From NCBI GenBank assembly GCA_031362155.1, contig JANLRZ010000180.1, positions 31,023-95,022 on the forward strand: a stretch of 64,000 bases of DNA. The letters run 5' to 3'. The notes beneath the pieces are model-generated. The model had not been told where the DNA came from and did not search any database. It was given only the letters and a program-made list of their open reading frames with translations. Position numbers and translations under genes: made by a program. Positions 1 to 64,000 of the stretch are shown piece by piece; positions within the stretch are counted from its first letter, which is position 1; each line of letters starts with the position of its first letter. This DNA comes from Acidimicrobiia bacterium (GTDB lineage Bacteria; Actinomycetota; Acidimicrobiia; IMCC26256; JAENVU01).

Positions 1-435
1 CAGGACCGCCGCGGCGTTGTTGTTGACGACCATCCCGGCCTCCGCCCCGACCGCGCGAGCCAGGAGGTTGCCGGCGTGGTCGTGGCGCGAACCGCGGGTC
101 CCGGTGGCCAGGTTCAGTTCGAGGTTGGACGCGCCCTGAGCGATCGTGAGCGCGGCGGTCAGCGCCTCGTTGCCGATCGGGGCGCGTCCGAGGTTGGTGT
201 GCAACAGGACGCCGGTCGCGTTGATGACGGGTTGCAGCAGCCGAGTGCGTTGCGCGTCGACACGCGCGGTGGCGTCGGCGATCACGTCGGCCTCACCGGG
301 GGTCGCTCCCCGTTCGATCGCGGCTCGCGCCGCGTCGACGGCGTCGCGGGCGGCCGCGGTGAGCAGCGCGGCCGGGAGTCCGGCGAGCGAGCTCACGACC
401 CGTTCGACTGAAGGCAATGCCCGCCGGGGATCCAT
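1..435 (-). CDS. selA: L-seryl-tRNA(Sec) selenium transferase, 5' part (runs off the window's left edge)
   Basis: My translation of the minus strand from ATG 435: MDPRRALPSVERV...LLQPVINATGVLLHTNLGRAP...SNLELNLATGTRGSRH...VVNNNAAAVL. VINATGxxLHTNLGRA and VNNNAAA are SelA signatures. Not in the ORF track. Confidence 0.93.
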   Translation of the reverse strand, partial: MDPRRALPSVERVVSSLAGLPAALLTAAARDAVDAARAAIERGATPGEADVIADATARVDAQRTRLLQPVINATGVLLHTNLGRAPIGNEALTAALTIAQGASNLELNLATGTRGSRHDHAGNLLARAVGAEAGMVVNNNAAAVL

Positions 436-510
436 CGGGCCCGAGCGTACGCGGCCCGCGCCGGGCGTTCGTGGGCGGTCGTAGGCTGGCCCCGTGATCG
501 GACGGAGTGA

Positions 511-1344
511 GTGGCCTCGGTGGTGACCCCCCGGGACGCCGCCACGGTGATGTTGGTACGGGACGCGCCGGACCTGCACGTGTTCCTGGCGCAGCGGAAC
601 GTCGACTCCGTCTGGATCGCGGGTGCGTCGGTGTTTCCCGGTGGCGCCATCGATCCTGACGACCGCCATCCCCGGTGGGAGGCCCGTTCCACGGGACGGG
701 ACGACCGGTCCGCCAGCGCGGCGCTCGGGGTCGAAGGCGGCGGCCTTGGGTTCTGGGTCGGCGCGATCCGCGAGACCTTTGAGGAAGCCGGCGTGCTCCT
801 GGCCCAGCGGCGAGACGGTGATCCGGTCGATGCGAGCGCGCCGGAGTTCGTCGCGGCGCGCCGGGAACTCAATGCGGGTCGGTTGAACTTCGGCGCCTTG
901 ATCGCCGAACACGATCTGGTGCTGCGTACCGACGAACTGCACGTGTTCTCGCACTGGATCACGCCGCCGGGGAGTCCCCGCCGCTACGACACGTGGTTCT
1001 TCGTCGCGGCGGCGCCCGCCGGCGCCTACGAGCATGACGACGCCGAGCTGGTCGCGTCGGCGTGGCACCGCCCGACCGAGACACTGGCCGCTGCGGAACG
1101 CGGCGAGATCGAACTCATCTTCCCGACGCGCAAGAGCCTCGAAGCGATGGTGCCGTATGCCGCGGCGGAGGAGTTTCTCCGAGCCGCCCGGGCTGCGAAT
1201 ACTCCCGACCTGGTCGGCGGCCTGGCCGTGATCGCCGAGCCGAGTGGCGGTCGCCGAATCCCGATGCCGCACGACCTCGGGCCCGACCGCCCGCCGGAGA
1301 CGGGGCCGGACACGAAGACGGGAGCCCAACCATGCCCGACATGA
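511..1344 (+). CDS. NUDIX hydrolase (NUDT19-like)
   Basis: PRDAATVMLVR, VFPGGAIDPDD, AIRETFEEAGVLL Nudix box, HWITP..PRRYDTWFF. Confidence 0.88.
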   Translation: MASVVTPRDAATVMLVRDAPDLHVFLAQRNVDSVWIAGASVFPGGAIDPDDRHPRWEARSTGRDDRSASAALGVEGGGLGFWVGAIRETFEEAGVLLAQRRDGDPVDASAPEFVAARRELNAGRLNFGALIAEHDLVLRTDELHVFSHWITPPGSPRRYDTWFFVAAAPAGAYEHDDAELVASAWHRPTETLAAAERGEIELIFPTRKSLEAMVPYAAAEEFLRAARAANTPDLVGGLAVIAEPSGGRRIPMPHDLGPDRPPETGPDTKTGAQPCPT

Positions 1345-2162
1345 CCCCGGACGTGCCCAGCGCGCTCTCGCCGTTGGTGCGACGCATCGTGGTGAACAAC
1401 CCGAGCCACATGACCGGTCCGGGAACCAACACGTATCTCGTGGGTATCGACGAGGTTGCGGTCATCGATCCGGGCCCCGACGACCAAGGACACACCGACG
1501 CGATCGTCGGCGGGGCGATGAAGGAACGCATCCGCTGGATCGTGCTGACCCATACCCACCCCGACCACGCTCCGGGCGCCACTCGCCTGGCGAAGGCCAC
1601 CGGCGCGGAGATCCTCGCGTTCTCGAAACGCGAGAAGTCGGTGAAGGTCGATCGGGCCGTGGGCGAGGGCGACACCATCGACGGCACCGAGTTCCGGTTG
1701 GAGGTGCTCCACACGCCGGGCCACGCACCGAACCATCTGTGCTTTCGCCTCGAAGAGGAGCGGATGCTGTTCACCGGTGACACGATCCTCGGAGGGATGT
1801 ACTCGGTGGTGTCACCGTCGACGGGTGGCGACATGGGTGAGTACATGGCGACGTTGGCGCGGCTGCGCCGACTGCGACTCCGTTCGATCGCACCCGGTCA
1901 TGGTGAGCTGATCGATCAGCCGCGAGCCCGCATCGACGAGTACCTCGCGCACCGACGCGACCGGGAGAAGCAAGTGCTCGGCCTGGTGCGCAAGGGTCCC
2001 ACGACGGTCAAGGCCATCGTGGACAGGCTCTACGTCGACACGCCGGAGCCGCTCCAACCGGTCGCGGCCAAGCAGATCTACTCCCACCTCAAGAAGTTGC
2101 GCGCTGAGGGCAAGGTCACCGGTCGCGACCAACGTTCGCCGTGGAGGGTCGGGGCTGTCTGA
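1332..2162 (+). CDS. MBL-fold metallo-hydrolase with C-terminal winged helix (LACTB2-like)
   Basis: NPSHMTGPGTNTY, LTHTHPDH, HTPGH, FTGD, PGHG; start chosen at ATG 1332, overlapping the NUDIX 3' end. Confidence 0.88.
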   Translation: MPDMTPDVPSALSPLVRRIVVNNPSHMTGPGTNTYLVGIDEVAVIDPGPDDQGHTDAIVGGAMKERIRWIVLTHTHPDHAPGATRLAKATGAEILAFSKREKSVKVDRAVGEGDTIDGTEFRLEVLHTPGHAPNHLCFRLEEERMLFTGDTILGGMYSVVSPSTGGDMGEYMATLARLRRLRLRSIAPGHGELIDQPRARIDEYLAHRRDREKQVLGLVRKGPTTVKAIVDRLYVDTPEPLQPVAAKQIYSHLKKLRAEGKVTGRDQRSPWRVGAV

Positions 2163-2186
2163 GGCCACGTGACCCCGGAGCCAGGG

Positions 2187-2954
2187 TCAGCGCTCGGTCT
2201 CGCGGGAGTAGGAGTTGCGGAGATCGTCTTGAATCACGAAGGCATCCTCCGTCGTGGTCACGACCTGGAACCGGGACGTGAGCACCCGCGGCGCGTAGGT
2301 CCACCCCGTCGGGAGTTTCAACCGCGCGCCGAGGCTTGCGAGCCCACTCTCGACCAGCGTCGGATCGTTCTGTTGACTCCACGACTGCATCACGTACTTG
2401 GCACCATCGGGCCCGGTCAGTTCGTAGATCGTGCTCCCCGCGTTGAAGCTGAACACGGTCTTGCGATTCACATGGTTCGGCGTGTAGGGCGTGTTGGCCT
2501 TGACGACGTCGGGGATTTCGACGGTTGCCCGCTTGGCCATCTCGATCCCACCGAAGTCGACGGTGGTGGTCTCCTCCGACGTCTTCTGGATCTCGTCCAT
2601 CAGCCAGTACCGGGGACCATTCAGCCGGGCAATGGGGACGCCGTTGGCCGTGGCGATGCTCCCGGCGTCGAGCGCCAGCCATTCCGCCTCCGGGCAGTCG
2701 TTCATCGGATACGAGTTGTAGACGTCGGCGGTGAAGCCGGGGTCGGCCGGCCGCAGCAGCAGCACCTCGCAGTAGCGCTTCCCGCGGAGATCGGTCGCGG
2801 TCTTGCTCGCGGCCGTGGTCGTGGTCGAGTCCTTCGACGGGGTCGCCGTCGGCGTCGATGCGTCGGATCCACATCCGGTGAGCACGAGGAGGCCTGCGGC
2901 GATGGTCGCGAACGTGTTGGTGATCCCGCGGCGGGACCGAAGGACGGTGGTCAT
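2187..2954 (-). CDS. Hypothetical lipoprotein
   Basis: Signal peptide with lipobox LVLTGC, Thr-rich linker, globular domain (RYCEVL...NDCP...GPRYWLMD); ATGA overlap with the upstream stop. Confidence 0.75.
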   Translation of the reverse strand: MTTVLRSRRGITNTFATIAAGLLVLTGCGSDASTPTATPSKDSTTTTAASKTATDLRGKRYCEVLLLRPADPGFTADVYNSYPMNDCPEAEWLALDAGSIATANGVPIARLNGPRYWLMDEIQKTSEETTTVDFGGIEMAKRATVEIPDVVKANTPYTPNHVNRKTVFSFNAGSTIYELTGPDGAKYVMQSWSQQNDPTLVESGLASLGARLKLPTGWTYAPRVLTSRFQVVTTTEDAFVIQDDLRNSYSRETER

Positions 2955-3868
2955 GCGGATGCTCCTTGGTGAGTGAAGGCGTCGATGATCTCGACGAGTT
3001 GGTCGGGTGCTTCTTCCTGGATGAAGTGATTGGCGCCCTCGATGACCACGTGGTCCTGGCCCGCGGCACCGGGCACGACGCGTTGGAACTTCCGGTGGGC
3101 GCCGGGCTTGAACGAGATCGGGTCCTCGGATCCGAACACGGTGAGGAACGGCTTGGTCCAGGTTTCGAGAAACGCCCAGGTCGCCACGCACATCGGTACC
3201 CCCGGATTGTCCGGCTGGACGGGGATCAACAGCGGGAACTGGAGCGCACTCGTCTGGTAGGTGCCGTCAGGGAACGGCGCGTCGTACGCGGCCCGCTCGC
3301 CGGCCGTGAGTTCGCGCGTGGTGCCATTGGCCACGAGCGCGCTGATCGGCAATTCCTCGACGCTCTGACTGAACTCGAGCCAGCGTTCGATGAACGCGTT
3401 CGCTCCCTCGCCCGTCGGGAGCCCGGTGTTCGAAGCAATCACCCGTGCGAAACGGTCCGGGAACCGAGGGATGAGATGGAGCCCGGTGAGCCCGCCCCAG
3501 TCCTGGCAGTACAGGGTGATGTCGGTGAGGTCTTCGCCGACGAGCCATTGACTCATCCAGTCGACGTGATTGGCGAGGGTGTAGTCGGACCGATGCGTGG
3601 GCTTGTCGGAGCGACCCATCCCCATGAGGTCGAGCGCGAGTACGCGGTGGCCCCGTTCGGCGAGGCCTCGGATCATGTGGCGGTGCAGGTACGACCACGT
3701 GGGGTTCCCGTGCAGCAGCAGAACGGGCGGCGCGTCGCGCGGGCCTTCGTCGATGAAGTGGTACCGCAGGTTCGTGCCGTCGGCGGCGACGACCTCGCCG
3801 TAGTGCGGCGCGAAGTCGTAGTCCTCGAGGTCGGTGAACCGGTCGTCGGGGGTGCGCAGGACCTCCAT
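2951..3868 (-). CDS. Haloalkane dehalogenase (alpha/beta hydrolase)
   Basis: MEVLRTPDDRF N-terminus, LLLHGNPTWSYL, nucleophile motif QDWGG, catalytic HFIQE. Confidence 0.88.
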   Translation of the reverse strand: MEVLRTPDDRFTDLEDYDFAPHYGEVVAADGTNLRYHFIDEGPRDAPPVLLLHGNPTWSYLHRHMIRGLAERGHRVLALDLMGMGRSDKPTHRSDYTLANHVDWMSQWLVGEDLTDITLYCQDWGGLTGLHLIPRFPDRFARVIASNTGLPTGEGANAFIERWLEFSQSVEELPISALVANGTTRELTAGERAAYDAPFPDGTYQTSALQFPLLIPVQPDNPGVPMCVATWAFLETWTKPFLTVFGSEDPISFKPGAHRKFQRVVPGAAGQDHVVIEGANHFIQEEAPDQLVEIIDAFTHQGASA

Positions 3869-4599
3869 CAGCTTCTGCCCCCCGGTGCGGTGTCGGTCTC
3901 TGCAGCTTCGATCGACTCGACGAGGTGGTCCATCGCCCGGTCGACGACGATCACGTGCGCGTCCTCGGCCTGACCGCACAGCTCCGCAATCGCGGCCGTT
4001 GCAGTGTCACCGTCGGCGCGGAGAAACCGCGCCCGGTCGAACGTGCGCTCGTCACCCACGATGACGCCTTCGACGTCGAAGTCGGCGACGAGTGACACGC
4101 CACTCGGCAGGGGACCGCGGTGGAGATCCGGACCTCGCTCGACCGTCAACACCCACGAGTCCGGCTCGGTGTCGGTCGCGGGCCCGGTCGCGCGGGGCAG
4201 GCAGGACATCACGATCGTGAACTCCATCCCGGCTTCCTTGTGGACGTGTTGGTCCTTGAAGTCGTCGCGCTGTTGCATCTCGAAGAAGGAGGCGCGGCTC
4301 GGATACCGCACGATGGCGATTCGGTCCCAGGCGGGTGTACCGCCGCGCTGGTCGAGGACGTCGCCGAAGAACGCAATGCGGGCGCCGACCGCGGCGAGCG
4401 GGCCGCGGGGTGCGTAGGCATCATCGGCCGCCTTCCCGCTCACGGCCGGCGCGGCGGGGTCGGAGTACTGAGCCACCTCGTGGTACTTCATGAGGTTGAG
4501 CGCCCAGAACGGCCCGTCGTCCGCCGGGTCGAGCGCGAACCACCGCTGGATCATTTCCCAGTTCGGGGTGCCGTATGCAGGTGTCGCAGTACCGGCCAT
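3868..4599 (-). CDS. Hypothetical protein (DUF1330-like dimeric alpha/beta barrel)
   Basis: ALNLMKY...WDRIAIVRYPSRASFFEM pattern; TGATG coupling to the dehalogenase; start chosen. Confidence 0.6.
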   Translation of the reverse strand: MAGTATPAYGTPNWEMIQRWFALDPADDGPFWALNLMKYHEVAQYSDPAAPAVSGKAADDAYAPRGPLAAVGARIAFFGDVLDQRGGTPAWDRIAIVRYPSRASFFEMQQRDDFKDQHVHKEAGMEFTIVMSCLPRATGPATDTEPDSWVLTVERGPDLHRGPLPSGVSLVADFDVEGVIVGDERTFDRARFLRADGDTATAAIAELCGQAEDAHVIVVDRAMDHLVESIEAAETDTAPGGRS

Positions 4600-4625
4600 G
4601 CCAGTCCTTTCGATCGTGGTGCGGG

Positions 4626-5258
4626 TCAGTGGGTCAGGAGCAGAGGAATCGTTTCGCTGAGCATCGCCACGGTCTCGCTGGACGAGAAACCGCGGTGCAG
4701 TCGGTAGTGGTCCAACGCTTCGAGTTCGCACAGCACGTCGAGTGCGGCGACTCGGGAGCGGCGGACCGACGCGCCGAAGTTCGCGAGCTCGGGCGCGAAT
4801 TGCTGCTCGATCTGTTCCCGCAGCGCCCGGCGGGTGAGTTCGACTTGCTCCCGCACGATGTCGTCGGTGTTCAGTCGCACCCTCGATGCGCGTGCGGTGG
4901 AGCCCACGGCTTCGTAGAGACGAACGCGACACCGCACGAATCGATCGACCCGTTCGGCGAGCGGTCCTTCGCCGATCTTCGGGATCACGTAGAGATGCCA
5001 GACCGCGGCGAGTTGGTGATCGATCGCGGCGCGCACGAGGGATTCCCGATCGTCGAAGTAGCGGTAGACCGATCGGGGCGAGATGCCGACTCGGTGCGCG
5101 AGCGCCTCCGGTGTGGGCTCGACGTCCCCCTCGGAGAACATCTCGATCATCGCGTCGAGCACCGCGGTGCGGTTGCGGTCGCGGCGGGCCAGCCGGCCGT
5201 CGGTGAATTCCGCCGGTGTGACCGCGGCGGTGGCCGTCACCCGCGGCTCGACGCTCAC
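4626..5258 (-). CDS. TetR/AcrR family transcriptional regulator
   Basis: RNRTAVLDAMIEMF...ALAHRVGISPRSVYRYF HTH; GTGA overlap with the upstream gene. Confidence 0.9.
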   Translation of the reverse strand: MSVEPRVTATAAVTPAEFTDGRLARRDRNRTAVLDAMIEMFSEGDVEPTPEALAHRVGISPRSVYRYFDDRESLVRAAIDHQLAAVWHLYVIPKIGEGPLAERVDRFVRCRVRLYEAVGSTARASRVRLNTDDIVREQVELTRRALREQIEQQFAPELANFGASVRRSRVAALDVLCELEALDHYRLHRGFSSSETVAMLSETIPLLLTH

Positions 5259-6334
5259 GAGGCCGGCAGTGACGCAATGAATCCGGTGCTCGGGTCGGCG
5301 CTCCCCGCCAGCAGCGTTGCGTAGACCGCCTGCACTGCCTTCGGTCCGGCGGCGGTCTCGAACCGCATCCACTCGTCGGTCCACCGGGAGTAGGAGTCCC
5401 ATGCACCCGCACTGCGCCGGTCGAACTCGTCGCGCCCCCATTCTTCGGTGCGGCGGGCGATCTGGCTCGGCGCGAAGAAGAACTCCGGCGTCGGACCGGG
5501 CAGGGCACTGTCGACGGTGGCGGCCGCGTGGTCCCAATGCGTGCCGCCGACGATCATCGAGTGACGCAGGGTCTCGCCACCCTGGGTGTGGACCGCGCGC
5601 ACCACGTCCTGGTTGCCGGCCATGTCGACGAAGACCGAAGTGCCCGCGGAGATGGCATCGAGATCGGGGTAGTCCACGACCTCGTCGTAGATCCCGAGTC
5701 CGGCCACGAAGGCGTGATTGCGGGCCGAGGTGAGACCGACCACCCGCCGACCGCGCGCGTGGGCGAGGAACGCCACACCGATCGCGGTCTTGCTCGATGC
5801 GCTCGAGACGATGATCTGATCGGTGTCGAGGTCGTCGCGGGCGGCGAAGAAGTCGTCGATGAGGAACGACGTGAAGAACAGCGGAAAGAGGACCATCTGC
5901 TGCGCCTCCCGATCAGGCGCGTAGATCGGATCCGCGCCGACCCGCAGGTACCGGTTGTACGCGCCGGCCATCGGCGCCCGGTGCGCGGCCAGGTCGGTGA
6001 AGCCCCGGTCGTCGCTGCGCCCGGGTTCGACCACGAGTTCGGAGGCCATCGGCCAGTACCCGTAGACGCGTTCGCCGACGGCGCACGCGTCTACGGTCGT
6101 CTCGACGATCTCGCCGAAGCCCCAGACGGGGATGCGGCCCCAGACCGAGGGTTCTTCGGAGGGGAAGAAGTTCCAGTACTGCATTGCGTCACCGAACACG
6201 GCGTAGGTGATGTTGTTCGTCGTCAGGGCGAACGCGTCGATGCGAACCCGAGCGCGGCCCGGTTCGAGGGGAGTCGGCTGCTCGTCCCGAATCCGGACTT
6301 CGGTGAGGTGTGCCCGCTGCACATCGAAGTTCAT
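5255..6334 (-). CDS. DUF2855 family protein
   Basis: FALTTNNITYA, YWNFFP, IPVWGFG, SSASSKTA motifs typical of this family. Confidence 0.75.
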   Translation of the reverse strand: MNFDVQRAHLTEVRIRDEQPTPLEPGRARVRIDAFALTTNNITYAVFGDAMQYWNFFPSEEPSVWGRIPVWGFGEIVETTVDACAVGERVYGYWPMASELVVEPGRSDDRGFTDLAAHRAPMAGAYNRYLRVGADPIYAPDREAQQMVLFPLFFTSFLIDDFFAARDDLDTDQIIVSSASSKTAIGVAFLAHARGRRVVGLTSARNHAFVAGLGIYDEVVDYPDLDAISAGTSVFVDMAGNQDVVRAVHTQGGETLRHSMIVGGTHWDHAAATVDSALPGPTPEFFFAPSQIARRTEEWGRDEFDRRSAGAWDSYSRWTDEWMRFETAAGPKAVQAVYATLLAGSADPSTGFIASLPAS

Positions 6335-6373
6335 GTCAGCAGTGATGTCAGTTGAGTCTCGTCCACCAAAGAA

Positions 6374-6402
6374 AACTTAGGGAATCCCGAAACAAGTGTC
6401 AA
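6374..6402 (-). promoter_or_regulatory. Sigma70-type promoter for the DUF2855 operon
   Basis: Minus strand reads TTGACA-17 nt-TAAGTT, ending about 40 nt upstream of ATG 6334. Confidence 0.7.
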
Positions 6403-6415
6403 GATCGATGACAGA

Positions 6416-7621
6416 TTACTCCGTGGTGCGGTCCTGGTCGATGCGAGCCAGGTTCTCGGAGGCGAGTTCGAAGATTCGGGCCGTGCAGCCCGCCATCTCG
6501 ACCGGGGGGAGCAATTCCTCCACGATGCGGGCCGCGAGCGTGTTGAACGCGGTTCCGGCGGGGGAGTCCGGCGCCGCCAATGCGATCGGGTTGCCGGTGT
6601 CGCCACCTTGGGACACTTCGGGTTCGAGCGGGATCGAGGCCACGAGCGGCGCGCCGATCTCGGACGCGAGCGCGGCGCCACCGCCGCGACCGAACAAGGC
6701 GAAGCGTTGACCGTCGGGCGCGACGAACTCGCTCATGTTCTCGACGACGCCCACGATCTTCATGTAGGAGCGCCGGGCCATGTCGGCGACGCGGGTGGCC
6801 ACCTTCTGCGCGGCGAGCGCGGGCGTGGTCACGACGAGCATCTCCGCCTGGGGAAGCATGCGCGCGAGTCCCATCTGGACGTCACCGGTACCGGGGGGCA
6901 TGTCGACGAGGAGGTAATCGAGTTCGCCCCAGCGGACGTCGGTCAGGAACTGCTCCACGGCCTTGGTGAGGATCAAGCCGCGCCACATGAGTGCAGTCGA
7001 TTCGTCCTCGACGAGGAATCCCATCGACACGATTTCGAGGATTCCGCCGCCGGGAAGTTCGCGTACGTGCGGAGTGATCTTGCCGTTCTCGCCACCGAGT
7101 CGACCGTCGACGCCCAACATCCGGGGGACACTGAAGCCCCAGATGTCGGCGTCGAGCACACCGACGCGCAACCCGCGGGCCGCGAGTGCCGCGGCGAGGT
7201 TCACCGTCACCGAACTCTTGCCCACCCCGCCCTTGCCACTCGAGATCGTGAGGACGCGGGTGGTGGAGGGGATCATCGTGTCCGGCGCGTGCTCACGCGC
7301 GTTGAGGCGGGCGCGTTGCATCGCGGCCGACTTCTGTTCCTGGGTCATCTCGACCCAACGCACCTTTACGTCGTCGATGCCGGGCAGGCCCGTGACCTTC
7401 GACTGGATCTCCCGTCGGATCTCGGCCTGGAGCGGACAACCGAGCGTGGTCAGGGCGATGTGAATCGTGACGACTCCGTCGTCCGCGACGGCGATGTCGT
7501 GCACCATGCCGAGGTCGACGATGCTCGCGCGCAACTCCGGGTCCATCACCCCACCGAGCATCCCCCGGATATCGGCGACCGACGGTGGGGTCGGCAGGGA
7601 AGCGGGGGTCGACTCAGTCAT
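6416..7621 (-). CDS. mrp: Mrp/NBP35 (ApbC) Fe-S cluster carrier ATPase with N-terminal DUF59 domain
   Basis: DPELRASIVDLGMV (DUF59), SGKGGVGKS P-loop, DADIWG, DMPPGTGD, VVENMS; start chosen. Confidence 0.92.
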   Translation of the reverse strand: MTESTPASLPTPPSVADIRGMLGGVMDPELRASIVDLGMVHDIAVADDGVVTIHIALTTLGCPLQAEIRREIQSKVTGLPGIDDVKVRWVEMTQEQKSAAMQRARLNAREHAPDTMIPSTTRVLTISSGKGGVGKSSVTVNLAAALAARGLRVGVLDADIWGFSVPRMLGVDGRLGGENGKITPHVRELPGGGILEIVSMGFLVEDESTALMWRGLILTKAVEQFLTDVRWGELDYLLVDMPPGTGDVQMGLARMLPQAEMLVVTTPALAAQKVATRVADMARRSYMKIVGVVENMSEFVAPDGQRFALFGRGGGAALASEIGAPLVASIPLEPEVSQGGDTGNPIALAAPDSPAGTAFNTLAARIVEELLPPVEMAGCTARIFELASENLARIDQDRTTE

Positions 7622-7722
7622 GGGGTCCAGACGTTGGCGGGTGTTCGCGGGCACGCAGCACACGGGTGAATAAAAACAGCGTTCACCTTGAAAATATGCC
7701 CGACCGCCGTTACGGTCAAGGA

Positions 7723-8373
7723 ATGGAACTCGAGGTGCTCAAGGCCCTCGGCGACGAAACCCGCCACGCGCTCTATCGGGAACTCGCGGGTTCGACCGCG
7801 CCCCGGTCGGCCTCCGAGCTCGCGGACACGCTCGGATTGCACCCGAACACCGTCCGGCTCCACCTCGAACGGCTCCGTGATGCCGGCCTCATCGAGGTCG
7901 AGGCGGTGCACCGCGGCACCGTGGGCCGTCCCCAACACCGCTATTCATTGGCCCCCGGTGCGCCGGGGATGGGCTTCGACCCACCCGCGCATGTCCTGCT
8001 GGCCGGGCTCTTGGCTGCGATGGCCGAATCATCGGGTGCCGATGGCGCCGCGGCCCTGGCGACGGGCCGGGCGTGGGGGACCAACTCGGCCCAGCGGGCT
8101 TCCGAATCGGCGTGTCTGAACCTGCTGGCAGCGGAGTTGGACCGCCTGGGCTTCGAACCCGCCGCCGACGCCACCGTCACCCGAGACGGCGCGACCCGCA
8201 TCGATTTCCTCCATTGCCCGTTCCGCGAGCTGGCCGAGGCGTACCCCGAACTGGTGTGCAACCTGCACCGGGGCATGTGCGAAGGCGTCGCCGAAAGCCG
8301 GCGCGGAACAGTTCAGACCTTCTCGACGTTGTACGAGCCCGACCCCTGTCATGTGGTCGTCGCGCTACCCTGA
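7723..8373 (+). CDS. ArsR/SufR-like helix-turn-helix metalloregulator
   Basis: LKALGDETR, LGLHPNTVRLHLERL, GRPQHRY, HCPFRELA...VCNLHRGM...C Cys cluster; alternative start at 7696. Confidence 0.8.
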   Translation: MELEVLKALGDETRHALYRELAGSTAPRSASELADTLGLHPNTVRLHLERLRDAGLIEVEAVHRGTVGRPQHRYSLAPGAPGMGFDPPAHVLLAGLLAAMAESSGADGAAALATGRAWGTNSAQRASESACLNLLAAELDRLGFEPAADATVTRDGATRIDFLHCPFRELAEAYPELVCNLHRGMCEGVAESRRGTVQTFSTLYEPDPCHVVVALP

Positions 8374-8400
8374 TGACCCCTGAAACCCACGGAGCACCTC

Positions 8401-8754
8401 ATGAGCATGTTCACCGTCAGTGATGCCCGGACCCAGTTCCTCCTCACCGACGCCGCCGCGGCGAAGGTCAAGGCGCTGATCGAAGCCGAAGCCACGCCGG
8501 GTCTGGCCCTGCGGGTCGCGGTACGCCCCGGCGGCTGCTCCGGTTTCAGCTACGAGATGTTCTTCGATGCCGACATCGCCGATGACGACGTCAAGTCCGA
8601 GCAGAGCGGTGTCCAGGTCGTGATCGACCCGGCTTCGATGGGTCACCTCGGTGGCGGACAGCTCGATTACCGCGACGGGCTCCAAGGTTCTGGATTTCAC
8701 ATCAGCAACCCCAACGCCGAGCGCACCTGCGGCTGCGGTCAGTCGTTCAGCTGA
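8401..8754 (+). CDS. erpA: A-type Fe-S carrier (HesB/IscA/ErpA family)
   Basis: RPGGCSGFSY and C-terminal CGCGQSF. Confidence 0.9.
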   Translation: MSMFTVSDARTQFLLTDAAAAKVKALIEAEATPGLALRVAVRPGGCSGFSYEMFFDADIADDDVKSEQSGVQVVIDPASMGHLGGGQLDYRDGLQGSGFHISNPNAERTCGCGQSFS

Positions 8755-10469
8755 CCCTCCTCACCTTCGACCTTGACGGCACCCCGGTCGAGGTCGAGAT
8801 CGTCGACGGCGACACGCTCCTGACGGTGCTGCGCGAGCGACTGTCGATCACAACGGTCAAAGACGGTTGCGCGCCTCAGGGTCAATGCGGGTGTTGCACG
8901 GTGCTGGTCGACGGTGATGCCCGGGTCGCCTGCGTGACCCCCGCGGCGCGCGTCGCCGGTCGGTCGGTGACCACACTGGCGGGGCTTGGTCCCGAGGTCT
9001 GGACGCCGCTCGCGGACGCCTTCGTGGCCACCGGCGGATCACAGTGCGGGTTCTGTACGCCGGGCATTCTGGTGCGGCTCGCCGCGCTCGACGCCAAGGG
9101 CAAGACCGCCCCGGCCGACCTCGAACGGGCCCTCGCCGCGCACCTCTGCCGCTGCACCGGTTGGCAGACGATCGTCGAAGCGGCCGACGCGGCTCGAGGC
9201 GTGGAGACGGCCGCGGACTCCGACGTTCGCGACCTGGCCCAAGCCACGCACCGGGCCGAACTCGAGGGCGGCCACCCGCAAGGGGTCGGCGTCAAGACGC
9301 CGCTCGGCGACGCGGGATTCGCCGACGACACCGCGCCCCGTGACGCGCTGGTCGCAGTGCCGAAGCCACCCGGCAGTACCGCGGAAGCCGTCGAAGCTGC
9401 CGGAGTTGCGTGGGTCGTGGGTGAGAGCGTGGACGACGCCCGCCGCCGGGCCGGCAAGGTGCAGGGTCGCCGCTCGACCGTCGCCGATGCTCCGCCGCTC
9501 CCGGTGCCGGATCTTCCGAGTGGTGGTGTGCGGTTGGCCACGAGTTGGCTCGAGCCGGCCTACCTCGAGCCCGACGCGAGCTGGTGCGAACCCGGCGGCG
9601 TACCCGCCAACCCCCTCGCGAATGGTGGCGCGTTCGGGGGCAAGGTCGATTCGCCGGTGGGCCCGGCCGCTCGGGAACTGGCCGATCGGTTCGCTCGCAC
9701 GGTGCGGACCGTGTTTGCCCGGGAAGACGTGGTCCGGTTGGGGCCCAAACGGCCCCCGATCGCGGCGAGTGCGGTGGGCGGGGACGGTCGGGTGCAGGTG
9801 CGCGGGACGAGCCCGGGCTCCACTCCGAACTACGAATCGCCGTACGAGCAGCTGGCCGTCGCCGTCGAGTGGAGTTCGGTCGCACTCGCCGGTCCCTCGA
9901 CCGCCACTGACCTCCGCGCCGCAGGGGTGGCCGAACTCACGATCCTCGTCGAGGGTGCGATCGACGCCGCCGGCTGGGACCGTTCGGAACTCGTCGGCGC
10001 CGACGATCGCAGCCGGGCGGTGTTGCTCGACTCGTTGGCGATGATGCCGTCGGGCGCGCGGGCGGGGGCGCGGGTGACCGTCGACGCCGAGACCGGTGAG
10101 GTCAGCGGCATCGACGTGCGGGTCGATGCCGGTGAGCCACTCGATGTGGTGGTGCTGCGGTCGTACGCGATCGGTGCCGCGCACATGGCGCTGGGGTGGG
10201 TCCTGACCGAGGGCATCGCCGTCGATCCGGAGTCCGGTGACGTGCTCGACCTGACCATCCGGTCGTTCGGAATCGTCCGGCCGAAATCCATGCCGCCGGT
10301 ACGGGTCGAGATCGTGGCCGGAGACGGTCCGGCGCTTGCCGGCGGATCGGATGCCGTGTTCGCCGCAGTGGCAGCCGCAACCTGGAATGCAGTGACCCGA
10401 GCCGACGGCATTCGTCCCGAACGGTTTCCGGCCACCGACACGCGGGCCGCTCGTAAGCTGCGCCGGTGA
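8751..10469 (+). CDS. Fused 2x[2Fe-2S] / molybdopterin-binding protein of the xanthine/aldehyde oxidoreductase family (shortened)
   Basis: GCAPQGQCGCCTV..C and QCGFCTPG..LCRCTG Fe-S motifs, GGAFGGK Mo-loop. The open frame extends upstream of GTG 8826 to CTG 8751 (LTFDLDGTPVEV...TLLTVLRE), so the start is uncertain. Confidence 0.8.
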   Translation: MTLLTFDLDGTPVEVEIVDGDTLLTVLRERLSITTVKDGCAPQGQCGCCTVLVDGDARVACVTPAARVAGRSVTTLAGLGPEVWTPLADAFVATGGSQCGFCTPGILVRLAALDAKGKTAPADLERALAAHLCRCTGWQTIVEAADAARGVETAADSDVRDLAQATHRAELEGGHPQGVGVKTPLGDAGFADDTAPRDALVAVPKPPGSTAEAVEAAGVAWVVGESVDDARRRAGKVQGRRSTVADAPPLPVPDLPSGGVRLATSWLEPAYLEPDASWCEPGGVPANPLANGGAFGGKVDSPVGPAARELADRFARTVRTVFAREDVVRLGPKRPPIAASAVGGDGRVQVRGTSPGSTPNYESPYEQLAVAVEWSSVALAGPSTATDLRAAGVAELTILVEGAIDAAGWDRSELVGADDRSRAVLLDSLAMMPSGARAGARVTVDAETGEVSGIDVRVDAGEPLDVVVLRSYAIGAAHMALGWVLTEGIAVDPESGDVLDLTIRSFGIVRPKSMPPVRVEIVAGDGPALAGGSDAVFAAVAAATWNAVTRADGIRPERFPATDTRAARKLRR

Positions 10470-10855
10470 CCGTCTCTCCCGTCCCCACGCCGAGCGCGCC
10501 GGCCGTCGCCGGCCCCTATTCGCCCGCCGTCCGCGCCGGCGATTGGCTGATCCTCGCCGGCCAGGTGCCGCTCGATCCCGCCACCGGTCAGTTCGTCACC
10601 GGCGACGCGGCGGCCCAGGCTCGGCGCGTCCTCGACAACATCGTCGGCGTGCTGGGCGACTGCGGTGCGACCCTGACCGACGTCGCGAAGACGACGGTGT
10701 TCGTCACCGACCTCGGCGACTTCGCCGCGATGAACGAGGTGTACGCCGAGGTGTTCGGCGACCATCGTCCGGCGCGCTCGACGGTCGAGGTGTCAGCATT
10801 GCCCGGTGGCGCCAAGGTCGAGATCGAGACCTGGGTCTACCTGCCGGTCGCGTAA
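10466..10855 (+). CDS. ridA: RidA (YjgF/YER057c/UK114) family protein
   Basis: GPYSPAV, AGQVPLDP, FAAMNEVY..F..HRPARSTVEVSALP..VEIE; GTGA overlap. Confidence 0.92.
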   Translation: MTVSPVPTPSAPAVAGPYSPAVRAGDWLILAGQVPLDPATGQFVTGDAAAQARRVLDNIVGVLGDCGATLTDVAKTTVFVTDLGDFAAMNEVYAEVFGDHRPARSTVEVSALPGGAKVEIETWVYLPVA

Positions 10856-10856
10856 G

Positions 10857-11000
10857 TCAGGCCGGTTGCCCTTCGGCCCGCTGGTCCGCCTCGTCGCCGA
10901 CGGTCCAGCCGATCAGGGCAGCCCAGGCGGCCCCGGCCAGCATGATGGCGATGGGTCCGAGCAGGACGAGCACGGCGATGATGATCACAACTCCAGGCAC
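10857..11000 (-). CDS. Small membrane protein, 47 aa (not in ORF track)
   Basis: My translation: MPGVVIIIAVLVLLGPIAIMLAGAAWAALIGWTVGDEADQRAEGQPA. It is hydrophobic, with TAAGGT 6 nt before the GTG. Confidence 0.6.
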   Translation of the reverse strand: MPGVVIIIAVLVLLGPIAIMLAGAAWAALIGWTVGDEADQRAEGQPA

Positions 11001-11021
11001 GGCCCGACCTTACCCGCGACC

Positions 11022-11699
11022 TCAGAGTGATCGGGTCTGGCCGAACCGGTAGCCGACCGAGCGCACCGTCTGAATCAGGTTCGCGTTTTCCTCGCCGAGC
11101 TTGGCCCGCAGCCGTCGGACGTGGACGTCAACCGTTCGGGCACCGCCGTAGTACTCATAGCCCCACACTCGGGACAGCAACTGTTCACGAGTGAAGACCT
11201 TCGCGGGATGGGTCGCGAAGAACTTGAGGAGTTCGTACTCCATGTAGGTGAGGTCGAGCGGCTTGCCCGACAACGCAGCCTGATAGGTCTCGAGATTGAG
11301 GGCGAGATCACCGTATTCCACGAGTTCGGGAGCCGAACCGCGCCCGGCGCGCCACATCAAGTGGCGGAGTCGCGCTTCGAGTTCTTGGGGGTGGAAGGGG
11401 GTGAGACAGAAATCGTCGAAGAGGTCTTCGCGCTCGCCGAGCTCACCGAGCTGCGCGCCGGTGACGAGCATCAGCAATGGCTCGAGCACGGCGTCGCGCT
11501 TGCGCAAAGTGCGACACAGCGAGAGCGCACCCTCCGGGTCGGTGTCGGCCGCGATGATCGCACCGGCCCAGCCGTCGGCGGGTTCGTCGGCCGTGGCGAT
11601 CGCGGCGTTGCCGACCGCCTTCCACGCGTATCCGCCGAGGTCCAGGGTCTGGACCAGGAGCGCCGGTGGCGGGTCGGGATAGATGAGCAGGGGCTCCAT
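11022..11699 (-). CDS. glnR: OmpR-type winged-helix regulator with atypical receiver domain, GlnR-like
   Basis: LDLTYMEYELLKF...VWGYEYYGGARTVDVHVRRLRAKLG; degenerate receiver domain; 1 nt downstream of the glnA stop. Confidence 0.72.
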   Translation of the reverse strand: MEPLLIYPDPPPALLVQTLDLGGYAWKAVGNAAIATADEPADGWAGAIIAADTDPEGALSLCRTLRKRDAVLEPLLMLVTGAQLGELGEREDLFDDFCLTPFHPQELEARLRHLMWRAGRGSAPELVEYGDLALNLETYQAALSGKPLDLTYMEYELLKFFATHPAKVFTREQLLSRVWGYEYYGGARTVDVHVRRLRAKLGEENANLIQTVRSVGYRFGQTRSL

Positions 11700-11700
11700 G

Positions 11701-13026
11701 TCAGAGCGACCCCAGGTAGCGGTCGAGTTCCCAGGGCGTGACCTGTTCCTTGTACGAGTTCCACTCGCGTCGCTTGTTGCGGATGAAGTAGTCGAAGACG
11801 TGTTCGCCGAGCGCGTCGACGACCAGCTCGGACCGTTCCATCACATCGAGGGCTTCCGACAGCGACTGCGGCAGCAGGTCGATGCCGGCGTCGGCACGCG
11901 CCGCGGCCGACATCTCGAAGATGTTGTTGGTGGCCTCGTCGGGAAGTGCGTAGCCCTCCTCGACGCCCTTCATGCCCGCGGCGAGCATGAGTGCGAAGGC
12001 GAGGTACGGGTTGCACGCCGGGTCCGGGGATCGGAACTCGATGCGCGTGCTCTCGTCCTGACCGCGCTTCTGGGCCGGTATCCGCACAAGCGCCGACTCG
12101 TTGTTGTGCGCCCAGGAGATGTAGGTCGGTGCCTCGTACCCAGCGATCAACCGTTTGTACGAGTTCACGGTTTGATTCGTGACCGCGGTGATCTCACGAG
12201 CGTGGCGAAGGAGACCGGCCACGAAGTGCTTACCGACCTTCGACAGGCCCTGGGGATCACCGGGGTCGTGAAACGCGTTGACGTCACCTTCGAACAGCGA
12301 CAGGTGCGCGTGCAATCCGGAGCCGAACGCGCCGGCGATCGGCTTCGGCATGAACGTCGCGTGCACGCCGAGTTCGTTCGCGACACGCTTGACCACGGTA
12401 CGGAAGGTCATCACGTTGTCGGCCATCGACAACGCGTCGGTGTAGCGCAGGTCGATCTCGTGCTGGCTCGGTCCGTTCTCGTGGAACGAGTACTCCACCG
12501 GGATCCCCATCGCCTCGAGCGTCAGAATCGTGCGCCGCCGCAGTTCGTTGGACTCGTTGGTGTGGGTGAGGTCGAAGAAGCCCGCGTGGTCGAGCGGCGT
12601 GGGCTCGTCGGCCGAACGGAAGTAGAAGTACTCGATCTCGGGCCCGACGAAGAACGTGTAGCCGTGTTCCCGGGTCCGATCGAGGTTCCGGCGCAAGACG
12701 TTGCGCGGGTCGCCGTCGAACGGTTCGCCGGCGAGCGTCCGGATGTCGCAGAACATGCGCGCCACCGGCGCGTCGTCACCGCGCCAGGGGACGATCTCGA
12801 ACGTCGATGGGTCCGGCATGGCGAGCATGTCGGATTCCTGCACCCGGGAGTAGCCCTCGATGGCCGACCCGTCGAAGGTCATGCCCTCCTCGAGCGCGCT
12901 CTCGAGTTCGGCCGGCGTGATCGCGAACCCCTTCAGGGAGCCGAGGACGTCGGTGAACCAGAGTTGGACGAACCGGACTCCTCGTTCTTCCACCGTGCGC
13001 AGCACGTACTCGAGCTGAGGTGACAT
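11701..13026 (-). CDS. glnA: Glutamine synthetase family protein, GSI-alpha / GlnA2 type
   Basis: VRFVQLWFTDVLG, FDGSAIEG, HENGPSQHEID, FMPKP, GSGLHAH, RIEFRSPDPACNPYL. Confidence 0.93.
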   Translation of the reverse strand: MSPQLEYVLRTVEERGVRFVQLWFTDVLGSLKGFAITPAELESALEEGMTFDGSAIEGYSRVQESDMLAMPDPSTFEIVPWRGDDAPVARMFCDIRTLAGEPFDGDPRNVLRRNLDRTREHGYTFFVGPEIEYFYFRSADEPTPLDHAGFFDLTHTNESNELRRRTILTLEAMGIPVEYSFHENGPSQHEIDLRYTDALSMADNVMTFRTVVKRVANELGVHATFMPKPIAGAFGSGLHAHLSLFEGDVNAFHDPGDPQGLSKVGKHFVAGLLRHAREITAVTNQTVNSYKRLIAGYEAPTYISWAHNNESALVRIPAQKRGQDESTRIEFRSPDPACNPYLAFALMLAAGMKGVEEGYALPDEATNNIFEMSAAARADAGIDLLPQSLSEALDVMERSELVVDALGEHVFDYFIRNKRREWNSYKEQVTPWELDRYLGSL

Positions 13027-13110
13027 CGCGACTGCTCCGATCAGGGAAAATGCTCGGCTCGGCACAGTGTACGGAGGCTCGCCTAGGCTCCCACCGCCCG
13101 GGGAACCGGG

Positions 13111-13148
13111 GTTACAGAGCGTTCATATTTCGGCAATAGAGCTGAAAC
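13111..13148 (+). promoter_or_regulatory. Putative GlnR box (11-bp periodic half-sites)
   Basis: gttac-n6-ttcat-n6-gcaat-n6-gaaac between divergent glnA and glnII; partial match to the gTnAc-n6-GaAAc consensus. Confidence 0.45.
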
Positions 13149-13253
13149 TGCGGACCGAAAAGCTTTTGGTGCCTCCGCTGCACGCTGAGGCGCCAAACCC
13201 GGTCCCACCGGACCGCCCGATTTCTTACCCACACGGACAATCAGGAGCATCAC

Positions 13254-14252
13254 GTGGCGTACAAGGCCGAGTACATCTGGATCGACGGCACCGAGCCGAC
13301 GGCGAAGCTGCGGTCCAAGACCAAAGTTCTGGCCGACGGCGCCGACCTTCCCATCTGGGGGTTCGACGGTTCGAGCACGAACCAGGCACCCGGCGACAAA
13401 TCGGATTGTGTGCTGCGTCCGGTGTTCACCTGCATGGACCCGATCCGTGGTGGTTCGAACAAGCTCGTCATGTGTGAAGTGCTCTACATCGACATGACCC
13501 CGCACGTGACCAACACGCGGTCGGTGCTTCAGGGGGTCGCCGACAAGTTCGCCGATCAGGAGAGCCTCTTCGGCATCGAGCAGGAGTACAACTTCTTCCA
13601 GGAAGGTCGCCCGCTCGGGTTCCCGCTCGGTGGATTCCCGGGACCGCAGGGCCCGTATTACTGCGGCGTCGGTGCCGACGACGTTTACGGGCGCGAGATC
13701 GTCGAGGCCCACCTCGACGCGTGCCTCGAGGCCGGCCTCAGCATCTCCGGGATCAACGCCGAGGTGATGCCCGGCCAGTGGGAGTTCCAGGTCGGCCCGC
13801 TCGGCCCGCTCGATGTTTCGGACGAGTTGTGGATTGCCCGGTGGCTGCTGAATCGCATCGCTGAGGACTTCGGCGTCGTGGTGACAATCGACGCCAAGCC
13901 GATGGCCGGAGACTGGAATGGCGCCGGCGCGCACACCAACTTCTCGACCAAAGCGATGCGGGAGAACTACGACGCGATCATCACGGCGTGTGAAGCGTTG
14001 GGCAAGCGGGTCGACGAGCACATCGCCGGCTACGGCCCGGGCATCGAGCAGCGCCTCACCGGCCAGCACGAGACTGCTCACTACACCGAGTTCAGCTACG
14101 GCGTCTCGGACCGCGGTGCATCGATCCGGATTCCGTGGCAGGTCGAGGTCGACCAGAAGGGCTACATCGAGGACCGGCGGCCGAACGCCAACATGGACCC
14201 GTACGTGGTGACCCGGCTCATCGTCGACACCTGCTGCTCCGCCTTGGCGTAG
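13254..14252 (+). CDS. glnII: Glutamine synthetase type II
   Basis: AEYIWIDG, LRSKTK, WGFDGSSTNQA, QGPYYCGVG, NAEVMPGQWEFQ, DWNGAGAHTNFST, EDRRPNANMDPY; 332 aa. Confidence 0.96.
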   Translation: MAYKAEYIWIDGTEPTAKLRSKTKVLADGADLPIWGFDGSSTNQAPGDKSDCVLRPVFTCMDPIRGGSNKLVMCEVLYIDMTPHVTNTRSVLQGVADKFADQESLFGIEQEYNFFQEGRPLGFPLGGFPGPQGPYYCGVGADDVYGREIVEAHLDACLEAGLSISGINAEVMPGQWEFQVGPLGPLDVSDELWIARWLLNRIAEDFGVVVTIDAKPMAGDWNGAGAHTNFSTKAMRENYDAIITACEALGKRVDEHIAGYGPGIEQRLTGQHETAHYTEFSYGVSDRGASIRIPWQVEVDQKGYIEDRRPNANMDPYVVTRLIVDTCCSALA

Positions 14253-14275
14253 TCACGCCCCGCACGTTCTGGCGT

Positions 14276-14315
14276 ACGAGGCCCGGACCCACCGATCAGT
14301 GGGTCCGGGCCTCGT
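14276..14315 (+). terminator. Hairpin terminator after glnII
   Basis: Perfect 17-bp stem acgaggcccggacccac / gtgggtccgggcctcgt with a 6-nt loop, starting 24 nt after the stop; no U-tract, as is common in Actinobacteria. Confidence 0.8.
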
Positions 14316-14423
14316 CGCGTCCCGGGGCGATTCGACTCAAGTGCCATTCCTGGTAGGTCGAAGGACAGGGTTGGCGCCGCGACGCTGTTTGTGCGACGCG
14401 CCGCCGGGATGGTGGGGGACCCA

Positions 14424-16715
14424 ATGCCCGACAATTCGACGGACACACCAGCGAACACGACCTCACCGTCGTCTCGTGCCGTCGTGCCGCCGCCCGCCGA
14501 GTCCCGCTGGCGCCTGAACCCGTATCTGCTGGGTTACGCGATGGGCCCGGCCGCGTTCGCGATCATCCTGGTGTTGCAACGATTCGGGTGGGTCGCCAAC
14601 GAGTCGCTCGCGGTCTGGATCGGGATCTTCCTCGCGATCCCGATCACGAGCTATCTCGCCGACACGTTGTACCGCCGGTATCCCACGACCGCGTTTCTGA
14701 ACGTCCGGGTGGCGGTCCATAGCGCGGCCGTGGTCGCGGTCATCAACGTTGCGGGGTGGGGGCCGGTGCTCAGCGGCGCGTTCGTGTTCGTCGCGCTCGA
14801 GAACCTCGCGCACGACGGTTCGCGCACATGGCGGATCACGATGCTGTGGAGCATGGCGGGTATCGCGGTCGGGATGCTGGGGATCCGGATTGGTGTCTTT
14901 CCGTCGTTCCTCTCGTTCTCGCAGGCCGAGGCCCTGAGTGTGATGGGCGCATTCGTGCTCGCGTTCGTGATTCGCATGGCCGGCGCTGCCTGGGAGCAGA
15001 AGGAAGACGCCGAAGCGCTGATGCGAGCCAGCGAGGATCGGTTCCGGTCGCTGGTGCAGCACTCTTCCGACACGATCATGGTGATGAGCGGGACCGGAAC
15101 CGTCACCTACGCGTCGCCGTCTACGACAGGGTTCTTCGGTGTCACGCCCGACGACATGATCGGCCGGGATGCGGTGAGTCTGGCTCATCCCGACGATCAA
15201 GAACGCGTGTGGGCCGAGCTGGCGGCGCGACTCCTCGATGATGTCGTGACCGACGCGCTCGAGGTGCGTATGGCCCACGCCGACGGTTCCTGGCGTTATG
15301 CCGAGGTCATCGTGAGCGACCTGCGCAGCCAGCCGTCGGTCGACGGATTCGTCGCGAATCTTCGTGACATCACCGATCGGAAGGAAGCCGAAGCATTGCT
15401 GGCGCATCAGGCGCTGCACGATCCGTTGACCTCACTCGCGAACCGGACGTTGATCCATGACCGGACCGAGCAGATGTTGGTGCGGAGTCGCCGCAGCCAC
15501 GAACCGATCGCCGCGCTGTTCATCGATCTCGACAACTTCAAGGAAGTCAACGACACGCTCGGCCACGAGACCGGTGACCGCTTGTTGCAAGCAGTCGCCG
15601 ATCGGTTCCGGGCGACCGTGCGAGACAGTGACACCGTGGGCCGACTCGGCGGCGACGAGTTCGTCGTCTTGGCCGAGGGTCAGTCGATCGCGGCCGGACC
15701 GGAGATCCTGGCCGAGCGCCTCCTCGAGGTGTTGCGGGCGCCCTTCGATCTCGGCGAACGGGTGGGCGCGCCACTGAAGGTGACCGCCAGCATCGGGATC
15801 GCGAGCGGGCAACGCGACTCCGCCGACGACCTGCTCCGCGACGCCGACATCGCGCTCTACCGAGCCAAGGCGTTGGGCAAGGACGGCGCCGCATCGTTCG
15901 AACCGGAGATGCAGTCGGCGGTGCTCGACCGGCTCGGGCTGAAGATGGACCTCATGTCCGCGCTCTCGAATCGAGAGTTCCACGTGGTGTATCAGCCGCT
16001 CTTCGATCTCGCGACGATGAAGATCTACGGCGTCGAAGCGTTGCTGCGCTGGACTCACCCGGTGCGCGGCCTCGTCGGACCGACCGAGTTCATTCCGATG
16101 CTCGAGGAAACCGGTCAGATCGTCGAGGTCGGTGGTTGGGTCCTGCGTGATGCATGCCGGCAGGCGGCGGCGTGGCATCGGGATGGTCATCCGCTGGCCT
16201 TGTCGGTCAACGTCTCGATGCGCCAGCTCGAGAATGACCAGCTTCTCCTCGACGTGCGCGACGCGCTCGAGACGAGCGGGCTGGATCCCACCGCGTTGCT
16301 CCTCGAGATCACCGAGACCGCACTGATGAGCGATGCCGACGCGACCGTCGCCCGGCTCGGGGCCTTGAAAGCCCTGGGCGTCTCGATCGCGATCGACGAT
16401 TTCGGCACCGGGTACGCGTCGCTCGGCTATCTACGCCAGTTCCCGGTGGATGCACTCAAGATCGATCGGTCTTTCATCGCCGCGATGAGCGACGCGCCGG
16501 AGTCGGGCGTGCTGATCCAGGCGATGGTCGCGCTGGCGCACGCGCTCGGCCTGGGCACCATCGCCGAGGGCATCGAAGACGCGCCCCAACTCGAGACGCT
16601 TCGCGCGCAAGGGTGCCAACGTGGTCAGGGCTATCTCGTGTCGCGACCGGTCGCGCCCGAAGCAATCGTGGGGTTGCTCGATGAGGCCCGCCAGTCGGCA
16701 CCGTCGGCCGCCTGA
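14424..16715 (+). CDS. Membrane PAS-GGDEF-EAL diguanylate cyclase/phosphodiesterase
   Basis: Multiple TM helices, PAS (HPDD, DGSWR), RLGGDEF, VEALLRW, AIDDFGTGY, AEGIE; start chosen. Confidence 0.93.
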   Translation: MPDNSTDTPANTTSPSSRAVVPPPAESRWRLNPYLLGYAMGPAAFAIILVLQRFGWVANESLAVWIGIFLAIPITSYLADTLYRRYPTTAFLNVRVAVHSAAVVAVINVAGWGPVLSGAFVFVALENLAHDGSRTWRITMLWSMAGIAVGMLGIRIGVFPSFLSFSQAEALSVMGAFVLAFVIRMAGAAWEQKEDAEALMRASEDRFRSLVQHSSDTIMVMSGTGTVTYASPSTTGFFGVTPDDMIGRDAVSLAHPDDQERVWAELAARLLDDVVTDALEVRMAHADGSWRYAEVIVSDLRSQPSVDGFVANLRDITDRKEAEALLAHQALHDPLTSLANRTLIHDRTEQMLVRSRRSHEPIAALFIDLDNFKEVNDTLGHETGDRLLQAVADRFRATVRDSDTVGRLGGDEFVVLAEGQSIAAGPEILAERLLEVLRAPFDLGERVGAPLKVTASIGIASGQRDSADDLLRDADIALYRAKALGKDGAASFEPEMQSAVLDRLGLKMDLMSALSNREFHVVYQPLFDLATMKIYGVEALLRWTHPVRGLVGPTEFIPMLEETGQIVEVGGWVLRDACRQAAAWHRDGHPLALSVNVSMRQLENDQLLLDVRDALETSGLDPTALLLEITETALMSDADATVARLGALKALGVSIAIDDFGTGYASLGYLRQFPVDALKIDRSFIAAMSDAPESGVLIQAMVALAHALGLGTIAEGIEDAPQLETLRAQGCQRGQGYLVSRPVAPEAIVGLLDEARQSAPSAA

Positions 16716-16822
16716 CCGCCGTTTCGCGACCCGACCGCTACCGCCCGATTGGTCGGATAACGGACAGAGAGTACGCTCGGCCCCTCGAAGTCTGAGAGAT
16801 TCGGTCACCTGGGGGGCCATTC

Positions 16823-19420
16823 ATGAAACGAGTGTCGCGTCACGGCATGTTCATCGTCGTGCTCATCGCGGTCGGGCTCGTTGCGGCCGCCTGTAAGCCC
16901 GTGGCCATCCGCCCGTGGGCGGCCGGCACCGATCGGGCGCGATACATCCTCCCGCCGGGCAACTATGGCGGGCTCCCGACGAACGCCAACTCGCTCGATC
17001 AGCTTCCGTTGTACGACGGCCTGACACCGCTGCGCGGCAACGTCACCGATGACGACATCGACCGCTACTTCCTGCCCGAGGACTTCCAGCCCATTGGGGC
17101 GACGCGTGAAGAGCCCACGGGCCGGCCCGGCACGACCGTTGCCTACGACGCCTACGGCGTCGCGCACGTCACCGGCCGGACGCGAGCTGATCTCGCCTTC
17201 GGTGCCGGTTGGGTGACCGCGCGCGACCGGACCCTGCTGCTCCAGCTCGGTCGCGGACCGGCTCGCGCCGCAGTTGCGGATATTCCGGGTATCAACGCGT
17301 TCGCGTTGGTCACGAGTGGGCAGTCCTTCGTTCCCAGCGCCGCGACGGAACAACTCGTCACCGATCAAATCCAGCTGATCATCGACACCTACGGAGACAA
17401 GGGGCGCGAGCTGATCGCCGATCTCCAGGCCGAGGCCGACGGCATGACCGCGTACTTCCAGGCGAGTGGGAACAACCAACCGCCGGCGACGGTCAACGAC
17501 GTGATCGCGACCACGGCATTCATCGGTTCGATCTTCGGTGCCGGCGGCGGCGCCGAGGCATCGAACGCCGACTATCTGTCGACGCTCCAGAACAAACTCG
17601 GTGCCGATGTCGGTCGCAAGGCTTGGGAAGACTCGATGTTGTTCGACGACCCCGAGGCACCGACCACCATCACCGATCGGTTCGACTATCCGATCCTGAC
17701 CGGTGGCGCGGTGACGGGTGCGGTCACCATCGACCAGGGCTCCATCGTGTCGCTCGATCCGCGCTCGCCGGAGAGCCTCGCCGCGCCTGCCGCACCCGGA
17801 CTGGCGGTCGCCGGCGCCGGATCGCTGGTTTCCCAGGGCAGCCTGCGGACGTCCGAACCGCCATCGGCCAGCGACCTGCCGACGTTCCCCGCCGCGGGGC
17901 CGGTCCCGTCGAAGCAGGCGTCGAACTTCCTCGTCGTCGACCCGAGCCGATCGCGGACGCGGAACTCACTCGCGGTCATGGGTCCGCAACTCGGCTACTA
18001 CTACCCGGAGATCGTGCAGCAGATCCACCTGACCGGTCCTGGCATCGAAGCGCAGGGGGTTGCCGTTCCGGGCATGGCGATGTACCTGCTCATCGGCCGG
18101 ACGCAGAACTACGCGTGGAGTCTCACGTCGGCCAACCACGACGTGCGCGACGTGTTCGCCGAGCAGCTGTGCAACCCGGACGGCACGGCGCCCACCCGCA
18201 CCTCGGATCACTATCTGTTCAATGGCGGGTGCCGGGCGTTCGAGACGTTCGACGCCGGCACCCTCAACGGCGTTCCGATCCGCTACCCGGTGTCGGTGCA
18301 CGGTCCGATGATCGGCACCGCGACCTCCCACGGCGCGCCGATTGCGCTCACCCGGAAGCGTTCGACCTTCGGCCGCGACGGTTTGAACCTCGGCGCGTTG
18401 AAGGACATGACCGAAGGCAAGGCTTCGACGCCGGAGAAGTTCTGGTCGGTCGCGAACCAGTTCGGGTTCACGTTCAACTGGGCCTACGTCTCACGGGAGG
18501 CGACTGCCTTCTTCACGTCCGGCCTCCTGCCGAAGCGGGCCGCCGGTCTCGATCGGCGGCTGCCGACCTCGGGTTCCGGGCAGTACGAATGGCAGGGGTA
18601 CCTGAGCGAACGGGAGCACCCTCACTCCGTGAGCGGTCCGGGCGGGCTGTTGCTGAACTGGAACAACCAGTCCGCGCCCGGCTTCATGCACGGTGACGAC
18701 AACCCCTACGGATCGGTGCACCGCGTCGAAGTCTTCGATCAGTTCCCGCGCAAAGTCACGCTCGCGAACAACGTGAGTGTGATGAACCGCGCGGCAACCG
18801 AGGACGTCCGTTCGCCGGTGTGGCCGGTCATCTCGCGGGTGCTCCACGGTGGCCCGGCACCGAGCCCGCTCGCGGCGCAGATGGTGTCGCTCCTCGACGA
18901 CTGGGCGCAACGCGATGCGCCGGTGCTCGATGCCGACAACAGCGGCCTGTACGACGAGGCCGGACCGACACTGATGGACGCCGTGTGGACTCCGATCGCC
19001 CGCGCGGTGGTGCAACCGGTGTTCGGCGCCGCCACCGACGACTTGAACCGAGCGCGGAGTCTCGGCGGGCTGTCGGGTGAGTCGATTGTCGACAAGGACC
19101 TCCGCACGGTGCTCGGCGACACCGTCGCGGGCCCGTTCCAGCTCCGCTACTGCGGCAACGGGTCACTCGACGCGTGCCGCGCGTCCCTGTGGGCCGCGGT
19201 CGAACAGGCTGGCGCAGCGCTGGTGGCGAGCCAAGGTCCCGATGCCGCCGCCTGGCGCAGCAGTGCTCGCCGGCTGACGTTCACCCCGGGTCTGATTCCC
19301 GACACGTTCCGGGCGACGAACCGGCCCACCTTTCAGCAGGTCATCGAGTTCCTCGGTCGCCGTGGGGGCTGTGGCGGCCACCACGGCGAATCGTCGGACC
19401 GCGGTGGTCGCCAGTGTTGA
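16823..19420 (+). CDS. Penicillin acylase family Ntn-hydrolase, lipoprotein
   Basis: Lipobox AAAC, YDAYGVAHV, FGAGW..ARDR, beta-chain start SNFLVV, GPQLG, NWNN. Confidence 0.85.
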   Translation: MKRVSRHGMFIVVLIAVGLVAAACKPVAIRPWAAGTDRARYILPPGNYGGLPTNANSLDQLPLYDGLTPLRGNVTDDDIDRYFLPEDFQPIGATREEPTGRPGTTVAYDAYGVAHVTGRTRADLAFGAGWVTARDRTLLLQLGRGPARAAVADIPGINAFALVTSGQSFVPSAATEQLVTDQIQLIIDTYGDKGRELIADLQAEADGMTAYFQASGNNQPPATVNDVIATTAFIGSIFGAGGGAEASNADYLSTLQNKLGADVGRKAWEDSMLFDDPEAPTTITDRFDYPILTGGAVTGAVTIDQGSIVSLDPRSPESLAAPAAPGLAVAGAGSLVSQGSLRTSEPPSASDLPTFPAAGPVPSKQASNFLVVDPSRSRTRNSLAVMGPQLGYYYPEIVQQIHLTGPGIEAQGVAVPGMAMYLLIGRTQNYAWSLTSANHDVRDVFAEQLCNPDGTAPTRTSDHYLFNGGCRAFETFDAGTLNGVPIRYPVSVHGPMIGTATSHGAPIALTRKRSTFGRDGLNLGALKDMTEGKASTPEKFWSVANQFGFTFNWAYVSREATAFFTSGLLPKRAAGLDRRLPTSGSGQYEWQGYLSEREHPHSVSGPGGLLLNWNNQSAPGFMHGDDNPYGSVHRVEVFDQFPRKVTLANNVSVMNRAATEDVRSPVWPVISRVLHGGPAPSPLAAQMVSLLDDWAQRDAPVLDADNSGLYDEAGPTLMDAVWTPIARAVVQPVFGAATDDLNRARSLGGLSGESIVDKDLRTVLGDTVAGPFQLRYCGNGSLDACRASLWAAVEQAGAALVASQGPDAAAWRSSARRLTFTPGLIPDTFRATNRPTFQQVIEFLGRRGGCGGHHGESSDRGGRQC

Positions 19421-20611
19421 TCAACCGACGCCGTTGCGCATGACATCCTGGAATGCGGCGTAGGCCGGCTTCGCGGCGCGGTCACGATGTTGGAGACCGA
19501 GGTTCTCCCACTTGGCGCCCGGGTTGGTCCCCGAGTTGCGCAGCTGCATCCAGACCATCGGCCCGGTGATTGACCGGAAGGTCGTGTTCCAGCCGAGGTA
19601 GTAGTCGCGTACCCATTGCGCCTGCTGGGCCTCAGTCAACGTGCCTCCCGCGGTGCCGGTCGCGGCACCCATCTCGGTGCCCCAGACCTTCTTGTTCCCG
19701 TCGCCGTTGGCTGCCATCACATCGTGCAGCGTCTGGGTCTGGGTGAATGCATTCCAGGAGTGGGCGTCGAGTGGGTTCACCGGGAACGAGTACGGGTGAT
19801 GGCCGACGGCGTCGAACTGTCCGCCTCCGCCGCGGGCGTAGATCCCGCGAAGCCACGTCTCGGGTTGGTAGTCGGTGCCGTCGGCCGCGTCCGGTGCCGG
19901 CGCGGTCCCGCCGGTGATGACGACTGCGTTCGGATCCGACAACTTCACGTTGCGGTACGCCGAAGTGAGGAGCGCGGTGTAGTCGTCCAGGTTCGGTTTC
20001 GGCTGGGCGAACTCCTGGTGGTTCGGCTCGTTCCAGATTTGCCAGTGCGTGATCGAACCGCGTAGCCACGGATTGGTCGATTGCGTGCCGTACCGGGCGG
20101 CCGCGGCGGCCATGAACCGGCCGAAGTCGGCCGCGTTCGCGGGGAGACAGTGCGAGTTGCCGGCTGGGCAATTCGCGCGCCGAGCCCACGGCGGGCTGTA
20201 GGCCGCGACCCCGATGATCGACAAGCCGTGGGCGCGGGCGTTGTTGACGGCGCGATCCATCGCGCGATCCCAGCGGTAGCTCGACGGCCCGTCACCCTGA
20301 ATGCTGTTCCAGTCGACGTCCAAGGTCACCCACGTCGCACCGGACGCCTTGATGGCCTGAAAGTCGGCAGTTTGGTCGGCGTCGGACTCCCAGAGGATGT
20401 CGACACCCGGAGCGAGCCCGGCTCGTCCGGCGACCTCGGCACCGCTGATGTGGTTCCCACTCGTGGTCTCGTTCGTGAGCGGTCCTCGACACCCGGTGGC
20501 GACGACCAAGACGCCCAGTGCCATGACCATGGCCATGGCCCGGTGGCGGGCGGGTCGTGAACGGTCGGTGCGATGGGCAACGCGAGGTACGGACAGCGGG
20601 GTTCGGTTCAT
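19421..20611 (-). CDS. Clan GH-A glycoside hydrolase (GH5/GH39-like), probable lipoprotein
   Basis: WQIWNEPN acid/base, GHHPY, WGTEMG nucleophile, lipobox-like VATGC; start chosen. Confidence 0.85.
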   Translation of the reverse strand: MNRTPLSVPRVAHRTDRSRPARHRAMAMVMALGVLVVATGCRGPLTNETTSGNHISGAEVAGRAGLAPGVDILWESDADQTADFQAIKASGATWVTLDVDWNSIQGDGPSSYRWDRAMDRAVNNARAHGLSIIGVAAYSPPWARRANCPAGNSHCLPANAADFGRFMAAAAARYGTQSTNPWLRGSITHWQIWNEPNHQEFAQPKPNLDDYTALLTSAYRNVKLSDPNAVVITGGTAPAPDAADGTDYQPETWLRGIYARGGGGQFDAVGHHPYSFPVNPLDAHSWNAFTQTQTLHDVMAANGDGNKKVWGTEMGAATGTAGGTLTEAQQAQWVRDYYLGWNTTFRSITGPMVWMQLRNSGTNPGAKWENLGLQHRDRAAKPAYAAFQDVMRNGVG

Positions 20612-20806
20612 CACGGACTCCTGGGCGACGGCATTCCGGACGAACCAAGCCCCACCGAACGCGCGTGGCGCGCTCGGTGCTCCGTCCTGCAATTGGTATC
20701 GGCAGGTCGCGCCGTGGATCTGGAAAATTGGCCCCTGACCAGGGGCGGAACCCAATCAGGCGATGCAGAATCGTCACCCGCGAGGTGGTGCGGTCAAGAT
20801 TGGGAC

Positions 20807-21247
20807 ATGTACGCAAACATCGTCGTCGGCACCGACGGCTCCGAGACGGCAGGGGTTGCCGTCGGTGAGGCCGCCCAGCTGGCTCACGCGCTCGGAGCCA
20901 CGCTCCACATTGTCCACGTGTATCACCCACTCAACAAACTCGGGGTCGCGTTCGGTGCACTGCCGATCGATGTCGATGAAGTAGCAGCGAGCCTGGTCGC
21001 GGCCGCCGAATCGGTGTGCGAGGGCGCCGCCCAACCGGCGCGGGCGCTCGGGGTCACCTGCCAGACCCATACGGTCGCGGGCGAGCCGAGCGACGTGCTG
21101 GTCGGCGTGGCGGCCGACCTCGACGCCGATCTGCTCGTGGTCGGGAATCACGGCATGACCGGGATCCGACGAGTGCTCGGCAGCGTGCCGAACAAGATCG
21201 CTCACCACGCGCCGTGCAGCGTCCTCATCGTGGACACGGCGACGTAG
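20807..21247 (+). CDS. Universal stress protein
   Basis: IVVGTDGSETA, DLLVVGNHG..RVLGSVPNKIAHHAPCSVLIV. Confidence 0.95.
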   Translation: MYANIVVGTDGSETAGVAVGEAAQLAHALGATLHIVHVYHPLNKLGVAFGALPIDVDEVAASLVAAAESVCEGAAQPARALGVTCQTHTVAGEPSDVLVGVAADLDADLLVVGNHGMTGIRRVLGSVPNKIAHHAPCSVLIVDTAT

Positions 21248-21259
21248 AACGCCGGGTGG

Positions 21260-24200
21260 CTACGGGCGATATTCGAATGCGCCGCGATCGGCGTAGGTGA
21301 TGGTCCCGGCGCCGGTGTTCGGCGCGGCATCGTCGTAGCGGCCGAGACCATCGGCATCGAGTAGCGGCTGGCCCGGTGCCGCGGTGTTGGCGGAGTCGAT
21401 GGCGGGCGATCCGCTGAGTAGCCGGAAGCTCGCGGCCAGCGGGTTGACGAACTGGGGGTTGGCTTCGATGCCGCGTGATTCCTGACCCGTCGCCGCGCGG
21501 AAGGTGGCCAGCGACCCGTACTTCACACCACCCCAATCGATCACGGTGCCGGGGACCCGCAGGAAGACGAGGTCGTCGTTCACTGTGGAAGTCGGGGCCG
21601 AGGCGCTGTCGGCCCGGATGTTGCCCGAGGTGCGCAGACTGCCAATGCCGTTGTCGACGCTGATGTTGTTGGCCAGCACGGTGCCGGTGGACGTGGTCAT
21701 CTCGATCCCGGAGTCGTAGTTGTTGTACACGGTGTTGGCGATGACACGCGCGTCCATCGCGTTGTGGACATCGATCCCGTGGTCGCCGTTGGCATAGCTC
21801 ACGTTGTTTGCCGCGAGGTTGCTGCCTTGGGTCGATCCGGTCCAGAGGTTGATGCCCGAATCTTCGTTGTCGTGCACCACATTGGCGGTCACCGTGTTGC
21901 CGGTGCTGTTGCGGAGGTCGATGCCGGCCGCGGCGCGTGAGTATCCGCGAGCGTTGGCGAACGATTCGTTGCGGGTGATCACGTTGTTGTTCGCATCGGT
22001 CGTCACGAGGATGCCCGCGTCGGTGTTGTGATCGGTGATGTTGTTGGCAACGAGAGAGTTGGTGGTGCCGCTCAGCTTGATGCCGACCGCGATCGATCCG
22101 CTCACCGGGAGCCCGGAATGGGTCACGCGGTTCCCGTCGATGGTGACGTTGGTTCCGCCGGTGATCACGATCCCCGGGTTCTTGGTGCCGTCGACGGTGA
22201 ATCCCCGGATGACAATCCAACTCTTGTTGGTGGCGACGAATCCGTTGGCTCCGCCGAAGACCGTGACCGTGGCACCCGGCGCTGGGGTCAAAGTGATGGG
22301 GGCCACGGCAGTACCACTCGCACCGATCGTGACCTTCTCCGCATAAGTACCCGCCGCGACCTGCACGGTGACCCCGGGGACGACCTTGCCCGCCGCTCCG
22401 TTGATCGTGCAGTAGGGAGTGGCGGCGGAACCCGCGCCGGTGCCGGTGGTCTTGCATGCCGGGTTCGCCTGATCCACGAAGAGGAGTCCGGTGGCGATGG
22501 TTTCAGTGACCGCGGGACTCGTACTCGACGCGAAGGTCGGGCTTCCGGAGTAGGTCGCGATGATCGAATGCGGTCCGAACTCGAGCGCCGTGGTCGTCAG
22601 GCTGGCCTGTCCGGCGACCAGAGCGTTGGTCCCGAGTGAGGTAGAGCCGTCGGTGAAGGTGACGGTCCCGGTTGGCACGCCGAGCGCGGAGGTGACCGAC
22701 GCGGTAAGCGTCACGGGTTGGCCGATCGCCGCGAGGGTGGGGCTCCCGACGAGGGCGGTCGCCGACGGTGCGAGGGTGATGGTCTGCCCGACGGCGGCGC
22801 TGACGCTGGGGAGGTAGCGACTGTTTCCGTCGTACCCCGCCGAAATGGTGTGGGCGCCGGCGGTGGCGAAGTTCACGGCCAGGCTGGCCTGGCCGTCGAC
22901 GAGCGCACTCGTGCCGAGCTCGGTCGGACCGTCGCGGAAGGTCACCGTGCCCGTCGGGGTGCCTGCGTTCGAGGTGACGGTCGCCGTGAGCGCCACGGGG
23001 TCGGTCGCAATCGCCGGATTGGGTGTCACAGTCAGGTCGGTGGTGCTGGCTGCCCGATCGATGGTCACGCCGAGGCCGGGACTCGCGCTCTGCGCGAACG
23101 AGGCGTCACCGGCATAGGTGGCGGTCACGTTGAACGTTCCCGGTTCGAGCCCGGACGCCGTGAGGGTGGCTTGACCGTCGACCAGATCGACCGTGCCGAA
23201 CACCGTCGGTCCCGACGCGAAGGTCACCGTGCCCGATGGAGCGCCTCCGACTCCGGTGACGTTCGCGGAGAAGATCACCGGTGTTCCGTACGGTGCGGGA
23301 TTGGGACTGGCCGTCATCGTGGTGGTGGTCGGGTTCGACGCGACGATGAACGCAACGGCCGCGCTGGTACTCGGGAGGAAGTTGGAGTCACCGGCCAACG
23401 ACGCAGTGATGGAGTGCGGGCCCAGGCCCAGCGTGCTCACGGTGAACTCGGCAGTGCCGTTCTGTATCGCCGCGGTGCCGATCGCGGTGGTGCCGTCGAA
23501 CAGGACGACGCTGCCGGTCGGTCCCGGGTTGACCGGCGTCACGGTGGCGGTGAACACCACGGGGTCACCGAAGGCGCTGGCCGTTGGGCTCGCGCTGAGC
23601 GCGAGTGCCGTTGACGCACGGTCGACCGAGTGAGTGAGGGTTGGGCTGGTGCTCGGGCTGAACGCGCCGTCGCCGGCGTAGGTCGCCGTCAGCGCGTGGT
23701 CACCGGTCGGAAGCGCGGCAGTCGTGAGGGAGGCCTGGCCATCGACCAACGTTTCGGTACTGATCGAGGTCGGGCCTTCGGCGAAGGTGACGGACCCGGT
23801 TGGTGTCCCACTGACCGAACTGACGGTCGCGGTGAACGTCACGGCGGCTCCGAAGGCGGATGGGCTGACGTTGGCGGCGAGCACGGTCGCCGTGCCGGCC
23901 GTGACGGTATGGGCGACCGGGGAACTCGAACTGGCAGCTGATGTGTCGTCGCCGGCGTAGTTCGCCGTGAGGCTGTGAGCACCGGCGGGCAGAGTGGCCG
24001 TGGTCAAAACTGCTTGACCGGCGGCGAGCGGAGCGACGCCGACGGTGATCGCGCCGTCGGTGAAGGTGACGGTCCCAGTCGGAGTACCCGTCGCCGAGAC
24101 CACGGTGGCGGTGAAGGTGACCGAGTCGCCGACGAACGTTGTCGGGGACGACGCGACCACGGTCGTGGTTGTGGGCGCGGGCGCGACCGTGTGGCCGATC

Positions 24201-25150
24201 GAGGTGCCACTCGGCTGGGTGACGCTGTTTCCTGCGAACGAGGCTCCAACCGAGTGGGTGCCGACGGCGAGCCCGGCGGTCGAGAAGGTCGCGGACCCGT
24301 TCGACACGGACGCGACGCCGAGCGTGGTCGGTCCGTCGGTGAAGGTCACGGTTCCCAATGGTGAGCCGGTCGCACTGGCGACGGTCGCGGTGAACGTCAC
24401 GCTGGTGCCGAAGATCGTGGAGTTCGAACTCGAACTCAAGGTCGTCGTGCTCAACGCAGGATTGACGACCTCGGACAACGGTGAGCTGGTGCTCCCCAGA
24501 TAGCTCGCGCTCCCTGCGAAGACGGCGGTCATCGTGTGCGTACCGATCGTCGGGGTCACCGCCAACGTGGCGACGCCCGCCGCGGGAGTACGAGACGCGA
24601 GCAACGTCGCCCCGTCGTAGAACTTCAGTGACCCCGACGACGGCGCGCCGGTGCCCGGCAGACTCGCCGCGACGGTCGCGGTCAGCGTGATCGGACTGCC
24701 GAGGTTCGCCGGGTTCGCGCTCGACGTGACCGTGGTGGTCGTCGGCGTCGGGTTGATCACGAGGTTGAAGGGACTGCTGGAGCTGATCGCGTACGTGGCA
24801 TCGCCGGTGTACGTGCCGCTGATCGACTTGGTGCCGACCGAGTAGGTGGTCGTATAGCTCACCACGCCGCCGACGAGCTTCTTGGTGGCGAGTCCGGTCG
24901 TGCCATTGAAGAACGTGACGTTCCCGGAAGGTGTCGGTCCTCCCGGCGTGCTTGGCGCCACGGTGGCCGTCAGGGTGACGGACTGGCCGTAGACCGCCGG
25001 GTTCGCACTGGCAGTCACGGTGATCGTGGCGGGTGTGATGCCCACGGCGCGCGCCGATCGGGTGCCGGCAGCGCTGAGTATCAACGCGAGGAATCCGAAG
25101 ACCAACGCGCCGATGAGCCACCCGGCCCGGCCACACCGTGCAGTGTTCAT
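21260..25150 (-). CDS. Large secreted protein: 9 Ig-like (Big_3-type) repeats plus C-terminal right-handed beta-helix
   Basis: Signal peptide; nine ~90-aa repeats (T-x-T-x-T-A-T-V...P.G.VTF.DG...G.H.ITA.Y.GD); N-rich PbH1 repeats; C-terminal DRGAFEY. Confidence 0.88.
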   Translation of the reverse strand: MNTARCGRAGWLIGALVFGFLALILSAAGTRSARAVGITPATITVTASANPAVYGQSVTLTATVAPSTPGGPTPSGNVTFFNGTTGLATKKLVGGVVSYTTTYSVGTKSISGTYTGDATYAISSSSPFNLVINPTPTTTTVTSSANPANLGSPITLTATVAASLPGTGAPSSGSLKFYDGATLLASRTPAAGVATLAVTPTIGTHTMTAVFAGSASYLGSTSSPLSEVVNPALSTTTLSSSSNSTIFGTSVTFTATVASATGSPLGTVTFTDGPTTLGVASVSNGSATFSTAGLAVGTHSVGASFAGNSVTQPSGTSIGHTVAPAPTTTTVVASSPTTFVGDSVTFTATVVSATGTPTGTVTFTDGAITVGVAPLAAGQAVLTTATLPAGAHSLTANYAGDDTSAASSSSPVAHTVTAGTATVLAANVSPSAFGAAVTFTATVSSVSGTPTGSVTFAEGPTSISTETLVDGQASLTTAALPTGDHALTATYAGDGAFSPSTSPTLTHSVDRASTALALSASPTASAFGDPVVFTATVTPVNPGPTGSVVLFDGTTAIGTAAIQNGTAEFTVSTLGLGPHSITASLAGDSNFLPSTSAAVAFIVASNPTTTTMTASPNPAPYGTPVIFSANVTGVGGAPSGTVTFASGPTVFGTVDLVDGQATLTASGLEPGTFNVTATYAGDASFAQSASPGLGVTIDRAASTTDLTVTPNPAIATDPVALTATVTSNAGTPTGTVTFRDGPTELGTSALVDGQASLAVNFATAGAHTISAGYDGNSRYLPSVSAAVGQTITLAPSATALVGSPTLAAIGQPVTLTASVTSALGVPTGTVTFTDGSTSLGTNALVAGQASLTTTALEFGPHSIIATYSGSPTFASSTSPAVTETIATGLLFVDQANPACKTTGTGAGSAATPYCTINGAAGKVVPGVTVQVAAGTYAEKVTIGASGTAVAPITLTPAPGATVTVFGGANGFVATNKSWIVIRGFTVDGTKNPGIVITGGTNVTIDGNRVTHSGLPVSGSIAVGIKLSGTTNSLVANNITDHNTDAGILVTTDANNNVITRNESFANARGYSRAAAGIDLRNSTGNTVTANVVHDNEDSGINLWTGSTQGSNLAANNVSYANGDHGIDVHNAMDARVIANTVYNNYDSGIEMTTSTGTVLANNISVDNGIGSLRTSGNIRADSASAPTSTVNDDLVFLRVPGTVIDWGGVKYGSLATFRAATGQESRGIEANPQFVNPLAASFRLLSGSPAIDSANTAAPGQPLLDADGLGRYDDAAPNTGAGTITYADRGAFEYRP

Positions 25151-25381
25151 GATGGAGCTACTCCGCCCATATCTTCCTTCACGCGAATATCGCGTTGATT
25201 CTGTCGGGTCGTCCGGGTATCGCGACGGCTTATTCCGACGTTTCTCGGGCAAGGTGCCCGAAATCTTGTACCGATCGGGGTATTCGTCGGAATTCGGAAG
25301 TTCTCACGTTGTGGATGGCCTCAGTCATAGGCTGGGTCGGTCGCTCGATCGGTCGGCCGACACGGAACGAGGGGAACTGTC

Positions 25382-26335
25382 GTGGCTCGAGGCCCGATCG
25401 GGGGACGGTCACGACGAGTCGGGGCGGGGATCTTCGCGATCGTGATCGCGATCCTGGCCGTTGCGACGCTGGTCGCCTGGGGAATGGTCGGCGACGATTC
25501 GTCGCCTCGTCGAGCGTCGGTGCCGACGACCGATTCGTCCCCACCGAAGGCGGATCCGGATTCGGTCACGGTGGCCGCGACGGGAGACCTGGGGAGCAGT
25601 GCCGCGGAGTTGGCACCGGTCGCCGAGCAGATCCAAGGGCTCACGCCGGAGTATGTGCTCGCGCTCGGTGACCTCGTCTACCCCGACGGGCAACCGTCCG
25701 GCTTCATGGGGTTCTTCGCCGAGACTTGGGGTCCCTTCTTGCAACGAGTCATCGCGGCGCCAGGGAATCACGACTACCACACCGCGGGCGCGCGTGGGTT
25801 CTACGACACCTTCCCGCAGGCCGAGTACTTCGCCCGCGACCTCCGCGCGAGCCGTTGGCGGGTATACGTCCTCAACTGTGAGGTCGACTGCGGTGCGGGT
25901 TCTGCGCAGTCGAGTTTCGTGACCGATGACATCGCCGAGAATCCGAGCCGGCATCGGTTCGCGATCGTGCACCGACCTCGCTTCACGTCGTCCAAGCACG
26001 GTGACAACGAGGACCTCGCCGAGATCTGGGACACCCTCGCGGCCCACGGTGGGGAGTTCATGCTCGCCGGGCACAACCACGTCTACGAACGGTTCCGCGC
26101 GATGTCGGGAACCGGGACGGTCGCGCCGAACGGGATGCGCCAGTTCGTGGTGGGCACTGGTGGGAACGAGTTGTACTCGTTCGGCGGGATGCATCGTGGC
26201 GAGGAGTTCCGCGACAACCAACACCACGGTGTTCTGTGGATGACCCTCGGCGCCGGGGACTACACCTGGAAATTCCTCGCGACCGACGACACGACTGTCG
26301 ACTCGGGTCGTCAGGTCACCAAGCCGTTGGGCTGA
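25382..26335 (+). CDS. Secreted/anchored calcineurin-like metallophosphoesterase
   Basis: ATGD, LGDLVY, PGNHDY, AGHNHVYER; N-terminal TM segment. Confidence 0.88.
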   Translation: MARGPIGGRSRRVGAGIFAIVIAILAVATLVAWGMVGDDSSPRRASVPTTDSSPPKADPDSVTVAATGDLGSSAAELAPVAEQIQGLTPEYVLALGDLVYPDGQPSGFMGFFAETWGPFLQRVIAAPGNHDYHTAGARGFYDTFPQAEYFARDLRASRWRVYVLNCEVDCGAGSAQSSFVTDDIAENPSRHRFAIVHRPRFTSSKHGDNEDLAEIWDTLAAHGGEFMLAGHNHVYERFRAMSGTGTVAPNGMRQFVVGTGGNELYSFGGMHRGEEFRDNQHHGVLWMTLGAGDYTWKFLATDDTTVDSGRQVTKPLG

Positions 26336-26347
26336 GCACCGACCGCG

Positions 26348-27328
26348 CTACCGCTTCGGGTGGGCGAGCAGGAACCCGAGCATCTGATCGGCGAAGTCGT
26401 CGGTCCATTGGGGGATGTGGACACCCCCGGGCTGGGTCCACAACTCGACGTGACCGGACCCCTTGCACCCCGTCGAACGCGCGAGCACCGTGGCCGGCGG
26501 AAGGTCCTTGACGATCGCGCGTGGTGCCGGCGTGTCGACCGCCGCCGCGCAGCCGTCGTACTTGGCCCAGGTCTTCACGGTCGTTGCTGCGCTCGGATAG
26601 TCGGCAATACCGGTGTTCCCGCCTTCGTACTTGATCGTGGTGTCGGCGGTGCCGTGGACTGCGAGTACGGCAACCGGCTCGGACGGCGAGCACTGACTCG
26701 GATCCAACCAGGTGGCGCCTTCGAGGCTGACGATCGCGGCGATCTCGTCGGCGCGATCGCAGGCCATCCGAAATGACATGAACGCACCGTTGCTGTGGCC
26801 GATGAGGAACACGCGCTTGGGGTCGACGGCGTGGCGCGACTTCACATCGGCGATGACCGCTTCGATGTAGGCACTGTCGTCGACCTTCGGGCTCCCGAAA
26901 TCACAACACGCATTGGTCGCGTTCCAGAACCGCTTGTCCATGCCGTTCTTGGTGCCATCGAGATGGACGTACAGCATGCCGGCCTTCTCGGCTGCGGGCG
27001 TGAGCTTGAGGTACGCGTCTTGCACCGCTCCGCTGGCTCCGTAGCCGTGCAACAGAACGAGCAGGGGTGCGGGTGTGGTGGGGCTGCTCGCGGTTGGAAC
27101 TTGGACCGTGAACGGCCGTTCGGCGACGAGCGCGGCTTGGGCAGCAGTCGGCGCGGGCGTGATGGTCGTCGTGGTGGTGGACGCAGTCCGGCTTGGCGCG
27201 GACGCCGTCGATGCCGCCGATCCGCTGCAGGCCGCCACGCCGACGGCGAGGGTGAATGCGCTGATGGCGACGCGTCGGCGGGCTCCACCGAAGCCGAGAC
27301 CGGTGCCGGACGGGAGGGTGGGGTTCAT
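26348..27328 (-). CDS. LpqC/PHB-depolymerase-like esterase, lipoprotein
   Basis: Lipobox VAAC, LLHGYG, WNATNACC, GHSNGAFM, HGTAD. Confidence 0.85.
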   Translation of the reverse strand: MNPTLPSGTGLGFGGARRRVAISAFTLAVGVAACSGSAASTASAPSRTASTTTTTITPAPTAAQAALVAERPFTVQVPTASSPTTPAPLLVLLHGYGASGAVQDAYLKLTPAAEKAGMLYVHLDGTKNGMDKRFWNATNACCDFGSPKVDDSAYIEAVIADVKSRHAVDPKRVFLIGHSNGAFMSFRMACDRADEIAAIVSLEGATWLDPSQCSPSEPVAVLAVHGTADTTIKYEGGNTGIADYPSAATTVKTWAKYDGCAAAVDTPAPRAIVKDLPPATVLARSTGCKGSGHVELWTQPGGVHIPQWTDDFADQMLGFLLAHPKR

Positions 27329-27567
27329 GGCGCCTTTGGGGTGGAACGGATCGGACCGAGCGATGGTAATGACCTCGCCTCGGTTGGTAAGCGTCAGGGA
27401 TCACAGTGCGCTATGCCCTGATCTTGCCCGTGATCCGGGCCGCGTGGTCGATGAGGACGCGGTGAATACCAGAATTGGATGCTCGATCACCTAACCTGAG
27501 TGTTCGAATCGGTGAGTGCACCCCAGTCGGGCGTAGCGCTCCCACCCCCAAGGCAAGGTGAGCCGAC

Positions 27568-27828
27568 ATGGCCCAAGCACGAGAGAGTTTCGAGAAGCGC
27601 GCGCGTGCAGCACAGCGTCAAGCCCGCGCCGCGGCAAAGCGGGAGCGTCGCGTCGAACGCGGGAGTGCCGACGACGACGGCCCCGTGGTCGACGAAGACG
27701 CGCTGATGGCGCGTTACGGCGAACTGAGCCAGCAGCGTGAGAACAACGAGATCGACGAAGCGACCTTCGAACAGGAGCGAATCGCGATCTTCGTGGAACT
27801 CGGTTTGGTTCCCGCCGGCGACAGCTGA
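27568..27828 (+). CDS. Small hypothetical protein (basic N-terminal helix, acidic SHOCT-like C-terminus)
   Basis: 86 aa with RBS-like aaggtgag; EIDEATFEQERIAIF resembles SHOCT. Confidence 0.6.
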   Translation: MAQARESFEKRARAAQRQARAAAKRERRVERGSADDDGPVVDEDALMARYGELSQQRENNEIDEATFEQERIAIFVELGLVPAGDS

Positions 27829-27860
27829 GCCCACAGACCCGACGAACACCGGACCGAGGG

Positions 27861-28139
27861 CTACTCGGTGCGGTGCGGGTCGAGTTCTGGAGATCGGCGG
27901 GAGCGGCGGCGGAAGCTCAGGAGTCGGCGGCGCGTCGGCCCCCACCGCCAGATGAGGGCGACGCCGATGGCAGGCCACCCGGCGGCGAGGTAGGCGAAGG
28001 TGATGGCGTGCCTCCACGGATGGGGCGTGCCCACCGTGTCCCACAAGTGGGGGTGGATGCCGCGAAGGTCGTGACGGGTCCACGCGTATGCGGGGAGCCC
28101 GACGACGTAGCCCGCGATCAAGACAACTGCCAGTTCCAC
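27861..28139 (-). CDS. Small hypothetical membrane protein
   Basis: Two hydrophobic segments; start chosen at GTG 28139. Confidence 0.5.
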   Translation of the reverse strand: MELAVVLIAGYVVGLPAYAWTRHDLRGIHPHLWDTVGTPHPWRHAITFAYLAAGWPAIGVALIWRWGPTRRRLLSFRRRSRRSPELDPHRTE

Positions 28140-28256
28140 GTTCTGCCCCTGCCCACAATGTTGACGAGGACAGTCTCGCGCGCGCCCGACCGCCGCACGC
28201 ACGTTGGCTGCCCGATCTGCTCGGAGGACGGCCGCAGTGCGTCTCCGGTTTCTGCA

Positions 28257-29087
28257 TCAAGAATGATCGCGGGTCCCGAGCCACATCGTGTATCGGAGCA
28301 GGCGGAGATATCCGAGAGCCTCGTAGACCCGTTGCCCGTCATCGGACGCGATGAGCATCGATGGCGCCGAGGGTTGGGCGAGGCTCGCCGCCCCGGTGAT
28401 CGCCGCGCCGTACCCGCGACCCCGGCACTCGGCCCGAGTCGACACCAACTCGACGATCGTGAGTGAAGGTCCCAGAAATGCGGCCGCAGTCGCGACCGGT
28501 TGTCCCGCCTCGTAACCGACGAAGAACCGCCACGGGGTGTCGAGTACGTCGGGATGGAGATAGCAGCTCCGCTGCCACGGTTGCAGTTCGGGCACGGGAT
28601 ACGCCTCGATCAGTGTGCGTTCGAAATCGGCGAGCGTCGCGGCGTCGGTTGCCGGAACGATGTCGAGTGCTTCGACGGTCGGGCCGGTGCCTCCGGCCGG
28701 GCGCAGCATCAGTGGCGGATGGCCGACGCGATGAAGGCCGTGAGTGCTCCAGTCCGCCGTTCGCCACGGCGAGAAGACCAGAAACGGCCCGCCCGCCCGT
28801 TGGGAGTAGAAGTCCGTGAGTCGGCGGATGACATCCGGCGTCGCGGAATCGACGATCGGGTGCGTCACCAGGGCGACGTTCCCGAACGGTGTGGCGATCG
28901 CGAGATCGCACATTCGGAGGCCGGCATCGGGGTCGTCGAGAATGCGTCCGCCCCGAGATGCCACGATCGACGCATATGCGTCCGCCTCGAGTCGTGCGTA
29001 GTCGAGCACCAGATTGTCGCCGGAAGGAGTGCGCACTCCGGTTCCGTTTTCGAGATACTCGTCGCCGTCTGCCGCGAGCGATGTCAT
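28257..29087 (-). CDS. GNAT family N-acetyltransferase
   Basis: VELVSTRAECRGRGYGAAIT acetyl-CoA motif A; VYEALGY. Confidence 0.85.
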   Translation of the reverse strand: MTSLAADGDEYLENGTGVRTPSGDNLVLDYARLEADAYASIVASRGGRILDDPDAGLRMCDLAIATPFGNVALVTHPIVDSATPDVIRRLTDFYSQRAGGPFLVFSPWRTADWSTHGLHRVGHPPLMLRPAGGTGPTVEALDIVPATDAATLADFERTLIEAYPVPELQPWQRSCYLHPDVLDTPWRFFVGYEAGQPVATAAAFLGPSLTIVELVSTRAECRGRGYGAAITGAASLAQPSAPSMLIASDDGQRVYEALGYLRLLRYTMWLGTRDHS

Positions 29088-29205
29088 CGTCACTCCTCGT
29101 TCGGTGGCCACGTTACCGGCATGCGGGCTTGATGAGGCGACGACGGCGCGGCATGAATGGGCGGGGGTATGTGAGGATCAACGCTTCTTGGCTGTTCGAG
29201 GAGGC

Positions 29206-29862
29206 GTGAGGTTGCCCACGGTGCTGTCGGTCAATGTCGGGCACGCGCGCCCGATCGCGTCGAAGTCGGGAACTTCGGGAATCGACAAGCGCCCGGTGGC
29301 GGGGCCGGTCGGCGTGTTCGCGCCGGGTCCGAAAGGAATCGGCGGCAGCGGACTCGAGGGCGACGCGATCGTCGATACCGCGAACCATGGTGGGAACGAC
29401 CAGGCCGTCTACGCGTACGCCAGGGAGGATCTGGATTGGTGGGAGCCGATCGTGGGTCATCCCCTGAGCTCGGGCAGCTTCGGCGAGAACCTCACGACCG
29501 ACTCGCTCGACGTGACCGGCGCGCTCGTGGGCGAGCGCTGGCGGCTCGGAGACGAGCTGGTGCTCGAGGTGACGTCGCCGCGAATTCCCTGTGGCACCTT
29601 CGCCGTGTGGCTGGATGATCACGGCTGGGTCACGACGTTCCGGCGGGAGGCCCGGCCCGGTGCCTACCTGCGGGTGGTCTCACCCGGTCCGGTGGCCGCT
29701 GGGGATTCGATCGAGGTGGTGCATCGGCCGGATCACGACGTCACGATGGAGTTGATGTTCCGAGCGTTGACGACCGAGCCCGCGTTGATGCCTCGACTCG
29801 CGGCTGCGGGCGATGCCATCCACGAAGAGCTGCACGGACGCGTGCCACCGATCGCGCCTTAG
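29206..29862 (+). CDS. MOSC domain protein (YiiM-like, with 3-alpha domain)
   Basis: VLSVNVG, SGIDKRP, HGGNDQAVYAY, FGENLT, PRIPC, RPGAYLRV; RBS gaggagg before GTG 29206. Confidence 0.9.
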   Translation: MRLPTVLSVNVGHARPIASKSGTSGIDKRPVAGPVGVFAPGPKGIGGSGLEGDAIVDTANHGGNDQAVYAYAREDLDWWEPIVGHPLSSGSFGENLTTDSLDVTGALVGERWRLGDELVLEVTSPRIPCGTFAVWLDDHGWVTTFRREARPGAYLRVVSPGPVAAGDSIEVVHRPDHDVTMELMFRALTTEPALMPRLAAAGDAIHEELHGRVPPIAP

Positions 29863-30815
29863 GTGGATTCGGCGTCCGGCGCGCCAAGGCCGCGTCGAAG
29901 TGCGTCGATCACCTCGGCGTGGGCGCGCCGCGACACCGCCGCGAACGGGATCATGGCGGAACCGTGGAACGTGCCCGGGTAGGAGTGCAGCTCGACGGGC
30001 ACGCCGGCCTCCATCATCCGGAGGGCGTAGATGATCCCTTCGTCACGGAGCGGATCGAACTCCATCGTCGAGACGTAGGCGGGGGGCAGGCCGGCCAGAT
30101 CGTCGGCGATGGCCGGCGAGGCGTACGGAGAGACCTCCGTCACCTCGGGGCCGAGGTAGTACTGCCAGCTCAAGACCGCGTTGGGACGGTGCCAGAGCGG
30201 TGTGTCGACGAAGGTGCGCATGCTCGTGGTGTCGAGGCGATGATCCAGCTCCGGGATCCCGAGGAACTGGAAACAGATGGCCGGGCCGCCGCGGTCGCGG
30301 GCGAGGAGCGCAGTCGCGGCAGTCAGTCCTCCGCCCGCGCTCTGACCCCCGACGGCGACCCGAGCAGTGTCGATGCCGAGAGCGTCCGCGTGCTGGTGCA
30401 TCCAGGTCAACGTCGCGTAACAATCGTCGAGCCCGGCGGGAAACGGGTGTTCGGGCGCGAGCCGGTAGTCGGGTACGACGACGACGGCGTCGAGGTCGCG
30501 GGCGACCTGGGTCGCGAAGGCGTGTTCCATGTCGATGGACCCGAGGACGAAACCGCCACCGTGAAGGTCGAGGAGGGCAGGGCGTCCACCGGCGGGTGCT
30601 GGAGTGACCGGCCGGTAGACCCGGATCACGATCGGTGGCGCATCGTCGGACGCGATCGACTCGTCGCGCACATCGACGCCGTCGGTGTCGACGCTCTCAC
30701 TGAGCGGCGCGAGCATGGCCTCGATACCGGCGCGGGCGGCGTCGATGTCGGTGAGTTCCCCTGCGGGAAGCAGCTCGACGAGCGGTGCGAGTTCGGGGTC
30801 GTAGTTGTACGTCAT
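29859..30815 (-). CDS. HSL/GDXG-family alpha/beta hydrolase (esterase)
   Basis: HGGGF, DYRLAPEHPFP, GQSAGG, DPLRDEG, HG. Confidence 0.92.
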   Translation of the reverse strand: MTYNYDPELAPLVELLPAGELTDIDAARAGIEAMLAPLSESVDTDGVDVRDESIASDDAPPIVIRVYRPVTPAPAGGRPALLDLHGGGFVLGSIDMEHAFATQVARDLDAVVVVPDYRLAPEHPFPAGLDDCYATLTWMHQHADALGIDTARVAVGGQSAGGGLTAATALLARDRGGPAICFQFLGIPELDHRLDTTSMRTFVDTPLWHRPNAVLSWQYYLGPEVTEVSPYASPAIADDLAGLPPAYVSTMEFDPLRDEGIIYALRMMEAGVPVELHSYPGTFHGSAMIPFAAVSRRAHAEVIDALRRGLGAPDAEST

Positions 30816-30888
30816 GGCGCCACTCTTCCACGACTCCGATACCCGGGGGGTGCCACGCTCGGCCCGCGCCGAGTGCGAGGCTTCCACC

Positions 30889-31386
30889 ATGACGAAACCT
30901 GCATGGAAAAGCCTGTGGCATCGGCACCCGGGTGTCCGTTCGGGTGATCAGCTGTCGATCGGCGAGCGCGCCGCCGACCGGATGCGTAACACGATGGGCT
31001 CGTGGCCCTTCGTCTTCGGCTTCTTCGCGTTGATGATTGCGTGGGCCGTTGCGAACTCGGTGTTCTATGTGGGCGGCAAGAACGGCAAGCACGGGTTCGA
31101 CCCGTACCCGTACATCCTGCTGAACCTCTTCCTCTCGATGTTGGCTGGGGTTCAGGCCGCCGCCCTGCTCATCGCGGCGAAGCGATCGGACGCCATCTCA
31201 TCCGAGATCGCGCTGCACACCGAGCAGAACACGAATGAGCTGAAGACGCTGCTCGAGGAGAACACCTCGCTCACCCAACAGGTGAAACGGAACACCGACC
31301 TGCTCAACGAAATCCACCGTCACCTCCAGGTGCTCGTTCCCGACTCGGACGCCGAATCCCCCGTGCCAGACTGCCGCGGTGGATGA
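30889..31386 (+). CDS. DUF1003 domain membrane protein
   Basis: ERAADRMRNTMGSWPF, FDPYPYILLNLFLSMLA. Confidence 0.88.
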   Translation: MTKPAWKSLWHRHPGVRSGDQLSIGERAADRMRNTMGSWPFVFGFFALMIAWAVANSVFYVGGKNGKHGFDPYPYILLNLFLSMLAGVQAAALLIAAKRSDAISSEIALHTEQNTNELKTLLEENTSLTQQVKRNTDLLNEIHRHLQVLVPDSDAESPVPDCRGG

Positions 31387-32686
31387 CATTCGGGACCTGC
31401 GTGATGAGCACGGAGGTCTCGCGTACGCAGTGATGGGTTCGGGTCCGCCGCTCGTGTACATCCCCGACCTGTTCATGCCGATCGACGCGCTCGACGAGGA
31501 TCCGCCCTACGCGCAGTTTCTCGATGGGTTGGCATCGTTCTCGACGTTGATCATCTTCGACCGGCGGGGCATCGGGTTCAGCGATCCGATCGACGATTGG
31601 GATCGGCCGCTGTTCGACACCTGGGCCGACGATGTGGTTCGGGTCATTCGCGGCGTCGTGGGCGGACCTGCCACCGTGCTCGGCAACGCGGTCCAGAGCG
31701 GCACGACGGCATTGCGCGCCGCGCAGATCGCGCCGGAACTCGTCGAACACTTGATCCTGCTGAACGTGATGAGTGTCAACCGCGGGCTCGCGGCCGGCCC
31801 GGCCGACGAACTCGTACGTAACGTCGATGGTGAGAGCACGTTCGACTTCGGCAGCATTGTGTCGCCCAGTCGTAGCGGCGATCCGGCGTACGTCCGGTGG
31901 ATCGACCGGGTCGGGCGGCGAGGCGCGAGCCCGGCCGACGCGCGGCGCATGTGGCAGTCGATCCTGAGTTCATCGGATCCGACTGGCCTCGACACGTTGC
32001 GCGTGCCCACCACCGTGATGGTGCGGCCTGGGTTGGCCTGGGCGCCGATCGTCGAGGGGTCGAGAGAGTTCGTCGAATCGATTCCCGACGCCGAGCTGGT
32101 CGAGATCTCCGGCGCCGACATGTATCCCAACGGCGGAGACGTGGACGAACTCGTGCACGCGCTCGGCGCAGCGATGGGGGCGGCGTCGGTGCGATCGGGC
32201 GGGCCGGCTCTGCTCACCTTGCTGTTCTCCGACATCGTGGCGAGTACCGAGCGATCCGGTGAGATGGGCAACGCCCGCTGGCGCAGCCTCCTCGACGTGC
32301 ACGATGAGTTGGCCGGCAAGGTCGTGGCTCGCCACGGTGGAACGCTGATCAAGCACACGGGAGACGGTGTGCTCGCGACGTTCCCGATGCCCACTCGGGG
32401 CCTCCGGGCGGCCCGAGCACTTCGAGCGGAACTCGCACGGTCCGATCTCGATGTGCGGATCGGCCTGCACACGGCGGAGGTCGAACGACGCGGTCACGAC
32501 GTCAACGGCGTCGGCGTCAATCTCGCGGCGCGCATCATGGATAGGGCCGGCGGCGGCGAGATCCTCGTGTCGGCCGCGATCCCGCTGATCGTCGCCGGTT
32601 CCGAGTTTTCGTTCGCCTCCCGCGGTCGGCACGAGCTGAAGGGCCTGCCTGCCGACCAGGAGTTGTTCGCGCTCGACGGTCCGTAG
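31379..32686 (+). CDS. Alpha/beta hydrolase-like domain fused to class III adenylate/guanylate cyclase (LipJ-like)
   Basis: FDRRGIGFSD in the N-domain; LFSDIVAST, KHTGDG, RIGLHTAE, VNLAARI, LKGLP. Confidence 0.88.
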   Translation: MDDIRDLRDEHGGLAYAVMGSGPPLVYIPDLFMPIDALDEDPPYAQFLDGLASFSTLIIFDRRGIGFSDPIDDWDRPLFDTWADDVVRVIRGVVGGPATVLGNAVQSGTTALRAAQIAPELVEHLILLNVMSVNRGLAAGPADELVRNVDGESTFDFGSIVSPSRSGDPAYVRWIDRVGRRGASPADARRMWQSILSSSDPTGLDTLRVPTTVMVRPGLAWAPIVEGSREFVESIPDAELVEISGADMYPNGGDVDELVHALGAAMGAASVRSGGPALLTLLFSDIVASTERSGEMGNARWRSLLDVHDELAGKVVARHGGTLIKHTGDGVLATFPMPTRGLRAARALRAELARSDLDVRIGLHTAEVERRGHDVNGVGVNLAARIMDRAGGGEILVSAAIPLIVAGSEFSFASRGRHELKGLPADQELFALDGP

Positions 32687-32736
32687 CCCTCGTGCGGTCG
32701 CGTCAGGTCGGTCGCGTCGGGTCAGGTCGGTTGGTA

Positions 32737-33963
32737 TCAGGTCCGGTCGAGTTCCAGCATGCGGATGGCGTTGCCGCGCAGGATCTTGTACTTCTGCTCA
32801 TCGGTCTCGACTCCGGCGAGCATCTGCTCGCAGTAGTCCTTGGAGTTCGGCCAGGTGGTGTCCGTGTGCGGGTAGTCCGTCTCGAAGCAGATGTTGTTCT
32901 CGCCGACCTCGTCGAGCGACCGCACTCCGTGTCGGTCCCAGGTGAAGCACCCAAAGACGCGGTCGTAGTAGTAGGTCGACGGGGGCTCGGGGCAGAGGCG
33001 CTTGGAGTTCTGCCACGCGTTGTGCTCTTCCCAGACGGTGTCGGCCCGCTCGAGCGCGTAGGGCAACCAGCCGATTTGGCCCTCCGAGTAGGCGATTTTC
33101 AACTTCGGGAAGCGGTGCATGATGCCGCCGAAGAGGTAATCGCCGAGTGACGCCATGGAATTGTTGAAGCCAACCATGCTGCCCACGCCCGGGGGCGCGT
33201 CACGAGACGAGAACGGATCGGTCGATGACGACCCGACGTGCATGCACAAGGTCGTGCCCGTGTCGTTGCACGCGGCGAGCATCGGATCCCAGTGACCACT
33301 GTGGACACTCGGCAGGTCGAGTCGGGTCGGCAGCTCGGAGAAACACACCGCGCGCACGCCGCGCGCGGCGTTGCGTTGGATCTCGAGCGACGCGAGGTCC
33401 GGATCCCACAGCGGGATGATGCCGAGCGGGATGTTGATGCCGATGGCCGGATCGCACCACTCCTCGACCATCCAGTCGTTGTACGCCTCGACGCAGGCCT
33501 GCGCGAGTTCGCGGTCGTCGGCCTCGTGGAAGGTCTGTCCGCAGAAACGGGGGAACGTCGGGAATGGGAGTGACCCGTCGACCCAGTTGAGTTCGAAGTC
33601 CTTCTTGCGTTCCTTCGCGTCCCAACACCCGGGCCGCATGTCGTCGTAGGTGGTGGCCGTCATGGTCATGACCGTCTTGTCGAACGTCGACACGTCGTCG
33701 CCTTGGGTGGCCGACTTCGGGATCGCGACGAACTTCTTCTGGACGTAGATGAGCTTGTCCTCGTAGATCCAGGCGTCGCCCCACTCGCCGTCGGGATCCT
33801 CGGTCATCTCGTACTTGGCGCCTTTCTTGAGGCGGAACTTCCCCCATCGCTTGCGCTCGACGCGGGGCCCCTTCTCCCGATATTTCTCGGGCAACCACGT
33901 TTGCCAGACGTGGGCCGGCTCCACCACGTGGTCGTCGACGCTGATGATCTTGGGCAGCTCCAC
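32737..33963 (-). CDS. Amidohydrolase_2 family protein
   Basis: ISVDDHVVEP, YNDWMVEEWC, CMHVGS, SEGQIGW, FETDYPHTD. Confidence 0.9.
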   Translation of the reverse strand: MELPKIISVDDHVVEPAHVWQTWLPEKYREKGPRVERKRWGKFRLKKGAKYEMTEDPDGEWGDAWIYEDKLIYVQKKFVAIPKSATQGDDVSTFDKTVMTMTATTYDDMRPGCWDAKERKKDFELNWVDGSLPFPTFPRFCGQTFHEADDRELAQACVEAYNDWMVEEWCDPAIGINIPLGIIPLWDPDLASLEIQRNAARGVRAVCFSELPTRLDLPSVHSGHWDPMLAACNDTGTTLCMHVGSSSTDPFSSRDAPPGVGSMVGFNNSMASLGDYLFGGIMHRFPKLKIAYSEGQIGWLPYALERADTVWEEHNAWQNSKRLCPEPPSTYYYDRVFGCFTWDRHGVRSLDEVGENNICFETDYPHTDTTWPNSKDYCEQMLAGVETDEQKYKILRGNAIRMLELDRT

Positions 33964-34033
33964 TGGATCCCCCGGGCGCTCGGTTCCTGACGTGCGTGTC
34001 AGGTTGCCACGGTACCGCGGGGGACACCGCGGC

Positions 34034-36442
34034 TCACAGGTACTGGTGCTTCACCAGATCGCGGGTTGCGAACCAACCGGGGATCGCAGGGAGGTAATAG
34101 AAGACGAGTTGGTTGGCCAGGGCCGCGGCGACCGCGACATCGCGATCGACGCCGAAGGAGACGAGGGCGGCGGAGAGGCCAACGGTGCCGACCGCGGTGG
34201 ACCCGCCGGGAACGGGCACCGAGTTGGCGATGGCAACGACCGCGATGTTGGCGGCGAGGAGCGCCCAGTAGGACGTGTGCCCGCCCACGGCGATGAGACA
34301 CGCCTGGAGACACCAGGTCGCGAGCAGCAGTGCCGCCGCGTTTCCCGCCACCAACAACACGAGATGTCGGGGTGAGCGCAGCGCGTCCCAAACGGTGCGA
34401 GCGGCCCGGGTGATGGCGGGAAAGACGAACCGGCGGACACGAGGAAGGACGACAACGACCGCACTGACGAGGGCGGCGACCACCACGATGAGGACGAGCG
34501 TGGCCAGGAATCCATCGGTGGGGATGAGCGAGAGGTCGACTCGTTGCGGATCGAGGGAGAGCGCGAGGACGAAGAGGATGCCGGACGCGATGAGGGCACC
34601 GGCCGCGCCCAGGATCCCACTGGCAGCGACCGCCGAACTGAGGTCGACGCCGACCTTCTGGAGATAGCGCACCTGCATCGCCTGTCCACCGATGGCCGGG
34701 ATCGCCAGGTTCGAGAACGACATACCGAGTTGGACCTCCGTGGTGCGCCAGAGTGGAAGGCGTATACGGACGGTTCCCTGCAGGCCGATCGCGTACCCGA
34801 CGTTCGAGACCAGCGCATACCCGACCGCGAGGAGCAGCCACTCCCACTCCGCCGCACGGAGCGCTGCCCACACGTCGCCGGTGCCGCCGAGTTCGGAGAG
34901 CAGCACCGCGATCGCGACGAGCGCACCCAGGGCCATGGCCGCGCTGCGCCGACCGATCCGATACATCCGGGTGAGTTCGGGTGCTTCGATGCCGACGGCC
35001 GCCGCGCCCACGGTTCGGAGCCGCCCGAGTCCGCCGACGACCTCGCGCCGCCGGGCACCGACGCGGGGTGCCGCCGCAAGTGCCGCCGGCTGCAACCGCG
35101 GCAAGGCTTCCTTGACCACCGACGCGCCGACCACGTCGATCGCAGTGTTCACGGCGCGCTCGGGGCCGACGAGCGCGGCCGTCGTCGCGAGCATGGTGGC
35201 GACGTCTTGAGCGATGGCTTCCGGCCGGCCGGTCGAGGTGGCGCCGTCGAACCCGACGACGTACGGCTCGCGCCCCACCATGATCACGTGATTCGTGTCG
35301 AAGTCGTTGTGCGCAATTCGTGCGCGATGGAGTGCGCAGACGTTCTCCCAGATCCGCGTGAGCACCGCGTCGTCGATCGTCTCGGGATCGACGTCGGTGA
35401 GGACCCGACCCACGACGGGGCGCTCGACGAGGACCGCGGCTCGAGGGCCAGCCCGGCCGGCGGCGACGATCTCGGGAACCGTCACACCCGCTTGCTTCGC
35501 GACCAGCATGAGGAACGCCTCGTGTTCGACCTGTTGCACGCGCGTGAGTGCCAAGCGAGGCCCCGAGTCGCGGTACACGATCAGGCTCCACAGCTTGGCG
35601 AAGATGCGGGACTGGGCCTCGTCCCGCCCGACCACTTTGATGCGCAGCGGCCCGTCGTCGTCTTCGGCGTGAACGACGGTCGAACCACTGGGCTGATGAT
35701 CCGAGAGCCGCGCGTGACGGGCTTGGATCCCGAGCAACTGGAGTGCGGCCACCACATCCGGGATGGTGGGTCGCATGCCTGGCGATCCGAAGATCAGGTG
35801 GACGCCCGATCCGACGCCCCACCCGAGTGCGACCCCGGCGAAGAGCCCGACGGGAATCGCGTTCCCCAGGTAGAGCGCGGATATCGCGAACCCGCCGACG
35901 AGGAGCCAACCGAAGATGCGGGTGGGGCGACGGACATATGGTGAGGCCACCGTGATGATCGCGACGATCACCGCGATGCGCACTGCCGGGAATGACGGTG
36001 ACTCGCCGAACCGGGCCGCGTTCCGAACGCTGCGGAAGATCGACTCGTTCTCCACGACGAGCCCACCGACCGCGCGCGAGATGGCCCACGCGAGCACGCC
36101 CGCGATGAGGAGATCGCGGGCGAGACTGACCCGCCGGATCACGATCGCGGCGACCACGACCAAGCCCACGGCCCAGAGCGCGCCCAACCGGTACAAGGTG
36201 CGGAAGAACGGCGCGAGCGCGTTGGGCAGCGTGTTGAAGAGGTCGAACAGCGCCTTCTCCGTGGCGGTCGTCGATCCGACGTGGCGAGTTGCCGCGACGA
36301 CCAGGATGATCGAGATCGAAACCGCGACCCAATCTGACGTCCGTCGGCGTCGACCACCTTCACCGGCCCGACGGAAGTAACGACGCCGCCAGCTCGGAAC
36401 GTCGATCGTCGGTTCGGTTGAGCTGGCCGGTGCTGGCTTCAT
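34034..36442 (-). CDS. Membrane protein with PAP2-like TM region, kinase-like domain and LPG-synthase/flippase-like TM domain
   Basis: SFPAVR and YLGNAIP TM block; HEAFL..AGVTVPE..HRARIAHND kinase-like segment; C-terminal TM bundle ending QLVFYYLPAIPGW. Confidence 0.78.
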   Translation of the reverse strand: MKPAPASSTEPTIDVPSWRRRYFRRAGEGGRRRRTSDWVAVSISIILVVAATRHVGSTTATEKALFDLFNTLPNALAPFFRTLYRLGALWAVGLVVVAAIVIRRVSLARDLLIAGVLAWAISRAVGGLVVENESIFRSVRNAARFGESPSFPAVRIAVIVAIITVASPYVRRPTRIFGWLLVGGFAISALYLGNAIPVGLFAGVALGWGVGSGVHLIFGSPGMRPTIPDVVAALQLLGIQARHARLSDHQPSGSTVVHAEDDDGPLRIKVVGRDEAQSRIFAKLWSLIVYRDSGPRLALTRVQQVEHEAFLMLVAKQAGVTVPEIVAAGRAGPRAAVLVERPVVGRVLTDVDPETIDDAVLTRIWENVCALHRARIAHNDFDTNHVIMVGREPYVVGFDGATSTGRPEAIAQDVATMLATTAALVGPERAVNTAIDVVGASVVKEALPRLQPAALAAAPRVGARRREVVGGLGRLRTVGAAAVGIEAPELTRMYRIGRRSAAMALGALVAIAVLLSELGGTGDVWAALRAAEWEWLLLAVGYALVSNVGYAIGLQGTVRIRLPLWRTTEVQLGMSFSNLAIPAIGGQAMQVRYLQKVGVDLSSAVAASGILGAAGALIASGILFVLALSLDPQRVDLSLIPTDGFLATLVLIVVVAALVSAVVVVLPRVRRFVFPAITRAARTVWDALRSPRHLVLLVAGNAAALLLATWCLQACLIAVGGHTSYWALLAANIAVVAIANSVPVPGGSTAVGTVGLSAALVSFGVDRDVAVAAALANQLVFYYLPAIPGWFATRDLVKHQYL

Positions 36443-36499
36443 TCACGACCAGTCTGTCTCGGGACGGGTGCTGCGACCGTGAGGGCGCAGGTCCAGGAG

Positions 36500-36961
36500 T
36501 CAGCCCTTCGATGGCGCGAAGTATTCCGAGCGGGTCTTGACGGTCGCGAGGAGGCGCCGCACCAGGACGACGTGACCGCCGGTTCCGATGACGAGCGTTC
36601 GGTAGAACGACCCGGACCGGCCGGGGAATGTGGCCCGGGTCTCGGCGGCGAGGTGCGACAGGTTGGGGTCCGGGCCCTCGAGCTGGAAGGTGAGCGTGTA
36701 GGTCGAGAAGCGGTGGTGGCCCTGGAGTACCAGTCGTGAGCCGGGGACCACTTCGGTGACATGAAACCCGGGGACCGCCGATCCGACCGCGTGGGGCCGC
36801 GGTCCGGTGACCGCAAGATCGTCGCAGCGGATCACGCGTGCGTAGACCCGGGCGATCGTGTGTGAGAACGCTCGATCGACGGCACCGAGGAGTTCGTCCC
36901 AGACCGCGTCGGAACCGGCCGCGATCTGGAGGCGGTGCTCGTCGATCTTCGGGATATCCAT
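36500..36961 (-). CDS. Hypothetical protein (SRPBCC/DUF2867-like)
   Basis: Coding-like ORF, GHHRFSTYTL, YRTLVIGTGGH; start chosen. Confidence 0.55.
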   Translation of the reverse strand: MDIPKIDEHRLQIAAGSDAVWDELLGAVDRAFSHTIARVYARVIRCDDLAVTGPRPHAVGSAVPGFHVTEVVPGSRLVLQGHHRFSTYTLTFQLEGPDPNLSHLAAETRATFPGRSGSFYRTLVIGTGGHVVLVRRLLATVKTRSEYFAPSKG

Positions 36962-36963
36962 GC

Positions 36964-37893
36964 TCAGCCCACGTCGACTGTCTCGAATCGGCCGAGGCCG
37001 TAGTCGCCGGCGATGGTGGTGCGGTGCATGCAACGGGTGTGCTCGGGTGCCATGCCCGACACCGAGTGGAGTACCCGCCAGTTGTCCCAGATGACCATGT
37101 CCGTGGGCCGCCATGTGTGGAAGTAGCAGAGGGCGGTGGCCTTCGCGACGATCTCGGCGCAGACTGCCGAGAGGAGCGCGTCACCCTCGGCGTCGGTGCG
37201 TCCGGCGATGCCCTTGGCCATCCAGGGCGATACATGCAAGACCTTCTCGCCCGTGCGTCGGGTCCACACGGCGGGGTGGAGTGCCCGCGGCCGGTCGGCG
37301 AACTCGGCCATCACCGCCGCGGCCTCGCGTGACGGTTCGATTTCGGCGAAGTCGGCCGGTCGGCCGTAGCGGAGGTTGTCGAGGACCACGTCCATCGCGT
37401 ACAGGACGGTCTCGCCCTCGATGCGGTCGCGCAGTTCCGGCGAGATTGCCTGGTAGAGCGCGATGCCGTCGACGAAGCCGGTTCGGCCACCCTCGGGGGG
37501 ACCCTCGACTGACCGCAGCACCCCGGCGCGGTTGAGCTCGTCGTTGTAGCAATGGTCGAAGTGCCACGGCAGCCACTGTGAGAGCTCGACTCCGTCGAGC
37601 CGGACCTTGCCCGGCTGGTTCGGTTCGTGCCGGATCTCGATCACGCCGAGTTCGCCACCCGCACGCGGCGTGGCCTTGCTCGGATGGTCCTTCAACGGGC
37701 CGAACACGGTGCTGAGCGCAACCTGCATCCGGGGGTCGGGTTCGACGCCTTCGAAGACCAGCAGTCCGTAGGTCTCGAAGAGGTCGTTGAGTTGGGCGCG
37801 CGCTTCGGGATCGTCAGTGGTTGCCCGGGTCACGCCCCGGATGCGTGCGCCGAAGCCGAGTTCGGCGCGGATGGGTTCGACGGTCAGACTCAT
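36964..37893 (-). CDS. TauD/TfdA family Fe(II)/2-oxoglutarate dioxygenase
   Basis: WHFD (HxD), GGRTGF, HPAV, WRPTDMVIWDNWRVLH, RCMHRTTI. Confidence 0.92.
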   Translation of the reverse strand: MSLTVEPIRAELGFGARIRGVTRATTDDPEARAQLNDLFETYGLLVFEGVEPDPRMQVALSTVFGPLKDHPSKATPRAGGELGVIEIRHEPNQPGKVRLDGVELSQWLPWHFDHCYNDELNRAGVLRSVEGPPEGGRTGFVDGIALYQAISPELRDRIEGETVLYAMDVVLDNLRYGRPADFAEIEPSREAAAVMAEFADRPRALHPAVWTRRTGEKVLHVSPWMAKGIAGRTDAEGDALLSAVCAEIVAKATALCYFHTWRPTDMVIWDNWRVLHSVSGMAPEHTRCMHRTTIAGDYGLGRFETVDVG

Positions 37894-37918
37894 GGGTGGC
37901 TCCTGTTGCCGGTTCGAA

Positions 37919-38794
37919 TCATGGTGGCGTCCCCGCATCGATGGTGCGTTCCGACCATTCGACGAGCTGAGGTACCAGCCGCGGCCAGCGTACGAAGAGG
38001 GAGCCCGTCGTCTCGATCCCCGCGCGACGCTCGTTCCACTCGTTGTCGCCCCACGGGGGCTCGACCAGTTCCGCGCCCGGCAGGCCCGCCGCGATCGCTT
38101 CGGAGGTGGCCCGCGTGTGCGACATGTCCGATGGTCCGCTGCGGAACACCATGATGGGCACACGGAGTTGCGCGATGTCGGAGTCGTCGAGCCCGGGAAC
38201 GAGCGCGTTGTCACACGGGCAGTAGGCGAGCGCCCAGCGATCCATGACCGCAAGAAACTCGGCGCGGTCCATCGCGAGGATCCGGTCGCGGTTGGCCGGA
38301 TTGAATGTTTGGGTCTCCTGCCACTGGTCGAGCGCGGCGACGGCCTCCATTCCTCCGTGCCACGCGGCGTCGGCCGAGGGCATGCAGTAGTAGTTCGCGA
38401 GTTGCAGCAGGCCCGGCACGCCCCCGCTGATCCACCACATCGCCAGGCCCGCGGTCACGTCGGGATTGCGGGCCGCCGTGAGCAGCGAGACGCGTGCCCC
38501 ACCGGATCCGCCCGCGATGATCGTCGGGCCGAGGTCGAGGTGGCGGAGCAGTGCGGCGAGGGCATCGGCCTGGACTTCGGATTCGGATGGGCCGGCGAAG
38601 ACGACCGACGAAGCACCACAGTTGGGACGATCCCACAGCAGGACCTGGTTGCCGTGCCCGGCCAGCGTGCGGGCCATCTCGGGAAGCCCGCCGACGGCTT
38701 TGGTGAACCGACCACCCGGGGTGAGCACCCACGGCCGGCCCTCGCCCACGAGCTCGTACGCGATCTCGATCCCGTCGAGGACTGCGACCGGCAT
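37919..38794 (-). CDS. Alpha/beta hydrolase
   Basis: LTPGGRF, WDRPNCGAS, GGSGGARVS. Confidence 0.8.
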   Translation of the reverse strand: MPVAVLDGIEIAYELVGEGRPWVLTPGGRFTKAVGGLPEMARTLAGHGNQVLLWDRPNCGASSVVFAGPSESEVQADALAALLRHLDLGPTIIAGGSGGARVSLLTAARNPDVTAGLAMWWISGGVPGLLQLANYYCMPSADAAWHGGMEAVAALDQWQETQTFNPANRDRILAMDRAEFLAVMDRWALAYCPCDNALVPGLDDSDIAQLRVPIMVFRSGPSDMSHTRATSEAIAAGLPGAELVEPPWGDNEWNERRAGIETTGSLFVRWPRLVPQLVEWSERTIDAGTPP

Positions 38795-38910
38795 GTGTGA
38801 CCCCCTTTGTGCCCTCGTCGGTCTATCAGGGTTCGCCGATCGGGGGCTCGCGCTCGGGAGTACCCGCCCGCCCTGGTCAAGCGCCGGCCGGGCGTGGTCG
38901 ATACCGAGTC

Positions 38911-39657
38911 ATGGATCTCCGTCCTCGTTTCTCGATCGTCGTGCCCGCACACAACGAGGAAGCCCTCCTCGGACGCGCGCTGGAATCGATGCAGGCCGCG
39001 ATCGTGCAGTCGGGCGCGGTGAGCGAGATCGTGGTCGTCGCTAACCGCTGCACCGACCGGACCGAGGCGATCGCCAAAGACGCGGGTGCGATCGTCGTGC
39101 GCAATGACGACCGGAATATCTCGGCGATTCGCAATGCCGGGGTTGCGGCGTCGACGGGTGAGGTCGTGGTCACGTTGGATGCTGACAACGTGATGCATCC
39201 GGGTGCGCTCCGCGAGGTCGACCGTATGCTCGTGACGGGCCGATTCGTGGGCGGTGGGTGTTCGTTCGTTCCCGAGCGACGTTCCTTGGGACTCGCGACG
39301 AGCAGCGCGCTGATTCGGTCGGTGTGTGTCGTCGGTCGCGTGGGCGGCGTGATGTATTGGTGCCGGCGAGAAGACTTCGACGCCATCGGGGGCTTCGACG
39401 AATCGTTGACGGTGGCCGAAGATCTGGACTTCGCGCGCCGGCTGCGGCTGCACGGTCGTGACCGCGGCCGACGGTTCCGGAACCTGCGCGGCGTGCCGGT
39501 GACTGTGTGCTGTCGGAAGTTCGATTCCTTCGGCGACTGGCATATCTTCACGCTCGCTGGCCGGGGCCGCGAGGTCTGGGCATCGCTCAAAGGCACCGAT
39601 ACTCGCTTCGCCGACGAGTACTTCTACGACTACGACCGGACCCCAGTCGCGAGGTGA
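38911..39657 (+). CDS. Glycosyltransferase family 2
   Basis: SIVVPAHNEE, ANRCTDRT, RNAG, LDAD, GGFDE..EDLDF. Confidence 0.9.
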   Translation: MDLRPRFSIVVPAHNEEALLGRALESMQAAIVQSGAVSEIVVVANRCTDRTEAIAKDAGAIVVRNDDRNISAIRNAGVAASTGEVVVTLDADNVMHPGALREVDRMLVTGRFVGGGCSFVPERRSLGLATSSALIRSVCVVGRVGGVMYWCRREDFDAIGGFDESLTVAEDLDFARRLRLHGRDRGRRFRNLRGVPVTVCCRKFDSFGDWHIFTLAGRGREVWASLKGTDTRFADEYFYDYDRTPVAR

Positions 39658-39701
39658 GCGGGCGGGCCGGTCTCGTCTCCGCGCCGTCGTAGGCTCGGCC
39701 G

Positions 39702-40559
39702 ATGTCATCTTCGAGCCCCGCGTCGCTCGCCGAACTGCTCGAACTCGAGCGGCTCGACCGTGATCTGTTCCGCGGTCAGAACGAACCGGGAGCGCGCGAT
39801 CGGTTCTCCCTCTACGGCGGGCAGGTCGCGGCGCAAGCACTCGCGGCGGCGGGCGCGACGGTCAGCGACGATCGGTTGCCGCATTCGTTCCACGGCTACT
39901 TCCTCCGGCCCGGTCAGGTCGACCGACCGGTGATCTTCGATGTGAACCGCGATCGAGACGGCGGTTCGTTCTCCGCCCGCCACGTGCGCGCGGTGCAGGA
40001 TGGTGAGGTCATCTTCTCGATGCTCGCCTCGTTTCACACCGAGCGCGACTCGCCGGTGTTCGACGCGGTGCCGGCACGCGACGCACCCGATCCCGAGACT
40101 CTGCCGTCGCGCCCCTCGATCGCGGCGCTCGTCGAGGTGCGGGAAGTGACGCCCACCCGGATCGTCGGCCGACAGATCCGGCATCCCGATTGTGTGTGGG
40201 TGCGCACGGTCGCGCCATTGCCCGACGATCCGCTCGTCCATGCGTGCGCGCTGGCGTACGCGTCCGACCTCGGGTCTGGATTCGGTCAGACCTACGTGCC
40301 CGGTCTGGCGACGGGCGGGCCGAGCATCGACCACGCCGTGTGGTTCCACGCCCCGTTGCAGGCCGATGAGTGGATGTTGCTCGACCTCGCGCCGCGGAAG
40401 GCGCGCTCGTCGCGGGGCGTGTACGACGGGTCGTTGCGCAATATCGAAGGTGAACTCGGTGCGGTGATCGCCCAGGAGATGCTGCTGCGCGAACTCGTGC
40501 TCGACGATGAGACTCTCCAACGGGTGGCCGACTTCCTCGGTGTCACGCCGGAGGAGTAA
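39702..40559 (+). CDS. tesB: Acyl-CoA thioesterase II
   Basis: YGGQVAAQAL, HSFHGYFLRPG, RDGGSFSAR, ALAYASD, SIDHAVWFH, AQEMLLR. Confidence 0.9.
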   Translation: MSSSSPASLAELLELERLDRDLFRGQNEPGARDRFSLYGGQVAAQALAAAGATVSDDRLPHSFHGYFLRPGQVDRPVIFDVNRDRDGGSFSARHVRAVQDGEVIFSMLASFHTERDSPVFDAVPARDAPDPETLPSRPSIAALVEVREVTPTRIVGRQIRHPDCVWVRTVAPLPDDPLVHACALAYASDLGSGFGQTYVPGLATGGPSIDHAVWFHAPLQADEWMLLDLAPRKARSSRGVYDGSLRNIEGELGAVIAQEMLLRELVLDDETLQRVADFLGVTPEE

Positions 40560-40579
40560 CCCGCGCTGCGGGCATGCGT

Positions 40580-42934
40580 TCAGCGATGCGCGTCGCCGCG
40601 CCAGGGTTCAGCCTTGAGGTCGGGGTCGTATTCACGGAGCGGATGGCGGTTCGGGTCGAGCCACGCGTCGGTGTCCCACGGTTCGAATGCGTTGGTCACG
40701 TTGGCGAGACCGGTGGTTGCCAGTTCGGGGTAGTGACGCAGGATCACCGACTTCAGGTTGTTGTCGTCGACCCACTGAATTCCCTCGTCGCTGTAGACCT
40801 CGGGTCGGTAGTCGTCGGTGTAGAAGCGATCGGCCTGGAGTCGACGGCTCGCGTTGAGGATGAAGATCTGGAACATCGTCTCACCGAACCCGAACTTGGT
40901 CGGTCGGTGGGATTCGGCGAGTGTGCCGATCATGAGGTCGAGGTTCTCGACGTTGTCGCCGTAGACCTCGGTCAGCGTGCGAACGACGTCCGTGTCGTCG
41001 GTGAGGTCGTCGAAGGTGCGGATCGGGTTGAGTCCGAGCTGACGGCGGAACTCGTTGTAGCGGGGCACGCCTCGCTCCCGGGCGCGCAGAATGTCGATCG
41101 CACCCATGTCGAACACGGGGTTGCCCGGAATGCTGAGCTCCTGCATGAACTTCGGGAAGTTGTTGAGGACGAGTTGGCCGGGGTGCTGGTTGCCGAAGGA
41201 ATAGAAGAGGCTCGCCATGCCGATGGCATCGGTGACCTTGGGCGAACCGGCTTGTCGGCTGGCGACGAACGGCAGGGACTCGATCAGCGCGCCGGAGCGG
41301 AAGTCACGCAACTCGAGCGTTTCCGGCAGCAATGAGTGGAGCCGGTACACCTCGACGAACTCCTCGGAGAGCCCGTACGCAACGTCATGCCGGTTGATCG
41401 AGTTGCCGATCAGCCCGCCCAGCTCGGGGTTGGAGACCTTGAACTCGGCCACGGCCTTGCGATGTTCGGGCTTGCGGAACTTGTACGTGATGATGCCGTA
41501 CCAGTTGGAGTTGAGCGCCATGGTCAGGGTTTGGTTCGGCAGGATGGCCGGTGTCCACTCGGTGGAATGGATCTTGGCCATGACCGCGGCGTTGACCAAA
41601 CGCGCGATGTTGAACAGCCGGTTGTCGTCCCAGTCGGGATGCGCGCGCTTCAAGTGGTCACAGATTGCGTTGTGTTCGCGGGCGAACAGCGTGTGGAGCA
41701 TCGACAGACCGACCCACCAGTTGCGGATGAACCCGCTGTCCTCGACGCCGTTCGCGCCCCGCGGCAAGGTGTCGCCGTCGAGGCGGAGCTTGCCGTCGAC
41801 GCCGCTGCGCAACCGGTCCTGGGTTGCCTGGTTGCTTCCGTAGATCTGCGACCCGTCCCACCAGTGGGTGACCTCGTTCAGGTGAGTCACCGGCGTCGAC
41901 TCACCGAACTCCCGCCGTGTCGGATCGGGCTGGGTCCGTCCGATGAACATGTTCGACTGGCGGAATCGTTGACGGGCCGGATCGTCCTCGTCGAGGGGGA
42001 TCTCGATGAGGTCGCGCTGGAGGATCTCGCCGTGGGTGACCCAATCGTGATTCTGGAACTGGATCCACGAGGCGGCGAGCAGATTGAGGAATGGCACCTC
42101 TTTCATGGTCTCGCCCCGCGTGAGCAACTTGCGGCTGATCGTGCGCGGGTTCGGGGAGAGGAGTTCTTCGTCGGTGGGTCGCCGGATCGAGGAGTTGGCG
42201 ACGTTGCGTAGGAAGCGCGTGCCGGCGGCGCCCTCTTTGGGATTGTCGAGGCGGTTCCAGCTCCCGTCGGCGGTGCGGAAGTGGGTGACGCCCGGCGGTG
42301 GGGTGAGGTCGTCGGGCGCGAAGCCGGTTCTGACGTTCGTGGGATAGGACGAACGCAGGTTGTCGGCGTCGAGCTTGTTGCGCATGTAGGCGAGCGTGAG
42401 GATCCCCTGCGCGAGCTTCTTGTTGTACCAGTTCGTCCACACCTCGGCTCGGTAGTTCTTCCCGACGATGCGCGTCGCGGCGTCCCAGACCACGTTGGCC
42501 ACGGAGCCGCCGGCGTGGCCGACCAGATAACGCAGTCGTCGCCAGTGGGGGTCGGACCGGTCGGCTTCGGTCGGCGTCGGAAGCTCCGGTGCGGGCGGAG
42601 GCGCGAGCACGACACTGGCGTCGAAGAAGTGGAGTTCGGGAACGAAGACGTTCACTTCGGCGTGTGCGTTGGCGCGGGCCGAGTTCAACAGTTCGACCCA
42701 TTCGGCGTGGTCGGGTTGGCGTTCGAGGGCCCGGGCGAGATGGTCCGCAGCCGCCTCGTAGCGCTCACCGAGGAAGTGAGCGAGGCCCAGCAGCGCCTCG
42801 CTCTCACCCTTCGGGTCGTCGGCCGCGAGGTCGGCCAATGCGTCGACCGCGCCGTCGAAGTCTCGAGCGCGCAGATGCTGCACCGCTTTCTCCCGGGCGC
42901 CGTCCCAGTCTCCCTGCGCGTCGTGTTCGTTCAT
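40580..42934 (-). CDS. Heme peroxidase-cyclooxygenase family protein, fatty-acid alpha-dioxygenase-like, with TPR-like N-terminus
   Basis: LAASWIQFQNHDW (distal His), THWWDGSQIYGS, AKIHSTEWT, EEFVEVYRLHSLLP (catalytic Tyr and proximal His), ERGVPRYNEFRR, ASRRLQADRFYT. Confidence 0.9.
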   Translation of the reverse strand: MNEHDAQGDWDGAREKAVQHLRARDFDGAVDALADLAADDPKGESEALLGLAHFLGERYEAAADHLARALERQPDHAEWVELLNSARANAHAEVNVFVPELHFFDASVVLAPPPAPELPTPTEADRSDPHWRRLRYLVGHAGGSVANVVWDAATRIVGKNYRAEVWTNWYNKKLAQGILTLAYMRNKLDADNLRSSYPTNVRTGFAPDDLTPPPGVTHFRTADGSWNRLDNPKEGAAGTRFLRNVANSSIRRPTDEELLSPNPRTISRKLLTRGETMKEVPFLNLLAASWIQFQNHDWVTHGEILQRDLIEIPLDEDDPARQRFRQSNMFIGRTQPDPTRREFGESTPVTHLNEVTHWWDGSQIYGSNQATQDRLRSGVDGKLRLDGDTLPRGANGVEDSGFIRNWWVGLSMLHTLFAREHNAICDHLKRAHPDWDDNRLFNIARLVNAAVMAKIHSTEWTPAILPNQTLTMALNSNWYGIITYKFRKPEHRKAVAEFKVSNPELGGLIGNSINRHDVAYGLSEEFVEVYRLHSLLPETLELRDFRSGALIESLPFVASRQAGSPKVTDAIGMASLFYSFGNQHPGQLVLNNFPKFMQELSIPGNPVFDMGAIDILRARERGVPRYNEFRRQLGLNPIRTFDDLTDDTDVVRTLTEVYGDNVENLDLMIGTLAESHRPTKFGFGETMFQIFILNASRRLQADRFYTDDYRPEVYSDEGIQWVDDNNLKSVILRHYPELATTGLANVTNAFEPWDTDAWLDPNRHPLREYDPDLKAEPWRGDAHR

Positions 42935-43056
42935 TGACCTCTGCCTCGGGTTCGATGACCGATGCGACGTTCCCCGCCCGTCGCGAGCGGAAGGTACCAC
43001 CGACACTGGCCAACGGGCACTGGCGACTGGGTTCGGTCTACCGTGCGCTGCCCCTG

Positions 43057-44595
43057 ATGAAAGGACCGACTCTCGTGCCTCCTTCCGTGTCTCTCGGCTG
43101 GCGGGTGAAGCGCTGGTTCTGGAACACGCTCACGACGCTCAAGTACCACGGAGAGGTCCCGACCGTGATCGGTGCGCCCCGTCCCGATGACCGCGAGATT
43201 CGGCTGGTTCCGTTTCGGTCGAAGTATCCCGCGATCCCGATCAACGGCGCCCTCGTGGCCGATGAAGTGCCCGCCGATGAGGTCGAGCAGAAGAAGGTGG
43301 TGTTCACGAAGGTCCAGCACCGACTCCTTGATTGGATCCCGCCGACGACGGACGGGCTGCCCGCGGTCGCCGAGTCGGCGCAGGTCGCACTGGACGAGGC
43401 CTACACGCCCGCGCACCGTCGGTGTTTTCCCGAACCGGTGCGCCCATCCGAACTGGGGCTCGGCGCGCTGGCCGTCGCGAGTCCCTACGCGAGTTATCTC
43501 CACGCGTCGGGTCCGGGCACGTTTCGGTGGGACGTGAGTGTGCTCGCCGACTTCGAGTGCCACGCCGGGCTCGTGCCCCCGGGGGCCGTGGTCGACTTCA
43601 CACTCGACGTGAGCACCGGCGCGCTCGAGCCGATCCGGATCGAGGCCAACGGGGCCAGCGTGCAACCGGGAGCCGCCGGGTGGGCCGACGCGGAGCGGAT
43701 GGCGGTGTGTTCGGTGACGACCCACGCGGCCATGGTGCGCCACTTCAACTGGTTGCACCTGACCGCCGGCCAACCGCTCGAGGCCGCCACCCGGAATCGG
43801 CTCCCGGCCAACCACCCGATTCGACGGCTGCTCTGGCCACACGTCTTCGGGACTCACGCCGGCAACGCACTGGTCACGGACGTGTTGTTGTCTCCGGGCG
43901 GAGACTTCGAGGGGATCTTCAGCTTTACCCACCGCGGCATGTGCGAACTGTTCGATGCGACCTCGACGAGTTTTGATCTGGCCTCGATCAACCCGATCCT
44001 CGACGCGTCCCGGCGGGGCATGACCCAGAGCGCGGTCGCCACCCCCGCATCGGACAACTGGAGCAGTCTCTACGCGGTGATGTTCGACCATGCGCAGCGT
44101 TATCTCGCGGTGTATTTCCCGTCGGACGAGGATGTGGTCGCCGACCAGGCGCTGGGTGCCTGGATCGATGACCTCGACCATTTCCTGCCGAACGGCACCC
44201 GCGGGGTGCTCGGCGAGACGGTGACGGCCGCGGGCGTCGCGTCGCTGTTGGCCACGGTGATCTACCTCGCGACCGTGGAGCACGAGATCACGGGCAGTGG
44301 TCTGTGGGACTACCAATTGTGGACCGACACGTCGCCGGTCCGGATCTACGAAGACGGACGCCGGTTGCCCGTCGACGTGTATCAGCGACTCGTCAACGCG
44401 AATCTCACGCTGAACGTCCATCGCACGATGTTGCTGAACGACACCGTGATCGGTGTCGCGCTCGACGAGCGAGGGGCCGGCGCATTCCGAGAGTTTCAGC
44501 AGGACCTGCTGGGGCTCCAGGCGCGCCTCGATCGGGGCACCCCGGCACCGTGGCGGCTCGAGCCGCGTCACCTCAAGGCGAACATCAACGCGTAG
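43057..44595 (+). CDS. Lipoxygenase (divergent, catalytic domain only)
   Basis: VRHFNWLHL (two Fe-His), LP.NHPIRRLLWPH, TVEHEITG (third His), C-terminus LKANINA; start uncertain (43057 or 42955). Confidence 0.85.
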   Translation: MKGPTLVPPSVSLGWRVKRWFWNTLTTLKYHGEVPTVIGAPRPDDREIRLVPFRSKYPAIPINGALVADEVPADEVEQKKVVFTKVQHRLLDWIPPTTDGLPAVAESAQVALDEAYTPAHRRCFPEPVRPSELGLGALAVASPYASYLHASGPGTFRWDVSVLADFECHAGLVPPGAVVDFTLDVSTGALEPIRIEANGASVQPGAAGWADAERMAVCSVTTHAAMVRHFNWLHLTAGQPLEAATRNRLPANHPIRRLLWPHVFGTHAGNALVTDVLLSPGGDFEGIFSFTHRGMCELFDATSTSFDLASINPILDASRRGMTQSAVATPASDNWSSLYAVMFDHAQRYLAVYFPSDEDVVADQALGAWIDDLDHFLPNGTRGVLGETVTAAGVASLLATVIYLATVEHEITGSGLWDYQLWTDTSPVRIYEDGRRLPVDVYQRLVNANLTLNVHRTMLLNDTVIGVALDERGAGAFREFQQDLLGLQARLDRGTPAPWRLEPRHLKANINA

Positions 44596-46216
44596 GGGTT
44601 TCCTTTCTCCCCGGCGTGAGGGCGGCCTCCGGATTGGCAAGGAATCGCAATGCGGTCACCGAAGGACAGAAGAGATAGATCGAACCCACGGTCTGGATGA
44701 ACCGGGGGAATCCGGTGAGCACAACGGGTTCGGCGCCGGGGAGCGGGATCTCGAACGAGCTGGTCGCTTCGCGGTTGGCGCCGATGATCGGATCGTTCGT
44801 CCGGGTCACGCGCGGATCGTGCAGGCCGATGTTGATCCAGTCGTACATGACCGCCTCGAACTGCGCAATGAGGCTCGCACTCATGAAGTGGCCGAGTAGT
44901 CCGCGGCGGTGTCCGTCGTTGGGGTTGGCCGGGTCATACGGCGGGCCGTACGGCACACCGCGCCGAACCAGCGGCCGGGTGTAGTTGGCGCTGCGCTGGA
45001 CGATGCGCCCGTCCCTCGGGTTCGCGCGTCGGATGTGAGAACCGATGGGGCAGTGGGTGCCGTCGGAGTCGTCGAGCGCCGCGATCTCGTCGTCGAGGAA
45101 GTCGAAGTCGTTGAGGTTCTCGTCCGCCAGGGGAGGTGGGAGTCCGGGGCCGGTGAATGACGACTCGGCGTCCCCACCGACGGTCCAGTGCGACAACGAC
45201 AGCGGAACACCATTGCGCCACCTCCCCATCAACTTGGCCGCGATTCGTTCCTTGTCCCACACGATCTCGGGCGGGCCTGCGGGTTCGCCAACCGCGCGGC
45301 GCCGGTCGAGTTCGGTCGTGACCTCGAGGGCACTGCGCTCGAGGAACTGCTCGAACCCGTGGACGTCCTGTTCCATCATGCGGAAGGCGCTGAAACAACC
45401 GTTGACCCCGAGTTCGATCGTGACCGACCCCTCGGTCGCTTCGGGCATCTGCCAGGTGACGCCGGGGAAACTCGTCCGGTAGTGCTCGGCGGGCACCTCG
45501 GCCGTGCCGGGGTCGTCGATCCGGCCGAGGAGCACGGTCCCCACGGACGCGATCGGCTGGGCGTCGGCGCGGCCGGCGTACTGGCCCTTCACGACGAACC
45601 GGGGTTGGGAGATGCTGTCGCGGTAACCAAAGTGGACCGTGTCGCGGTCGGCGGCATCACCGGTGTACGTGTCGAACGTCGCGCCGTCGATGCGGGTGAC
45701 CACGGTGAATGCCTGCGACTCCGCCCACGCGGACTCGAGTCGGGTGGCGACCTCGTCGAGCGCGTCTCGGTGCTCGAGCGCGTGAATGGTCCACATCAAG
45801 TGGACGTGGTCGGCGTTGCCGAGCCCGTCGATCCAGTGCTCGGGTGCGCTGTCGGCGATGTCGCCGACTTTGCGGGCCCGGTGTGGTGCACCTTCGAGAA
45901 ACTCGTCGGGGAAGGTGGCCAGCCAGTCCGGCCGCAGGCCGAGGGCCCCCAGCCCGGCCGCCGTGATACCCACGTTCACGCAGGTGGCCGGCTTGGTGCC
46001 CTCCTCCCAGACCTCGGCCGTGGTCAGGGTCGGCATCCCATTGGTCCCGGTGACGATCGCAGCGATCGACGCCCGGGCCGCGGCGGGGTTCGCAACCCGC
46101 ACCACGATGTGGCGCACGAAGCGCATGTTGTAGCCGCGCAGGATGTTTCCTTGGATGTCGGCGAGGATCGTGTCGTCCGAGATCGTGACGCCGGGTGGAA
46201 GGTCAATCGTGGTCAT
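44585..46216 (-). CDS. Dyp-type (dye-decolorizing) heme peroxidase
   Basis: DIQGNILRGY, HFGYRDSISQP, CPIGSHIRRANPRD, LVRRGVPYG. Confidence 0.9.
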   Translation of the reverse strand: MTTIDLPPGVTISDDTILADIQGNILRGYNMRFVRHIVVRVANPAAARASIAAIVTGTNGMPTLTTAEVWEEGTKPATCVNVGITAAGLGALGLRPDWLATFPDEFLEGAPHRARKVGDIADSAPEHWIDGLGNADHVHLMWTIHALEHRDALDEVATRLESAWAESQAFTVVTRIDGATFDTYTGDAADRDTVHFGYRDSISQPRFVVKGQYAGRADAQPIASVGTVLLGRIDDPGTAEVPAEHYRTSFPGVTWQMPEATEGSVTIELGVNGCFSAFRMMEQDVHGFEQFLERSALEVTTELDRRRAVGEPAGPPEIVWDKERIAAKLMGRWRNGVPLSLSHWTVGGDAESSFTGPGLPPPLADENLNDFDFLDDEIAALDDSDGTHCPIGSHIRRANPRDGRIVQRSANYTRPLVRRGVPYGPPYDPANPNDGHRRGLLGHFMSASLIAQFEAVMYDWINIGLHDPRVTRTNDPIIGANREATSSFEIPLPGAEPVVLTGFPRFIQTVGSIYLFCPSVTALRFLANPEAALTPGRKETPTR

Positions 46217-46219
46217 GGT

Positions 46220-46873
46220 TCACCAACCGATCTCGAGCGCGTGGCGGATCTGGGCGACGGTGTATCCCGGGTACGAGCGGTAGGCGAAGAGCTGCACGTT
46301 GGTAGGCGGATCCGTTCGCTGGCACTCGTCGATGAGCAGGACCAACCGTCGACTCATCTTGACGATGTCGCGGTCGTCGGCGGGACCGAGCGCCAATGCA
46401 CTCGCCGGGTAGTCGAGCTGGAGGGCATCGCGGGTCCGCACCCACTCGATGAAATCGTCGGGGTACTGCTCGACCGGCAGCGGAGGCGCGTCATTGATGA
46501 AGGGGAGCAACGCGTCGAATGCCGAACCCACGTTGTAGATGAAGTCGCGGATGTAGTTGGCGAAGTCACCGTCGTAGAAGCTGAACATGCACAGGTTGTC
46601 ACCGACGATGGTGAACCGCGCGAAGTGCACGATCTGGGTGTTGTCGAGCCCGGCGATGACCTCTTGGACGGCGCCGGCCAGGGCCTGGATCAATTTCGCC
46701 CGACCGAACGGAGAGCCGTCGGCGAGGGGCATGACCAGGTTCATCGGGATCTGGATGTTGTCCGACGGATTCGTCGAGAACACGCGGACCGGGATCTGCG
46801 GCGGGTCACGCCGACGCCAGATCGCGGTCAGCGCCCTGATCAGCAGTCGTTCGCCCAGTCCTGGGGTGGTCAT
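46220..46873 (-). CDS. Hypothetical protein of the HFARF...SFYDG type, co-transcribed with DyP
   Basis: IVHFARFTIV..LCMFSFYDGDFANYIRDF..FDALL; 3-nt gap to the DyP start; RBS ggag. Confidence 0.7.
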   Translation of the reverse strand: MTTPGLGERLLIRALTAIWRRRDPPQIPVRVFSTNPSDNIQIPMNLVMPLADGSPFGRAKLIQALAGAVQEVIAGLDNTQIVHFARFTIVGDNLCMFSFYDGDFANYIRDFIYNVGSAFDALLPFINDAPPLPVEQYPDDFIEWVRTRDALQLDYPASALALGPADDRDIVKMSRRLVLLIDECQRTDPPTNVQLFAYRSYPGYTVAQIRHALEIGW

Positions 46874-46960
46874 GGTGGCTCCTCAAGCTCCGCCCTGCAC
46901 CGGCTCGGACGACGGACGGTAGCCCGCGCGCGCGGGACGCGGAATTCGGTACGGTGGGCC

Positions 46961-48190
46961 ATGAACGTGATCTCGCCCGAGCTGGTCGGCGCCCTCATCG
47001 ACGCGATGGGTCCGTCGTTCCCCGAGCACGTTGCCGGAACCCGTCCGATCCACGCCAAGGGCATCGGCGTCGGGGGCAACTTCGTGGCGAGCTCGGTGGC
47101 GTCGAAGTACTGCGTGGCAAAGCAGTTCGACGGCCGCGTGGTCCCGGTGACCGTGCGGTTCTCGAACGGCAACGGTCAACTGGATCCGGACTTCCGGCTC
47201 CAGGTGCGGGGCATGGCCGTGAAGTTCTTCGCGGGCGGCACCCGGGAGACCGGGAGAGCCGGCGCTCGCGCCGAGCGCTCCTATGTCGGGATGCACTACG
47301 ACGACGGTCCGATCGTGGCCCGACCGGGCGAGGAGATCGCCGAGACCGACCTCGTCTGCATGTCGGCGCCGGTGTTCATGGCCCAGAGCGCCGAACGTCT
47401 CCTCGAGTTCGAGCAGAGCTACCGCGCCGTCAAGGTTCGCCGCGCCGGTCTGATGAAGCGCATCAAGTCGCTCCTCACGATGAGTCCGCTGCTCCCGCTG
47501 GAGTCCGGGGTCACGATGTCGGGCAACGAGGGATTTCTGCAGTGGGCCCGGACCTACCCGCCGGCCCAGGCATTCCTGCTTGCCAACGCTGGGCAGCGGC
47601 TCCCGGCGAGTTACGCGCGGGTCGTGTACGACGCGGTCCACGCATTCGAGGCGCAGGGATCGACGGGTACCCGTCGGATGGTGCGGTTCACGCTCGAACC
47701 GTCCGACGGCGTCTTCACCACCGGTGGACCCGACCCGGCCCAAACGCCGATCGCCTCGTTTCTCCGTCCGGCCGACCTCAACGCTCACGGGTCGGAGCTG
47801 GGCGCCGACTACCTCCAGCGCGAGCTGCGAGAGCGCCTCTCGTACGCGCCGGGCCGATTCAACGTGCGCATGCAGATCGCCGACCCGTCCGACGACACGG
47901 CGGACCCGACGGTGGCGTGGCCGATCAACCGGCGCCGGGTCCTGATGGGCACGCTGACCTTGACCCACGTGCTCGCAGATCAGGTCACAGGCTGTGAACT
48001 CCTGAGCTTCAACCCCGGGCGTCTCCTGCCGGGGATGGCGATCTCGGACGATCCGGTCCTCGCGGACCGGTCCGCGGTGTACGAGGAGTCGTATCGGCGT
48101 CGCGCCGCGGCGCGGGCGGGGGGCTCGATCACCCCGTCGTCGTCGTCTCCGAAAGCGTCCTCGTCGGGTTGCCCGATGGGGTTGTCCTAG
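46961..48190 (+). CDS. Small catalase-fold heme protein (catalase-related, hydroperoxide-lyase/AOS/SrpA-like)
   Basis: RPIHAKG distal His, VRFSNG, RGMAVKF, F.PGRLLPGM..SDDPVLADRSAVYEES (proximal RxxxY); 409 aa. Confidence 0.85.
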   Translation: MNVISPELVGALIDAMGPSFPEHVAGTRPIHAKGIGVGGNFVASSVASKYCVAKQFDGRVVPVTVRFSNGNGQLDPDFRLQVRGMAVKFFAGGTRETGRAGARAERSYVGMHYDDGPIVARPGEEIAETDLVCMSAPVFMAQSAERLLEFEQSYRAVKVRRAGLMKRIKSLLTMSPLLPLESGVTMSGNEGFLQWARTYPPAQAFLLANAGQRLPASYARVVYDAVHAFEAQGSTGTRRMVRFTLEPSDGVFTTGGPDPAQTPIASFLRPADLNAHGSELGADYLQRELRERLSYAPGRFNVRMQIADPSDDTADPTVAWPINRRRVLMGTLTLTHVLADQVTGCELLSFNPGRLLPGMAISDDPVLADRSAVYEESYRRRAAARAGGSITPSSSSPKASSSGCPMGLS

Positions 48191-50878
48191 CTATTCGTGG
48201 TCCGACACCGCGCTCGTGAGGTCACGACGAGCCCGCGCGATCTCACTGCGGACGTATTCCATCGCCTGATCGAACTCCATCGCCATTCCCGCGGCGACGT
48301 TGGCGTCGAACTCCGCATCGCCGAGTTTGGCCCGTAGGTCGTCGAGCACCTTCGGGAGGCGAACGGTCATGCTGATGCCCTGGCGGGTGCTCATGCCGTA
48401 GATCTGCGCCGCGATTTCGGGCTGGTCGAGCCCGTCGAACAACACCGTACCGAGGGCGAGCGTCGTGACGACGCTGCCGTGATTGCCGGCTCGGTGGTAC
48501 CGGGTCAACGCGGTGTCGAGGAGTTCGAGCGCCCGTTCCGGATGGCCGAGGACTCCTTCGAGCCCGGCGATCTCGCGGATGAAGTTGACCTCGAAGAATG
48601 CGAGGCGCTGTTGGCGGGCGTATTCGAGCGCGTCACGCATGATGACCATCGCCCGTACCGGGTCCGAGTCGGCGTAGGCGCGTCCGTGGCCGACTTCGGC
48701 GAACGCGATCCAGTAGGGATTACCGAGTTCGTGCGCCGCCGCGATCGCTGCGACGGCGAGGGCCTGGGCTTCGTCGGATCGATCGATGCCGGGCAACACC
48801 GCGAGGGGCAGGACGAGACCGACGACGCGAGTGAGTCCGGGCCGACGAGCGGCTTCGTCACAGATCTCGAACATCGTGTCGAGCCGTCCGGCGTACCGGC
48901 ACGCGAACGCCAGCCAGGCGTTGCTCCATCCGATTTCGAACGTCTCGTACTGCGGGTCCGCTTCGAGGGCCAGTGCCCGTTCGGCATACTCGATGGCTAC
49001 CTCGGGTCGGCCCGTGAGCGCACACACACAGGCCGCGGTGTACAGCCGAGGGAGCTGCACCACGTTGGCCGCAGTGGCCGCGGGAAGGATGTCTTCGACC
49101 CAGCCGAACGACTCGAAGCGCTGGAGGGCCATGGTCAGCATCGTGGTGTGGGCGGCGATGGTGACCGCCGTATCCAGTTCGTCGTGGGACGCCGCCCACC
49201 GGAACGCGATACGGAGATTGGCGAACTCGCGCTCGACCCAGTCGAGCGCGTCCCGCTGATTGGGACTGTTCCAGTGCGACCAGCGGATCTCGGCGTGTTC
49301 GGCGAAGTGCCGCGCGTGGACCCGACGCACGTCGTTCCGGGTCCCGGTCTCCTCGAGTTGTCCGTCGCCGTACTGGCGGATCGTCTCGAGCAGGGCGAAG
49401 CGCATCCGCCCGGCAGACTGATCGGTGGTGATCAGCGACTTGCGGACGAGCGAGTCGAGGAGATCGAGCACCGTGAACTCGTCGATCCCCGCCGAGGCGG
49501 CGATGGCGGTGGCGGCCTCGAGGTCGAACCCGTCGGCGAAGACCGAACACCGGTCGAGCATCAGTCGTTCGTCGTCGGTCAGCAGGTCGTAGGACCACGA
49601 CACCGCCTTGCGGAGCGTCTGGTGGTGTTCGAGATCGTGACGTGACCCGGACAACAGCCGGAACCGATCCGAGAGGCGGTCGCGAACATCGGCCGGGCTC
49701 ATCGAGGTCATGCGGGCGGCCGCCAGTTCGATGGCCAGCGCGAGACCGTCGAGGCGCCGGCAGATCTCGACGACTGCGGCCGCGTCGGTGGGGTCGTCAT
49801 CGGCGAAGGCCGGGTTGACCGACCGGGCTCGTTGGCGGAACAACTCGACCGCCGCCGACGTGGATCCCGCCGTGACGTCGAGGGTCGGGACGGGCCAGAC
49901 GTGCTCGGCGCCGAGGCGAAGACTCTCGCGGCTGGTGGCGAGGACCTGCACCACCTGGGTGGTTCGGAGCAACGCATCGACGAGATCGGCCGCGGCGGCG
50001 TGGACGTGCTCGCAGTTGTCGAGCACGATCAGGAGTCGGCGACCCGTCACGGCCTGGGCGATGCACTCGGTGACGGTGTGTCCCGCCATTGGCGTGACCC
50101 CGAGCACGGCGGCGACGGCATCGGGAAGTGATTCGGAGGCGCCGATCGGCGCGAGCGCCACCACCCAGACCCCGTCGGTGAACTCGTGGGCCAACTCGGC
50201 AGCGGCCTGGAGGGCCAGGCGAGTCTTGCCCACGCCGCCCGTCCCGGTGAGAGTGACGAGCCGGTGTTGGCGCACGAGCGTGCCGACTTCATCGAGCTGG
50301 TCCTCGCGACCGATGAAGCTCGTGGTCTGGGTCGGTAGGTTCCCGAGGGTGGCGCTGAGGGTGCGCGGCGGCGGGAAGCTCGATCTGAGCCCATCGGCGT
50401 GGACCTGGAAGAGGCGGGTCGCGTCACCGAGATCGCGGAGGCGATGTTCACCGCAGTCGACAAGTTGGATGGTCTTGAGGTTCTCGACGACGCTCGCCGT
50501 GGAGTTGTGCACGAGGATCTGGCCGCCGTGCGCGGCGTCCATCACCCGAGCCGCTCGGCTCAGGGTGAGTCCGAAATAGTCGCGGTCCCGTTGCTCGGCT
50601 TCCCCCGTGGCAATCCCCATCCGTACGGGGAGATCCAATGCGTGTTGGGCCTCGATCGCGGCATCGATGGCCGCCTGGCCCGAGTCGAATGCCGCACAGA
50701 CGCCGTCGCCGGTGTGCTTGAACAGGTCGCCGCCGTGGGCCGCGACTGCGCTTCGCAGCACGGCGTCGTGGGCGTCGAGTGCGGCACTCATCGTGTCGTG
50801 GTCGTCCCGCCAGCGCCGGGTCGAACCCTCGATGTCGGTCAGCAGGAAGGTGACGAGCCGTTGCGGACGTTCGGCCAC
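48191..50878 (-). CDS. Class III cyclase domain + STAND (NB-ARC-like) ATPase + TPR-like helical repeats
   Basis: FLLTDIEGST, KHTGDG, RAARVMDAAHGGQ, GTGGVGKTRL Walker A, LIVLDNCEH Walker B, RLDGLALAIELAAAR; start chosen. Confidence 0.88.
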   Translation of the reverse strand: MAERPQRLVTFLLTDIEGSTRRWRDDHDTMSAALDAHDAVLRSAVAAHGGDLFKHTGDGVCAAFDSGQAAIDAAIEAQHALDLPVRMGIATGEAEQRDRDYFGLTLSRAARVMDAAHGGQILVHNSTASVVENLKTIQLVDCGEHRLRDLGDATRLFQVHADGLRSSFPPPRTLSATLGNLPTQTTSFIGREDQLDEVGTLVRQHRLVTLTGTGGVGKTRLALQAAAELAHEFTDGVWVVALAPIGASESLPDAVAAVLGVTPMAGHTVTECIAQAVTGRRLLIVLDNCEHVHAAAADLVDALLRTTQVVQVLATSRESLRLGAEHVWPVPTLDVTAGSTSAAVELFRQRARSVNPAFADDDPTDAAAVVEICRRLDGLALAIELAAARMTSMSPADVRDRLSDRFRLLSGSRHDLEHHQTLRKAVSWSYDLLTDDERLMLDRCSVFADGFDLEAATAIAASAGIDEFTVLDLLDSLVRKSLITTDQSAGRMRFALLETIRQYGDGQLEETGTRNDVRRVHARHFAEHAEIRWSHWNSPNQRDALDWVEREFANLRIAFRWAASHDELDTAVTIAAHTTMLTMALQRFESFGWVEDILPAATAANVVQLPRLYTAACVCALTGRPEVAIEYAERALALEADPQYETFEIGWSNAWLAFACRYAGRLDTMFEICDEAARRPGLTRVVGLVLPLAVLPGIDRSDEAQALAVAAIAAAHELGNPYWIAFAEVGHGRAYADSDPVRAMVIMRDALEYARQQRLAFFEVNFIREIAGLEGVLGHPERALELLDTALTRYHRAGNHGSVVTTLALGTVLFDGLDQPEIAAQIYGMSTRQGISMTVRLPKVLDDLRAKLGDAEFDANVAAGMAMEFDQAMEYVRSEIARARRDLTSAVSDHE

Positions 50879-51082
50879 CTCCCCAGGATGCCATACCCGC
50901 TGGATGTACTTGCCAGTTCGACGACATCTGGCGGAGAGGGTCATGAGAGGTGCAGGTCGAGCCGGCGCCCGAGTACCGTCCAGCGGGGCAGTCGGGTGGG
51001 TGCAACTCGCCAGCCTGGCGCGGGAGGGCAACCGGGTGCTGGAGGCGACGATGACGTGCCAATCCGAGAGGTGGCCGTCGTG

Positions 51083-54000
51083 ATGATCCGACGGATCCCC
51101 GTGCTCCTGCGTGGGCTCACTCCGGTGTTCGCGCTCCTGCTCCTGGGTACGTCGCTGATCATGGGCCAACAGACCGACGTGATCGCGGCCATGCATCCCG
51201 AGGGGTGTCCGGCCGGAACGCCGGTCGAGTTCCAGTGGTCGCCGACGGGGACGCGCAACGAGCAGGAGTTCGTCGGCGTGGTCGAAGCGTGGAACTCCCA
51301 CCGCCTCCGGCGGGTGCCGGCGGGAACCGGTGGTGTCGCCGCCGCCAACTCCTGCAAGGTGGCCCTCAAGGACTCGGATGAGGTCGACCTGACCGGGCGG
51401 GTCAAGTCGCCGCACAGCATCGCCCGGCAATGGATGTGGACCGACATCCTCGGGTTCACGGCGCTCTACGGACTCTTGCTCGTCGGGCTCCTCCTCAACG
51501 AGCGGGTGCGCGCGCAGACCGCGGCCGCGCCCGACGAGCGCGCGCGCCCGCTGGGCCGCAATCTCGCGCGCACCGAACGGGAGCTCAACCGGTGGTTGCG
51601 GCACGGGTGGTGGTTCGCGGCGGTCGGGATCGCCGTGGCGATGGACTGGGCGGAGAACGCCGCGCTGCTCGGCCAGTTCCGCCGAGCCTGGGATCACGTG
51701 GTCCAGTTCGGAACGGTGTCGGCCGACCAGGTGGACCTCGGCTGGGTCCACGCGTTCGGGGTAGTGAAGTGGTTGGCGCTCGCGGCGCCGGTGGCGTTGC
51801 TGGTAGTGGCCTATGTGATCCGGGCCGTGCAGCGATTGGTCACGCTCCGAACCGTGATTCGCAAGCAGCTCCCGCTCCTCGCGGTCGCGATGGTGTTCGG
51901 GGTGATCCTCCTCGTGCCACCCCAAGGCCTCGACGCCGTCCGCGGGTTGTCGCTCACGCGTCTCTTCGGGACGCTCGCGGTGGTGCTCGTCCTCGGCCAG
52001 GTCCTGACCCTCGCCGGCGCGACCGCGTTGCGGAAGCAGCATCTGGAGGGGCAGGAAGCCCCGGTTCGTTCGACCGCCGAGTCACGGCGCCGCCGGCTGG
52101 CACCTTCGGTCGCGCTCCTGGCCGTGGCGTTGGCCCTGGCCGTCGTCGGCTCCCTGCTCGGATGGAAGGGTCTCCTGGTTCCAGCGGTGCTCCTGGGCGC
52201 GCTCGCGCTCGTGTCGGCGTTCATCGACTTTCGTGAGCCGTCCGGCGCCACCCCGCCGGAGCGCACGTTCGGTGACGCCACGATCGACGACTTCGATCTG
52301 CGGGTCTCGGTGTCGAGCGTGGCCGGGGCCTTGGTCGTGGTCGGGTTCGGCGCCGCGCTCGTCGAGACGGCGGCGTTGGATTTCGCATACTTCAGTTCGG
52401 CCGACGGCGTCGCGGCGCGGATGGGGATCGGTCTGGCCATCCTCGGTATGGCGCCGGCCGTGCGTGGATGGTTCCGACGGGTCGCGTGCTGGCTCGAGGC
52501 TCGATCCGACGCGCAGAAGACGCTCGTCGCAGTCCTCCTCACACTCCTGGCTCTACCGGGATTGATCTTCCACGACCCGGATCTCAACCTTCGTTTCGCA
52601 CCACTATTCGGCGCGGTGGTGGTGCTCGCCATGTTCCTCGGCGGGATGGCGCTCTTGCTCGTGTGGGCCGATCGCCTGGCCTTCTTCCTGGCTCGCAACG
52701 AGCAACGGCGAATGGTGTTCCTCCCCACGATCCTTCGGGAGTTCGGCGTCTCACGGCCGCCCGTCGTCAGCTTCGTGGTCGTGTGGGCTGTGGTGGCCGG
52801 CATCGGATTTCGCGGGACCGGTCACGACGTACGGGTCGTCACCGGATCGAAGGTTGCCGAGCAGTCGCTCGACTCGATCGTGGGCGCGTGGATCGATCGC
52901 CACCCGGGTCTGGCGACCGCGAACCCGCCGAACGCGGCCGCACCGGCGTTGCTGGTGAGTAGTTCCGGCGGCGGGATCCGCGCCGCGTACTGGACTGCCG
53001 CCGTGCTCGATTGCGTGACCGAGGGACGGACCGTCGGTTCCAACCCGTGCGCGCGCGAGACCGACCCCGCCACCGTTGCGCGTCGGCGAGGCGCGCTCCT
53101 CGCGATGTCGGGCGTGAGCGGTGGCAGTTTGGGTATCGCGGAGTACGTGAGCGAGACCGTGCCGGTCGGCATGGGCGAACGACATCCCGTCGCGGCGACG
53201 CACTGGTACGACGAGAAGCTCGGCGTGGATTTCCTTTCGTCGACCCTGGCCGCCTACTTGTTCAACGACGGTCTGAACTCACTGATCCACCCGGACCACC
53301 CAGTCGATCGGGCGGCGATCACCGAACGGTCCTGGGAGAAGCCGTGGTCCGATGGGCGCCTGGGCCGTCACTACCTCTCGGACCAGGCCACCCACACCCA
53401 GCCGCTCCTATTGCTGAGCGGCTACAGCGTCGAGGACGGCTGTCGGTTCTCGGCGTCGATCCTCGCCGCCAACGCGGGGCGGACCGCACAACAGTGCGGG
53501 AAGGCCGCGACCGGCCGTGACGGCGAGTTGCTGGCGAGCACCGACCTGCCCGACGTGCTGTGTGAAGGGACCGATGTTCGGTGGTCGACCGCGGCCCTGC
53601 TCTCGGCGCGGTTCCCTTGGATCAGCCCGACCGGCTCGATCGGTAGGGGTGCCTGCGGCGACCCCGCCGCGCACACGCAGGTGGCCGACGGCGGGTATCA
53701 CGAAGCGTCGGCTGCGAGTGCGATCAACGAACTGATGCCGCGGGTGCACGAGATCATCGACGAGCAGCAACAGGGCTGCGTCGTTCCCCTCTTCCTGCAG
53801 ATCGACAATGGGTATTCCGGACCGTCGTCGACGGCGGATTCTGCGGTCGGCCAGATCACTGCTCCGATCACGGGGATTCTGAAGTCGACCACCGGTTGGG
53901 AAGCGGCGGCACGGGCCGACTCGCGGCGGCTCTTCGGCGGTGCGTTCGGGAACCATCCGCGCGCAACGGTGAACGGCTCTCCGGTCGAGCGGTGGTTCCA

Positions 54001-54190
54001 CATCGAGACCCGAGCGCATCCGGGCGCGGAAGCTCCGCTCGGTTGGGTGCTCTCCAAGACCGCGACCGCGGATCTCAAAGACCAGCTCAAGGTGAACCGC
54101 GCCGAAATCGAGCGGTTGCGGAACGTTCTGGACGCAGAGACCGACCTCGAGTGCGCAGCCCCGCTCGTCGACCCGTCGACCCCGGGCTGA
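51083..54190 (+). CDS. Large polytopic membrane protein with C-terminal patatin-like lipase domain
   Basis: Many TM helices, then SGGGIRAA (52967), GVSGGS (Ser 53117) and ADGGY (Asp 53687); start within 51071-51083. Confidence 0.82.
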   Translation: MIRRIPVLLRGLTPVFALLLLGTSLIMGQQTDVIAAMHPEGCPAGTPVEFQWSPTGTRNEQEFVGVVEAWNSHRLRRVPAGTGGVAAANSCKVALKDSDEVDLTGRVKSPHSIARQWMWTDILGFTALYGLLLVGLLLNERVRAQTAAAPDERARPLGRNLARTERELNRWLRHGWWFAAVGIAVAMDWAENAALLGQFRRAWDHVVQFGTVSADQVDLGWVHAFGVVKWLALAAPVALLVVAYVIRAVQRLVTLRTVIRKQLPLLAVAMVFGVILLVPPQGLDAVRGLSLTRLFGTLAVVLVLGQVLTLAGATALRKQHLEGQEAPVRSTAESRRRRLAPSVALLAVALALAVVGSLLGWKGLLVPAVLLGALALVSAFIDFREPSGATPPERTFGDATIDDFDLRVSVSSVAGALVVVGFGAALVETAALDFAYFSSADGVAARMGIGLAILGMAPAVRGWFRRVACWLEARSDAQKTLVAVLLTLLALPGLIFHDPDLNLRFAPLFGAVVVLAMFLGGMALLLVWADRLAFFLARNEQRRMVFLPTILREFGVSRPPVVSFVVVWAVVAGIGFRGTGHDVRVVTGSKVAEQSLDSIVGAWIDRHPGLATANPPNAAAPALLVSSSGGGIRAAYWTAAVLDCVTEGRTVGSNPCARETDPATVARRRGALLAMSGVSGGSLGIAEYVSETVPVGMGERHPVAATHWYDEKLGVDFLSSTLAAYLFNDGLNSLIHPDHPVDRAAITERSWEKPWSDGRLGRHYLSDQATHTQPLLLLSGYSVEDGCRFSASILAANAGRTAQQCGKAATGRDGELLASTDLPDVLCEGTDVRWSTAALLSARFPWISPTGSIGRGACGDPAAHTQVADGGYHEASAASAINELMPRVHEIIDEQQQGCVVPLFLQIDNGYSGPSSTADSAVGQITAPITGILKSTTGWEAAARADSRRLFGGAFGNHPRATVNGSPVERWFHIETRAHPGAEAPLGWVLSKTATADLKDQLKVNRAEIERLRNVLDAETDLECAAPLVDPSTPG

Positions 54191-54267
54191 TCTCAGGGCT
54201 TCCGGCCCTGGTTGCGGCGCGGTGATATTTCTACCGTTGGGGCCAACCGACAGATGAGGGAGCCTCC

Positions 54268-54777
54268 ATGACTCAGACCCAGGAATCGTCGACGAAGACG
54301 CGGTTACCGCCGCGCTGGTTCATGAAGGGGTTCTGGCTCACGCACCGTTGGGTGTACCGGGTGACGCGGGGTCGGTTCGGCCTCTGGCGCCCCGGGCGAC
54401 GCTTGGGGTGGGGCGCGATGTGTGTCCACGCCGTCGGTCGCCGGTCGGGCGTGCCGCGAAATGTGATGGTCGGCTATTTCGAGGATGGGCCCAACGCGGT
54501 CGCGCTCGCGACGAACGGTTGGCAAGACGGCGAGCCCGCGTGGTGGCTCAACGTGCAGGCCCACCCCGACATCGCCGTCGATCTGCCCGACGGATCGAGG
54601 CAGGTCACGGTCCACGCCGCGCGGGGCGAGGAGCGCGATCGGCTGTGGGCCCGGTGGTGTGAGATCGACAAGAACCTCGATGCCTACGCCGCTCGACGCT
54701 CGGCCCCCACCGCCGTCGCGGTCTTCGCGCCGCGCGGTACACCTGCCGGAGACGGCGGGCCCATGGGTCCGAACTGA
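54268..54777 (+). CDS. Deazaflavin (F420)-dependent nitroreductase family protein (DDN-like)
   Basis: HRWVYRVTRGR, GRRSGVPR, ATNGW...PAWWLNVQAHP. Confidence 0.85.
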   Translation: MTQTQESSTKTRLPPRWFMKGFWLTHRWVYRVTRGRFGLWRPGRRLGWGAMCVHAVGRRSGVPRNVMVGYFEDGPNAVALATNGWQDGEPAWWLNVQAHPDIAVDLPDGSRQVTVHAARGEERDRLWARWCEIDKNLDAYAARRSAPTAVAVFAPRGTPAGDGGPMGPN

Positions 54778-54853
54778 GTGTTCGCGAGCCGAGTCCATGT
54801 CGTGACCGGCAACCGCGGCACACTGGGGGAGTGACCCAGATGAGTGTCGCCGC

Positions 54854-55147
54854 GTGAGCGCTCGACCGCTGAGTGTCGACTGGTGGTTCCGAGATCGGAC
54901 CACAGGCAGGATCGTGGTCGCGCAGTTTCCGAATCTTCCGCTGTGGATCTTTGCGGCGAGCGCGGTGGTCGGCTGGTTCGTATCCGAGAACTCCGGTGAG
55001 GGTGAGTTCGTGGCCGGGATCGGCACCGCGGCGTTGGCGTGGTGGGCGCTCGATGAGCTGATCCGGGGTGTGAACCCGTGGCGCCGCGTGGTCGGCGTCG
55101 GTGGCCTTGCACTCGTCGTCACCCGGGTCGTGAGCGCGATCGGCTGA
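54854..55147 (+). CDS. Small hypothetical membrane protein
   Basis: WWFRDRTTGRIVVAQFPNLPLW, WWALDELIRGVNPWRR; hydrophobic. Confidence 0.7.
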   Translation: MSARPLSVDWWFRDRTTGRIVVAQFPNLPLWIFAASAVVGWFVSENSGEGEFVAGIGTAALAWWALDELIRGVNPWRRVVGVGGLALVVTRVVSAIG

Positions 55148-55164
55148 CCTGGCCGCGGCTCGCG

Positions 55165-56565
55165 TCAACCCGACGTGAACGGTGACCGAATACCCGCGAG
55201 ATCTGCCAAACGCGCGAGGCCGGGCTCGACCACGTCTGCCACCCGCGCGGCCGCGGCGAGCACTGCCGGGTCGTCCTTCAGCGCCGGCTTGATGCGGGCA
55301 GGGTTCAGCGCGCAGGCGTTGGCCCACTCGGCGATGTCGGGCTCGGCGCCGAAGGCCCGGCTTGCTCGCGCGCCCAGCACCTGCATCCGCGCCCAAGTGG
55401 CCAGCGTGTCGGGCAACTCGTTCGGCGGACACAGTCGATTGCGCTCGCGGTCGTCGGCGCGGGTCGCCTCGACGTAGCCGATCAGCGCCGCGTTGAAGCA
55501 CGGGAATCCGGCCCGGCTCGTCTGGATACGAATCGCATCTGGACTCCAGATTGGAACCACTGGCGGATATGCAAGCCCTGAGGCCGCGCAATGCACGATG
55601 ACCGCGCCCGGCGCGAGGGCCACCGCGCCGCGATCGCACACGATCTCGGAGTTCGTCACGTGTCGGATGTGTCCCAGGCGCACGACGTGCTCGATCGTGC
55701 GCAACCGATCAAGCTCCCAACGACCGAGTGTCGGTGTTTTGGCCATCGTGGGTGCAACGCGCGGGTCGATGCGCATCATCACGTCGGCGGTTTCGAGCCG
55801 GAGAAAGAGGTCGGCGAGCGACTCCGCCCCGGTGGCTGCGGTCATCGTGTCGGCCGTGAGCCCGAGCGCGACGACCGGGTCGGGCTGGACGACCGCGCGG
55901 TTGAGCATCCACGGCTCTCGTGGTCGGATCCACGTGATGTGATCGGGTGCGACGCCGTTCGTGAGCAACCACACGATGCCGTCGGTCGCGGTCTTCCCCG
56001 AACCAACGATTACGTAGTTGCTGGCTGCGACCTCGAGCCGGGCGAGATCGTTGATCGGGAGAATGCGCACGCCGTCGGCCACGACGAACGGTGGCGGTGT
56101 CGTCGCCGGGATCGTCGGCGCGAGGTAGGTGGCGTCGACGAAGCGGCGGCGGACGTCGACCTCGGTGGTCTGACCGGACTGGAGCGAGGTGACGAAATGG
56201 GTCGTGCCGTCGGTGTGGTACTCGTGGCCGCCGAGGAAGCGCAACCGGCCGGAGCCGAGGAACCGATGCTGCAGGATGTCGTCGTAGTAGGCCTGGATCT
56301 CGGACTGGTACGCCCGCTCCTGCAGCCCGGTCTCGGGGCCGTGCTCCTGGATCGCGCCGTGACCAAGCTCGGTCGACGCGACGCCGTAGAACAACGACGC
56401 TTGATGCAACTGCACGAACGGATACGCATCGTTCCAATGGCCGCTGGCCGCCTGACGCCGATCGACGATCGTGACGTGCACGTCGGCGTGATCGATCAGT
56501 GCATCGGTGAATGCCATCCCCATTGCCCCCGCCCCAACGACGAGGTAGTCGGTTGCGATGGCCAT
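55165..56565 (-). CDS. NAD(P)/FAD-dependent oxidoreductase
   Basis: DYLVVGAGAMG, GHWNDAYPFVQLHQ, VGSGKTATD. Confidence 0.85.
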   Translation of the reverse strand: MAIATDYLVVGAGAMGMAFTDALIDHADVHVTIVDRRQAASGHWNDAYPFVQLHQASLFYGVASTELGHGAIQEHGPETGLQERAYQSEIQAYYDDILQHRFLGSGRLRFLGGHEYHTDGTTHFVTSLQSGQTTEVDVRRRFVDATYLAPTIPATTPPPFVVADGVRILPINDLARLEVAASNYVIVGSGKTATDGIVWLLTNGVAPDHITWIRPREPWMLNRAVVQPDPVVALGLTADTMTAATGAESLADLFLRLETADVMMRIDPRVAPTMAKTPTLGRWELDRLRTIEHVVRLGHIRHVTNSEIVCDRGAVALAPGAVIVHCAASGLAYPPVVPIWSPDAIRIQTSRAGFPCFNAALIGYVEATRADDRERNRLCPPNELPDTLATWARMQVLGARASRAFGAEPDIAEWANACALNPARIKPALKDDPAVLAAAARVADVVEPGLARLADLAGIRSPFTSG

Positions 56566-56579
56566 ACCAGGTGGGCCTT

Positions 56580-58169
56580 TCAGGTCACGGTGAGGCAGGG
56601 GCACAGGGTCGAGGCACTGACCGACGAACCGGCGCCCGTGCCAGGGAGGACGACCCAGATGGTGGCGGTCCCCGTCGTCGCGTCGGTCGCGGCGGAAATG
56701 GGCACGGTGAGTGCGGTCTCGCTCTGAATCGTCACCGGTCCCACGTTCATCCCGGGCGTCGGGATCAACACGGTCGTCCCCGGGAAGAAGCCGGTGCCGT
56801 TGATTGTGAGGGTCGTGCTCGCGCCGCGTGCGATCGAGCCCGGCGCGGTACTGCTGATCGACGGGATCGTGACCGAGCGCATGAACACATCGTCGGTCTG
56901 GTTGGTGTCACCGGAGATGAAGTCGGGCGATATCGACTGGAACGCGATGGACCGACCGTCGCCGCTCAGTGACGGCTTCTCGTTCGGTTCGTTGATCTCG
57001 CCGCCCGTGGGGGTCGTGCTGATACGCCGGGTCTTCTGCTTGGATCGGTCGCGCACGTAGATGTCGTCACCGAAGTTCTCGTCTTCGGGAACCAGCTGAC
57101 CCCACGAGACGAACGCGACGTAGCGCGCGTCGGCGCTGATGGTGACCGTGTGGGACGAGCCTTGCGTCGGGACCGATCCGTTGTCGACGCTCGCCATGTT
57201 CGTGGTCTGCGTGGTGACGTTGCGGACGAACACATCGGTCGAGTCGTTGGCATCGACCGCAATGAGGTTCGTGGCGGTCGACTCGTAAGCGACGACCGAC
57301 CCGTCGCCGTTGATCGCCGGTCCGGAGCTGCCGGCCTCGGCTTGGGTTCCGGCGCTCGTCACACTGAGGCGGATCGTGACGCCGGCGGTGCGATCGCGAC
57401 GGAACACGTCGGATCCGGTGTTGGTGTCGCCGCCGACGAGGTTCGCGGCCGTGGATGCAAACGCAACGTATCGACCGTCCTGGTTGATGGCGGGTTGGGA
57501 GCTGGGTCCGTTGCCCACTGCGCCACTCGCCGTCACGCTGACCGACGTTGTGGTGCCGGTCACGAGGTCGTGGACGAACACGTCCGACTGCTCGTTGCCG
57601 TCGTTGGTCACGAGATTGTCGGCCGTCGAACTGAACGTGACGTAGCGCCCGTTGCCACTGATCCTCGGTCCCTCGCTGGGGCCGTTGGCGACGGTGCCGT
57701 TGGTCGCAACACTGACCCGGGTCGTGGTGCCCGCCGAACGGTCACGCACGTAGATCTGGGTGACGGCCGGCGCGGCGCTCGCCACGAGGTTCGACGCCGC
57801 GGAACGGAACGCCACGCGGGCGCCGTCGTCGCTGACCGACGGTTGGTCGCTCGCTCCGTTCCCCGAGGCGGAGCCGGTGGTCGTGCTTGCCAGTTGTACT
57901 GCGCCGGACTGTTGGTCGCGCACGAACACGTCGGGCGCGTTATTGGCGTCGGTGTTGGTGGTGAGGTTGTTGGCCCACGACTCGAACGCGACCCACCGGC
58001 CGTCGAAGTTGATGCTGGGTGCCCGGCTCGCGCTGTTCCCCTCGACGTTGTCGACCGACTGGCTGACCCGAACGAGCGTCGCGCACCCCGTGAGCGTGGC
58101 CAATGCGAGTGCGGCGGTGAGCGCGGTGACGCGTCGGCGGGCAGTCAGCGGCAGATGAATCGAAATCAC
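56580..58169 (-). CDS. TolB-like PD40-repeat beta-propeller lipoprotein with C-terminal IPT/TIG-like domain
   Basis: Lipobox LTGC; repeated PSIxxDGRxVAFxSxATNL..DxN..DVFVRD. Confidence 0.85.
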   Translation of the reverse strand: MISIHLPLTARRRVTALTAALALATLTGCATLVRVSQSVDNVEGNSASRAPSINFDGRWVAFESWANNLTTNTDANNAPDVFVRDQQSGAVQLASTTTGSASGNGASDQPSVSDDGARVAFRSAASNLVASAAPAVTQIYVRDRSAGTTTRVSVATNGTVANGPSEGPRISGNGRYVTFSSTADNLVTNDGNEQSDVFVHDLVTGTTTSVSVTASGAVGNGPSSQPAINQDGRYVAFASTAANLVGGDTNTGSDVFRRDRTAGVTIRLSVTSAGTQAEAGSSGPAINGDGSVVAYESTATNLIAVDANDSTDVFVRNVTTQTTNMASVDNGSVPTQGSSHTVTISADARYVAFVSWGQLVPEDENFGDDIYVRDRSKQKTRRISTTPTGGEINEPNEKPSLSGDGRSIAFQSISPDFISGDTNQTDDVFMRSVTIPSISSTAPGSIARGASTTLTINGTGFFPGTTVLIPTPGMNVGPVTIQSETALTVPISAATDATTGTATIWVVLPGTGAGSSVSASTLCPCLTVT

Positions 58170-58262
58170 GGCGGAACGAGCCTCCCAACGGTGACCCTCC
58201 GAATGCGGACACCGAGCCTCAAAGAGTACGAGATCAGGCCGGCCGTGCGCCGGTCGGCGAGG

Positions 58263-58802
58263 TCAGGAGCTCTCGGAGGGAGGAGCGTGGTCGTTTCCCT
58301 CGTGGGAGTGCTGGTCAGTGAACCCAGCCGCGCCGTCCTGGTCGAGCCGGGCCCGAAACTCCTCGAGCTCCTGCTCGATGTGGTCATCGTCGGGCATCTC
58401 GGGGATCACGACGTCGACCTCGGCGAGGAGCAGTTCCGCGACGAAGATCGGTGCGTTGACCCGCAGCGCGAGGGCGATCGCATCGGAGGGACGGCTGTCG
58501 AGCCGCACGTCGCCGATGGGTCCGCGGAGCGAGAGTTCGGCGTAGAGCGCGCCATTGCGGCGGTTCGTCACCTCGACCGCGTCCACGTGGGTGCCGCTCG
58601 CGGCGAGCAGCGAGACCAGGAGGTCGTGGGCCTCGGGTCGCGGCGGCTCGTCTCCGTTGACGGCCGCCGCGACCGAGACGGCCTCTTCCCCGGCGATCAT
58701 GATCGACAACGCCCGAGCGGGTTGGTCGCGTTCGCGCAAGACCATTGCGACCCCTCCGGTACCGGGGTCGAGTTGCATGCCGGAGAACTCCACTCGCTTC
58801 AC
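58263..58802 (-). CDS. Bifunctional nuclease family protein (DUF151)
   Basis: RPEAHDL, LYAEL, DSRPSDAIALALR..PIFV, EFRARLD. Confidence 0.88.
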   Translation of the reverse strand: MKRVEFSGMQLDPGTGGVAMVLRERDQPARALSIMIAGEEAVSVAAAVNGDEPPRPEAHDLLVSLLAASGTHVDAVEVTNRRNGALYAELSLRGPIGDVRLDSRPSDAIALALRVNAPIFVAELLLAEVDVVIPEMPDDDHIEQELEEFRARLDQDGAAGFTDQHSHEGNDHAPPSESS

Positions 58803-58925
58803 GAGGGAGTCAACGATTTCGTGGCCGCATTAGTTCCGAACTGCGGCGCGTGCTCCGCATGGGTTCGCCGGTGTTCCCAGCTCAGTCTCAGTCTCGGTCG
58901 CGGTGATCTGGGGCGTCTCGCCCGG

Positions 58926-59393
58926 TCAGGTGAAGATGATCTGGCCGCCGGCCGCCTTCGCGTAGAACTCGCCGACCGTGATGATGTCCTCAATCGAGTC
59001 GATGAAGTCATCAGCCGACAGGCCGAACATGTCGACGGACGCCTTGCATGCGTACATCCCGGCGCCGGTGTCGCCGATCATCTCGAGGAACTCCGGAATG
59101 GGCGGGATGTCGAGTTCCGCCATCTTCTTCTCCATCATGTGGGTGGCGAGCGCCGACATCCCGGGGAGACCGCCGACCAGCGTCGCCATGTGCATGCCCG
59201 GGTTGCCGACCGTTGCGACCTTGATGTGTTCGATGCGCTTGCGGTGGATGGCGTCGAGTCCGAAGAAGGTGAAGAAGAGATTCGCTTCGATCCCTTCGGC
59301 CCGCGCACCATTGGCCATGATCAACGCGGGGTAGATCCCTTCGAGCGAGCCCTTCGAGACGATGATCGAGACCTTGGTGATCAGGTCAGTCAT
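58926..59393 (-). CDS. dsrE: DsrE2-like sulfur carrier protein
   Basis: YPALIMANGARAEG, LFFTFFGLD, YACKASVDMF. Confidence 0.88.
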   Translation of the reverse strand: MTDLITKVSIIVSKGSLEGIYPALIMANGARAEGIEANLFFTFFGLDAIHRKRIEHIKVATVGNPGMHMATLVGGLPGMSALATHMMEKKMAELDIPPIPEFLEMIGDTGAGMYACKASVDMFGLSADDFIDSIEDIITVGEFYAKAAGGQIIFT

Positions 59394-59440
59394 GGAGCGT
59401 CCTTTCGACATTCGAGCTGCGACGGCAGCAGGTCCAGTGA

Positions 59441-59758
59441 TCAGATGCAGCCGCGGGGCTTCGGGATACCGGCGATCTTCGCGGCGAGCTTGGCCGGGCC
59501 CTTCGGGAACAACTGGTAGAGCTCTTTCACCGAGACGCCGGAACTCTTCCCGAGCGCGCGGACCGTAGGCCCAGTGCCCTTCTCGAAGTACTCCGTGCGC
59601 ATGTAGTGGATGACGTCCCAGTGTCGGTCGGTCAGTGGCTCGATCGATTCGCGTTTCGCGATTTCGGCGGCCATCTCCTCGGTCCACTGTTCCGGATGTT
59701 CGAAGAAGCCTTCGTCGTTCAGGTCGACGTCGACCCCGGCGAGGGTGGTTGCAGTCAC
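59441..59758 (-). CDS. tusE: TusE/DsrC family sulfur relay protein (single C-terminal Cys)
   Basis: DEGFF...W, LTDRHW, LFPKGPAKLAAKIAGIPKPRGCI. Confidence 0.9.
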   Translation of the reverse strand: MTATTLAGVDVDLNDEGFFEHPEQWTEEMAAEIAKRESIEPLTDRHWDVIHYMRTEYFEKGTGPTVRALGKSSGVSVKELYQLFPKGPAKLAAKIAGIPKPRGCI

Positions 59759-59784
59759 GGTTCCTCCTCGGAACGGGTGGGTGG

Positions 59785-61032
59785 TCAGGACGGAGCGGAC
59801 GAGTCGATGCGTTTGCCGGCGCGGGGCATGCCGGGGGTGATGCCCGGGATGTCCCGACCGGGCAGCAGTGCGTGCCAGTAGAACCACTGGAACATGAGCT
59901 TGCCGAGGTGGTTGAGCCGCGACTCCTTCAGCAGCGGCACGCCCACGGGCGTCGGGAAGTGGCCCGGGACCGGCTCCTGCTCGTAGTTGAAGTCGATCAG
60001 CATCGCCTGGTGGAATCCGGTCTCGATGAAGCAGTTCGCGTGCCCGTCGTACGACGCGTCGAGTGGTTCGCTGTGCAGGAACCGCTGAATGTTCTCGACG
60101 AGGATCTCGCCCTCGAAGTGGGTGACCGATCCGGCCTTGGAGATCGGAAGGTTGGCCGCGTCTCCGATCGCGAAGATGTTCGGCTTGGCCTTCGACTGCA
60201 AGGTGTGTTCGTCGGTCGCGACGAAGTCCAGGTCGTCGCCGAGCCCCGGCGAGTGACCGACGAACGCGGCGCCGCTGTGCGCAGGAATCACGACCGCGAG
60301 ATCGAACGGGACCGCGCGCTCGTCGTAGCTGATGAGTCGACCGCGGGCACCGTCGACCTCGCCGGTGTTGAACTCGGTGACCACCTCGATGCCGCGATCG
60401 GCGAGCATCCCGCCGAGCACCTCCGAAGCGACGGGCTTGGTGAACGCACCGTCGAGCGGTGTCACGTAGGTGATCGTCACCGCGTCACGGATGCCGCGCT
60501 CGTGGAAGTACCAATCGGCGAGGAAACAGAACTCGAGCGGCGCGACCGGGCACTTGATCGGCATATCGATCACGTTCACGACGAGGCGCCCTCCGGTGAA
60601 GTCCTCGAGCTGGTCGCGGAGCGCGCTGGCGCCGGGTAGGTCGTAGAAGGTGCAGACCTTTTCCATCCAGCCCGCGCCAGTGAGGCCTTCGGTCTCGTCG
60701 GGAACGAGGCGCGATCCCGTCGCGACCACGAGCACGTCGTAGTCGAGCACGGCCCCGTTCGCGAGATGGACCTGATCGGTCGCGATGTCGACGTGATCCA
60801 CCGCATGTTGGTGGTAGTCGATTCCATGGTGGAGTTGACGTTCACGTGGACGCATGATGTCGTCGGGTTCGGCCAAGCCGAACGGAACGAACAACAGGCC
60901 CGGCTGATAGATGTGGTCACCGTCGATGTCGACGACGGTGATCTCGGCGTCGGACGGCAGTGCCTTTCGGAGGCGGTTCGCGGTGAGCGTGCCGCCGGTA
61001 CCGCCACCGAGAATGACGACACGCGGGGTCAC
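59785..61032 (-). CDS. sqr: Sulfide:quinone oxidoreductase (type III-like)
   Basis: ILGGGTGG, HIYQPGLLF, IKCPVAPLEF, GDA..P.SKAGS, GHANCFIETG. Confidence 0.88.
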   Translation of the reverse strand: MTPRVVILGGGTGGTLTANRLRKALPSDAEITVVDIDGDHIYQPGLLFVPFGLAEPDDIMRPRERQLHHGIDYHQHAVDHVDIATDQVHLANGAVLDYDVLVVATGSRLVPDETEGLTGAGWMEKVCTFYDLPGASALRDQLEDFTGGRLVVNVIDMPIKCPVAPLEFCFLADWYFHERGIRDAVTITYVTPLDGAFTKPVASEVLGGMLADRGIEVVTEFNTGEVDGARGRLISYDERAVPFDLAVVIPAHSGAAFVGHSPGLGDDLDFVATDEHTLQSKAKPNIFAIGDAANLPISKAGSVTHFEGEILVENIQRFLHSEPLDASYDGHANCFIETGFHQAMLIDFNYEQEPVPGHFPTPVGVPLLKESRLNHLGKLMFQWFYWHALLPGRDIPGITPGMPRAGKRIDSSAPS

Positions 61033-61155
61033 GCGCGCCGGGCCATCGCGAGGGATCTGTTGGTCACTCCGAGAGGGTACGGAGCCGCCGGTGGAGGGTG
61101 TAGGGCCGAAGGGCCTTGGTGGGACGGGCCGGACGCGCGATGTTGTCGGCGATGC

Positions 61156-61794
61156 TCAGCCCGTCGAGATGTCGACGACGAGGCGTGGAGGCGCGGTGAG
61201 CCTGGTCACGGTGAAGGGGCGGGTCCGGTCGAGACCGAGAGCCCAGGCGCTCTGACCTTCGAAGTCTTCGTTGAGTTGGTACTCGAGAATCGAGCTGACG
61301 TTCGTCGGCACGACCACGCGCGGACCGGCATACCCGTTCTGGTCCGGGCCGTTCATCCATGAACTCAACGAGACCATGAGCACCGCGTCGCCGCGGATGG
61401 TCACCGGGAGGCCGCTCGGCGATGCGGTGATGGGCTTGGGTACGTACCGGACCCAATAGCCGGGGAACGGGAGTGCCGGATCCGACGGTTGGAGTTCGAT
61501 GACGAAGCGGTCGAAACACGGATGCGCTCCGGTGCGGACGTCCCTGCCCACGAGCGCACTCATACGGTTCGGGAAGCCGTCGCGGACGTCCGCAGTTCCG
61601 CCGCTCGGACAACCGTTGGTGGTTGGCGGAGTTCCGGTCGTCGACGAACTCGGCGACGCGGTGGTCGTAGAGGTGGACCGACTGACCGGTGGACGGGGCT
61701 TGGTCGTGGTCGTCGACCTCGGAGTGCTGCTACTTCCGCTGCACGCGCCCAGCGACAAGGCGACAATGGCCACCAACACGATGGATTTCCTCAT
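61156..61794 (-). CDS. Lipoprotein with AMIN-like domain
   Basis: Lipobox LGAC, Ser/Thr linker, VRTGAHPCFDRFVIE, DFEG..WALGL..RPF, PRLVVDI. Confidence 0.78.
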   Translation of the reverse strand: MRKSIVLVAIVALSLGACSGSSSTPRSTTTTKPRPPVSRSTSTTTASPSSSTTGTPPTTNGCPSGGTADVRDGFPNRMSALVGRDVRTGAHPCFDRFVIELQPSDPALPFPGYWVRYVPKPITASPSGLPVTIRGDAVLMVSLSSWMNGPDQNGYAGPRVVVPTNVSSILEYQLNEDFEGQSAWALGLDRTRPFTVTRLTAPPRLVVDISTG

Positions 61795-62019
61795 GTCCGA
61801 AGTGTGCCGGAGTGGCAGGCCCGCGGCCAGGGCAGGAGGTCCCACTTCTGAGAGATTCGGGACCACGATCGCGGTGTCGGCGGCTCTGGTCCACCTTGGG
61901 GTGGGACTTTCGACCCTTCGATGAGGGCCATGCGCTGGTTTCTTCGCTCGGCACCGGTCGTCACGATGGTTGAGCGTCGGCAATCACCGGTGCTTCGATT
62001 CGATCACAGGGGGCCATTC

Positions 62020-62625
62020 ATGCGTCGTCGCACGCTCGATCTCTTCTTCGTTGTCGGAGGATTCGCGCTCGCGGTCCTCTTGCTCGTTCTCGGGCTCGTA
62101 CTGCAATCAAACGCGAACTTCGCCAACGATTACGTGAAGGAACAGCTCTCTACGCAACGCATCACCTTTACGCCGGCGGCCAACCTCGCGCCCGAGGAGA
62201 AGCAGGCCGGCTGCCTCGTGACGAACGCGGGTCAACCATTGACGAGCGGTCCCGAGGCCGAGTGCTACGCGAACGAATACATCGCCCTGCACCTCACTGA
62301 GGTCAACGATGGCAAGACCTACTCGGAGACGAGTGGCGCGGCCCGGGCGGCGAAGACCGCAGCGACCGCGGCGAAGGAGAAGGGCGCGCCCGACGCCGCA
62401 ACGCTCGACGAACAGGCTCAGGTGCTCGACGGAAAGGTCCAGACGCTGTTCCGGGGCGAGACACTTCGAGGCCTGCTCCTCACGTCGTACGGCTTCAGCG
62501 AGTTCGGACGAAAGGCCGGGCAGGCCGCGCTGGTCGCCTTCCTCGTGGCCGGGGTCCTGATGCTCGCGTCGATCGCCGGCATCGTGCACCTGACGCGTAC
62601 TCCGAAGAACGAGGTCGTCGAGTGA
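62020..62625 (+). CDS. Hypothetical membrane protein (two TM, extracellular Cys pair)
   Basis: N- and C-terminal hydrophobic helices; TLFRGETLRGLLL. Confidence 0.7.
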   Translation: MRRRTLDLFFVVGGFALAVLLLVLGLVLQSNANFANDYVKEQLSTQRITFTPAANLAPEEKQAGCLVTNAGQPLTSGPEAECYANEYIALHLTEVNDGKTYSETSGAARAAKTAATAAKEKGAPDAATLDEQAQVLDGKVQTLFRGETLRGLLLTSYGFSEFGRKAGQAALVAFLVAGVLMLASIAGIVHLTRTPKNEVVE

Positions 62626-62678
62626 TCGACGCCGGTGATGTTGCGCTCTGAGGTGGGACTGGCGAAGTCCGCTGGCCG

Positions 62679-62894
62679 TCAGTCGTCGGAGTCGAGTCGG
62701 AAGCCGACTTTCATGCTCACCTGAAAGTGGCCGACCGCTCCGTCTTGCAGGTGGCCGCGGATCTCGGTGACCTCGAACCACTCGAGGTTCCGCAGTGACT
62801 CGGCGGCTCGGCTGACGCCGTTGCGGATGGCCGCGTCGACACCCTCGGGTGACGAACCGACGATCTCGGTGATCTTGTACGTGTGATCCACCAT
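62679..62894 (-). CDS. Dodecin (flavin-binding)
   Basis: HTYKITEIVGSS, SLRNLEWFEV, FQVSMKVGFRL; RBS aaggag. Confidence 0.95.
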   Translation of the reverse strand: MVDHTYKITEIVGSSPEGVDAAIRNGVSRAAESLRNLEWFEVTEIRGHLQDGAVGHFQVSMKVGFRLDSDD

Positions 62895-63075
62895 CGCGGT
62901 TGTGCTCCTTCTCGTGCCGGGCCACCTGGACCCGGGGATGCGTTCACCGTCAGCTTCTCACTTATCTCGAAGAATCGCAGACCCGGATCGGTGCCGGATC
63001 GGTCTTCGAGCCATGGGACCCACGAGTCCACGAGCGTCTGATGATTTTCGTCGGAAGGCAGAGTACTGCTGGCTC

Positions 63076-63564
63076 TCAGTCGTCGGTCTGGTGTCCGCGG
63101 ATCACGAGCACCGGGCAGGGGCTGTGGTGTGTGACATAGCTGCTGACCGATCCGAGCAGGACGTCGACGATTGCCCGGTGACCATGGGAGCCGACGACGA
63201 TCAGCGCGGCGCCCTGTTCCTCGGCGAGCGCGCAGAGCCGGGCGCCGATCGATCCGGATTGCTCGACGATCTGCTGACGGATGGGACGGGGTCCGAAGGC
63301 CTGCGCGGAGCGCGCGAGCGCACCTTCGGCCGCCACGATCCCCCCGCGATGCTCCGCCTCGGCATGTTCGTAGGTCTCGACCGGTCCCTCGAATCCGCCG
63401 GCGTCCTCCTGCGGGTCGTGGAACGCGTCGACCACCATGACCAGGGACAGTTCGGCATCTGCCGGCACCAGGTGGGCGGCCTCATGCGCGGCGAGCAATG
63501 ACGCGTCCGTTCCGTCGGTCGCGATGATCACGTGGATGGGAGTCTCGGCGCTGGGTTCGGTCAT
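63076..63564 (-). CDS. Universal stress protein
   Basis: IIATDGT, LIVVGSHG, LLGSVSSYVTHHSPCPVLVI. Confidence 0.92.
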   Translation of the reverse strand: MTEPSAETPIHVIIATDGTDASLLAAHEAAHLVPADAELSLVMVVDAFHDPQEDAGGFEGPVETYEHAEAEHRGGIVAAEGALARSAQAFGPRPIRQQIVEQSGSIGARLCALAEEQGAALIVVGSHGHRAIVDVLLGSVSSYVTHHSPCPVLVIRGHQTDD

Positions 63565-63662
63565 CGATCGGCTCACTTTCAACGATTGGCTAGGTCACGA
63601 CAGTCGGGCCTCGGAGACCTCGAACGAACCGTCGAGTCGTGACCTGAGAATGCGTGCTCGAC

Positions 63663-64000
63663 TCACGATGAGCCAGGGCCGATGGTCCCCTTCTTCGACG
63701 GGAAGTCGGCGCCCGGCGATCGGGCGACGTACTTGCCGATGGCCGTGTCGGCCGCGACGAGCTCGACGGTGTCGGGGATCTGATCGAAGTCGACGACCGT
63801 TGCCTAGCCACCGATCCGACCGGCGGGCGGCGCCGGTTGCTTCGAGTACCGCATCAGGGACCACTACCGAGGTTCGATCGATCAGGACCTCTGCGCCGAG
63901 CCGCGCGCAGGAGTCGAGCTTCTCGGGACCAGCTGCGACCGCGATGACCCGCGCTGCGAGTGCGTGGCCCAACTGGACTGCGGCTGCGCCAGAACCGCCC
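63663..64000 (-). pseudogene. Remnant of a zinc-binding-dehydrogenase/NADPH:quinone oxidoreductase family gene
   Basis: GGSGAAAVQLGHALAARVIAVAAGPEK..C..LGAEVLID, then a frame change near 63800-63830 to TVVDFDQIPDTVELVAADTAIGKYVAR. The intervening part of the fold appears to be missing. Confidence 0.65.

Follow-up and report, generated by a model that had tools for sequence, protein, structure and literature searches.

An uncultured actinobacterium of the class Acidimicrobiia carries a seven-gene cluster that, judging from its protein sequences, probably consists of two joined modules, one for the oxygenation of fatty acids and one for the processing of hydroperoxides, placed under STAND/cAMP control. 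The genes lie within the 64,000-nucleotide stretch of DNA that was analysed (the window), and all seven, described in an earlier note as three divergent pairs, are real and positioned as given there, with two gene starts corrected. Coordinates were fixed by codon-position GC content and by comparison with relatives, and the cluster and an adjoining gene are arranged as follows:

39702-40559, plus strand: acyl-CoA thioesterase II, convergent with DOX and not a conserved member of the cluster
40580-43006, minus strand: DOX, putative alpha-dioxygenase (alternative start at the ATG at 42934)
43057-44595, plus strand: LOX-like protein, 512 aa
44585-46216, minus strand: DyP, 543 aa
46220-46873, minus strand: HFARF, 217 aa
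46958-48190, plus strand: catalase-related protein, 410 aa
48191-50944, minus strand: cyclase-STAND, ~917 aa
51083-54190, plus strand: putative membrane lipase, 1035 aa

An open reading frame of 1283 aa (48191-52042) for the cyclase-STAND protein was rejected as overlong, the first ~380 codons being an antisense shadow of the lipase gene, with GC1 ~0.9 and GC3 ~0.75 as against GC3 ~0.9 on the plus strand, and the relatives of the protein are ~890 aa long. For the lipase, a start near 52100 was rejected in favour of ~51083, as a relative of 1042 aa (56% identical) fits the longer model and spans 98% of it. The cluster is surrounded by ordinary chromosome with several hydrolases (scan of flanking ORFs), and its composition is flat, with no sign of recent transfer or of the "island" that the locus had been called.

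That these genes belong together is evident from their conserved linkage. Among 80 loci with a LOX-like gene in other genomes, DOX is present in the same locus in 75 (within 10 kb and usually adjacent). As the loci lack phylogenetic independence, truly independent associations are fewer than these raw counts suggest. The pairing extends from actinobacterial taxa (Acidimicrobiia, Pseudonocardiaceae, Geodermatophilus, and Mycolicibacterium) to Acidobacteriota, Rokubacteria, Myxococcota, Burkholderiales, Verrucomicrobiae, Bacteroidota, and Nitrospira. DOX, LOX, DyP, HFARF, and catalase genes are found as a set in 11 further genome bins of Acidimicrobiia/Actinomycetota (36-95% identity) in at least three gene orders, and 10 of these 11 loci also hold an ortholog of the cyclase-STAND gene. 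Moreover, DyP and LOX are fused in frame in three loci (L003, L057, and L062) and DOX and LOX in another (L007), which ties the enzymes to one pathway. In 14 loci of Burkholderiales, the slot after LOX is filled by a RoxA-like di-haem cytochrome c. The grouping is not a product of chance, and the co-occurrence in other genomes that the earlier note had proposed as a check is indeed seen; that note knew of no description of this gene combination, and a literature search likewise found none.

DOX matches An_peroxidase (Pfam, E 1.9e-110), and its best matches among solved structures are the plant alpha-dioxygenases of rice (4kvj, E 5.7e-116) and Arabidopsis (4hhr, E 9.7e-106) over ~540 residues and with identity in the 40% class, whereas cyclooxygenase structures reach only ~1e-17. 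The motifs HDW, VYRLH, KIHSTEW, and SRRLQ can be read in its sequence, equivalents of the catalytic Tyr/His, His-311, and Arg-558/559 are all in place, and the Tyr, the proximal His, the His-311 equivalent, and the Arg-Arg pair are kept in all 66 DOX proteins neighbouring a LOX-like gene. As aligned, DOX thus carries all residues that define fatty-acid alpha-dioxygenases. In contrast to the plant enzymes, it is bacterial, genetically coupled to a LOX-like protein, and extended by an N-terminal region of ~240 aa, in which TPR matches stay below threshold.

The LOX-like protein has no PLAT domain and matches Pfam Lipoxygenase with E 3.7e-8 (32.8 bits against a cut-off of 23.6), the profile being covered in part only; against solved lipoxygenases the best E-value is 3e-11 over ~200 aa. 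H229, H234, and H409 of the metal site are invariant, an equally invariant G413 stands in place of the Asn/His that serves as fourth ligand, and the C-terminus, conserved to its final residue, reads KANINA instead of ending in the Ile of canonical LOX. The protein is best described, as far as alignments tell, as a divergent lipoxygenase-like protein with a non-canonical metal site, and since it lacks both a fourth ligand for iron and an Ile at the C-terminus, its dioxygenase activity is uncertain. The "two independent oxygenation chemistries" suggested earlier are therefore unproven. Canonical lipoxygenases require polyunsaturated fatty acids, and the scan of flanking ORFs turned up neither a fatty-acid desaturase nor a polyunsaturated-fatty-acid synthase, which speaks against the oxygenation pathway proposed below.

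The catalase-related protein matches Pfam Catalase (E 1.6e-18, 67.4 bits) and would be a small haem protein of the MAP-2744c type: its closest solved structure is 3e4w/3e4y (E 1.8e-31), and IHAKG with the distal His and DRSAVY with the proximal Arg...Tyr line up with it. MAP-2744c, a 33-kDa catalase-related peroxidase of Mycobacterium avium subsp. paratuberculosis, is the nearest solved relative and shares the distal His and proximal Tyr, but the window protein exceeds it by ~90 aa and carries an insertion that separates the two matched stretches. DyP falls just below the DyP_N cut-off (27.3 against 27.5 bits), matches TIGR01413 (4.6e-10), and is closest among solved structures to 8re2/8re3 (1.9e-31), followed by fungal DyPs; FGYRDSISQP, GSHIRRANPR, and VRRGVPYG are recognisable in its sequence, and the haem residues of both proteins are intact. 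HFARF, the gene of which always lies between or beside the other two, has no family match in Pfam, NCBIfam, or PADLOC, and a Pfam domain is found in none of the 230 clusters of its homologues. With its AlphaFold2 model (pLDDT 83.5), Foldseek placed ABM/SchA-like and ABM monooxygenase folds on top, none of them significant (E 0.005 at best), and we regard HFARF as an unannotated family with a predicted ferredoxin-like alpha+beta fold. Operons with the order catalase, HFARF, DyP also occur in Variovorax and other genomes without DOX/LOX (L081-L086), some of them adjoining a STAND sensor with cyclase or Ser/Thr-kinase output. These three genes may thus serve a more general hydroperoxide role, with a substrate that does not necessarily come from DOX/LOX.

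The cyclase-STAND protein is assigned by its domain matches as a class III adenylate cyclase joined to an NB-ARC STAND ATPase and TPR repeats: NB-ARC scores 28.9 bits (against 23.5) and Guanylate_cyc 21.4 (cut-off 21.9), AAA_16 and TPR are matched as well, the cyclase part of LipJ aligns at 1e-19, and solved cyclases are reached at 9e-14. Both metal-binding Asp residues, the Lys/Asp adenine pair, and the Arg of the active site are present, while the Asn is replaced by Ser. Regulators encoded across the 80 loci include cyclase-domain STAND proteins (31), Crp-type cNMP-binding proteins (10), and ECF sigma factors (6). Mycobacterial cyclase-ATPase-(TPR)-LuxR proteins such as Rv0386 presumably share this layout, in which a STAND ATPase and a helical sensor come after the class III cyclase. 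They end in LuxR, as do some cluster-linked relatives (LuxR helix-turn-helix, L053), whereas a Pfam scan found no DNA-binding domain in the window protein, the link of which to oxygenase genes is not known from earlier descriptions. The "signal readout" formerly ascribed to the cyclase-STAND protein is weaker than claimed, as it may equally regulate the cluster.

The lipase has no Pfam match even at E<=1, but its GGGxR (GGGIRAAYWT), GxSxG (SGxSGGS), and DGG (DGGY) motifs are invariant among relatives. A full HMMER profile search yielded 10,061 of these, and 9 of 38 sampled match Pfam Patatin (best 1.3e-8) and none another lipase family, which indirectly places the protein in a putative divergent patatin lineage. 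Its N-terminal half is hydrophobic and probably multi-pass membrane, with the patatin-like domain at the C-terminus; the model is poor (pLDDT 47), and the top Foldseek matches, CapV and cPLA2-delta, are not significant. That a lipase belongs to the cluster, as the earlier note had it, holds in so far as 23 of the 80 loci contain patatins, which represent six or more lineages and lie often directly downstream and in the same orientation. The window's own lipase, however, is not conserved with the cluster: elsewhere its slot is occupied by unrelated patatins, an ortholog stands beside the cluster only in L006 (94% identical), and L040 has one weak family match. Likewise found beside the cluster only in L006, the thioesterase (Acyl_CoA_thio, 4HBT_3, and 4HBT_3C matches, E 6e-22 to 2.6e-15) may, as a second source, provide free fatty acid. 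The earlier family assignments stand for DOX, DyP, the small catalase-related protein, and cyclase-STAND, with the lipoxygenase reduced to LOX-like and the patatin lacking a Pfam match of its own; catalytic motifs, said to be recognisable in all the enzymes, are invariant in the patatin but only partly canonical in LOX, which keeps three His ligands but has Gly in place of the fourth and a C-terminus other than Ile.

The sequences show that the genes are present, to which families they belong, and that catalytic residues, linkage, and fusions are as described; from these data we infer a fatty-acid substrate, an order of steps, products, and any signalling role. Free fatty acids could be supplied by the membrane patatin-like lipase and perhaps by the adjacent acyl-CoA thioesterase. 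In module A, the near-obligate pair of DOX and the LOX-like metalloenzyme, DOX with its Tyr radical and Arg-Arg carboxylate clamp should oxygenate them, and the LOX-like protein may either oxygenate a second position or isomerise the DOX hydroperoxide in the manner of epidermal lipoxygenase-3. Organic hydroperoxides react with haem proteins of the kinds encoded in module B (catalase-related protein, HFARF, and DyP), where both haem proteins would reduce or rearrange fatty-acid hydroperoxides and HFARF, given its ABM-like predicted fold, may act as a cofactor-free helper or isomerase. The cyclase-NB-ARC-TPR protein would link the pathway to cAMP, its role being either to sense a lipid product or to activate the cluster. 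Modules A and B also occur separately.

Partial parallels exist among known systems. In Nostoc punctiforme, a linoleate 10S-dioxygenase and a catalase-related 10S-hydroperoxide lyase encoded by separate genes are reported to act in tandem (Brash et al. 2014, J Biol Chem 289:13101), likewise pairing a bacterial cyclooxygenase-superfamily dioxygenase with a small catalase-related haem protein. That system differs in its cyanobacterial host and its 10S-DOX type, whereas the window's actinobacterial DOX is of the plant alpha-dioxygenase type and paired with a LOX-like protein, and the catalase-related gene is grouped with those for HFARF and DyP. Corals and cyanobacteria have fusions of allene oxide synthase and lipoxygenase (PDB 3dy5, 3fg1; Acaryochloris fusion) that parallel the three DyP-LOX fusions in joining a hydroperoxide-converting haem domain to a lipoxygenase domain, with a catalase-related haem domain where the cluster-type fusions have DyP; coral 8R-LOX aligns with the LOX-like domain at E ~5e-5 over ~150 residues, the latter lacking the Asn/His and Ile ligands. 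The oleate-diol synthase operon of Pseudomonas aeruginosa (PA2077/PA2078, di-haem cytochrome c peroxidases) is reported to oxygenate free fatty acids, a second haem enzyme converting the hydroperoxide (PMC4496055). It recalls the 14 Burkholderiales-type loci with a RoxA-like cytochrome, but its oxygenases are unrelated and the window has no di-haem cytochrome.

A protective or catabolic system, in which module B detoxifies lipid or organic hydroperoxides under STAND-sensor control and DOX performs alpha-oxidation that shortens fatty acids for catabolism, with no signalling lipid made, appears unlikely on balance. It would suit the DOX/LOX-free operons with adjoining STAND sensors, the hydrolase-bearing ordinary chromosome around the window, and the fact that plant alpha-dioxygenases give chain-shortened aldehydes. 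However, it accounts neither for the near-obligate pairing of DOX with LOX across phyla, nor for the fusions of LOX with DOX and with DyP, nor for the recurrent dedicated lipases, and aldehyde dehydrogenase or beta-oxidation genes are not conserved beside the pair. Distinctly less probable is a cluster that makes or degrades a specialised metabolite from another substrate (polyketide, carotenoid, terpenoid, or aromatic). The non-canonical LOX-like metal site would fit such a role, a wide range of aromatic compounds is oxidised by DyPs, the predicted fold of HFARF is similar to that of ABM and MupZ-type polyketide tailoring proteins, and RoxA-like cytochromes, as their family name implies, cleave polyisoprene; yet the fatty-acid carboxylate-binding Arg-Arg/His set of plant alpha-dioxygenases is kept in every one of the 66 DOX proteins, the recurring accessory is a patatin lipase, and polyketide synthases, non-ribosomal peptide synthetases, and terpene synthases were not seen among the conserved neighbours.

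We consider it highly improbable that the locus is a STAND-based conflict system, whose NB-ARC/TPR protein would detect an invader and, via a cyclic nucleotide, trigger the lipase and lipid-peroxidising enzymes to destroy the membrane. Such a role would be in keeping with the presence of a STAND NTPase, a nucleotide cyclase, and a patatin lipase, all classic components of defence systems, and with the CBASS effector CapV as the top (not significant) structural match for the lipase domain, but none of the seven proteins matches any PADLOC model, most non-actinobacterial loci keep the DOX/LOX pair without a STAND or cyclase gene, the flat composition and ordinary setting speak against it, and an eLife survey of NTP-dependent conflict systems names none of these enzymes. 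Hardly credible is a chance neighbourhood of seven genes with no shared function: conservation of the window lipase and thioesterase in only the closest relative would agree with it, and chance is possible for the lipase, but for six of the seven genes it is contradicted by the DOX-LOX-like pairing, the 11 rearranged five-gene clusters, and the four in-frame fusions. Read as a fatty-acid oxygenation module joined to a hydroperoxide-processing module, the cluster looks, from its sequences, like a bacterial equivalent, hitherto undescribed, of the oxylipin pathways of plants and animals.

Between positions 40580 and 54190, seven real genes lie in three divergent pairs, an arrangement that the earlier note had proposed and that holds after the correction of two gene models. 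Since the GC content is 64–70% throughout the window, long spurious open reading frames are plentiful, and the real genes were told from them by codon-position GC and by their relatives:

40580–43006, minus strand: alpha-dioxygenase-type haem protein (DOX), divergent from the LOX-like gene
43057–44595, plus strand: divergent lipoxygenase-like protein (LOX-like), divergent from DOX
44585–46216, minus strand: dye-decolorizing-type peroxidase (DyP), with HFARF divergent from the catalase-related gene
46220–46873, minus strand: HFARF, an unannotated 217-aa protein, with DyP divergent from the catalase-related gene
46958–48190, plus strand: catalase-related protein, divergent from DyP and HFARF
48191–50944, minus strand: cyclase-STAND protein (STAND, an NB-ARC-type signalling ATPase), divergent from the membrane lipase
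51083–54190, plus strand: putative membrane lipase, divergent from cyclase-STAND

A 1283-aa frame at 48191–52042 was rejected as the STAND gene, being about 380 codons too long with an N-terminal third that merely shadows the lipase gene in antisense; the STAND relatives measure about 890 aa. The lipase gene starts near 51083 and thus encodes 1035 aa, a model covered to 98% by a 1042-aa relative of 56% identity. The whole region, which comes from an uncultured member of the Acidimicrobiia, is syntenic, at 86–98% protein identity, with its closest relative, locus L006 of a metagenome-assembled genome in that class. A genomic island or recent transfer was considered and dismissed, and the term "island" used before does not apply in a compositional sense: the GC content of the cluster (0.65–0.69) is like that of the rest of the window, and ordinary chromosomal genes lie on both flanks.

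Among these neighbours, an acyl-CoA thioesterase II gene (39702–40559, plus strand) stops 20 bp away from the DOX 3' end and may be a candidate source of free fatty acids; its position beside the cluster is conserved only in L006. A second cyclase-domain protein, this one stand-alone (31286–32686, plus strand; Guanylate_cyc, E 2.6e-8), is encoded some 8 kb upstream and is 37% identical to the cyclase domain of the STAND protein. Two further lipid-related upstream genes are not conserved with the cluster, namely that of an 802-aa protein whose membrane domain is of the lysyl-phosphatidylglycerol-synthase type (34034–36442, minus strand) and that of an Abhydrolase_3 esterase/lipase (29859–30947, minus strand). 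Two glutamine synthetase genes (11701–14252) and a PAS-GGDEF-EAL cyclic-di-GMP protein with no relation to the cluster (14253–16715, plus strand) are ordinary chromosomal content.

The DOX protein matches the animal-haem-peroxidase domain PF03098 at E 1.9e-110, and its best solved relatives are the alpha-dioxygenases of rice (4kvj, E 5.7e-116) and Arabidopsis (E 9.7e-106), whereas cyclooxygenases reach only about 1e-17. Four active-site features are recognisable, that is, a distal HDW, a VYRLH whose Tyr precedes the proximal His by three residues, and KIHSTEW and SRRLQ, which in the alignment to rice alpha-dioxygenase are the equivalents of His-311 and Arg-558/559; all four are invariant in each of the 66 DOX genes that adjoin LOX-like genes. 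In alpha-dioxygenases, these residues position the fatty-acid carboxylate. With the catalytic Tyr and His and the His-311 and Arg-558/559 equivalents all present, the earlier assignment as an alpha-dioxygenase is well borne out at the level of sequence.

For its partner, the identity as a lipoxygenase could be sustained only in part. The LOX-like protein passes the gathering cut-off of PF00305 (32.8 bits against 23.6), albeit with only profile positions 339–556 of 673 aligned, reaches E 3e-11 against solved lipoxygenases along a stretch of about 200 residues, and has three His residues (H229, H234, and H409) that are invariant in 22 members and align with the His iron ligands of the solved enzymes. 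Where the fourth side-chain ligand (Asn, His, or Ser) would be expected, four residues beyond the third His, the 22 aligned members have an invariant Gly (G413 in VEHEITGSG), and the C-terminal Ile/Val ligand is likewise absent from them, the protein ending in KANINA. Because of this Gly, this ending, and the modest, partial Pfam match, the LOX-like proteins (439 clusters in a protein search) are best regarded as a distinct, non-canonical branch rather than as standard lipoxygenases. Conservation of this ending extends through the terminal Ala (Thr in one of the 22), so that the terminal carboxylate may still serve as a metal ligand.

The distribution of the family was followed by running its profile against one genome per species (185,579 species), which gave 149 loci, the best 80 of which were read with 10-kb flanks. 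Single-linkage clustering joined DOX, LOX, and DyP in one component, owing both to real fusions and to overlapping stop-to-stop frames, and gene families at the loci were finally assigned by seed-based labelling. A DOX gene shares the locus with the LOX-like gene in 75 of these best 80 loci, most commonly as DOX followed by LOX on one strand with few bases between them, in taxa comprising Acidimicrobiia, other Actinomycetota, Acidobacteriota, Rokubacteria, Myxococcota, Burkholderiales, Verrucomicrobiae, Bacteroidota, and Nitrospira. DOX, LOX-like, DyP, HFARF, and catalase-related genes occur together in 11 of the 80, ten of which also have an orthologous cyclase-STAND gene; with identities of 36–95% and at least three gene orders, the grouping for which the earlier note had suggested a co-occurrence search thus persists through rearrangement.

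The linkage extends to the proteins themselves. DyP and LOX-like sequences stand in one stop-free frame at three loci from different studies (L003:6090-9740(+), L057:8060-11503(+), and L062:5569-8799(+)), yielding fusions of about 1,070–1,200 aa with a short Ala/Pro/Ser-rich linker, and a DOX-LOX fusion is encoded by a 1,127-codon frame at L007:8114-11494(+), with DOX at residues 34–612 and LOX at 630–1127. These fusions are strong evidence for one shared pathway.

The DyP scores 27.3 against DyP_N (cut-off 27.5) and 39.3 against TIGR01413 (cut-off 100.5), matches solved DyPs over its full length (E 1.9e-31), and in alignment with 8re3 retains the distal Asp of the GxxDG type, the distal Arg, and the proximal His (FGYRDSISQP, VRRGVPYG, and GSHIRRANPR). 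The 410-aa catalase-related protein (PF00199, 67.4 bits) has its closest solved relative in Mycobacterium avium subsp. paratuberculosis, a protein of 33 kDa (3e4w, E 1.8e-31), with which its distal His (IHAKG) and proximal Tyr (DRSAVY) align; it fits the small catalase-related haemoproteins of the MAP-2744c or allene oxide synthase type, with a subunit well below 55 kDa. HFARF has no family match in Pfam, NCBIfam, or PADLOC; its confident structure model (pLDDT 83.5) predicts a ferredoxin-like alpha+beta core, for which Foldseek returned nothing at E ≤ 0.001 and, as best non-significant matches, ABM/SchA-like and MupZ-type proteins, so the model would allow a fold class alone to be assigned. 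HFARF (window 46220–46290; LL.R.L.A.W.RR) and the LOX-like protein (window 43057–43160; W..RR.FWN) each have an N-terminal, family-conserved Trp/Arg-rich helix that, speculatively, might be a membrane-surface anchor.

Operons of the order catalase-related, HFARF, DyP also exist with no DOX or LOX nearby, in Variovorax guangxiensis and on three metagenomic contigs with distant HFARF relatives. Because of this occurrence, the window can be viewed as two joined modules, one of DOX and LOX-like (module A) and the other of these three genes (module B) with a STAND sensor. Two such operons, L081:1891-8439 and L085:5439-12096, each adjoin a STAND protein of the AAA_16 type. At its N-terminus this protein has a cyclase as output in L081 (Variovorax) and a Ser/Thr kinase as output in L085, with the sensor retained and the output domain exchanged. 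In the window, the STAND protein matches NB-ARC (28.9, cut-off 23.5), followed by repeats, with AAA_16 and TPR matches below their own cut-offs. Its probable class III cyclase domain, which precedes the NB-ARC and TPR parts, reaches 21.4 in Pfam (cut-off 21.9) and E 9e-14 against solved cyclases, and keeps both metal Asp residues, the Lys/Asp adenine pair, and the Arg, while the transition-state Asn is replaced by Ser. Cyclase-STAND proteins are present in 31 of the 80 LOX-like loci, some with a LuxR DNA-binding end, Crp-type cyclic-nucleotide-binding regulators in ten, and ECF sigma factors in six.

The claim of a patatin was more difficult to judge. The window's lipase, with a long hydrophobic N-terminal half that is probably membrane-spanning, has no Pfam match at E ≤ 1, PF01734 included, and hhalign against an alignment of true patatins was not significant, with the DGG motif alone aligned. 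The AlphaFold2 model is poor (pLDDT 47), and its top Foldseek matches, CapV (E 0.017) and cPLA2-delta, are among those of which none reach E 0.001. On the other side, the oxyanion GGGIRA, the nucleophile G(V/I)SGG, and the catalytic DGGY follow one another in patatin order and are invariant in sets of 8 and of 38 sequences, and nine of the 38 sampled relatives match PF01734 (best 1.3e-8), none matching another lipase family. With moderate confidence, we consider the protein a divergent patatin-like lipase. Its relatives numbered 7 in a word-indexed protein search as against 10,061 in a full HMMER scan (E ≤ 0.001) of a 1.84-billion-protein library; this family of about 1000 aa is large and essentially unannotated, most sampled members lacking a Pfam match.

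Among the 80 LOX-like loci, the only ortholog of the window's lipase is in L006, with one weak family match in L040, while 23 have patatin lipases, which belong to at least six lineages unrelated to one another; the lipase role is conserved by replacement, not by orthology. In 14 Burkholderiales-type loci, a RoxA-like di-haem cytochrome c is encoded directly 3' of LOX (in the L064–L078 set, e.g., L066:11523-13139; PF21419, E 1.4e-15), as if another hydroperoxide partner had taken the slot after LOX. Some loci of this set have a 1034-aa patatin-plus-membrane protein upstream. The accessory genes around module A differ by lineage, while the themes stay.

With gene content, residues, linkage, and fusions as observed, we consider a general mechanism of fatty-acid oxygenation and hydroperoxide processing fairly probable, and for its substrate, order of steps, products, and signalling role we infer the following scheme. 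Fatty acids would be released by the lipase, perhaps also by the adjacent acyl-CoA thioesterase, and then oxygenated by the alpha-dioxygenase-type enzyme; the LOX-like enzyme may perform a second oxygenation elsewhere or rearrange the hydroperoxide, the hydroperoxides could be reduced or isomerised by the two haem proteins with HFARF, and the cyclase-STAND protein would tie the system to cAMP. That this amounts to a true mediator-and-readout circuit is rather doubtful.

For all but one of the seven genes, chance neighbourhood was excluded. The genes might instead serve detoxification or alpha-oxidation catabolism, as would fit a module B that exists independently; the DOX/LOX pairing, the fusions, and the dedicated lipases are left unexplained by such a function, which we hold to be unlikely. 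Another scenario is that the oxygenases act on a non-lipid substrate. While the odd metal site of the LOX-like protein and the fold of HFARF would suit it, the invariant carboxylate-binding residues of DOX speak against it, and we give it little credence. A STAND-based defence system is highly improbable, given that PADLOC 2.0 models match none of the seven proteins (E ≤ 0.01) and that many lineages have the DOX/LOX pair without STAND genes.

Bacterial oxylipin enzymology is founded on few systems: Pseudomonas LoxA with the diol synthase, the lipoxygenases of cyanobacteria, and the 10S-DOX of Nostoc. One paper puts the share of sequenced bacterial species with lipoxygenase genes at less than 0.5% (PMC6612559). 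The components of the cluster are all of known superfamilies, and the logic of an oxygenase with a hydroperoxide-converting haem partner has precedents in Nostoc 10S-DOX with its catalase-related lyase (Brash 2014, as rendered in citing texts), in coral and cyanobacterial catalase-related-LOX fusions, and in the Pseudomonas di-haem diol synthase. The combination had been thought undescribed, and a search of the full-text literature, which includes few subscription papers and in which absence is no proof, likewise gave no account of an alpha-DOX/LOX gene pair, of DyP-LOX fusions, or of the window's cluster. A 2026 review of bacterial lipoxygenases has no word beginning "actino", nor "operon", "gene cluster", or "peroxidase"; a bioinformatic survey of these enzymes does not treat Actinobacteria or gene neighbours, and the accessible sections of a Chem Rev octadecanoid review contain nothing relevant. 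New are the near-obligate pair of alpha-DOX and LOX-like genes, fusions that have DyP as the partner, the HFARF family, and the link to STAND cyclases.

As a tentative wider hypothesis, the alpha-dioxygenase and the non-canonical LOX-like enzyme may form an ancient and widespread bacterial two-enzyme unit that makes defined oxidised lipids from fatty acids supplied by dedicated lipases, read out in Actinomycetota by cAMP-making STAND sensors and Crp-type regulators. If true, prokaryotes would have an oxylipin signalling circuit that is self-contained, and DyP and HFARF would be a new class of hydroperoxide-converting partner. As it stands, an unstudied LOX-like family has genetic links with alpha-dioxygenases, with DyP peroxidases (natural fusions included), and with an unannotated protein family. 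The finding is also relevant to how the lineages of plant alpha-dioxygenases and animal cyclooxygenases arose. Should the proposed chemistry hold, fatty-acid oxyfunctionalisation would gain new biocatalysts, DyPs and small catalase-related proteins would gain a class of physiological substrates, and bacterial lipid-mediator signalling via cAMP would have a testable case.

Follow-up and report, generated by a model that had tools for sequence, protein, structure and literature searches.

Lipoxygenase (LOX) genes in bacteria without polyunsaturated fatty acids (PUFA) have been a long-standing puzzle. Alpha-dioxygenases (alpha-DOX) use ordinary saturated or monounsaturated fatty acids as substrates, and in epidermal lipoxygenase-3 (eLOX3) a LOX fold uses the fatty-acid hydroperoxide of another dioxygenase, with isomerase activity favoured over dioxygenation where little O2 reaches the Coffa position. 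Fatty-acid dioxygenases are coupled to haem enzymes, physically or genetically, in the coral catalase-related AOS::8R-LOX (3dy5), in the Anabaena catalase-related::LOX and in the Nostoc 10S-DOX with its catalase-related hydroperoxide lyase, and in these systems the haem enzyme handles the hydroperoxide. The cyanobacterial mini-LOX proteins (Cyanothece CspLOX2, 5med; Anabaena/Nostoc mini-LOX, for example NsLOX) are PLAT-less, single-domain enzymes of ~450-570 aa that have a helical extension at the N-terminus, and they carry the canonical three His, Asn and C-terminal Ile together with Ala at the Coffa position; the ligands of NsLOX are His192, His197, His367, Asn371 and Ile455 (PMC10177866). 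The Kuhn laboratory regards a His-x3-Asn/His/Ser cluster as indispensable in 'true' LOX sequences, and sequences without the His/Asn ligand cluster are dropped in screens for 'true' bacterial LOX (PMC6612559). In this report, we describe such a LOX-like gene in a window of 64,000 nucleotides (the whole stretch of DNA that was analysed), and we argue that its product is probably the non-haem partner of an adjacent alpha-DOX in a fatty-acid oxygenation module and not a stand-alone PUFA lipoxygenase.

The initial annotation had described this gene as a divergent mini-lipoxygenase of about 512 aa without PLAT domain or signal peptide, and translation and Pfam bear out that length and domain content (Table 1). 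PF00305 Lipoxygenase was the sole Pfam domain match (33.5 bits against a gathering score of 23.6), spanning only profile positions 339-557 of 673; Pfam found no PLAT domain, and NCBIfam gave no family match. Two further starts are possible, ATG 42955 and GTG 43075, the latter giving 506 aa with AAAGGA ~10 nt upstream and corresponding to the start called in a relative, P0001, that is 94% identical. Since 439 homologues were found, the closest of them 94% identical, the open frame is no product of chance. A conserved amphipathic helix rich in Trp and Arg (H9-32 in the AF2 model) forms the N-terminus, and a signal peptide is absent from the protein and from all lineages examined, so that the protein is probably cytoplasmic. 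The AF2 model (pLDDT 94.2, pTM 0.94) retrieved only LOX structures among the top 50 Foldseek matches in the PDB (TMq 0.63-0.74, E down to 3e-17), and the LOX fold assumed at the outset thus stands on structure prediction as well.

Table 1. Coordinates of the LOX-like gene, its sequence landmarks and its neighbours in the window
Feature	Position	Strand	Remarks
Acyl-CoA thioesterase II	39702..40559	+	285 aa; kept in close relative L001/L013
Alpha-DOX-like haem protein	40580..42934	-	784 aa from ATG 42934; divergent to LOX-like gene
Intergenic region	42935..43056	.	Shared divergent (promoter) stretch between alpha-DOX-like and LOX-like genes
LOX-like gene	43057..44595	+	Open frame, 512 aa plus stop; PLAT-less lipoxygenase catalytic fold
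HFNWLH motif	43741..43758	+	H229 and H234, predicted metal ligands (= soybean LOX-1 H499/H504)
V273	43873..43875	+	Coffa-Brash Ala/Gly position
HEITG	44281..44295	+	H409, predicted third His ligand (= H690); G413 at Asn/His/Ser ligand site (= N694)
C-terminal NINA	44581..44592	+	Ala512 carboxylate, presumed fifth ligand, replacing Ile/Val
DyP-type haem peroxidase	44585..46216	-	543 aa; PDB 8re3 2e-31; GSHIRRANPRD proximal-His motif
217-aa conserved protein	46220..46873	-	Accompanies DyP gene in Acidimicrobiia
Catalase-related haem protein	46961..48190	+	409 aa; MAP_2744c / allene-oxide-synthase-like; Pfam Catalase 3e-20; PDB 3e4w 2e-31
Adenylate/guanylate cyclase-STAND (AAA_16/NB-ARC)-TPR regulator	48191..50878	-	Start approximate, by analogy with 895-aa gene in L001

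The predicted metal site retains part of the LOX ligand set. The codons at 43741, 43756 and 44281, proposed from the start as those of the iron ligands, encode H229, H234 and H409, and each of these residues (the first two in a His-x4-His arrangement) is found in 118/118 homologues; R228, directly before H229, is invariant too. An hmmalign alignment to soybean LOX-1, for which a manually entered sequence with internally consistent numbering was used, equates the three His with H499, H504 and H690 and places G413 on N694, V273 on A542 and L277 on L546, in agreement with the earlier assignments of Gly at the Asn position and, by eye, of Val at the Coffa-Brash position. Three independent profile alignments put G413 on the Asn ligand or just beyond the alignment end, the partners including Cyanothece CspLOX2 5med ('QHAAVN') and the Enhygromyxa LOX 8x8f (H on H), and V273 aligns with the Coffa residue that is Gly in coral 11R-LOX 3vf1 and Ala in 8x8f and 5med. 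Thus, the second ligand cluster keeps H409 but has Gly in place of Asn, His or Ser at the +4 position, and one extra coordination position is presumably open to solvent or substrate. The C-terminal Ala already noted in place of Ile is likewise present, and the invariance of the exact terminus, together with the C-terminal placement of the domain in every fusion (see below), fits a carboxylate ligand.

These altered positions are near-invariant marks of a large clade and not peculiarities of the gene in the window: Gly at 413 and Glu at 410 are each found in 116/118 homologues, NINA at the C-terminus in 110/118, and Val or Ile at position 273 in 115/118 (V 103, I 12). The altered positions of the "divergent mini-lipoxygenase" are real, but they do not represent a one-off divergence. 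Position 277, the canonical Leu-clamp position four residues past V273, is Leu in the window but Gln in most of the clade (Q 88/118, L 24/118), so that most members have neither Ala/Gly at the Coffa-Brash position nor the Leu clamp. Invariant polar residues are numerous (R228, N270, E410, Y419, Q420, D440 and R456). The clade, for which we collected 191 representatives (E<=1e-30, clustered at 50% identity), occurs in at least eight phyla, both soil and marine, and we found no paper on it in the published literature. Its members include orthologues in the cultured strains Pseudonocardia acaciae DSM 45401, P. eucalypti JCM 18303, Sorangium cellulosum So0157-2, Archangium gephyra and Sulfitobacter sp. 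EhC04 and DFL-14. Near-invariance of the altered positions across the whole clade suggests a different conserved function and not drift. The Coffa position does vary among subclades (V, I, A, G), as in true oxygenating LOXs, a hint that O2-dependent chemistry has been retained.

The chief new result concerns gene context, namely the association of the clade with a second, predicted oxygenase. The neighbour transcribed divergently in the window, for which GTG 43006 is also a possible start, has an An_peroxidase domain (Pfam 370 bits) preceded by a TPR extension, and it matches the plant alpha-DOX structures (rice 4kvj, E = 6e-116 over ~540 residues; Arabidopsis 4hhr) far better than COX (1e-17). 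On this peroxidase-cyclooxygenase fold it keeps the alpha-DOX residues, namely the catalytic Tyr379, the proximal His382, the distal His157 and the carboxylate-binding His311 and Arg559 (Arg558/559). Among the alpha-DOX-like partners in other genomes, the catalytic Tyr, the proximal His and Arg558/559 are present in 67/67 and His311 in 66/67; the distal His is present in 51/67, by a rough alignment. We therefore assign the neighbour to the alpha-dioxygenase type, with the corresponding activity predicted from these residues. The intergenic region between the two genes showed no match to a promoter (sigma-70) or terminator consensus.

An An_peroxidase gene directly adjoins the LOX-like gene in 6/6 individual loci and in 69/80 genome loci from at least eight phyla; it lies upstream on the same strand in 40 of the 69, downstream in 15 and divergently in 14, and the gaps are often <25 bp or the genes overlap. 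The two enzymes are also fused in single open frames (alpha-DOX::LOX-like in P0122, P0123, P0125, P0126, P0134, P0142 and L095-L099), as are DyP and LOX-like domains (L010, L062 and L066), and in these fusions the LOX-like domain is always at the extreme C-terminus, ending in (N/H)(I/M)NA. Neither alpha-DOX-LOX nor DyP-LOX fusions or combinations were found in the published literature. In four further loci (L089-L092), one in-frame stop separates alpha-DOX and LOX-like; read-through or recoding was set aside as the simplest explanation because a start codon lies 9-27 nt past the stop (TAG or TGA) and there are no other in-frame stops, and the arrangement looks like tight translational coupling. 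The association is asymmetric: about 86% of LOX-like loci have an alpha-DOX, whereas only 11/28 alpha-DOX-like loci with good flanks have a LOX-like gene, as would be expected if the LOX-like enzyme depended on the alpha-DOX reaction. An adjacent alpha-DOX is lacking in 10/80 loci, three of which are on truncated contigs and three of which carry only Crp and a cyclase regulator; a check of these loci for a different haem partner was negative, so that the LOX-like enzyme there may act by itself or with a partner encoded at a distance.

The remaining neighbours, compared after clustering of the neighbourhood ORFs with overlap resolution and coverage filters, are less constant. The acyl-CoA thioesterase II of the window is a plausible, putative supplier of free fatty acid, and thioesterase, patatin and GDSL lipase genes occur near LOX-like genes. 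The DyP gene and the LOX-like gene are convergent, and their 3' ends share 11 bp. The 217-aa protein has no match in Pfam, NCBIfam or the PDB, a profile comparison with the DyP family showed no similarity, and single-sequence AF2 gave no usable model for it (pLDDT 33). The catalase-related gene is present in just 10/80 loci, and a homologous cyclase-STAND regulator adjoins the module in 40/80. The window contains no Rfam family. A reading of the STAND/cyclase/patatin context as anti-phage defence was dropped, as none of six cluster proteins matched a PADLOC model.

Taken together, the context suggests that bacteria possess a lipid-oxidation pathway not described so far, and our preferred model places the LOX-like protein in it as a cytoplasmic, membrane-peripheral, non-haem metalloenzyme of LOX fold, with a metal that would be held by H229, H234, H409 and the C-terminal carboxylate of Ala512. 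A thioesterase or lipases would free the fatty acid, the Tyr radical of alpha-DOX would convert it to the 2-hydroperoxy fatty acid, and the LOX-like iron would bind and transform this 2-hydroperoxide or oxygenate the same chain again; the DyP and catalase-related haem proteins may then reduce or rearrange peroxides, and the cyclase-STAND regulator may control or sense the pathway. Of this model, the analysis establishes the LOX fold, the conserved ligands, the gene adjacency, the fusions and the asymmetry in the dependence on alpha-DOX, while metal identity, substrate and step order are what we infer. The analogy with coral AOS-LOX runs against the model, as it would make the LOX domain the producer and not the consumer of the hydroperoxide.

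That analogy leads to the alternative in which the LOX-like enzyme supplies the module with hydroperoxide by dioxygenating unsaturated fatty acids, perhaps a monoene or unusual diene, with the product used by the haem partners, either as substrate of the DyP and catalase-related proteins, following the coral and cyanobacterial AOS-LOX logic, or as primer of the alpha-DOX Tyr radical. Such a role would account for the retention of every LOX catalytic ligand bar Asn, for a Coffa residue (A/G/V/I) that differs between subclades, for the FA_desaturase gene found 3' of the alpha-DOX/LOX-like pair in Hyalangium and for the loci from which alpha-DOX is missing, and the Nostoc 10S-DOX with its catalase-related lyase is a precedent (PMC13049297). 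The fusions also have the haem domain N-terminal and the LOX-like domain C-terminal, as in AOS-LOX, but this order is uninformative: the need for a free carboxylate would force the LOX-like domain to the C-terminus whatever the order of reactions. Against the generator role, most host lineages (Acidimicrobiia, Pseudonocardiales, Nitrospirota, Rokubacteria) are not known as PUFA makers. A search for desaturase or pfa genes, which had been suggested for the whole genome and was carried out on the window, found none among its main ORFs, and neither recurs across the 80 neighbourhoods. The Gln that replaces the Leu clamp in most members and the bulky Coffa site also speak against this role, as does the frequent occurrence of alpha-DOX homologues without a LOX-like gene, the reverse not being so; we therefore regard a generator role as unlikely.

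Less likely again is the proposal, first made for the single gene, that a divergent mini-lipoxygenase works by itself on PUFA of outside (algal or plant) origin, with Val imposing an unusual regio- or stereochemistry and Gly and Ala altering the redox potential. The LOX fold with its three His ligands, the algal or plant association of some hosts (Sulfitobacter from Emiliania cultures; soil taxa) and the ~12% of loci in which the gene stands alone would agree with it, but its case is weakened by the predicted cytoplasmic location of a protein without signal peptide in any lineage, by the lipase and thioesterase neighbours, by the near-obligate adjacency or fusion to alpha-DOX and by traits that are clade-wide over very different habitats. 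We consider highly improbable an inactive LOX-fold subunit that binds lipid or serves as a scaffold passing membrane fatty acid to the haem enzymes, for although one canonical ligand is gone, the amphipathic N-terminal helix is conserved and the fusion partners are catalytically complete on their own, the strict invariance of the three His, the exact C-terminus and the surrounding polar residues over at least eight phyla fits a working metal site and not a pseudoenzyme.

The near-obligate coupling to alpha-DOX, natural fusions included, gives the LOX-like clade a concrete and testable role hypothesis. Carrying the partnership with alpha-DOX further, we tentatively speculate that the module is a widespread, PUFA-independent, two-enzyme and often single-polypeptide fatty-acid oxygenase of bacteria, in which a repurposed LOX fold with a 3-His/carboxylate iron and two open sites chelates and converts the 2-hydroperoxy (alpha-oxygenated) fatty acid, yielding bacterial oxylipin or aldehyde signals of a new class that are read via the co-located cyclase-STAND/Crp cyclic-nucleotide regulators; this extended proposal is possible but doubtful as a whole. 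Should the role hypothesis be confirmed, the LOX fold would gain a new reaction type or coordination chemistry, non-photosynthetic bacteria would have their first oxylipin pathway centred on alpha-DOX, the fusions would be self-contained enzymes possibly useful for making aldehydes and hydroxy or oxo fatty acids from ordinary fatty acids, and lipid oxidation would be tied to cyclic-nucleotide signalling.

Comparison with the known systems shows which features are shared and which set the LOX-like clade apart. The mini-LOX 5med is among the best structural matches of the LOX-like protein (TM 0.71), and the His-x4-His and the third His align, yet the two are only 15-16% identical; the LOX-like protein likewise has no PLAT domain, but in place of the canonical ligand set its clade has Gly, C-terminal Ala and Val, and mini-LOX are not paired with alpha-DOX. 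The Asn694Gly variant of soybean LOX-1 (Segraves et al. 2006, Biochemistry 45:10233; cited in PMC10177866) has the same first-sphere change as Gly413, introduced artificially into a canonical PUFA LOX. In this mutant, water reportedly replaces Asn, and activity is reportedly lowered, not abolished. As the mutant reportedly remains a dioxygenase, classical chemistry is not excluded by Gly on its own; in the LOX-like clade, by contrast, Gly is the natural, conserved state, and it is combined with another second sphere and with Ala at the C-terminus. The likeness to eLOX3 is put forward as a hypothesis on mechanism only, since eLOX3 has canonical ligands, a PLAT domain and 12R-LOX as its partner, and is not close in sequence to the LOX-like clade. 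With the haem-LOX systems, the LOX-like module shares the coupling of a fatty-acid dioxygenase to a haem enzyme, the C-terminal LOX domain in fusions and, in the window, a small catalase-related haem protein; unlike them, its conserved partner is a dioxygenase of alpha-DOX type or a DyP and not a catalase-related protein, and its metal site is non-canonical. The bacterial alpha-DOX-like proteins differ from their plant and cyanobacterial counterparts in their variable N-terminal extensions, TPR in the window, and in their coupling to LOX-like genes.

The gene at 43057-44595, described in the initial annotation as a divergent mini-lipoxygenase, lies in a window of ~67% GC, and the observation as a whole was confirmed, including the open frame, the three iron-ligand codons (His229, His234 and His409 on translation) and the altered positions. 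A GTG at 43075, with an AAAGGA box ~10 nt 5' of it, would give a protein of 506 aa and is the start used in the nearest relative, an uncultured Acidimicrobiia metagenome-assembled genome (MAG) with a 94% identical LOX-like protein and identical gene order; an ATG further upstream, at 42955, is a less likely candidate. PF00305 (Lipoxygenase) was the sole Pfam match of the protein, above the gathering score and covering only the catalytic core; Pfam found no PLAT domain, in agreement with the first reading, and NCBIfam gave no matching model. PDB sequence searches matched lipoxygenases only, at 3e-11 with the single sequence and at 3e-20 with a 68-sequence profile. AlphaFold2 with the family alignment gave a model with a pLDDT of 94.2 and a pTM of 0.94, and its best 50 Foldseek matches against the PDB were all lipoxygenases (TM up to 0.74), among them human 15-LOX-2, Cyanothece mini-LOX and coral 11R-LOX; thus, the outcome of a fold other than that of a lipoxygenase, which the initial annotation had named as refuting, does not apply. 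Profile alignment placed the family motif H-E-x-x-G onto 'QHAAVN' of CspLOX2, so that Gly occupies the Asn-ligand position, and Val273 onto the Gly of the R-type 11R-LOX and the Ala of two S-type LOXs, i.e., the Coffa position (the Ala/Gly stereo-determinant of lipoxygenases). Family-HMM alignment to soybean LOX-1, a comparison also proposed at the outset, was made with a LOX-1 sequence whose internal numbering was self-consistent; H229, H234 and H409 presumably correspond to H499, H504 and H690, and we take G413, V273 and L277 to be the equivalents of N694, A542 and L546. The chain ends in KANINA, with Ala as the last residue where LOXs have Ile or Val. The predicted metal site comprises three invariant His and the C-terminus, and Gly takes the place of the fourth side-chain ligand.

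Across 118 near-full-length homologues with identities of 46-94%, H229, H234 and H409 were each kept in 118/118, and G413 and E410 each in 116; position 273 was Val in 103 and Ile in 12, the NINA C-terminus was present in 110, and the canonical Leu-clamp position was occupied by Gln in 88. R228, N270, T266, T274, Y419, Q420, D440, N453 and R456 are invariant polar residues of the clade. At the sequence level, the altered ligand, Coffa and C-terminal positions are a signature of the NINA clade; the initial interpretation holds for a PLAT-less LOX fold with altered positions, as indicated by Pfam, AlphaFold2 and the alignments, but not for divergence of a single gene. Searched exhaustively with an HMM, 1.84 billion representatives yielded 191 clusters at a threshold of E<=1e-30, rising to 1,209 at E<=1e-10. 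Remoter members retained H-E-x-x-G with other small residues at the C-terminus, and a HINA-ending subgroup had Gly at the Coffa position. Protein representatives P0171-P0270 included a wider, remoter group with H-E/D-x-x-G and ends in ...VSS, ...VST or ...VNA, and another subgroup combining H-D-x-x-N with ...S(I/V)SN termini; the NINA clade is therefore only one part of a larger and more varied superfamily of non-canonical LOX-like proteins. Clade hosts in the genome scan were Acidimicrobiia, Pseudonocardiales, Geodermatophilus, Myxococcota, Acidobacteriota, Rokubacteria, Nitrospirota, Verrucomicrobia, Rhodobacterales and Chromatiales. The protein is cytoplasmic; a signal peptide is absent from every homologue examined, and all share a conserved Trp/Arg-rich amphipathic N-terminal helix, which is probably membrane-binding. 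Nitrospira homologues have an extra transmembrane segment.

In the window, the LOX-like gene is head-to-head with the gene for an An_peroxidase protein whose closest solved relatives are plant fatty-acid alpha-dioxygenases (alpha-DOX; 6e-116, versus 1e-29 for lactoperoxidase and 1e-17 for COX), and which retains the catalytic Tyr, the proximal and distal His, the carboxylate-binding His311 and Arg558/559. An An_peroxidase gene directly adjoined the LOX-like gene in 6/6 contig look-ups and in 69/80 species-representative genome loci (same strand and upstream at 40, downstream at 15, divergent at 14), often with gaps of a few bases or with overlapping genes. The catalytic Tyr, the proximal His and both Arg were present in 67/67 partners, and His311 in 66. 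Conversely, only 11 of 28 alpha-DOX-like loci with at least 2 kb on both flanks, retrieved with a fusion as query, carried a LOX-like gene, versus ~86% of LOX-like loci with an alpha-DOX; the dependence therefore appears to be one-sided, with the LOX-like enzyme needing alpha-DOX but alpha-DOX not needing the LOX-like enzyme. At four loci (L089:5910-5925, L090, L091 and L092), the two genes share one frame with a single TAG or TGA between them and an ATG 9-27 nt on, which probably reflects either tightly coupled translation or a gene fission or fusion of recent date; read-through at this stop was judged unlikely. In Hyalangium gracile (L003:11549-12361), a gene for a 270-aa FA_desaturase lies directly 3' of the pair on the same strand, the sole desaturase in any LOX-like neighbourhood looked at.

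The top scorers of the exhaustive search were long proteins with the LOX-like domain as their C-terminal half, combining by Pfam An_peroxidase and Lipoxygenase (P0122, P0123, P0125, P0126, P0134 and P0142) or DyP_N and Lipoxygenase (P0121). P0123 occurred at identical length in three independent sources, and at the DNA level continuous ORFs were found for DyP::LOX-like in three MAGs (L010, L062 and L066) and for alpha-DOX::LOX-like in five metagenome contigs (L095-L099). Every fusion ends exactly with the LOX-like domain, in (N/H)(I/M)NA, as a role of the terminal carboxylate in metal binding would predict. The long alpha-DOX fusions (L095-L099; P0125/P0134/P0142) have a middle segment of 350-490 aa, which may be a linker or an additional domain, with no Pfam domain and only a sub-threshold Gly-zipper match.

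Features of the window, with strand where assigned
Feature	Position	Strand	Description
LOX-like ORF	43057-44595	+	open frame, 512 aa
alpha-DOX	40580-42934	-	alpha-DOX-like An_peroxidase protein, 784 aa
Acyl-CoA thioesterase			upstream of alpha-DOX gene
DyP-type peroxidase			downstream of and convergent with LOX-like gene, 11-bp overlap; 8re3 at 2e-31
Conserved 217-aa protein	46220-46873	-	after DyP gene
Small catalase-related haem protein			after 217-aa gene; best match M. avium MAP_2744c (3e4w)
Adenylate/guanylate cyclase - AAA_16/STAND - TPR regulator	48191-50878	-	last cluster gene on that side
tRNA-Arg(CCT), ARAGORN	5343-5421	-	inside DUF2855 coding sequence (Pfam 1.8e-103)
Glutamine-synthetase-family genes	11701-16715		two in divergent orientation, one full GlnA-like and one divergent; then PAS-GGDEF-EAL and penicillin-amidase-family proteins
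Ig-like repeat protein	21260-25303	-	~1,347 aa; nine Big_3_5 repeats, then right-handed beta-helix/NosD region
Long open frame	50399-54190	+	gene-like GC3; no Pfam match

Across the 80 loci, the cyclase-STAND-TPR regulator was the most frequent neighbour after alpha-DOX (40/80), followed by DyP (17, in both Acidimicrobiia and Rhodobacterales), catalase-related proteins (10), Crp-type cNMP-binding regulators (9) and patatin (5). At L053, L072 and L083, only Crp, an ECF sigma factor and the cyclase regulator flank the LOX-like gene. Together, these regulators suggest a link of the module to cyclic-nucleotide signalling. The 217-aa protein is always beside the DyP gene in Acidimicrobiia, with 57 invariant positions in seven sequences; Pfam, NCBIfam and the PDB gave no match for it, profile comparison showed no similarity to DyP, and single-sequence AF2 gave a pLDDT of 33. 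In marine Rhodobacterales (L067-L070, L073, L075, L077, L079 and L086), a distant DyP-like gene (26-29% identity) lies ~7 kb upstream of the pair, with four co-conserved ORF families of ~330, 382, 246 and 129 aa, without Pfam matches, in between. Elsewhere in the window, the tRNA is probably a false positive, as no tRNA reached the Rfam gathering score and it lies in the DUF2855 gene. The Ig-like repeat protein is likely surface or secreted, and the genes at 11701-16715 appear unrelated to the LOX-like finding. The 5' part of the long open frame overlaps an opposite-strand extended frame of the regulator, and its counterpart in the relative L001 is two hypothetical genes of 164 and 849 aa.

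The LOX-like protein is thus tightly coupled, genetically and physically, to alpha-DOX and to peroxide-handling haem enzymes. We propose a model whereby the thioesterase or lipases would supply free fatty acid, which alpha-DOX would oxygenate at C-2. Because of Gly413, the LOX-like iron may have an additional open coordination position, in a pocket that would be more polar and whose O2-access (Coffa) position would be bulky; so equipped, it could bind and convert the 2-hydroperoxy acid or perform a second oxygenation, and the DyP and catalase-related proteins may handle the peroxides. eLOX3 is a precedent for a LOX that consumes hydroperoxides, and in soybean LOX-1 N694G an iron site with Gly in place of Asn is reportedly still viable. 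In the main rival, the order is reversed and the LOX-like enzyme would be the hydroperoxide producer, as LOX is in coral AOS-LOX. The A/G/V/I variation at the Coffa position across the LOX-like proteins compared and the ~12% of stand-alone loci favour this order, which we nevertheless consider less likely. Mainly because of the asymmetry of the pairing, we place the LOX-like step after the alpha-DOX reaction or in an accessory role to it. The rival order has a further precedent in the Nostoc 10S-DOX/catalase-related pair (PMC13049297).

By fold and Pfam, the LOX-like protein belongs to the lipoxygenase superfamily; however, it has neither the His/Asn second ligand cluster, regarded as essential for 'true' LOX sequences (PMC6612559), nor the Ala/Gly Coffa residue, and we therefore do not assign it to any characterised LOX group. 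Our literature search, in which an earlier description may have escaped notice as subscription papers were mostly outside its reach, found no description of the NINA clade or of alpha-DOX-LOX or DyP-LOX fusions. The conserved partnership with alpha-DOX is of more interest than the single-gene oddities. The closest analogues in size and shape are the cyanobacterial mini-LOXs, which, unlike the LOX-like protein, keep the canonical site (PMC10177866).

Follow-up and report, generated by a model that had tools for sequence, protein, structure and literature searches.

The stretch of DNA analysed as a whole, hereafter the window, comprises 64,000 nucleotides from the genome of an Acidimicrobiia bacterium (contig JANLRZ010000180.1). 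It encodes a catalase-fold haem protein of 409 amino acids, here termed the "Cys-tailed mini-catalase," surrounded by the genes listed in Table 1. The open reading frame has a GC3 of 0.88, a value typical of real genes in a window of 67% G+C, and its start codon agrees with the N-termini of the homologues in an alignment of 41 sequences.

Table 1. Genes of the locus and features of the catalase-fold protein (window positions).
Feature	Position	Strand	Support or remark
Fatty-acid alpha-dioxygenase-like (alpha-DOX-like) haem enzyme with N-terminal TPR region	40580..43006	-	An_peroxidase 1.9e-110
Lipoxygenase-like (LOX-like) gene	43057..44595	+	PF00305 2e-8; PDB lipoxygenases ~1e-11
DyP-family peroxidase, 543 aa	44585..46216	-	3 nt downstream of U217; PDB matches
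U217, 217-aa partner of no known family	46220..46873	-	Divergent from catalase-fold gene
Catalase-fold haem protein, 409 aa	46961..48190	+	Pfam PF00199, 3e4w, AF2/Foldseek, GC3
Distal His31, in PIHAKG (residues 29-34)	47051..47053	+	Invariant in 41 homologues; the residue before it is Ile30, neither Thr nor Val
33-aa insertion, residues 95-127	47243..47341	+	Alignments; confined to closest Acidimicrobiia relatives
Met134, at the column of the catalytic distal Asn	47360..47362	+	Profile-to-PDB alignment
Arg370...Tyr374 (RSAVY, residues 370-374): proximal haem ligand Tyr and hydrogen-bonding Arg	48068..48082 (Tyr374 48080-48082)	+	Both invariant
Ser-rich linker, residues 387-403	48119..48169	+	Confined to nearest relatives of the window protein
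Cys404-Pro405, then Met	48170..48175	+	Conserved C-terminal CP-hydrophobic motif
Cyclase/STAND-NTPase/TPR regulator	48191..50944 (start 50944 estimated)	-	Pfam Guanylate_cyc, AAA_16, NB-ARC, TPR
Large protein	51083..54190	+	Homologue only in locus L007

Architecture and active site of the catalase-fold protein

The protein matches the Pfam Catalase family with an E value of 3e-20 and a score of 73.1 bits, above the gathering cut-off of 25, and a profile built from its family matches true catalases among the solved structures at 1e-30 to 1e-38; thus, the likeness to catalases is not due to chance. The AF2 model has a pLDDT of 88.5, which falls to about 52 around residues 100-110 within the insertion, and its top Foldseek match is 3e4y (TM 0.87 on the target). 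The monofunctional haem catalases, such as human 1DGF and E. coli HPII, share with it the core beta-barrel, the proximal helix and the motifs R-x-x-H, VRFS and R...Y...R, and the fold matches to true catalases are limited to this core (approximately 370-385 alignment columns, with a TM of about 0.5 on targets of 480-500 residues). Whereas monofunctional catalases possess a distal Asn, an N-terminal arm, a wrapping loop and a C-terminal helical domain, the window protein lacks all of these elements and consists of a single core with lineage-specific insertions, the chain stopping 35 residues past the proximal Tyr.

The catalytic set that remains is strictly conserved. The residues R28, H31, R66, R370, Y374 and R381 are invariant in the 41 homologues, among them the distal His and the proximal Tyr that the initial annotation had described as retained, and the haem-propionate arginines correspond to Arg28, Arg66 and Arg381. 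The spacing between Arg370 and Tyr374 is that of Arg354 and Tyr358 in the human enzyme. The same annotation had proposed, from the segment DLVCMSAPVFM (residues 130-140), that the distal Asn is lost, and this reading is upheld: in the alignment of the family profile with solved true catalases, the family consensus "tdliaMSvpvfm" aligns without gaps to the catalase consensus "fdlvgNNtpvff," so that the hydrophobic Met134 stands where true catalases have the distal Asn used in H2O2 turnover (human Asn148, the first N of NN), and Ser135 where they have the second N. An alignment of the clade gives the same answer, since the position is occupied by M in 52 sequences, I in 7, T in 2, and A, V and S in 1 each. 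The residue preceding the distal His is V in 35, I in 27 and L in 2 of the 64 readable clade members, and is never Thr.

The C-terminus, previously described as a Ser-rich linker plus GCPM, is present as such in the 409-residue translation, in which the tail reads GGSITPSSSSPKASSSG-CPMGLS and the chain ends in GCPMGLS. From residue 393 onward the pLDDT lies below 50, and the tail is predicted to be disordered. The Cys-Pro dipeptide occurs in 62 of the 65 proteins that are linked to the gene triad described below, down to approximately 35% identity, and in none of 8 MAP-like proteins, and the tail Cys is found in 99% of the rows of the clade alignment. The residue after the dipeptide is hydrophobic in the 65 clade sequences (F43/V18/M3/I1), so that the motif has the shape, and in this respect only the shape, of the haem-regulatory motif (HRM) that had been proposed. 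In HRMs, haem is bound by the Cys residue within a CP dipeptide, and those of HO-2 aid haem loading into the catalytic site (PMC8808069); like the tail of the window protein, the C-terminal HRMs of HO-2 consist of Cys-Pro and a following hydrophobic residue, and they too belong to a haem enzyme whose C-terminal segment is disordered. On the other hand, and unlike in typical free-floating HRMs, the family Cys mostly lies at a fixed distance from the proximal Tyr, namely 12 residues in 57 of the 65 clade members, as against 30 in the 409-residue protein; this constancy is no less compatible with a Cys held in place by the structure than with a flexible regulatory motif, and the likeness to HRMs is one of resemblance only. 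In addition, true catalases carry "..NCP" shortly past the proximal helix, which HMMER aligns with the family CP, so that the Pro may be a structural element retained by descent. The Cys-Pro tail may be a bacterial HRM-type motif built into a haem enzyme.

Relatives and distribution of the family

Among solved and characterised proteins, the nearest is MAP-2744c, a 33-kDa protein of Mycobacterium avium subsp. paratuberculosis (PDB 3E4W/3E4Y), which was recovered by phmmer at 1.7e-31 (3e4w) and by Foldseek at 2.9e-27, and which the family profile matches at 3.3e-61, compared with 2e-38 for the best true catalase. This peroxidase, the only characterised relative, reportedly works with organic hydroperoxides and has next to no catalase activity. 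It shares with the window protein the core-only fold, the distal His, the proximal Tyr/Arg and the propionate Arg, and it likewise has no distal Asn, the position being occupied by Gln, and a hydrophobic residue (Leu) preceding the distal His. However, MAP-2744c (about 310-320 residues) is only 28-29% identical to the window protein and belongs to a sister clade (100/100 support); it lacks both the Cys-Pro tail, ending in ...DRGAQAPPV, and the insertion of about 30 residues ahead of the PASY motif. The loci of MAP-type relatives that were fetched contain no U217 or DyP neighbours.

In the phylogenetic tree, the proteins linked to the triad (65 rows) and the MAP-like proteins (8 rows) form two clades, each with 100/100 support. 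The 65 loci of the former are distributed among Acidimicrobiia, Alpha-, Beta- and Gammaproteobacteria, and others; Bradyrhizobium, Ruegeria and Sedimentitalea are among its cultured carriers. The homologues carry the name "catalase" in databases. In the plasmid collection no clade member was present, the only matches being distant (<30% identity) genes of the MAP/srpA type that are named "catalase family peroxidase." The clade is a sizeable group of "mini-catalases," spread widely over the bacterial phylogeny and wholly uncharacterised, that is distinct from its MAP-like sister clade, and the loss of the Asn, the hydrophobic residue before the distal His and the CP tail are traits of the whole family, none of them being special to the gene in the window.

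Genomic partners and variable neighbours

The linkage of the catalase-fold gene to its neighbours was examined by tblastn of the window's neighbouring proteins against 86 loci. The gene adjoins U217 in 68 loci, and both U217 and DyP lie next to it in 62 loci, the other clade members being located on truncated contigs. The clade is therefore genomically tied to DyP and U217, which constitute its oldest and most constant partnership. The gap between the U217 and DyP genes is replaced by an overlap of a few nucleotides in many related loci. U217 belongs to a family of approximately 200-250 residues, with 33 invariant columns in its alignment and a conserved Cys (Cys95); it has no match in Pfam, NCBIfam or PADLOC. 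Its AF2 model (pLDDT 78.5) gives weak matches to ferredoxin-like folds, and the ferredoxin-like core weakly resembles small epoxide-handling or cyclase proteins, for example MupZ (E about 1e-2). The idea that U217 is a free-standing half-domain of DyP was rejected on the basis of a probability of 0.4% in hhalign against the DyP family. It was likewise rejected as a membrane anchor, the best 19-residue hydropathy being mostly below 1.6; the N-terminus is accordingly an amphipathic helix, with no clear transmembrane segment. An apparent catalase-U217 fusion in locus L077 is an assembly frameshift artefact.

The DyP protein matches PDB 8re2/8re3 at 2e-31 and the fungal D-type DyPs at 1e-18. In the 65 loci it keeps the distal Asp (FGYRD), the proximal His (CPIGSHIRRANPR) and the RRG motif, which we take to contain the distal Arg. 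It also has an invariant Cys-Pro of its own, located five residues ahead of the proximal His (Cys389). The regulator gene is convergent with the catalase-fold gene and abuts it, and about 40 loci have a homologue of the regulator beside the triad. A search of the seven proteins of the locus for defence systems with PADLOC yielded no match.

By contrast with these partners, the lipid-related neighbours vary between subclades. The alpha-DOX-like protein matches the alpha-DOX of rice (4kvj) at 5.7e-116 and that of Arabidopsis (4hhr) at 1e-105, and the LOX-like gene is confined to an Acidimicrobiia subclade (12 loci). Both genes lie within 4 kb of the catalase-fold gene here and in 12 related loci, and the genes linked to them form a single nested subclade of 13 in the tree, whereas about 50 clade genomes contain the triad without DOX or LOX. 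In 7 loci the catalase domain is fused to a phosphoesterase (PF04185, a family that includes acid phosphatases too) in a protein of approximately 800 residues, followed by U217 and DyP. One further fusion joins SGL to the catalase domain, and an SGL lactonase-like gene is located nearby in 13 loci; U217 and DyP follow in all of these arrangements. SGL proteins are not specific to lipids. No recognisable lipid enzyme is found beside the triad in the largest subclade (Bradyrhizobium-type), and no PKS, NRPS or prenyltransferase is conserved near the triad. On the other side of the regulator, the longer open reading frame 50399-54190 that includes the large protein has no Pfam match. A patatin gene occurs in the related locus L002 and is unrelated to the large protein.

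Possible functions of the triad

We consider it somewhat probable (roughly 55%) that the protein is not a catalase and is instead a haem enzyme that uses hydroperoxides, within a triad that processes lipid peroxides, by analogy with MAP-2744c. The location of the triad beside fatty-acid oxygenases points to an undescribed lipid-peroxide-processing module; our literature search found no description of the combination of catalase, DyP, LOX and alpha-DOX. Gene linkage indicates a shared pathway, not a substrate, and the chemistry of the clade is extrapolated from a sister-clade protein of 29% identity, because the assays concern that relative. A feasible model may be that the protein is a cytoplasmic haem-b enzyme with a catalase core that does not dismutate H2O2, and that an organic (lipid) hydroperoxide would bind in its hydrophobic distal pocket, as in MAP-2744c. 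The O-O bond would be cleaved by His31 and the Tyr-ligated iron, and the oxidised haem would then be reduced, with the outcome that ROOH is converted to ROH or serves as the oxidant for a co-substrate. In the window, the hydroperoxide might be supplied by the alpha-dioxygenase (as 2-hydroperoxy fatty acids) and/or the LOX-like enzyme, with fatty acids possibly released by the products of neighbouring putative patatin or TesB genes. Subclades add different lipid-related enzymes, which would serve as "feeders": alpha-DOX and LOX-like (with a putative patatin in addition), an SGL lactonase-like protein, or a phosphoesterase of the phospholipase-C type fused to the catalase domain. DyP and U217 would be further members of this pathway or complex. 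The most speculative element is the tail, in which Cys404 on a mobile segment might be an HRM-like thiolate that binds or loads haem, or a redox arm that touches a partner. It is also tempting, although a long shot, to envisage the catalase-fold protein, U217 and DyP as a physical three-protein, two-haem machine, in which a thiol/thiolate relay of Cys404, Cys95 and Cys389 would move haem or oxidising equivalents between the haem centres during the processing of membrane-lipid hydroperoxides from interchangeable feeder enzymes. We know of no machine of this type.

The initial annotation had assigned the protein to the fatty-acid-hydroperoxide enzymes, that is, to the catalase-related allene oxide synthases (AOS), hydroperoxide lyases (HPL) or epoxyalcohol synthases (EAS), which would need no external reductant to rearrange or cleave a DOX- or LOX-derived hydroperoxide and would thereby decide which end product is formed. 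To our knowledge, neither DyP/U217 partners nor a CP tail has been described for AOS/HPL enzymes. What speaks for such an assignment is mainly the setting: the window gene lies near DOX/LOX-like genes, an adjacency conserved in the 13-member subclade, and AOS/HPL enzymes are likewise coupled or fused genetically to a hydroperoxide-making oxygenase. PMC13049297, PMC9579011 and PMC10813956 describe the Nostoc punctiforme 10S-DOX, which is paired with a catalase-related 10S-hydroperoxide lyase, as well as catalase-related AOS/HPL of corals and cyanobacteria; the published case in which a catalase-related hydroperoxide lyase works with a haem dioxygenase is that of Brash et al. (2014), as cited in PMC9579011 and PMC13049297. 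Coral cAOS/cHPL, Acaryochloris AOS and Nostoc punctiforme 10S-HPL, like the proposed enzyme, have a catalase fold and Tyr-ligated haem and show no catalase activity (PMC5617202, PMC13049297, PMC10813956). Furthermore, the weakly MupZ-like core of U217 could handle an unstable epoxide product. The active site, however, argues in the other direction. Thr-His is the hallmark of fatty-acid-hydroperoxide-transforming catalase relatives, judging from the title of Mashhadi et al. (2016) as cited in PMC10813956, and AOS/HPL enzymes combine it with the distal Asn (T66, H67 and N137 in cAOS; PMC5617202), whereas the corresponding residues of the window protein are Ile-His and Met. Asn137 is retained in coral cAOS alongside Thr66-His67 (PMC5617202), so that the loss of the Asn, which had been put forward as a sign of AOS/HPL function, carries no weight. 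In addition, cAOS is absent among the best 60 sequence matches and the best 50 fold matches, and most clade members possess the triad without DOX or LOX. The association with oxygenase genes and the dioxygenase-HPL precedent thus stand, but the missing Thr-His and a nearest relative that is a peroxidase make an AOS, HPL or EAS unlikely; it is also not established that the catalase-fold enzyme decides what the DOX/LOX cluster finally makes, in view of the Ile-His pair, the proximity to MAP-2744c and the partnership with DyP and U217 in about 50 genomes without DOX or LOX.

The remaining alternatives are less probable still. A true small catalase that removes H2O2 to shield the neighbouring haem and iron oxygenases would account for the fold, the distal His, the proximal Tyr/Arg, the database name and the Val/Ile-His pair, which resembles the Val-His of true catalases; it is very unlikely in view of the clade-wide lack of the distal Asn, the missing arm, wrapping loop and C-terminal helical domain, and the reportedly negligible catalatic activity of the nearest characterised relative. 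It is improbable, too, that the CP tail is a genuine HRM in a protein that stores, senses or delivers haem to DyP with no catalysis of its own. The CP-hydrophobic motif in the disordered tail is conserved exactly where DyP and U217 are present, DyP carries an invariant Cys-Pro itself, and the HRMs of HO-2 offer a parallel in loading the catalytic site (PMC8808069); nonetheless, the full catalytic set has stayed invariant across deeply diverged homologues, which is what one would expect of an enzyme, and the hydrolase fusions suggest a metabolic step. Equally improbable is a secondary-metabolism oxidase that depends on O2 or superoxide, resembles EasC (9jdc, chanoclavine synthase) and acts on a non-lipid substrate from the variable neighbours. 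In its favour, EasC is among both the sequence and the fold matches, the neighbours differ between subclades, and most loci have a dedicated regulator of the STAND type. Against it, ordinary catalases match at least as closely as EasC does (E 1e-18, rmsd 9.1), and conserved genes for polyketide, non-ribosomal peptide or prenyl chemistry are missing around the triad.

The catalase-related haem proteins have so far comprised the true catalases, a few oxylipin-forming isomerases (AOS/HPL) and one assayed bacterial "mini-catalase." The present clade has a signature of its own, in which the distal Asn gives way to a mostly hydrophobic residue, the C-terminus carries a conserved Cys-Pro tail, and the gene is obligatorily partnered with DyP and a protein of no known family, and it constitutes a natural experiment on the roles of the distal Asn and of the neighbour of the distal His in catalase-fold chemistry. 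Its lineage-specific lipid-related additions lead to the testable hypothesis that bacteria may possess a dedicated, regulated module for the processing of lipid hydroperoxides or the making of oxylipins.

Fold and active site of P0001

The gene for P0001, the catalase-fold protein of the window, is regarded as real because its third-codon G+C is 0.88, against 0.65 in the overlapping antisense reading (the window has 67% G+C); its ATG start also agrees with the N-termini of aligned homologues. All of the motifs attributed to it in the initial annotation were found in the translation, namely PIHAKG (residues 29-34), DLVCMSAPVFM (130-140), RSAVY (370-374) and a tail that reads GGSITPSSSSPKASSSG-CPMGLS. 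Arg28, His31, Arg66, Arg370, Tyr374 and Arg381 are invariant in the 41-member family alignment; by position, Arg28, Arg66 and Arg381 would be the propionate arginines, His31 the distal His, and Arg370 and Tyr374 the proximal pair.

On its sequence, P0001 belongs to the catalase-fold superfamily, with a Pfam Catalase match of 73 bits (E 3e-20). Among solved structures, a sequence search ranked MAP-2744c (3e4w, 1.7e-31), a 33-kDa catalase-related protein from M. avium paratuberculosis, first and ordinary catalases next, and the 41-member profile gave 3e-61 for MAP-2744c and 1e-30 to 1e-38 for true catalases. An alignment-based AlphaFold model is confident (pLDDT 88.5, pTM 0.88) except in a clade-specific insert at about residues 100-110 and in the last 17 residues (pLDDT <50). 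In Foldseek, this model retrieved 3e4y/3e4w first (E 3e-27, TM 0.87 on the target) and then true catalases at about 1e-19, which, together with the Pfam match, bears out the proposed fold. The profile alignment places the family segment tdliaMSvpvfm on the catalase segment fdlvgNNtpvff with no gaps; MAP-2744c reads tdvsaQTarll at the same site. The catalytic Asn is therefore replaced by Met134 in P0001 and by Gln in MAP-2744c, confirming the suspected absence of the distal Asn. P0001 differs from true catalases in lacking both their defining Asn and their accessory domains.

Two clades and their constant partners

A protein search yielded 375 relatives and a pattern scan yielded 80 loci, with one genome per species; every locus was searched with the window's neighbour proteins, and the catalase-fold proteins were then extracted for a tree. 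The tree comprises clades A and B, each with support of 100/100. Clade A, the MAP-2744c type, contains 8 loci in Mycobacterium, Solirubrobacteraceae and Dormiibacterota; its proteins are about 310 aa long with the motif RA.HAKG, and neither a C-terminal Cys-Pro nor the window's neighbour genes were found at these 8 loci. The full sequence of MAP-2744c ends in ...DRGAQAPPV. P0001 is a sister of these mini-catalases, outside their clade.

Clade B comprises 65 loci, including the window. The Asn position is occupied by M52/I7/T2/A/V/S, and the residue preceding the distal His is Val (35), Ile (27) or Leu (2), and Thr in none. A C-terminal Cys-Pro is present in 62 of the 65 proteins, the following residue being Phe (43), Val (18), Met (3) or Ile (1); the three exceptions represent a real loss (L006), a truncated ORF (L056) and a frameshifted MAG (L077). 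An apparent catalase-U217 fusion at L077 was rejected as an assembly artefact, caused by a frameshift in the long-read MAG (AYEDLAQKARRH in place of AYEDSRKRRGVTQCPF). Two further proteins were noted. P0238 (660 aa) combines a MAP-like catalase-fold domain with a linker that contains CP and, beyond it, an alpha/beta-hydrolase domain; its distal His is apparently Gln (YRAAQAKG), and this relative may lack catalytic activity or catalyse a different reaction. A Crocosphaera protein of another subfamily (..RTQHPKSHG.., AVNTPIFF) is encoded divergently from an ORF that resembles, by eye, a putative haem oxygenase.

Two clade B loci were scored as lacking the partners, and their contigs end just past the catalase-fold gene; all of the others contain homologues of U217, the small partner protein, and of the DyP peroxidase no more than a few hundred bases away. 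Proteobacteria carry the catalase-fold gene, U217 and DyP in this order on one strand, and U217 and DyP frequently overlap. A cyclase/STAND/HTH regulator lies beside this triad in about 40 loci, and no other clade-B-wide neighbour was found in the survey of locus neighbourhoods. A literature search found no paper describing clade B, the Cys-Pro tail or the triad.

U217 has no match in Pfam, NCBIfam or PADLOC. Its conserved motifs are MNLvMPL, VHFARF, CMFSvYDGDF.NYIRDFI and YPG..AAQ.R...GW (window and 68 related loci), a conserved amphipathic helix forms its N-terminus, and its AF2 core is beta-alpha-beta-beta-alpha, with weak matches to ferredoxin-like/dimeric alpha+beta-barrel folds (MupZ 6fxd, 2op5, 3bgu; E ~1e-2). 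The neighbouring product is a genuine DyP-family peroxidase, with a conserved distal Asp (FGYRD), a conserved proximal His (CP.G.H.RR.NPR) and a likewise conserved RRG motif that we take to be the distal Arg site. Residues 389-394 of the window's DyP (CPIGSH) include an invariant Cys-Pro that is Val-Pro in the closest solved DyP, 8re3.

Genes of the window and related loci
Feature	Location	Strand	Description
Catalase-fold gene (P0001)	46961-48190	+	409-aa translation
U217	46220-46873	-	homologues in 68 loci; 33 invariant columns
DyP-family peroxidase	44585-46216	-	matches 8re2/8re3 (2e-31) and fungal D-type DyPs (1e-18)
Acyl-CoA thioesterase II (TesB-like)	39702-40559	+	upstream of island
Alpha/beta hydrolase	37919-38794	-	upstream of island
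802-aa protein	34034-36442	-	lysyl-phosphatidylglycerol-synthase-type membrane domain; upstream of island
DOX-LOX natural fusions	L003, L006, L015		alpha-DOX-like + LOX-like, ~1100-aa ORFs
DyP-LOX natural fusions	L002, L009, L011		DyP + LOX-like, 1076-1079-aa ORFs
Phosphoesterase-catalase fusions	L038, L042, L043, L045, L050/L087, L075, L078 (e.g. L045:8522-11020)		PF04185 N-terminal half, Cys-tailed catalase-fold C-terminal half; U217 + DyP next
SGL (SMP-30/gluconolactonase-like)-catalase fusion (P0134)	L088:8001-10193		730 aa
SGL gene near triad	L032, L039-41, L052, L054, L055, L057-61, L083
Apparent catalase-U217 fusion	L077:10584-11762		assembly artefact
Crocosphaera catalase-like protein	L086:8839-10930		cyanobacterial, other subfamily

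The tail and the reaction

The Cys-Pro tail resembles a haem-regulatory motif in form, as the initial annotation had suggested, and is disordered in the P0001 model. Such motifs bind haem via Cys and, in HO-2, aid loading of the catalytic site (PMC8808069). Such a role for the tail is offered as a hypothesis only, and three observations weigh against a simple motif of this kind: the Tyr-to-Cys distance is exactly 12 residues in 57 clade B sequences (30 in P0001, because of its Ser-rich linker), an ..NCP stretch that follows the proximal helix of true catalases is aligned by HMMER to the family CP, and near-invariant Cys residues occur in both partners (U217 Cys95, 94%; DyP Cys79, 92%; DyP Cys389, 100%, five residues ahead of the proximal His). 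These partner residues hint, again as a hypothesis only, at a thiol relay or protein-protein contacts. The tail and the partners co-occur at the level of whole clades; this counts as a single evolutionary event, not as 62 separate ones.

As judged from its residues, the haem site of P0001 is intact and able to cleave peroxide O-O bonds. The catalase-specific Asn has been lost in favour of hydrophobic residues, the fold is core-only, linkage to DyP and U217 is obligatory, and lipid enzymes occur as fusions or neighbours. MAP-2744c was reportedly found by Pakhomova et al. in 2009 to have negligible catalase activity, weak peroxidase activity with H2O2 and strong peroxidase activity with organic hydroperoxides. 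By analogy, we infer that P0001 would use organic, probably lipid, hydroperoxides and would not dismutate H2O2. At the window locus, these could be supplied as 2-hydroperoxy fatty acids by the alpha-DOX and/or as the product of the LOX-like enzyme.

After O-O cleavage, the oxidised haem may be reduced, converting ROOH to ROH as a peroxidase does, or the substrate may be rearranged, as by the AOS, HPL or EAS that the initial annotation proposed as setting the final product of the cluster; the sequence is compatible with either. Rearrangement fits the DOX/LOX neighbours and has a precedent in Nostoc, where a 10S-DOX has a catalase-related 10S-HPL as gene neighbour (PMC13049297, PMC9579011); the weak ferredoxin-like core predicted for U217 could likewise be that of a small epoxide-handling protein. 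However, P0001 differs from the AOS/HPL group in lacking Thr-His, the published hallmark of that group, and allene oxide synthase is absent from the best 50 Foldseek matches, so that an isomerase appears unlikely. The peroxidase-type reading is favoured because of the missing Thr-His, because peroxidase activity is that of the closest relative to have been assayed and because the U217/DyP partnership is older than the association with DOX/LOX; the overall explanation, a peroxidase-type enzyme using organic or lipid hydroperoxides, is given a probability of roughly 55%.

Variable upstream enzymes

The alpha-dioxygenase-like gene of the window matches rice alpha-DOX (4kvj, 5.7e-116). Such genes and LOX-like genes are limited to one Acidimicrobiia subclade (13 rows, support 100/100), where DOX-LOX or DyP-LOX fusions occur at some loci and a patatin gene accompanies them at some. 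The TesB-like, alpha/beta hydrolase and 802-aa genes are likewise lipid-related, and are possible but not certain members of the island's locus. An exhaustive profile search revealed long relatives, among them an 812-aa fusion to a Phosphoesterase domain (phospholipase C/acid phosphatase family) and a lactonase-like SGL-catalase fusion, each with U217 and DyP following it. The phosphoesterase fusion is an unbroken ORF of about 800 aa in 7/7 proteobacterial members of one subclade. In the roseobacter/alphaproteobacterial subclade, 13 loci carry an SGL gene adjacent or close to the triad, and in the Bradyrhizobium-type subclade the regulator alone was seen beside the triad. These fusions and subclade-specific neighbours indicate that the triad is the core, to which different lineages have added differing upstream enzymes, mostly lipid-related.
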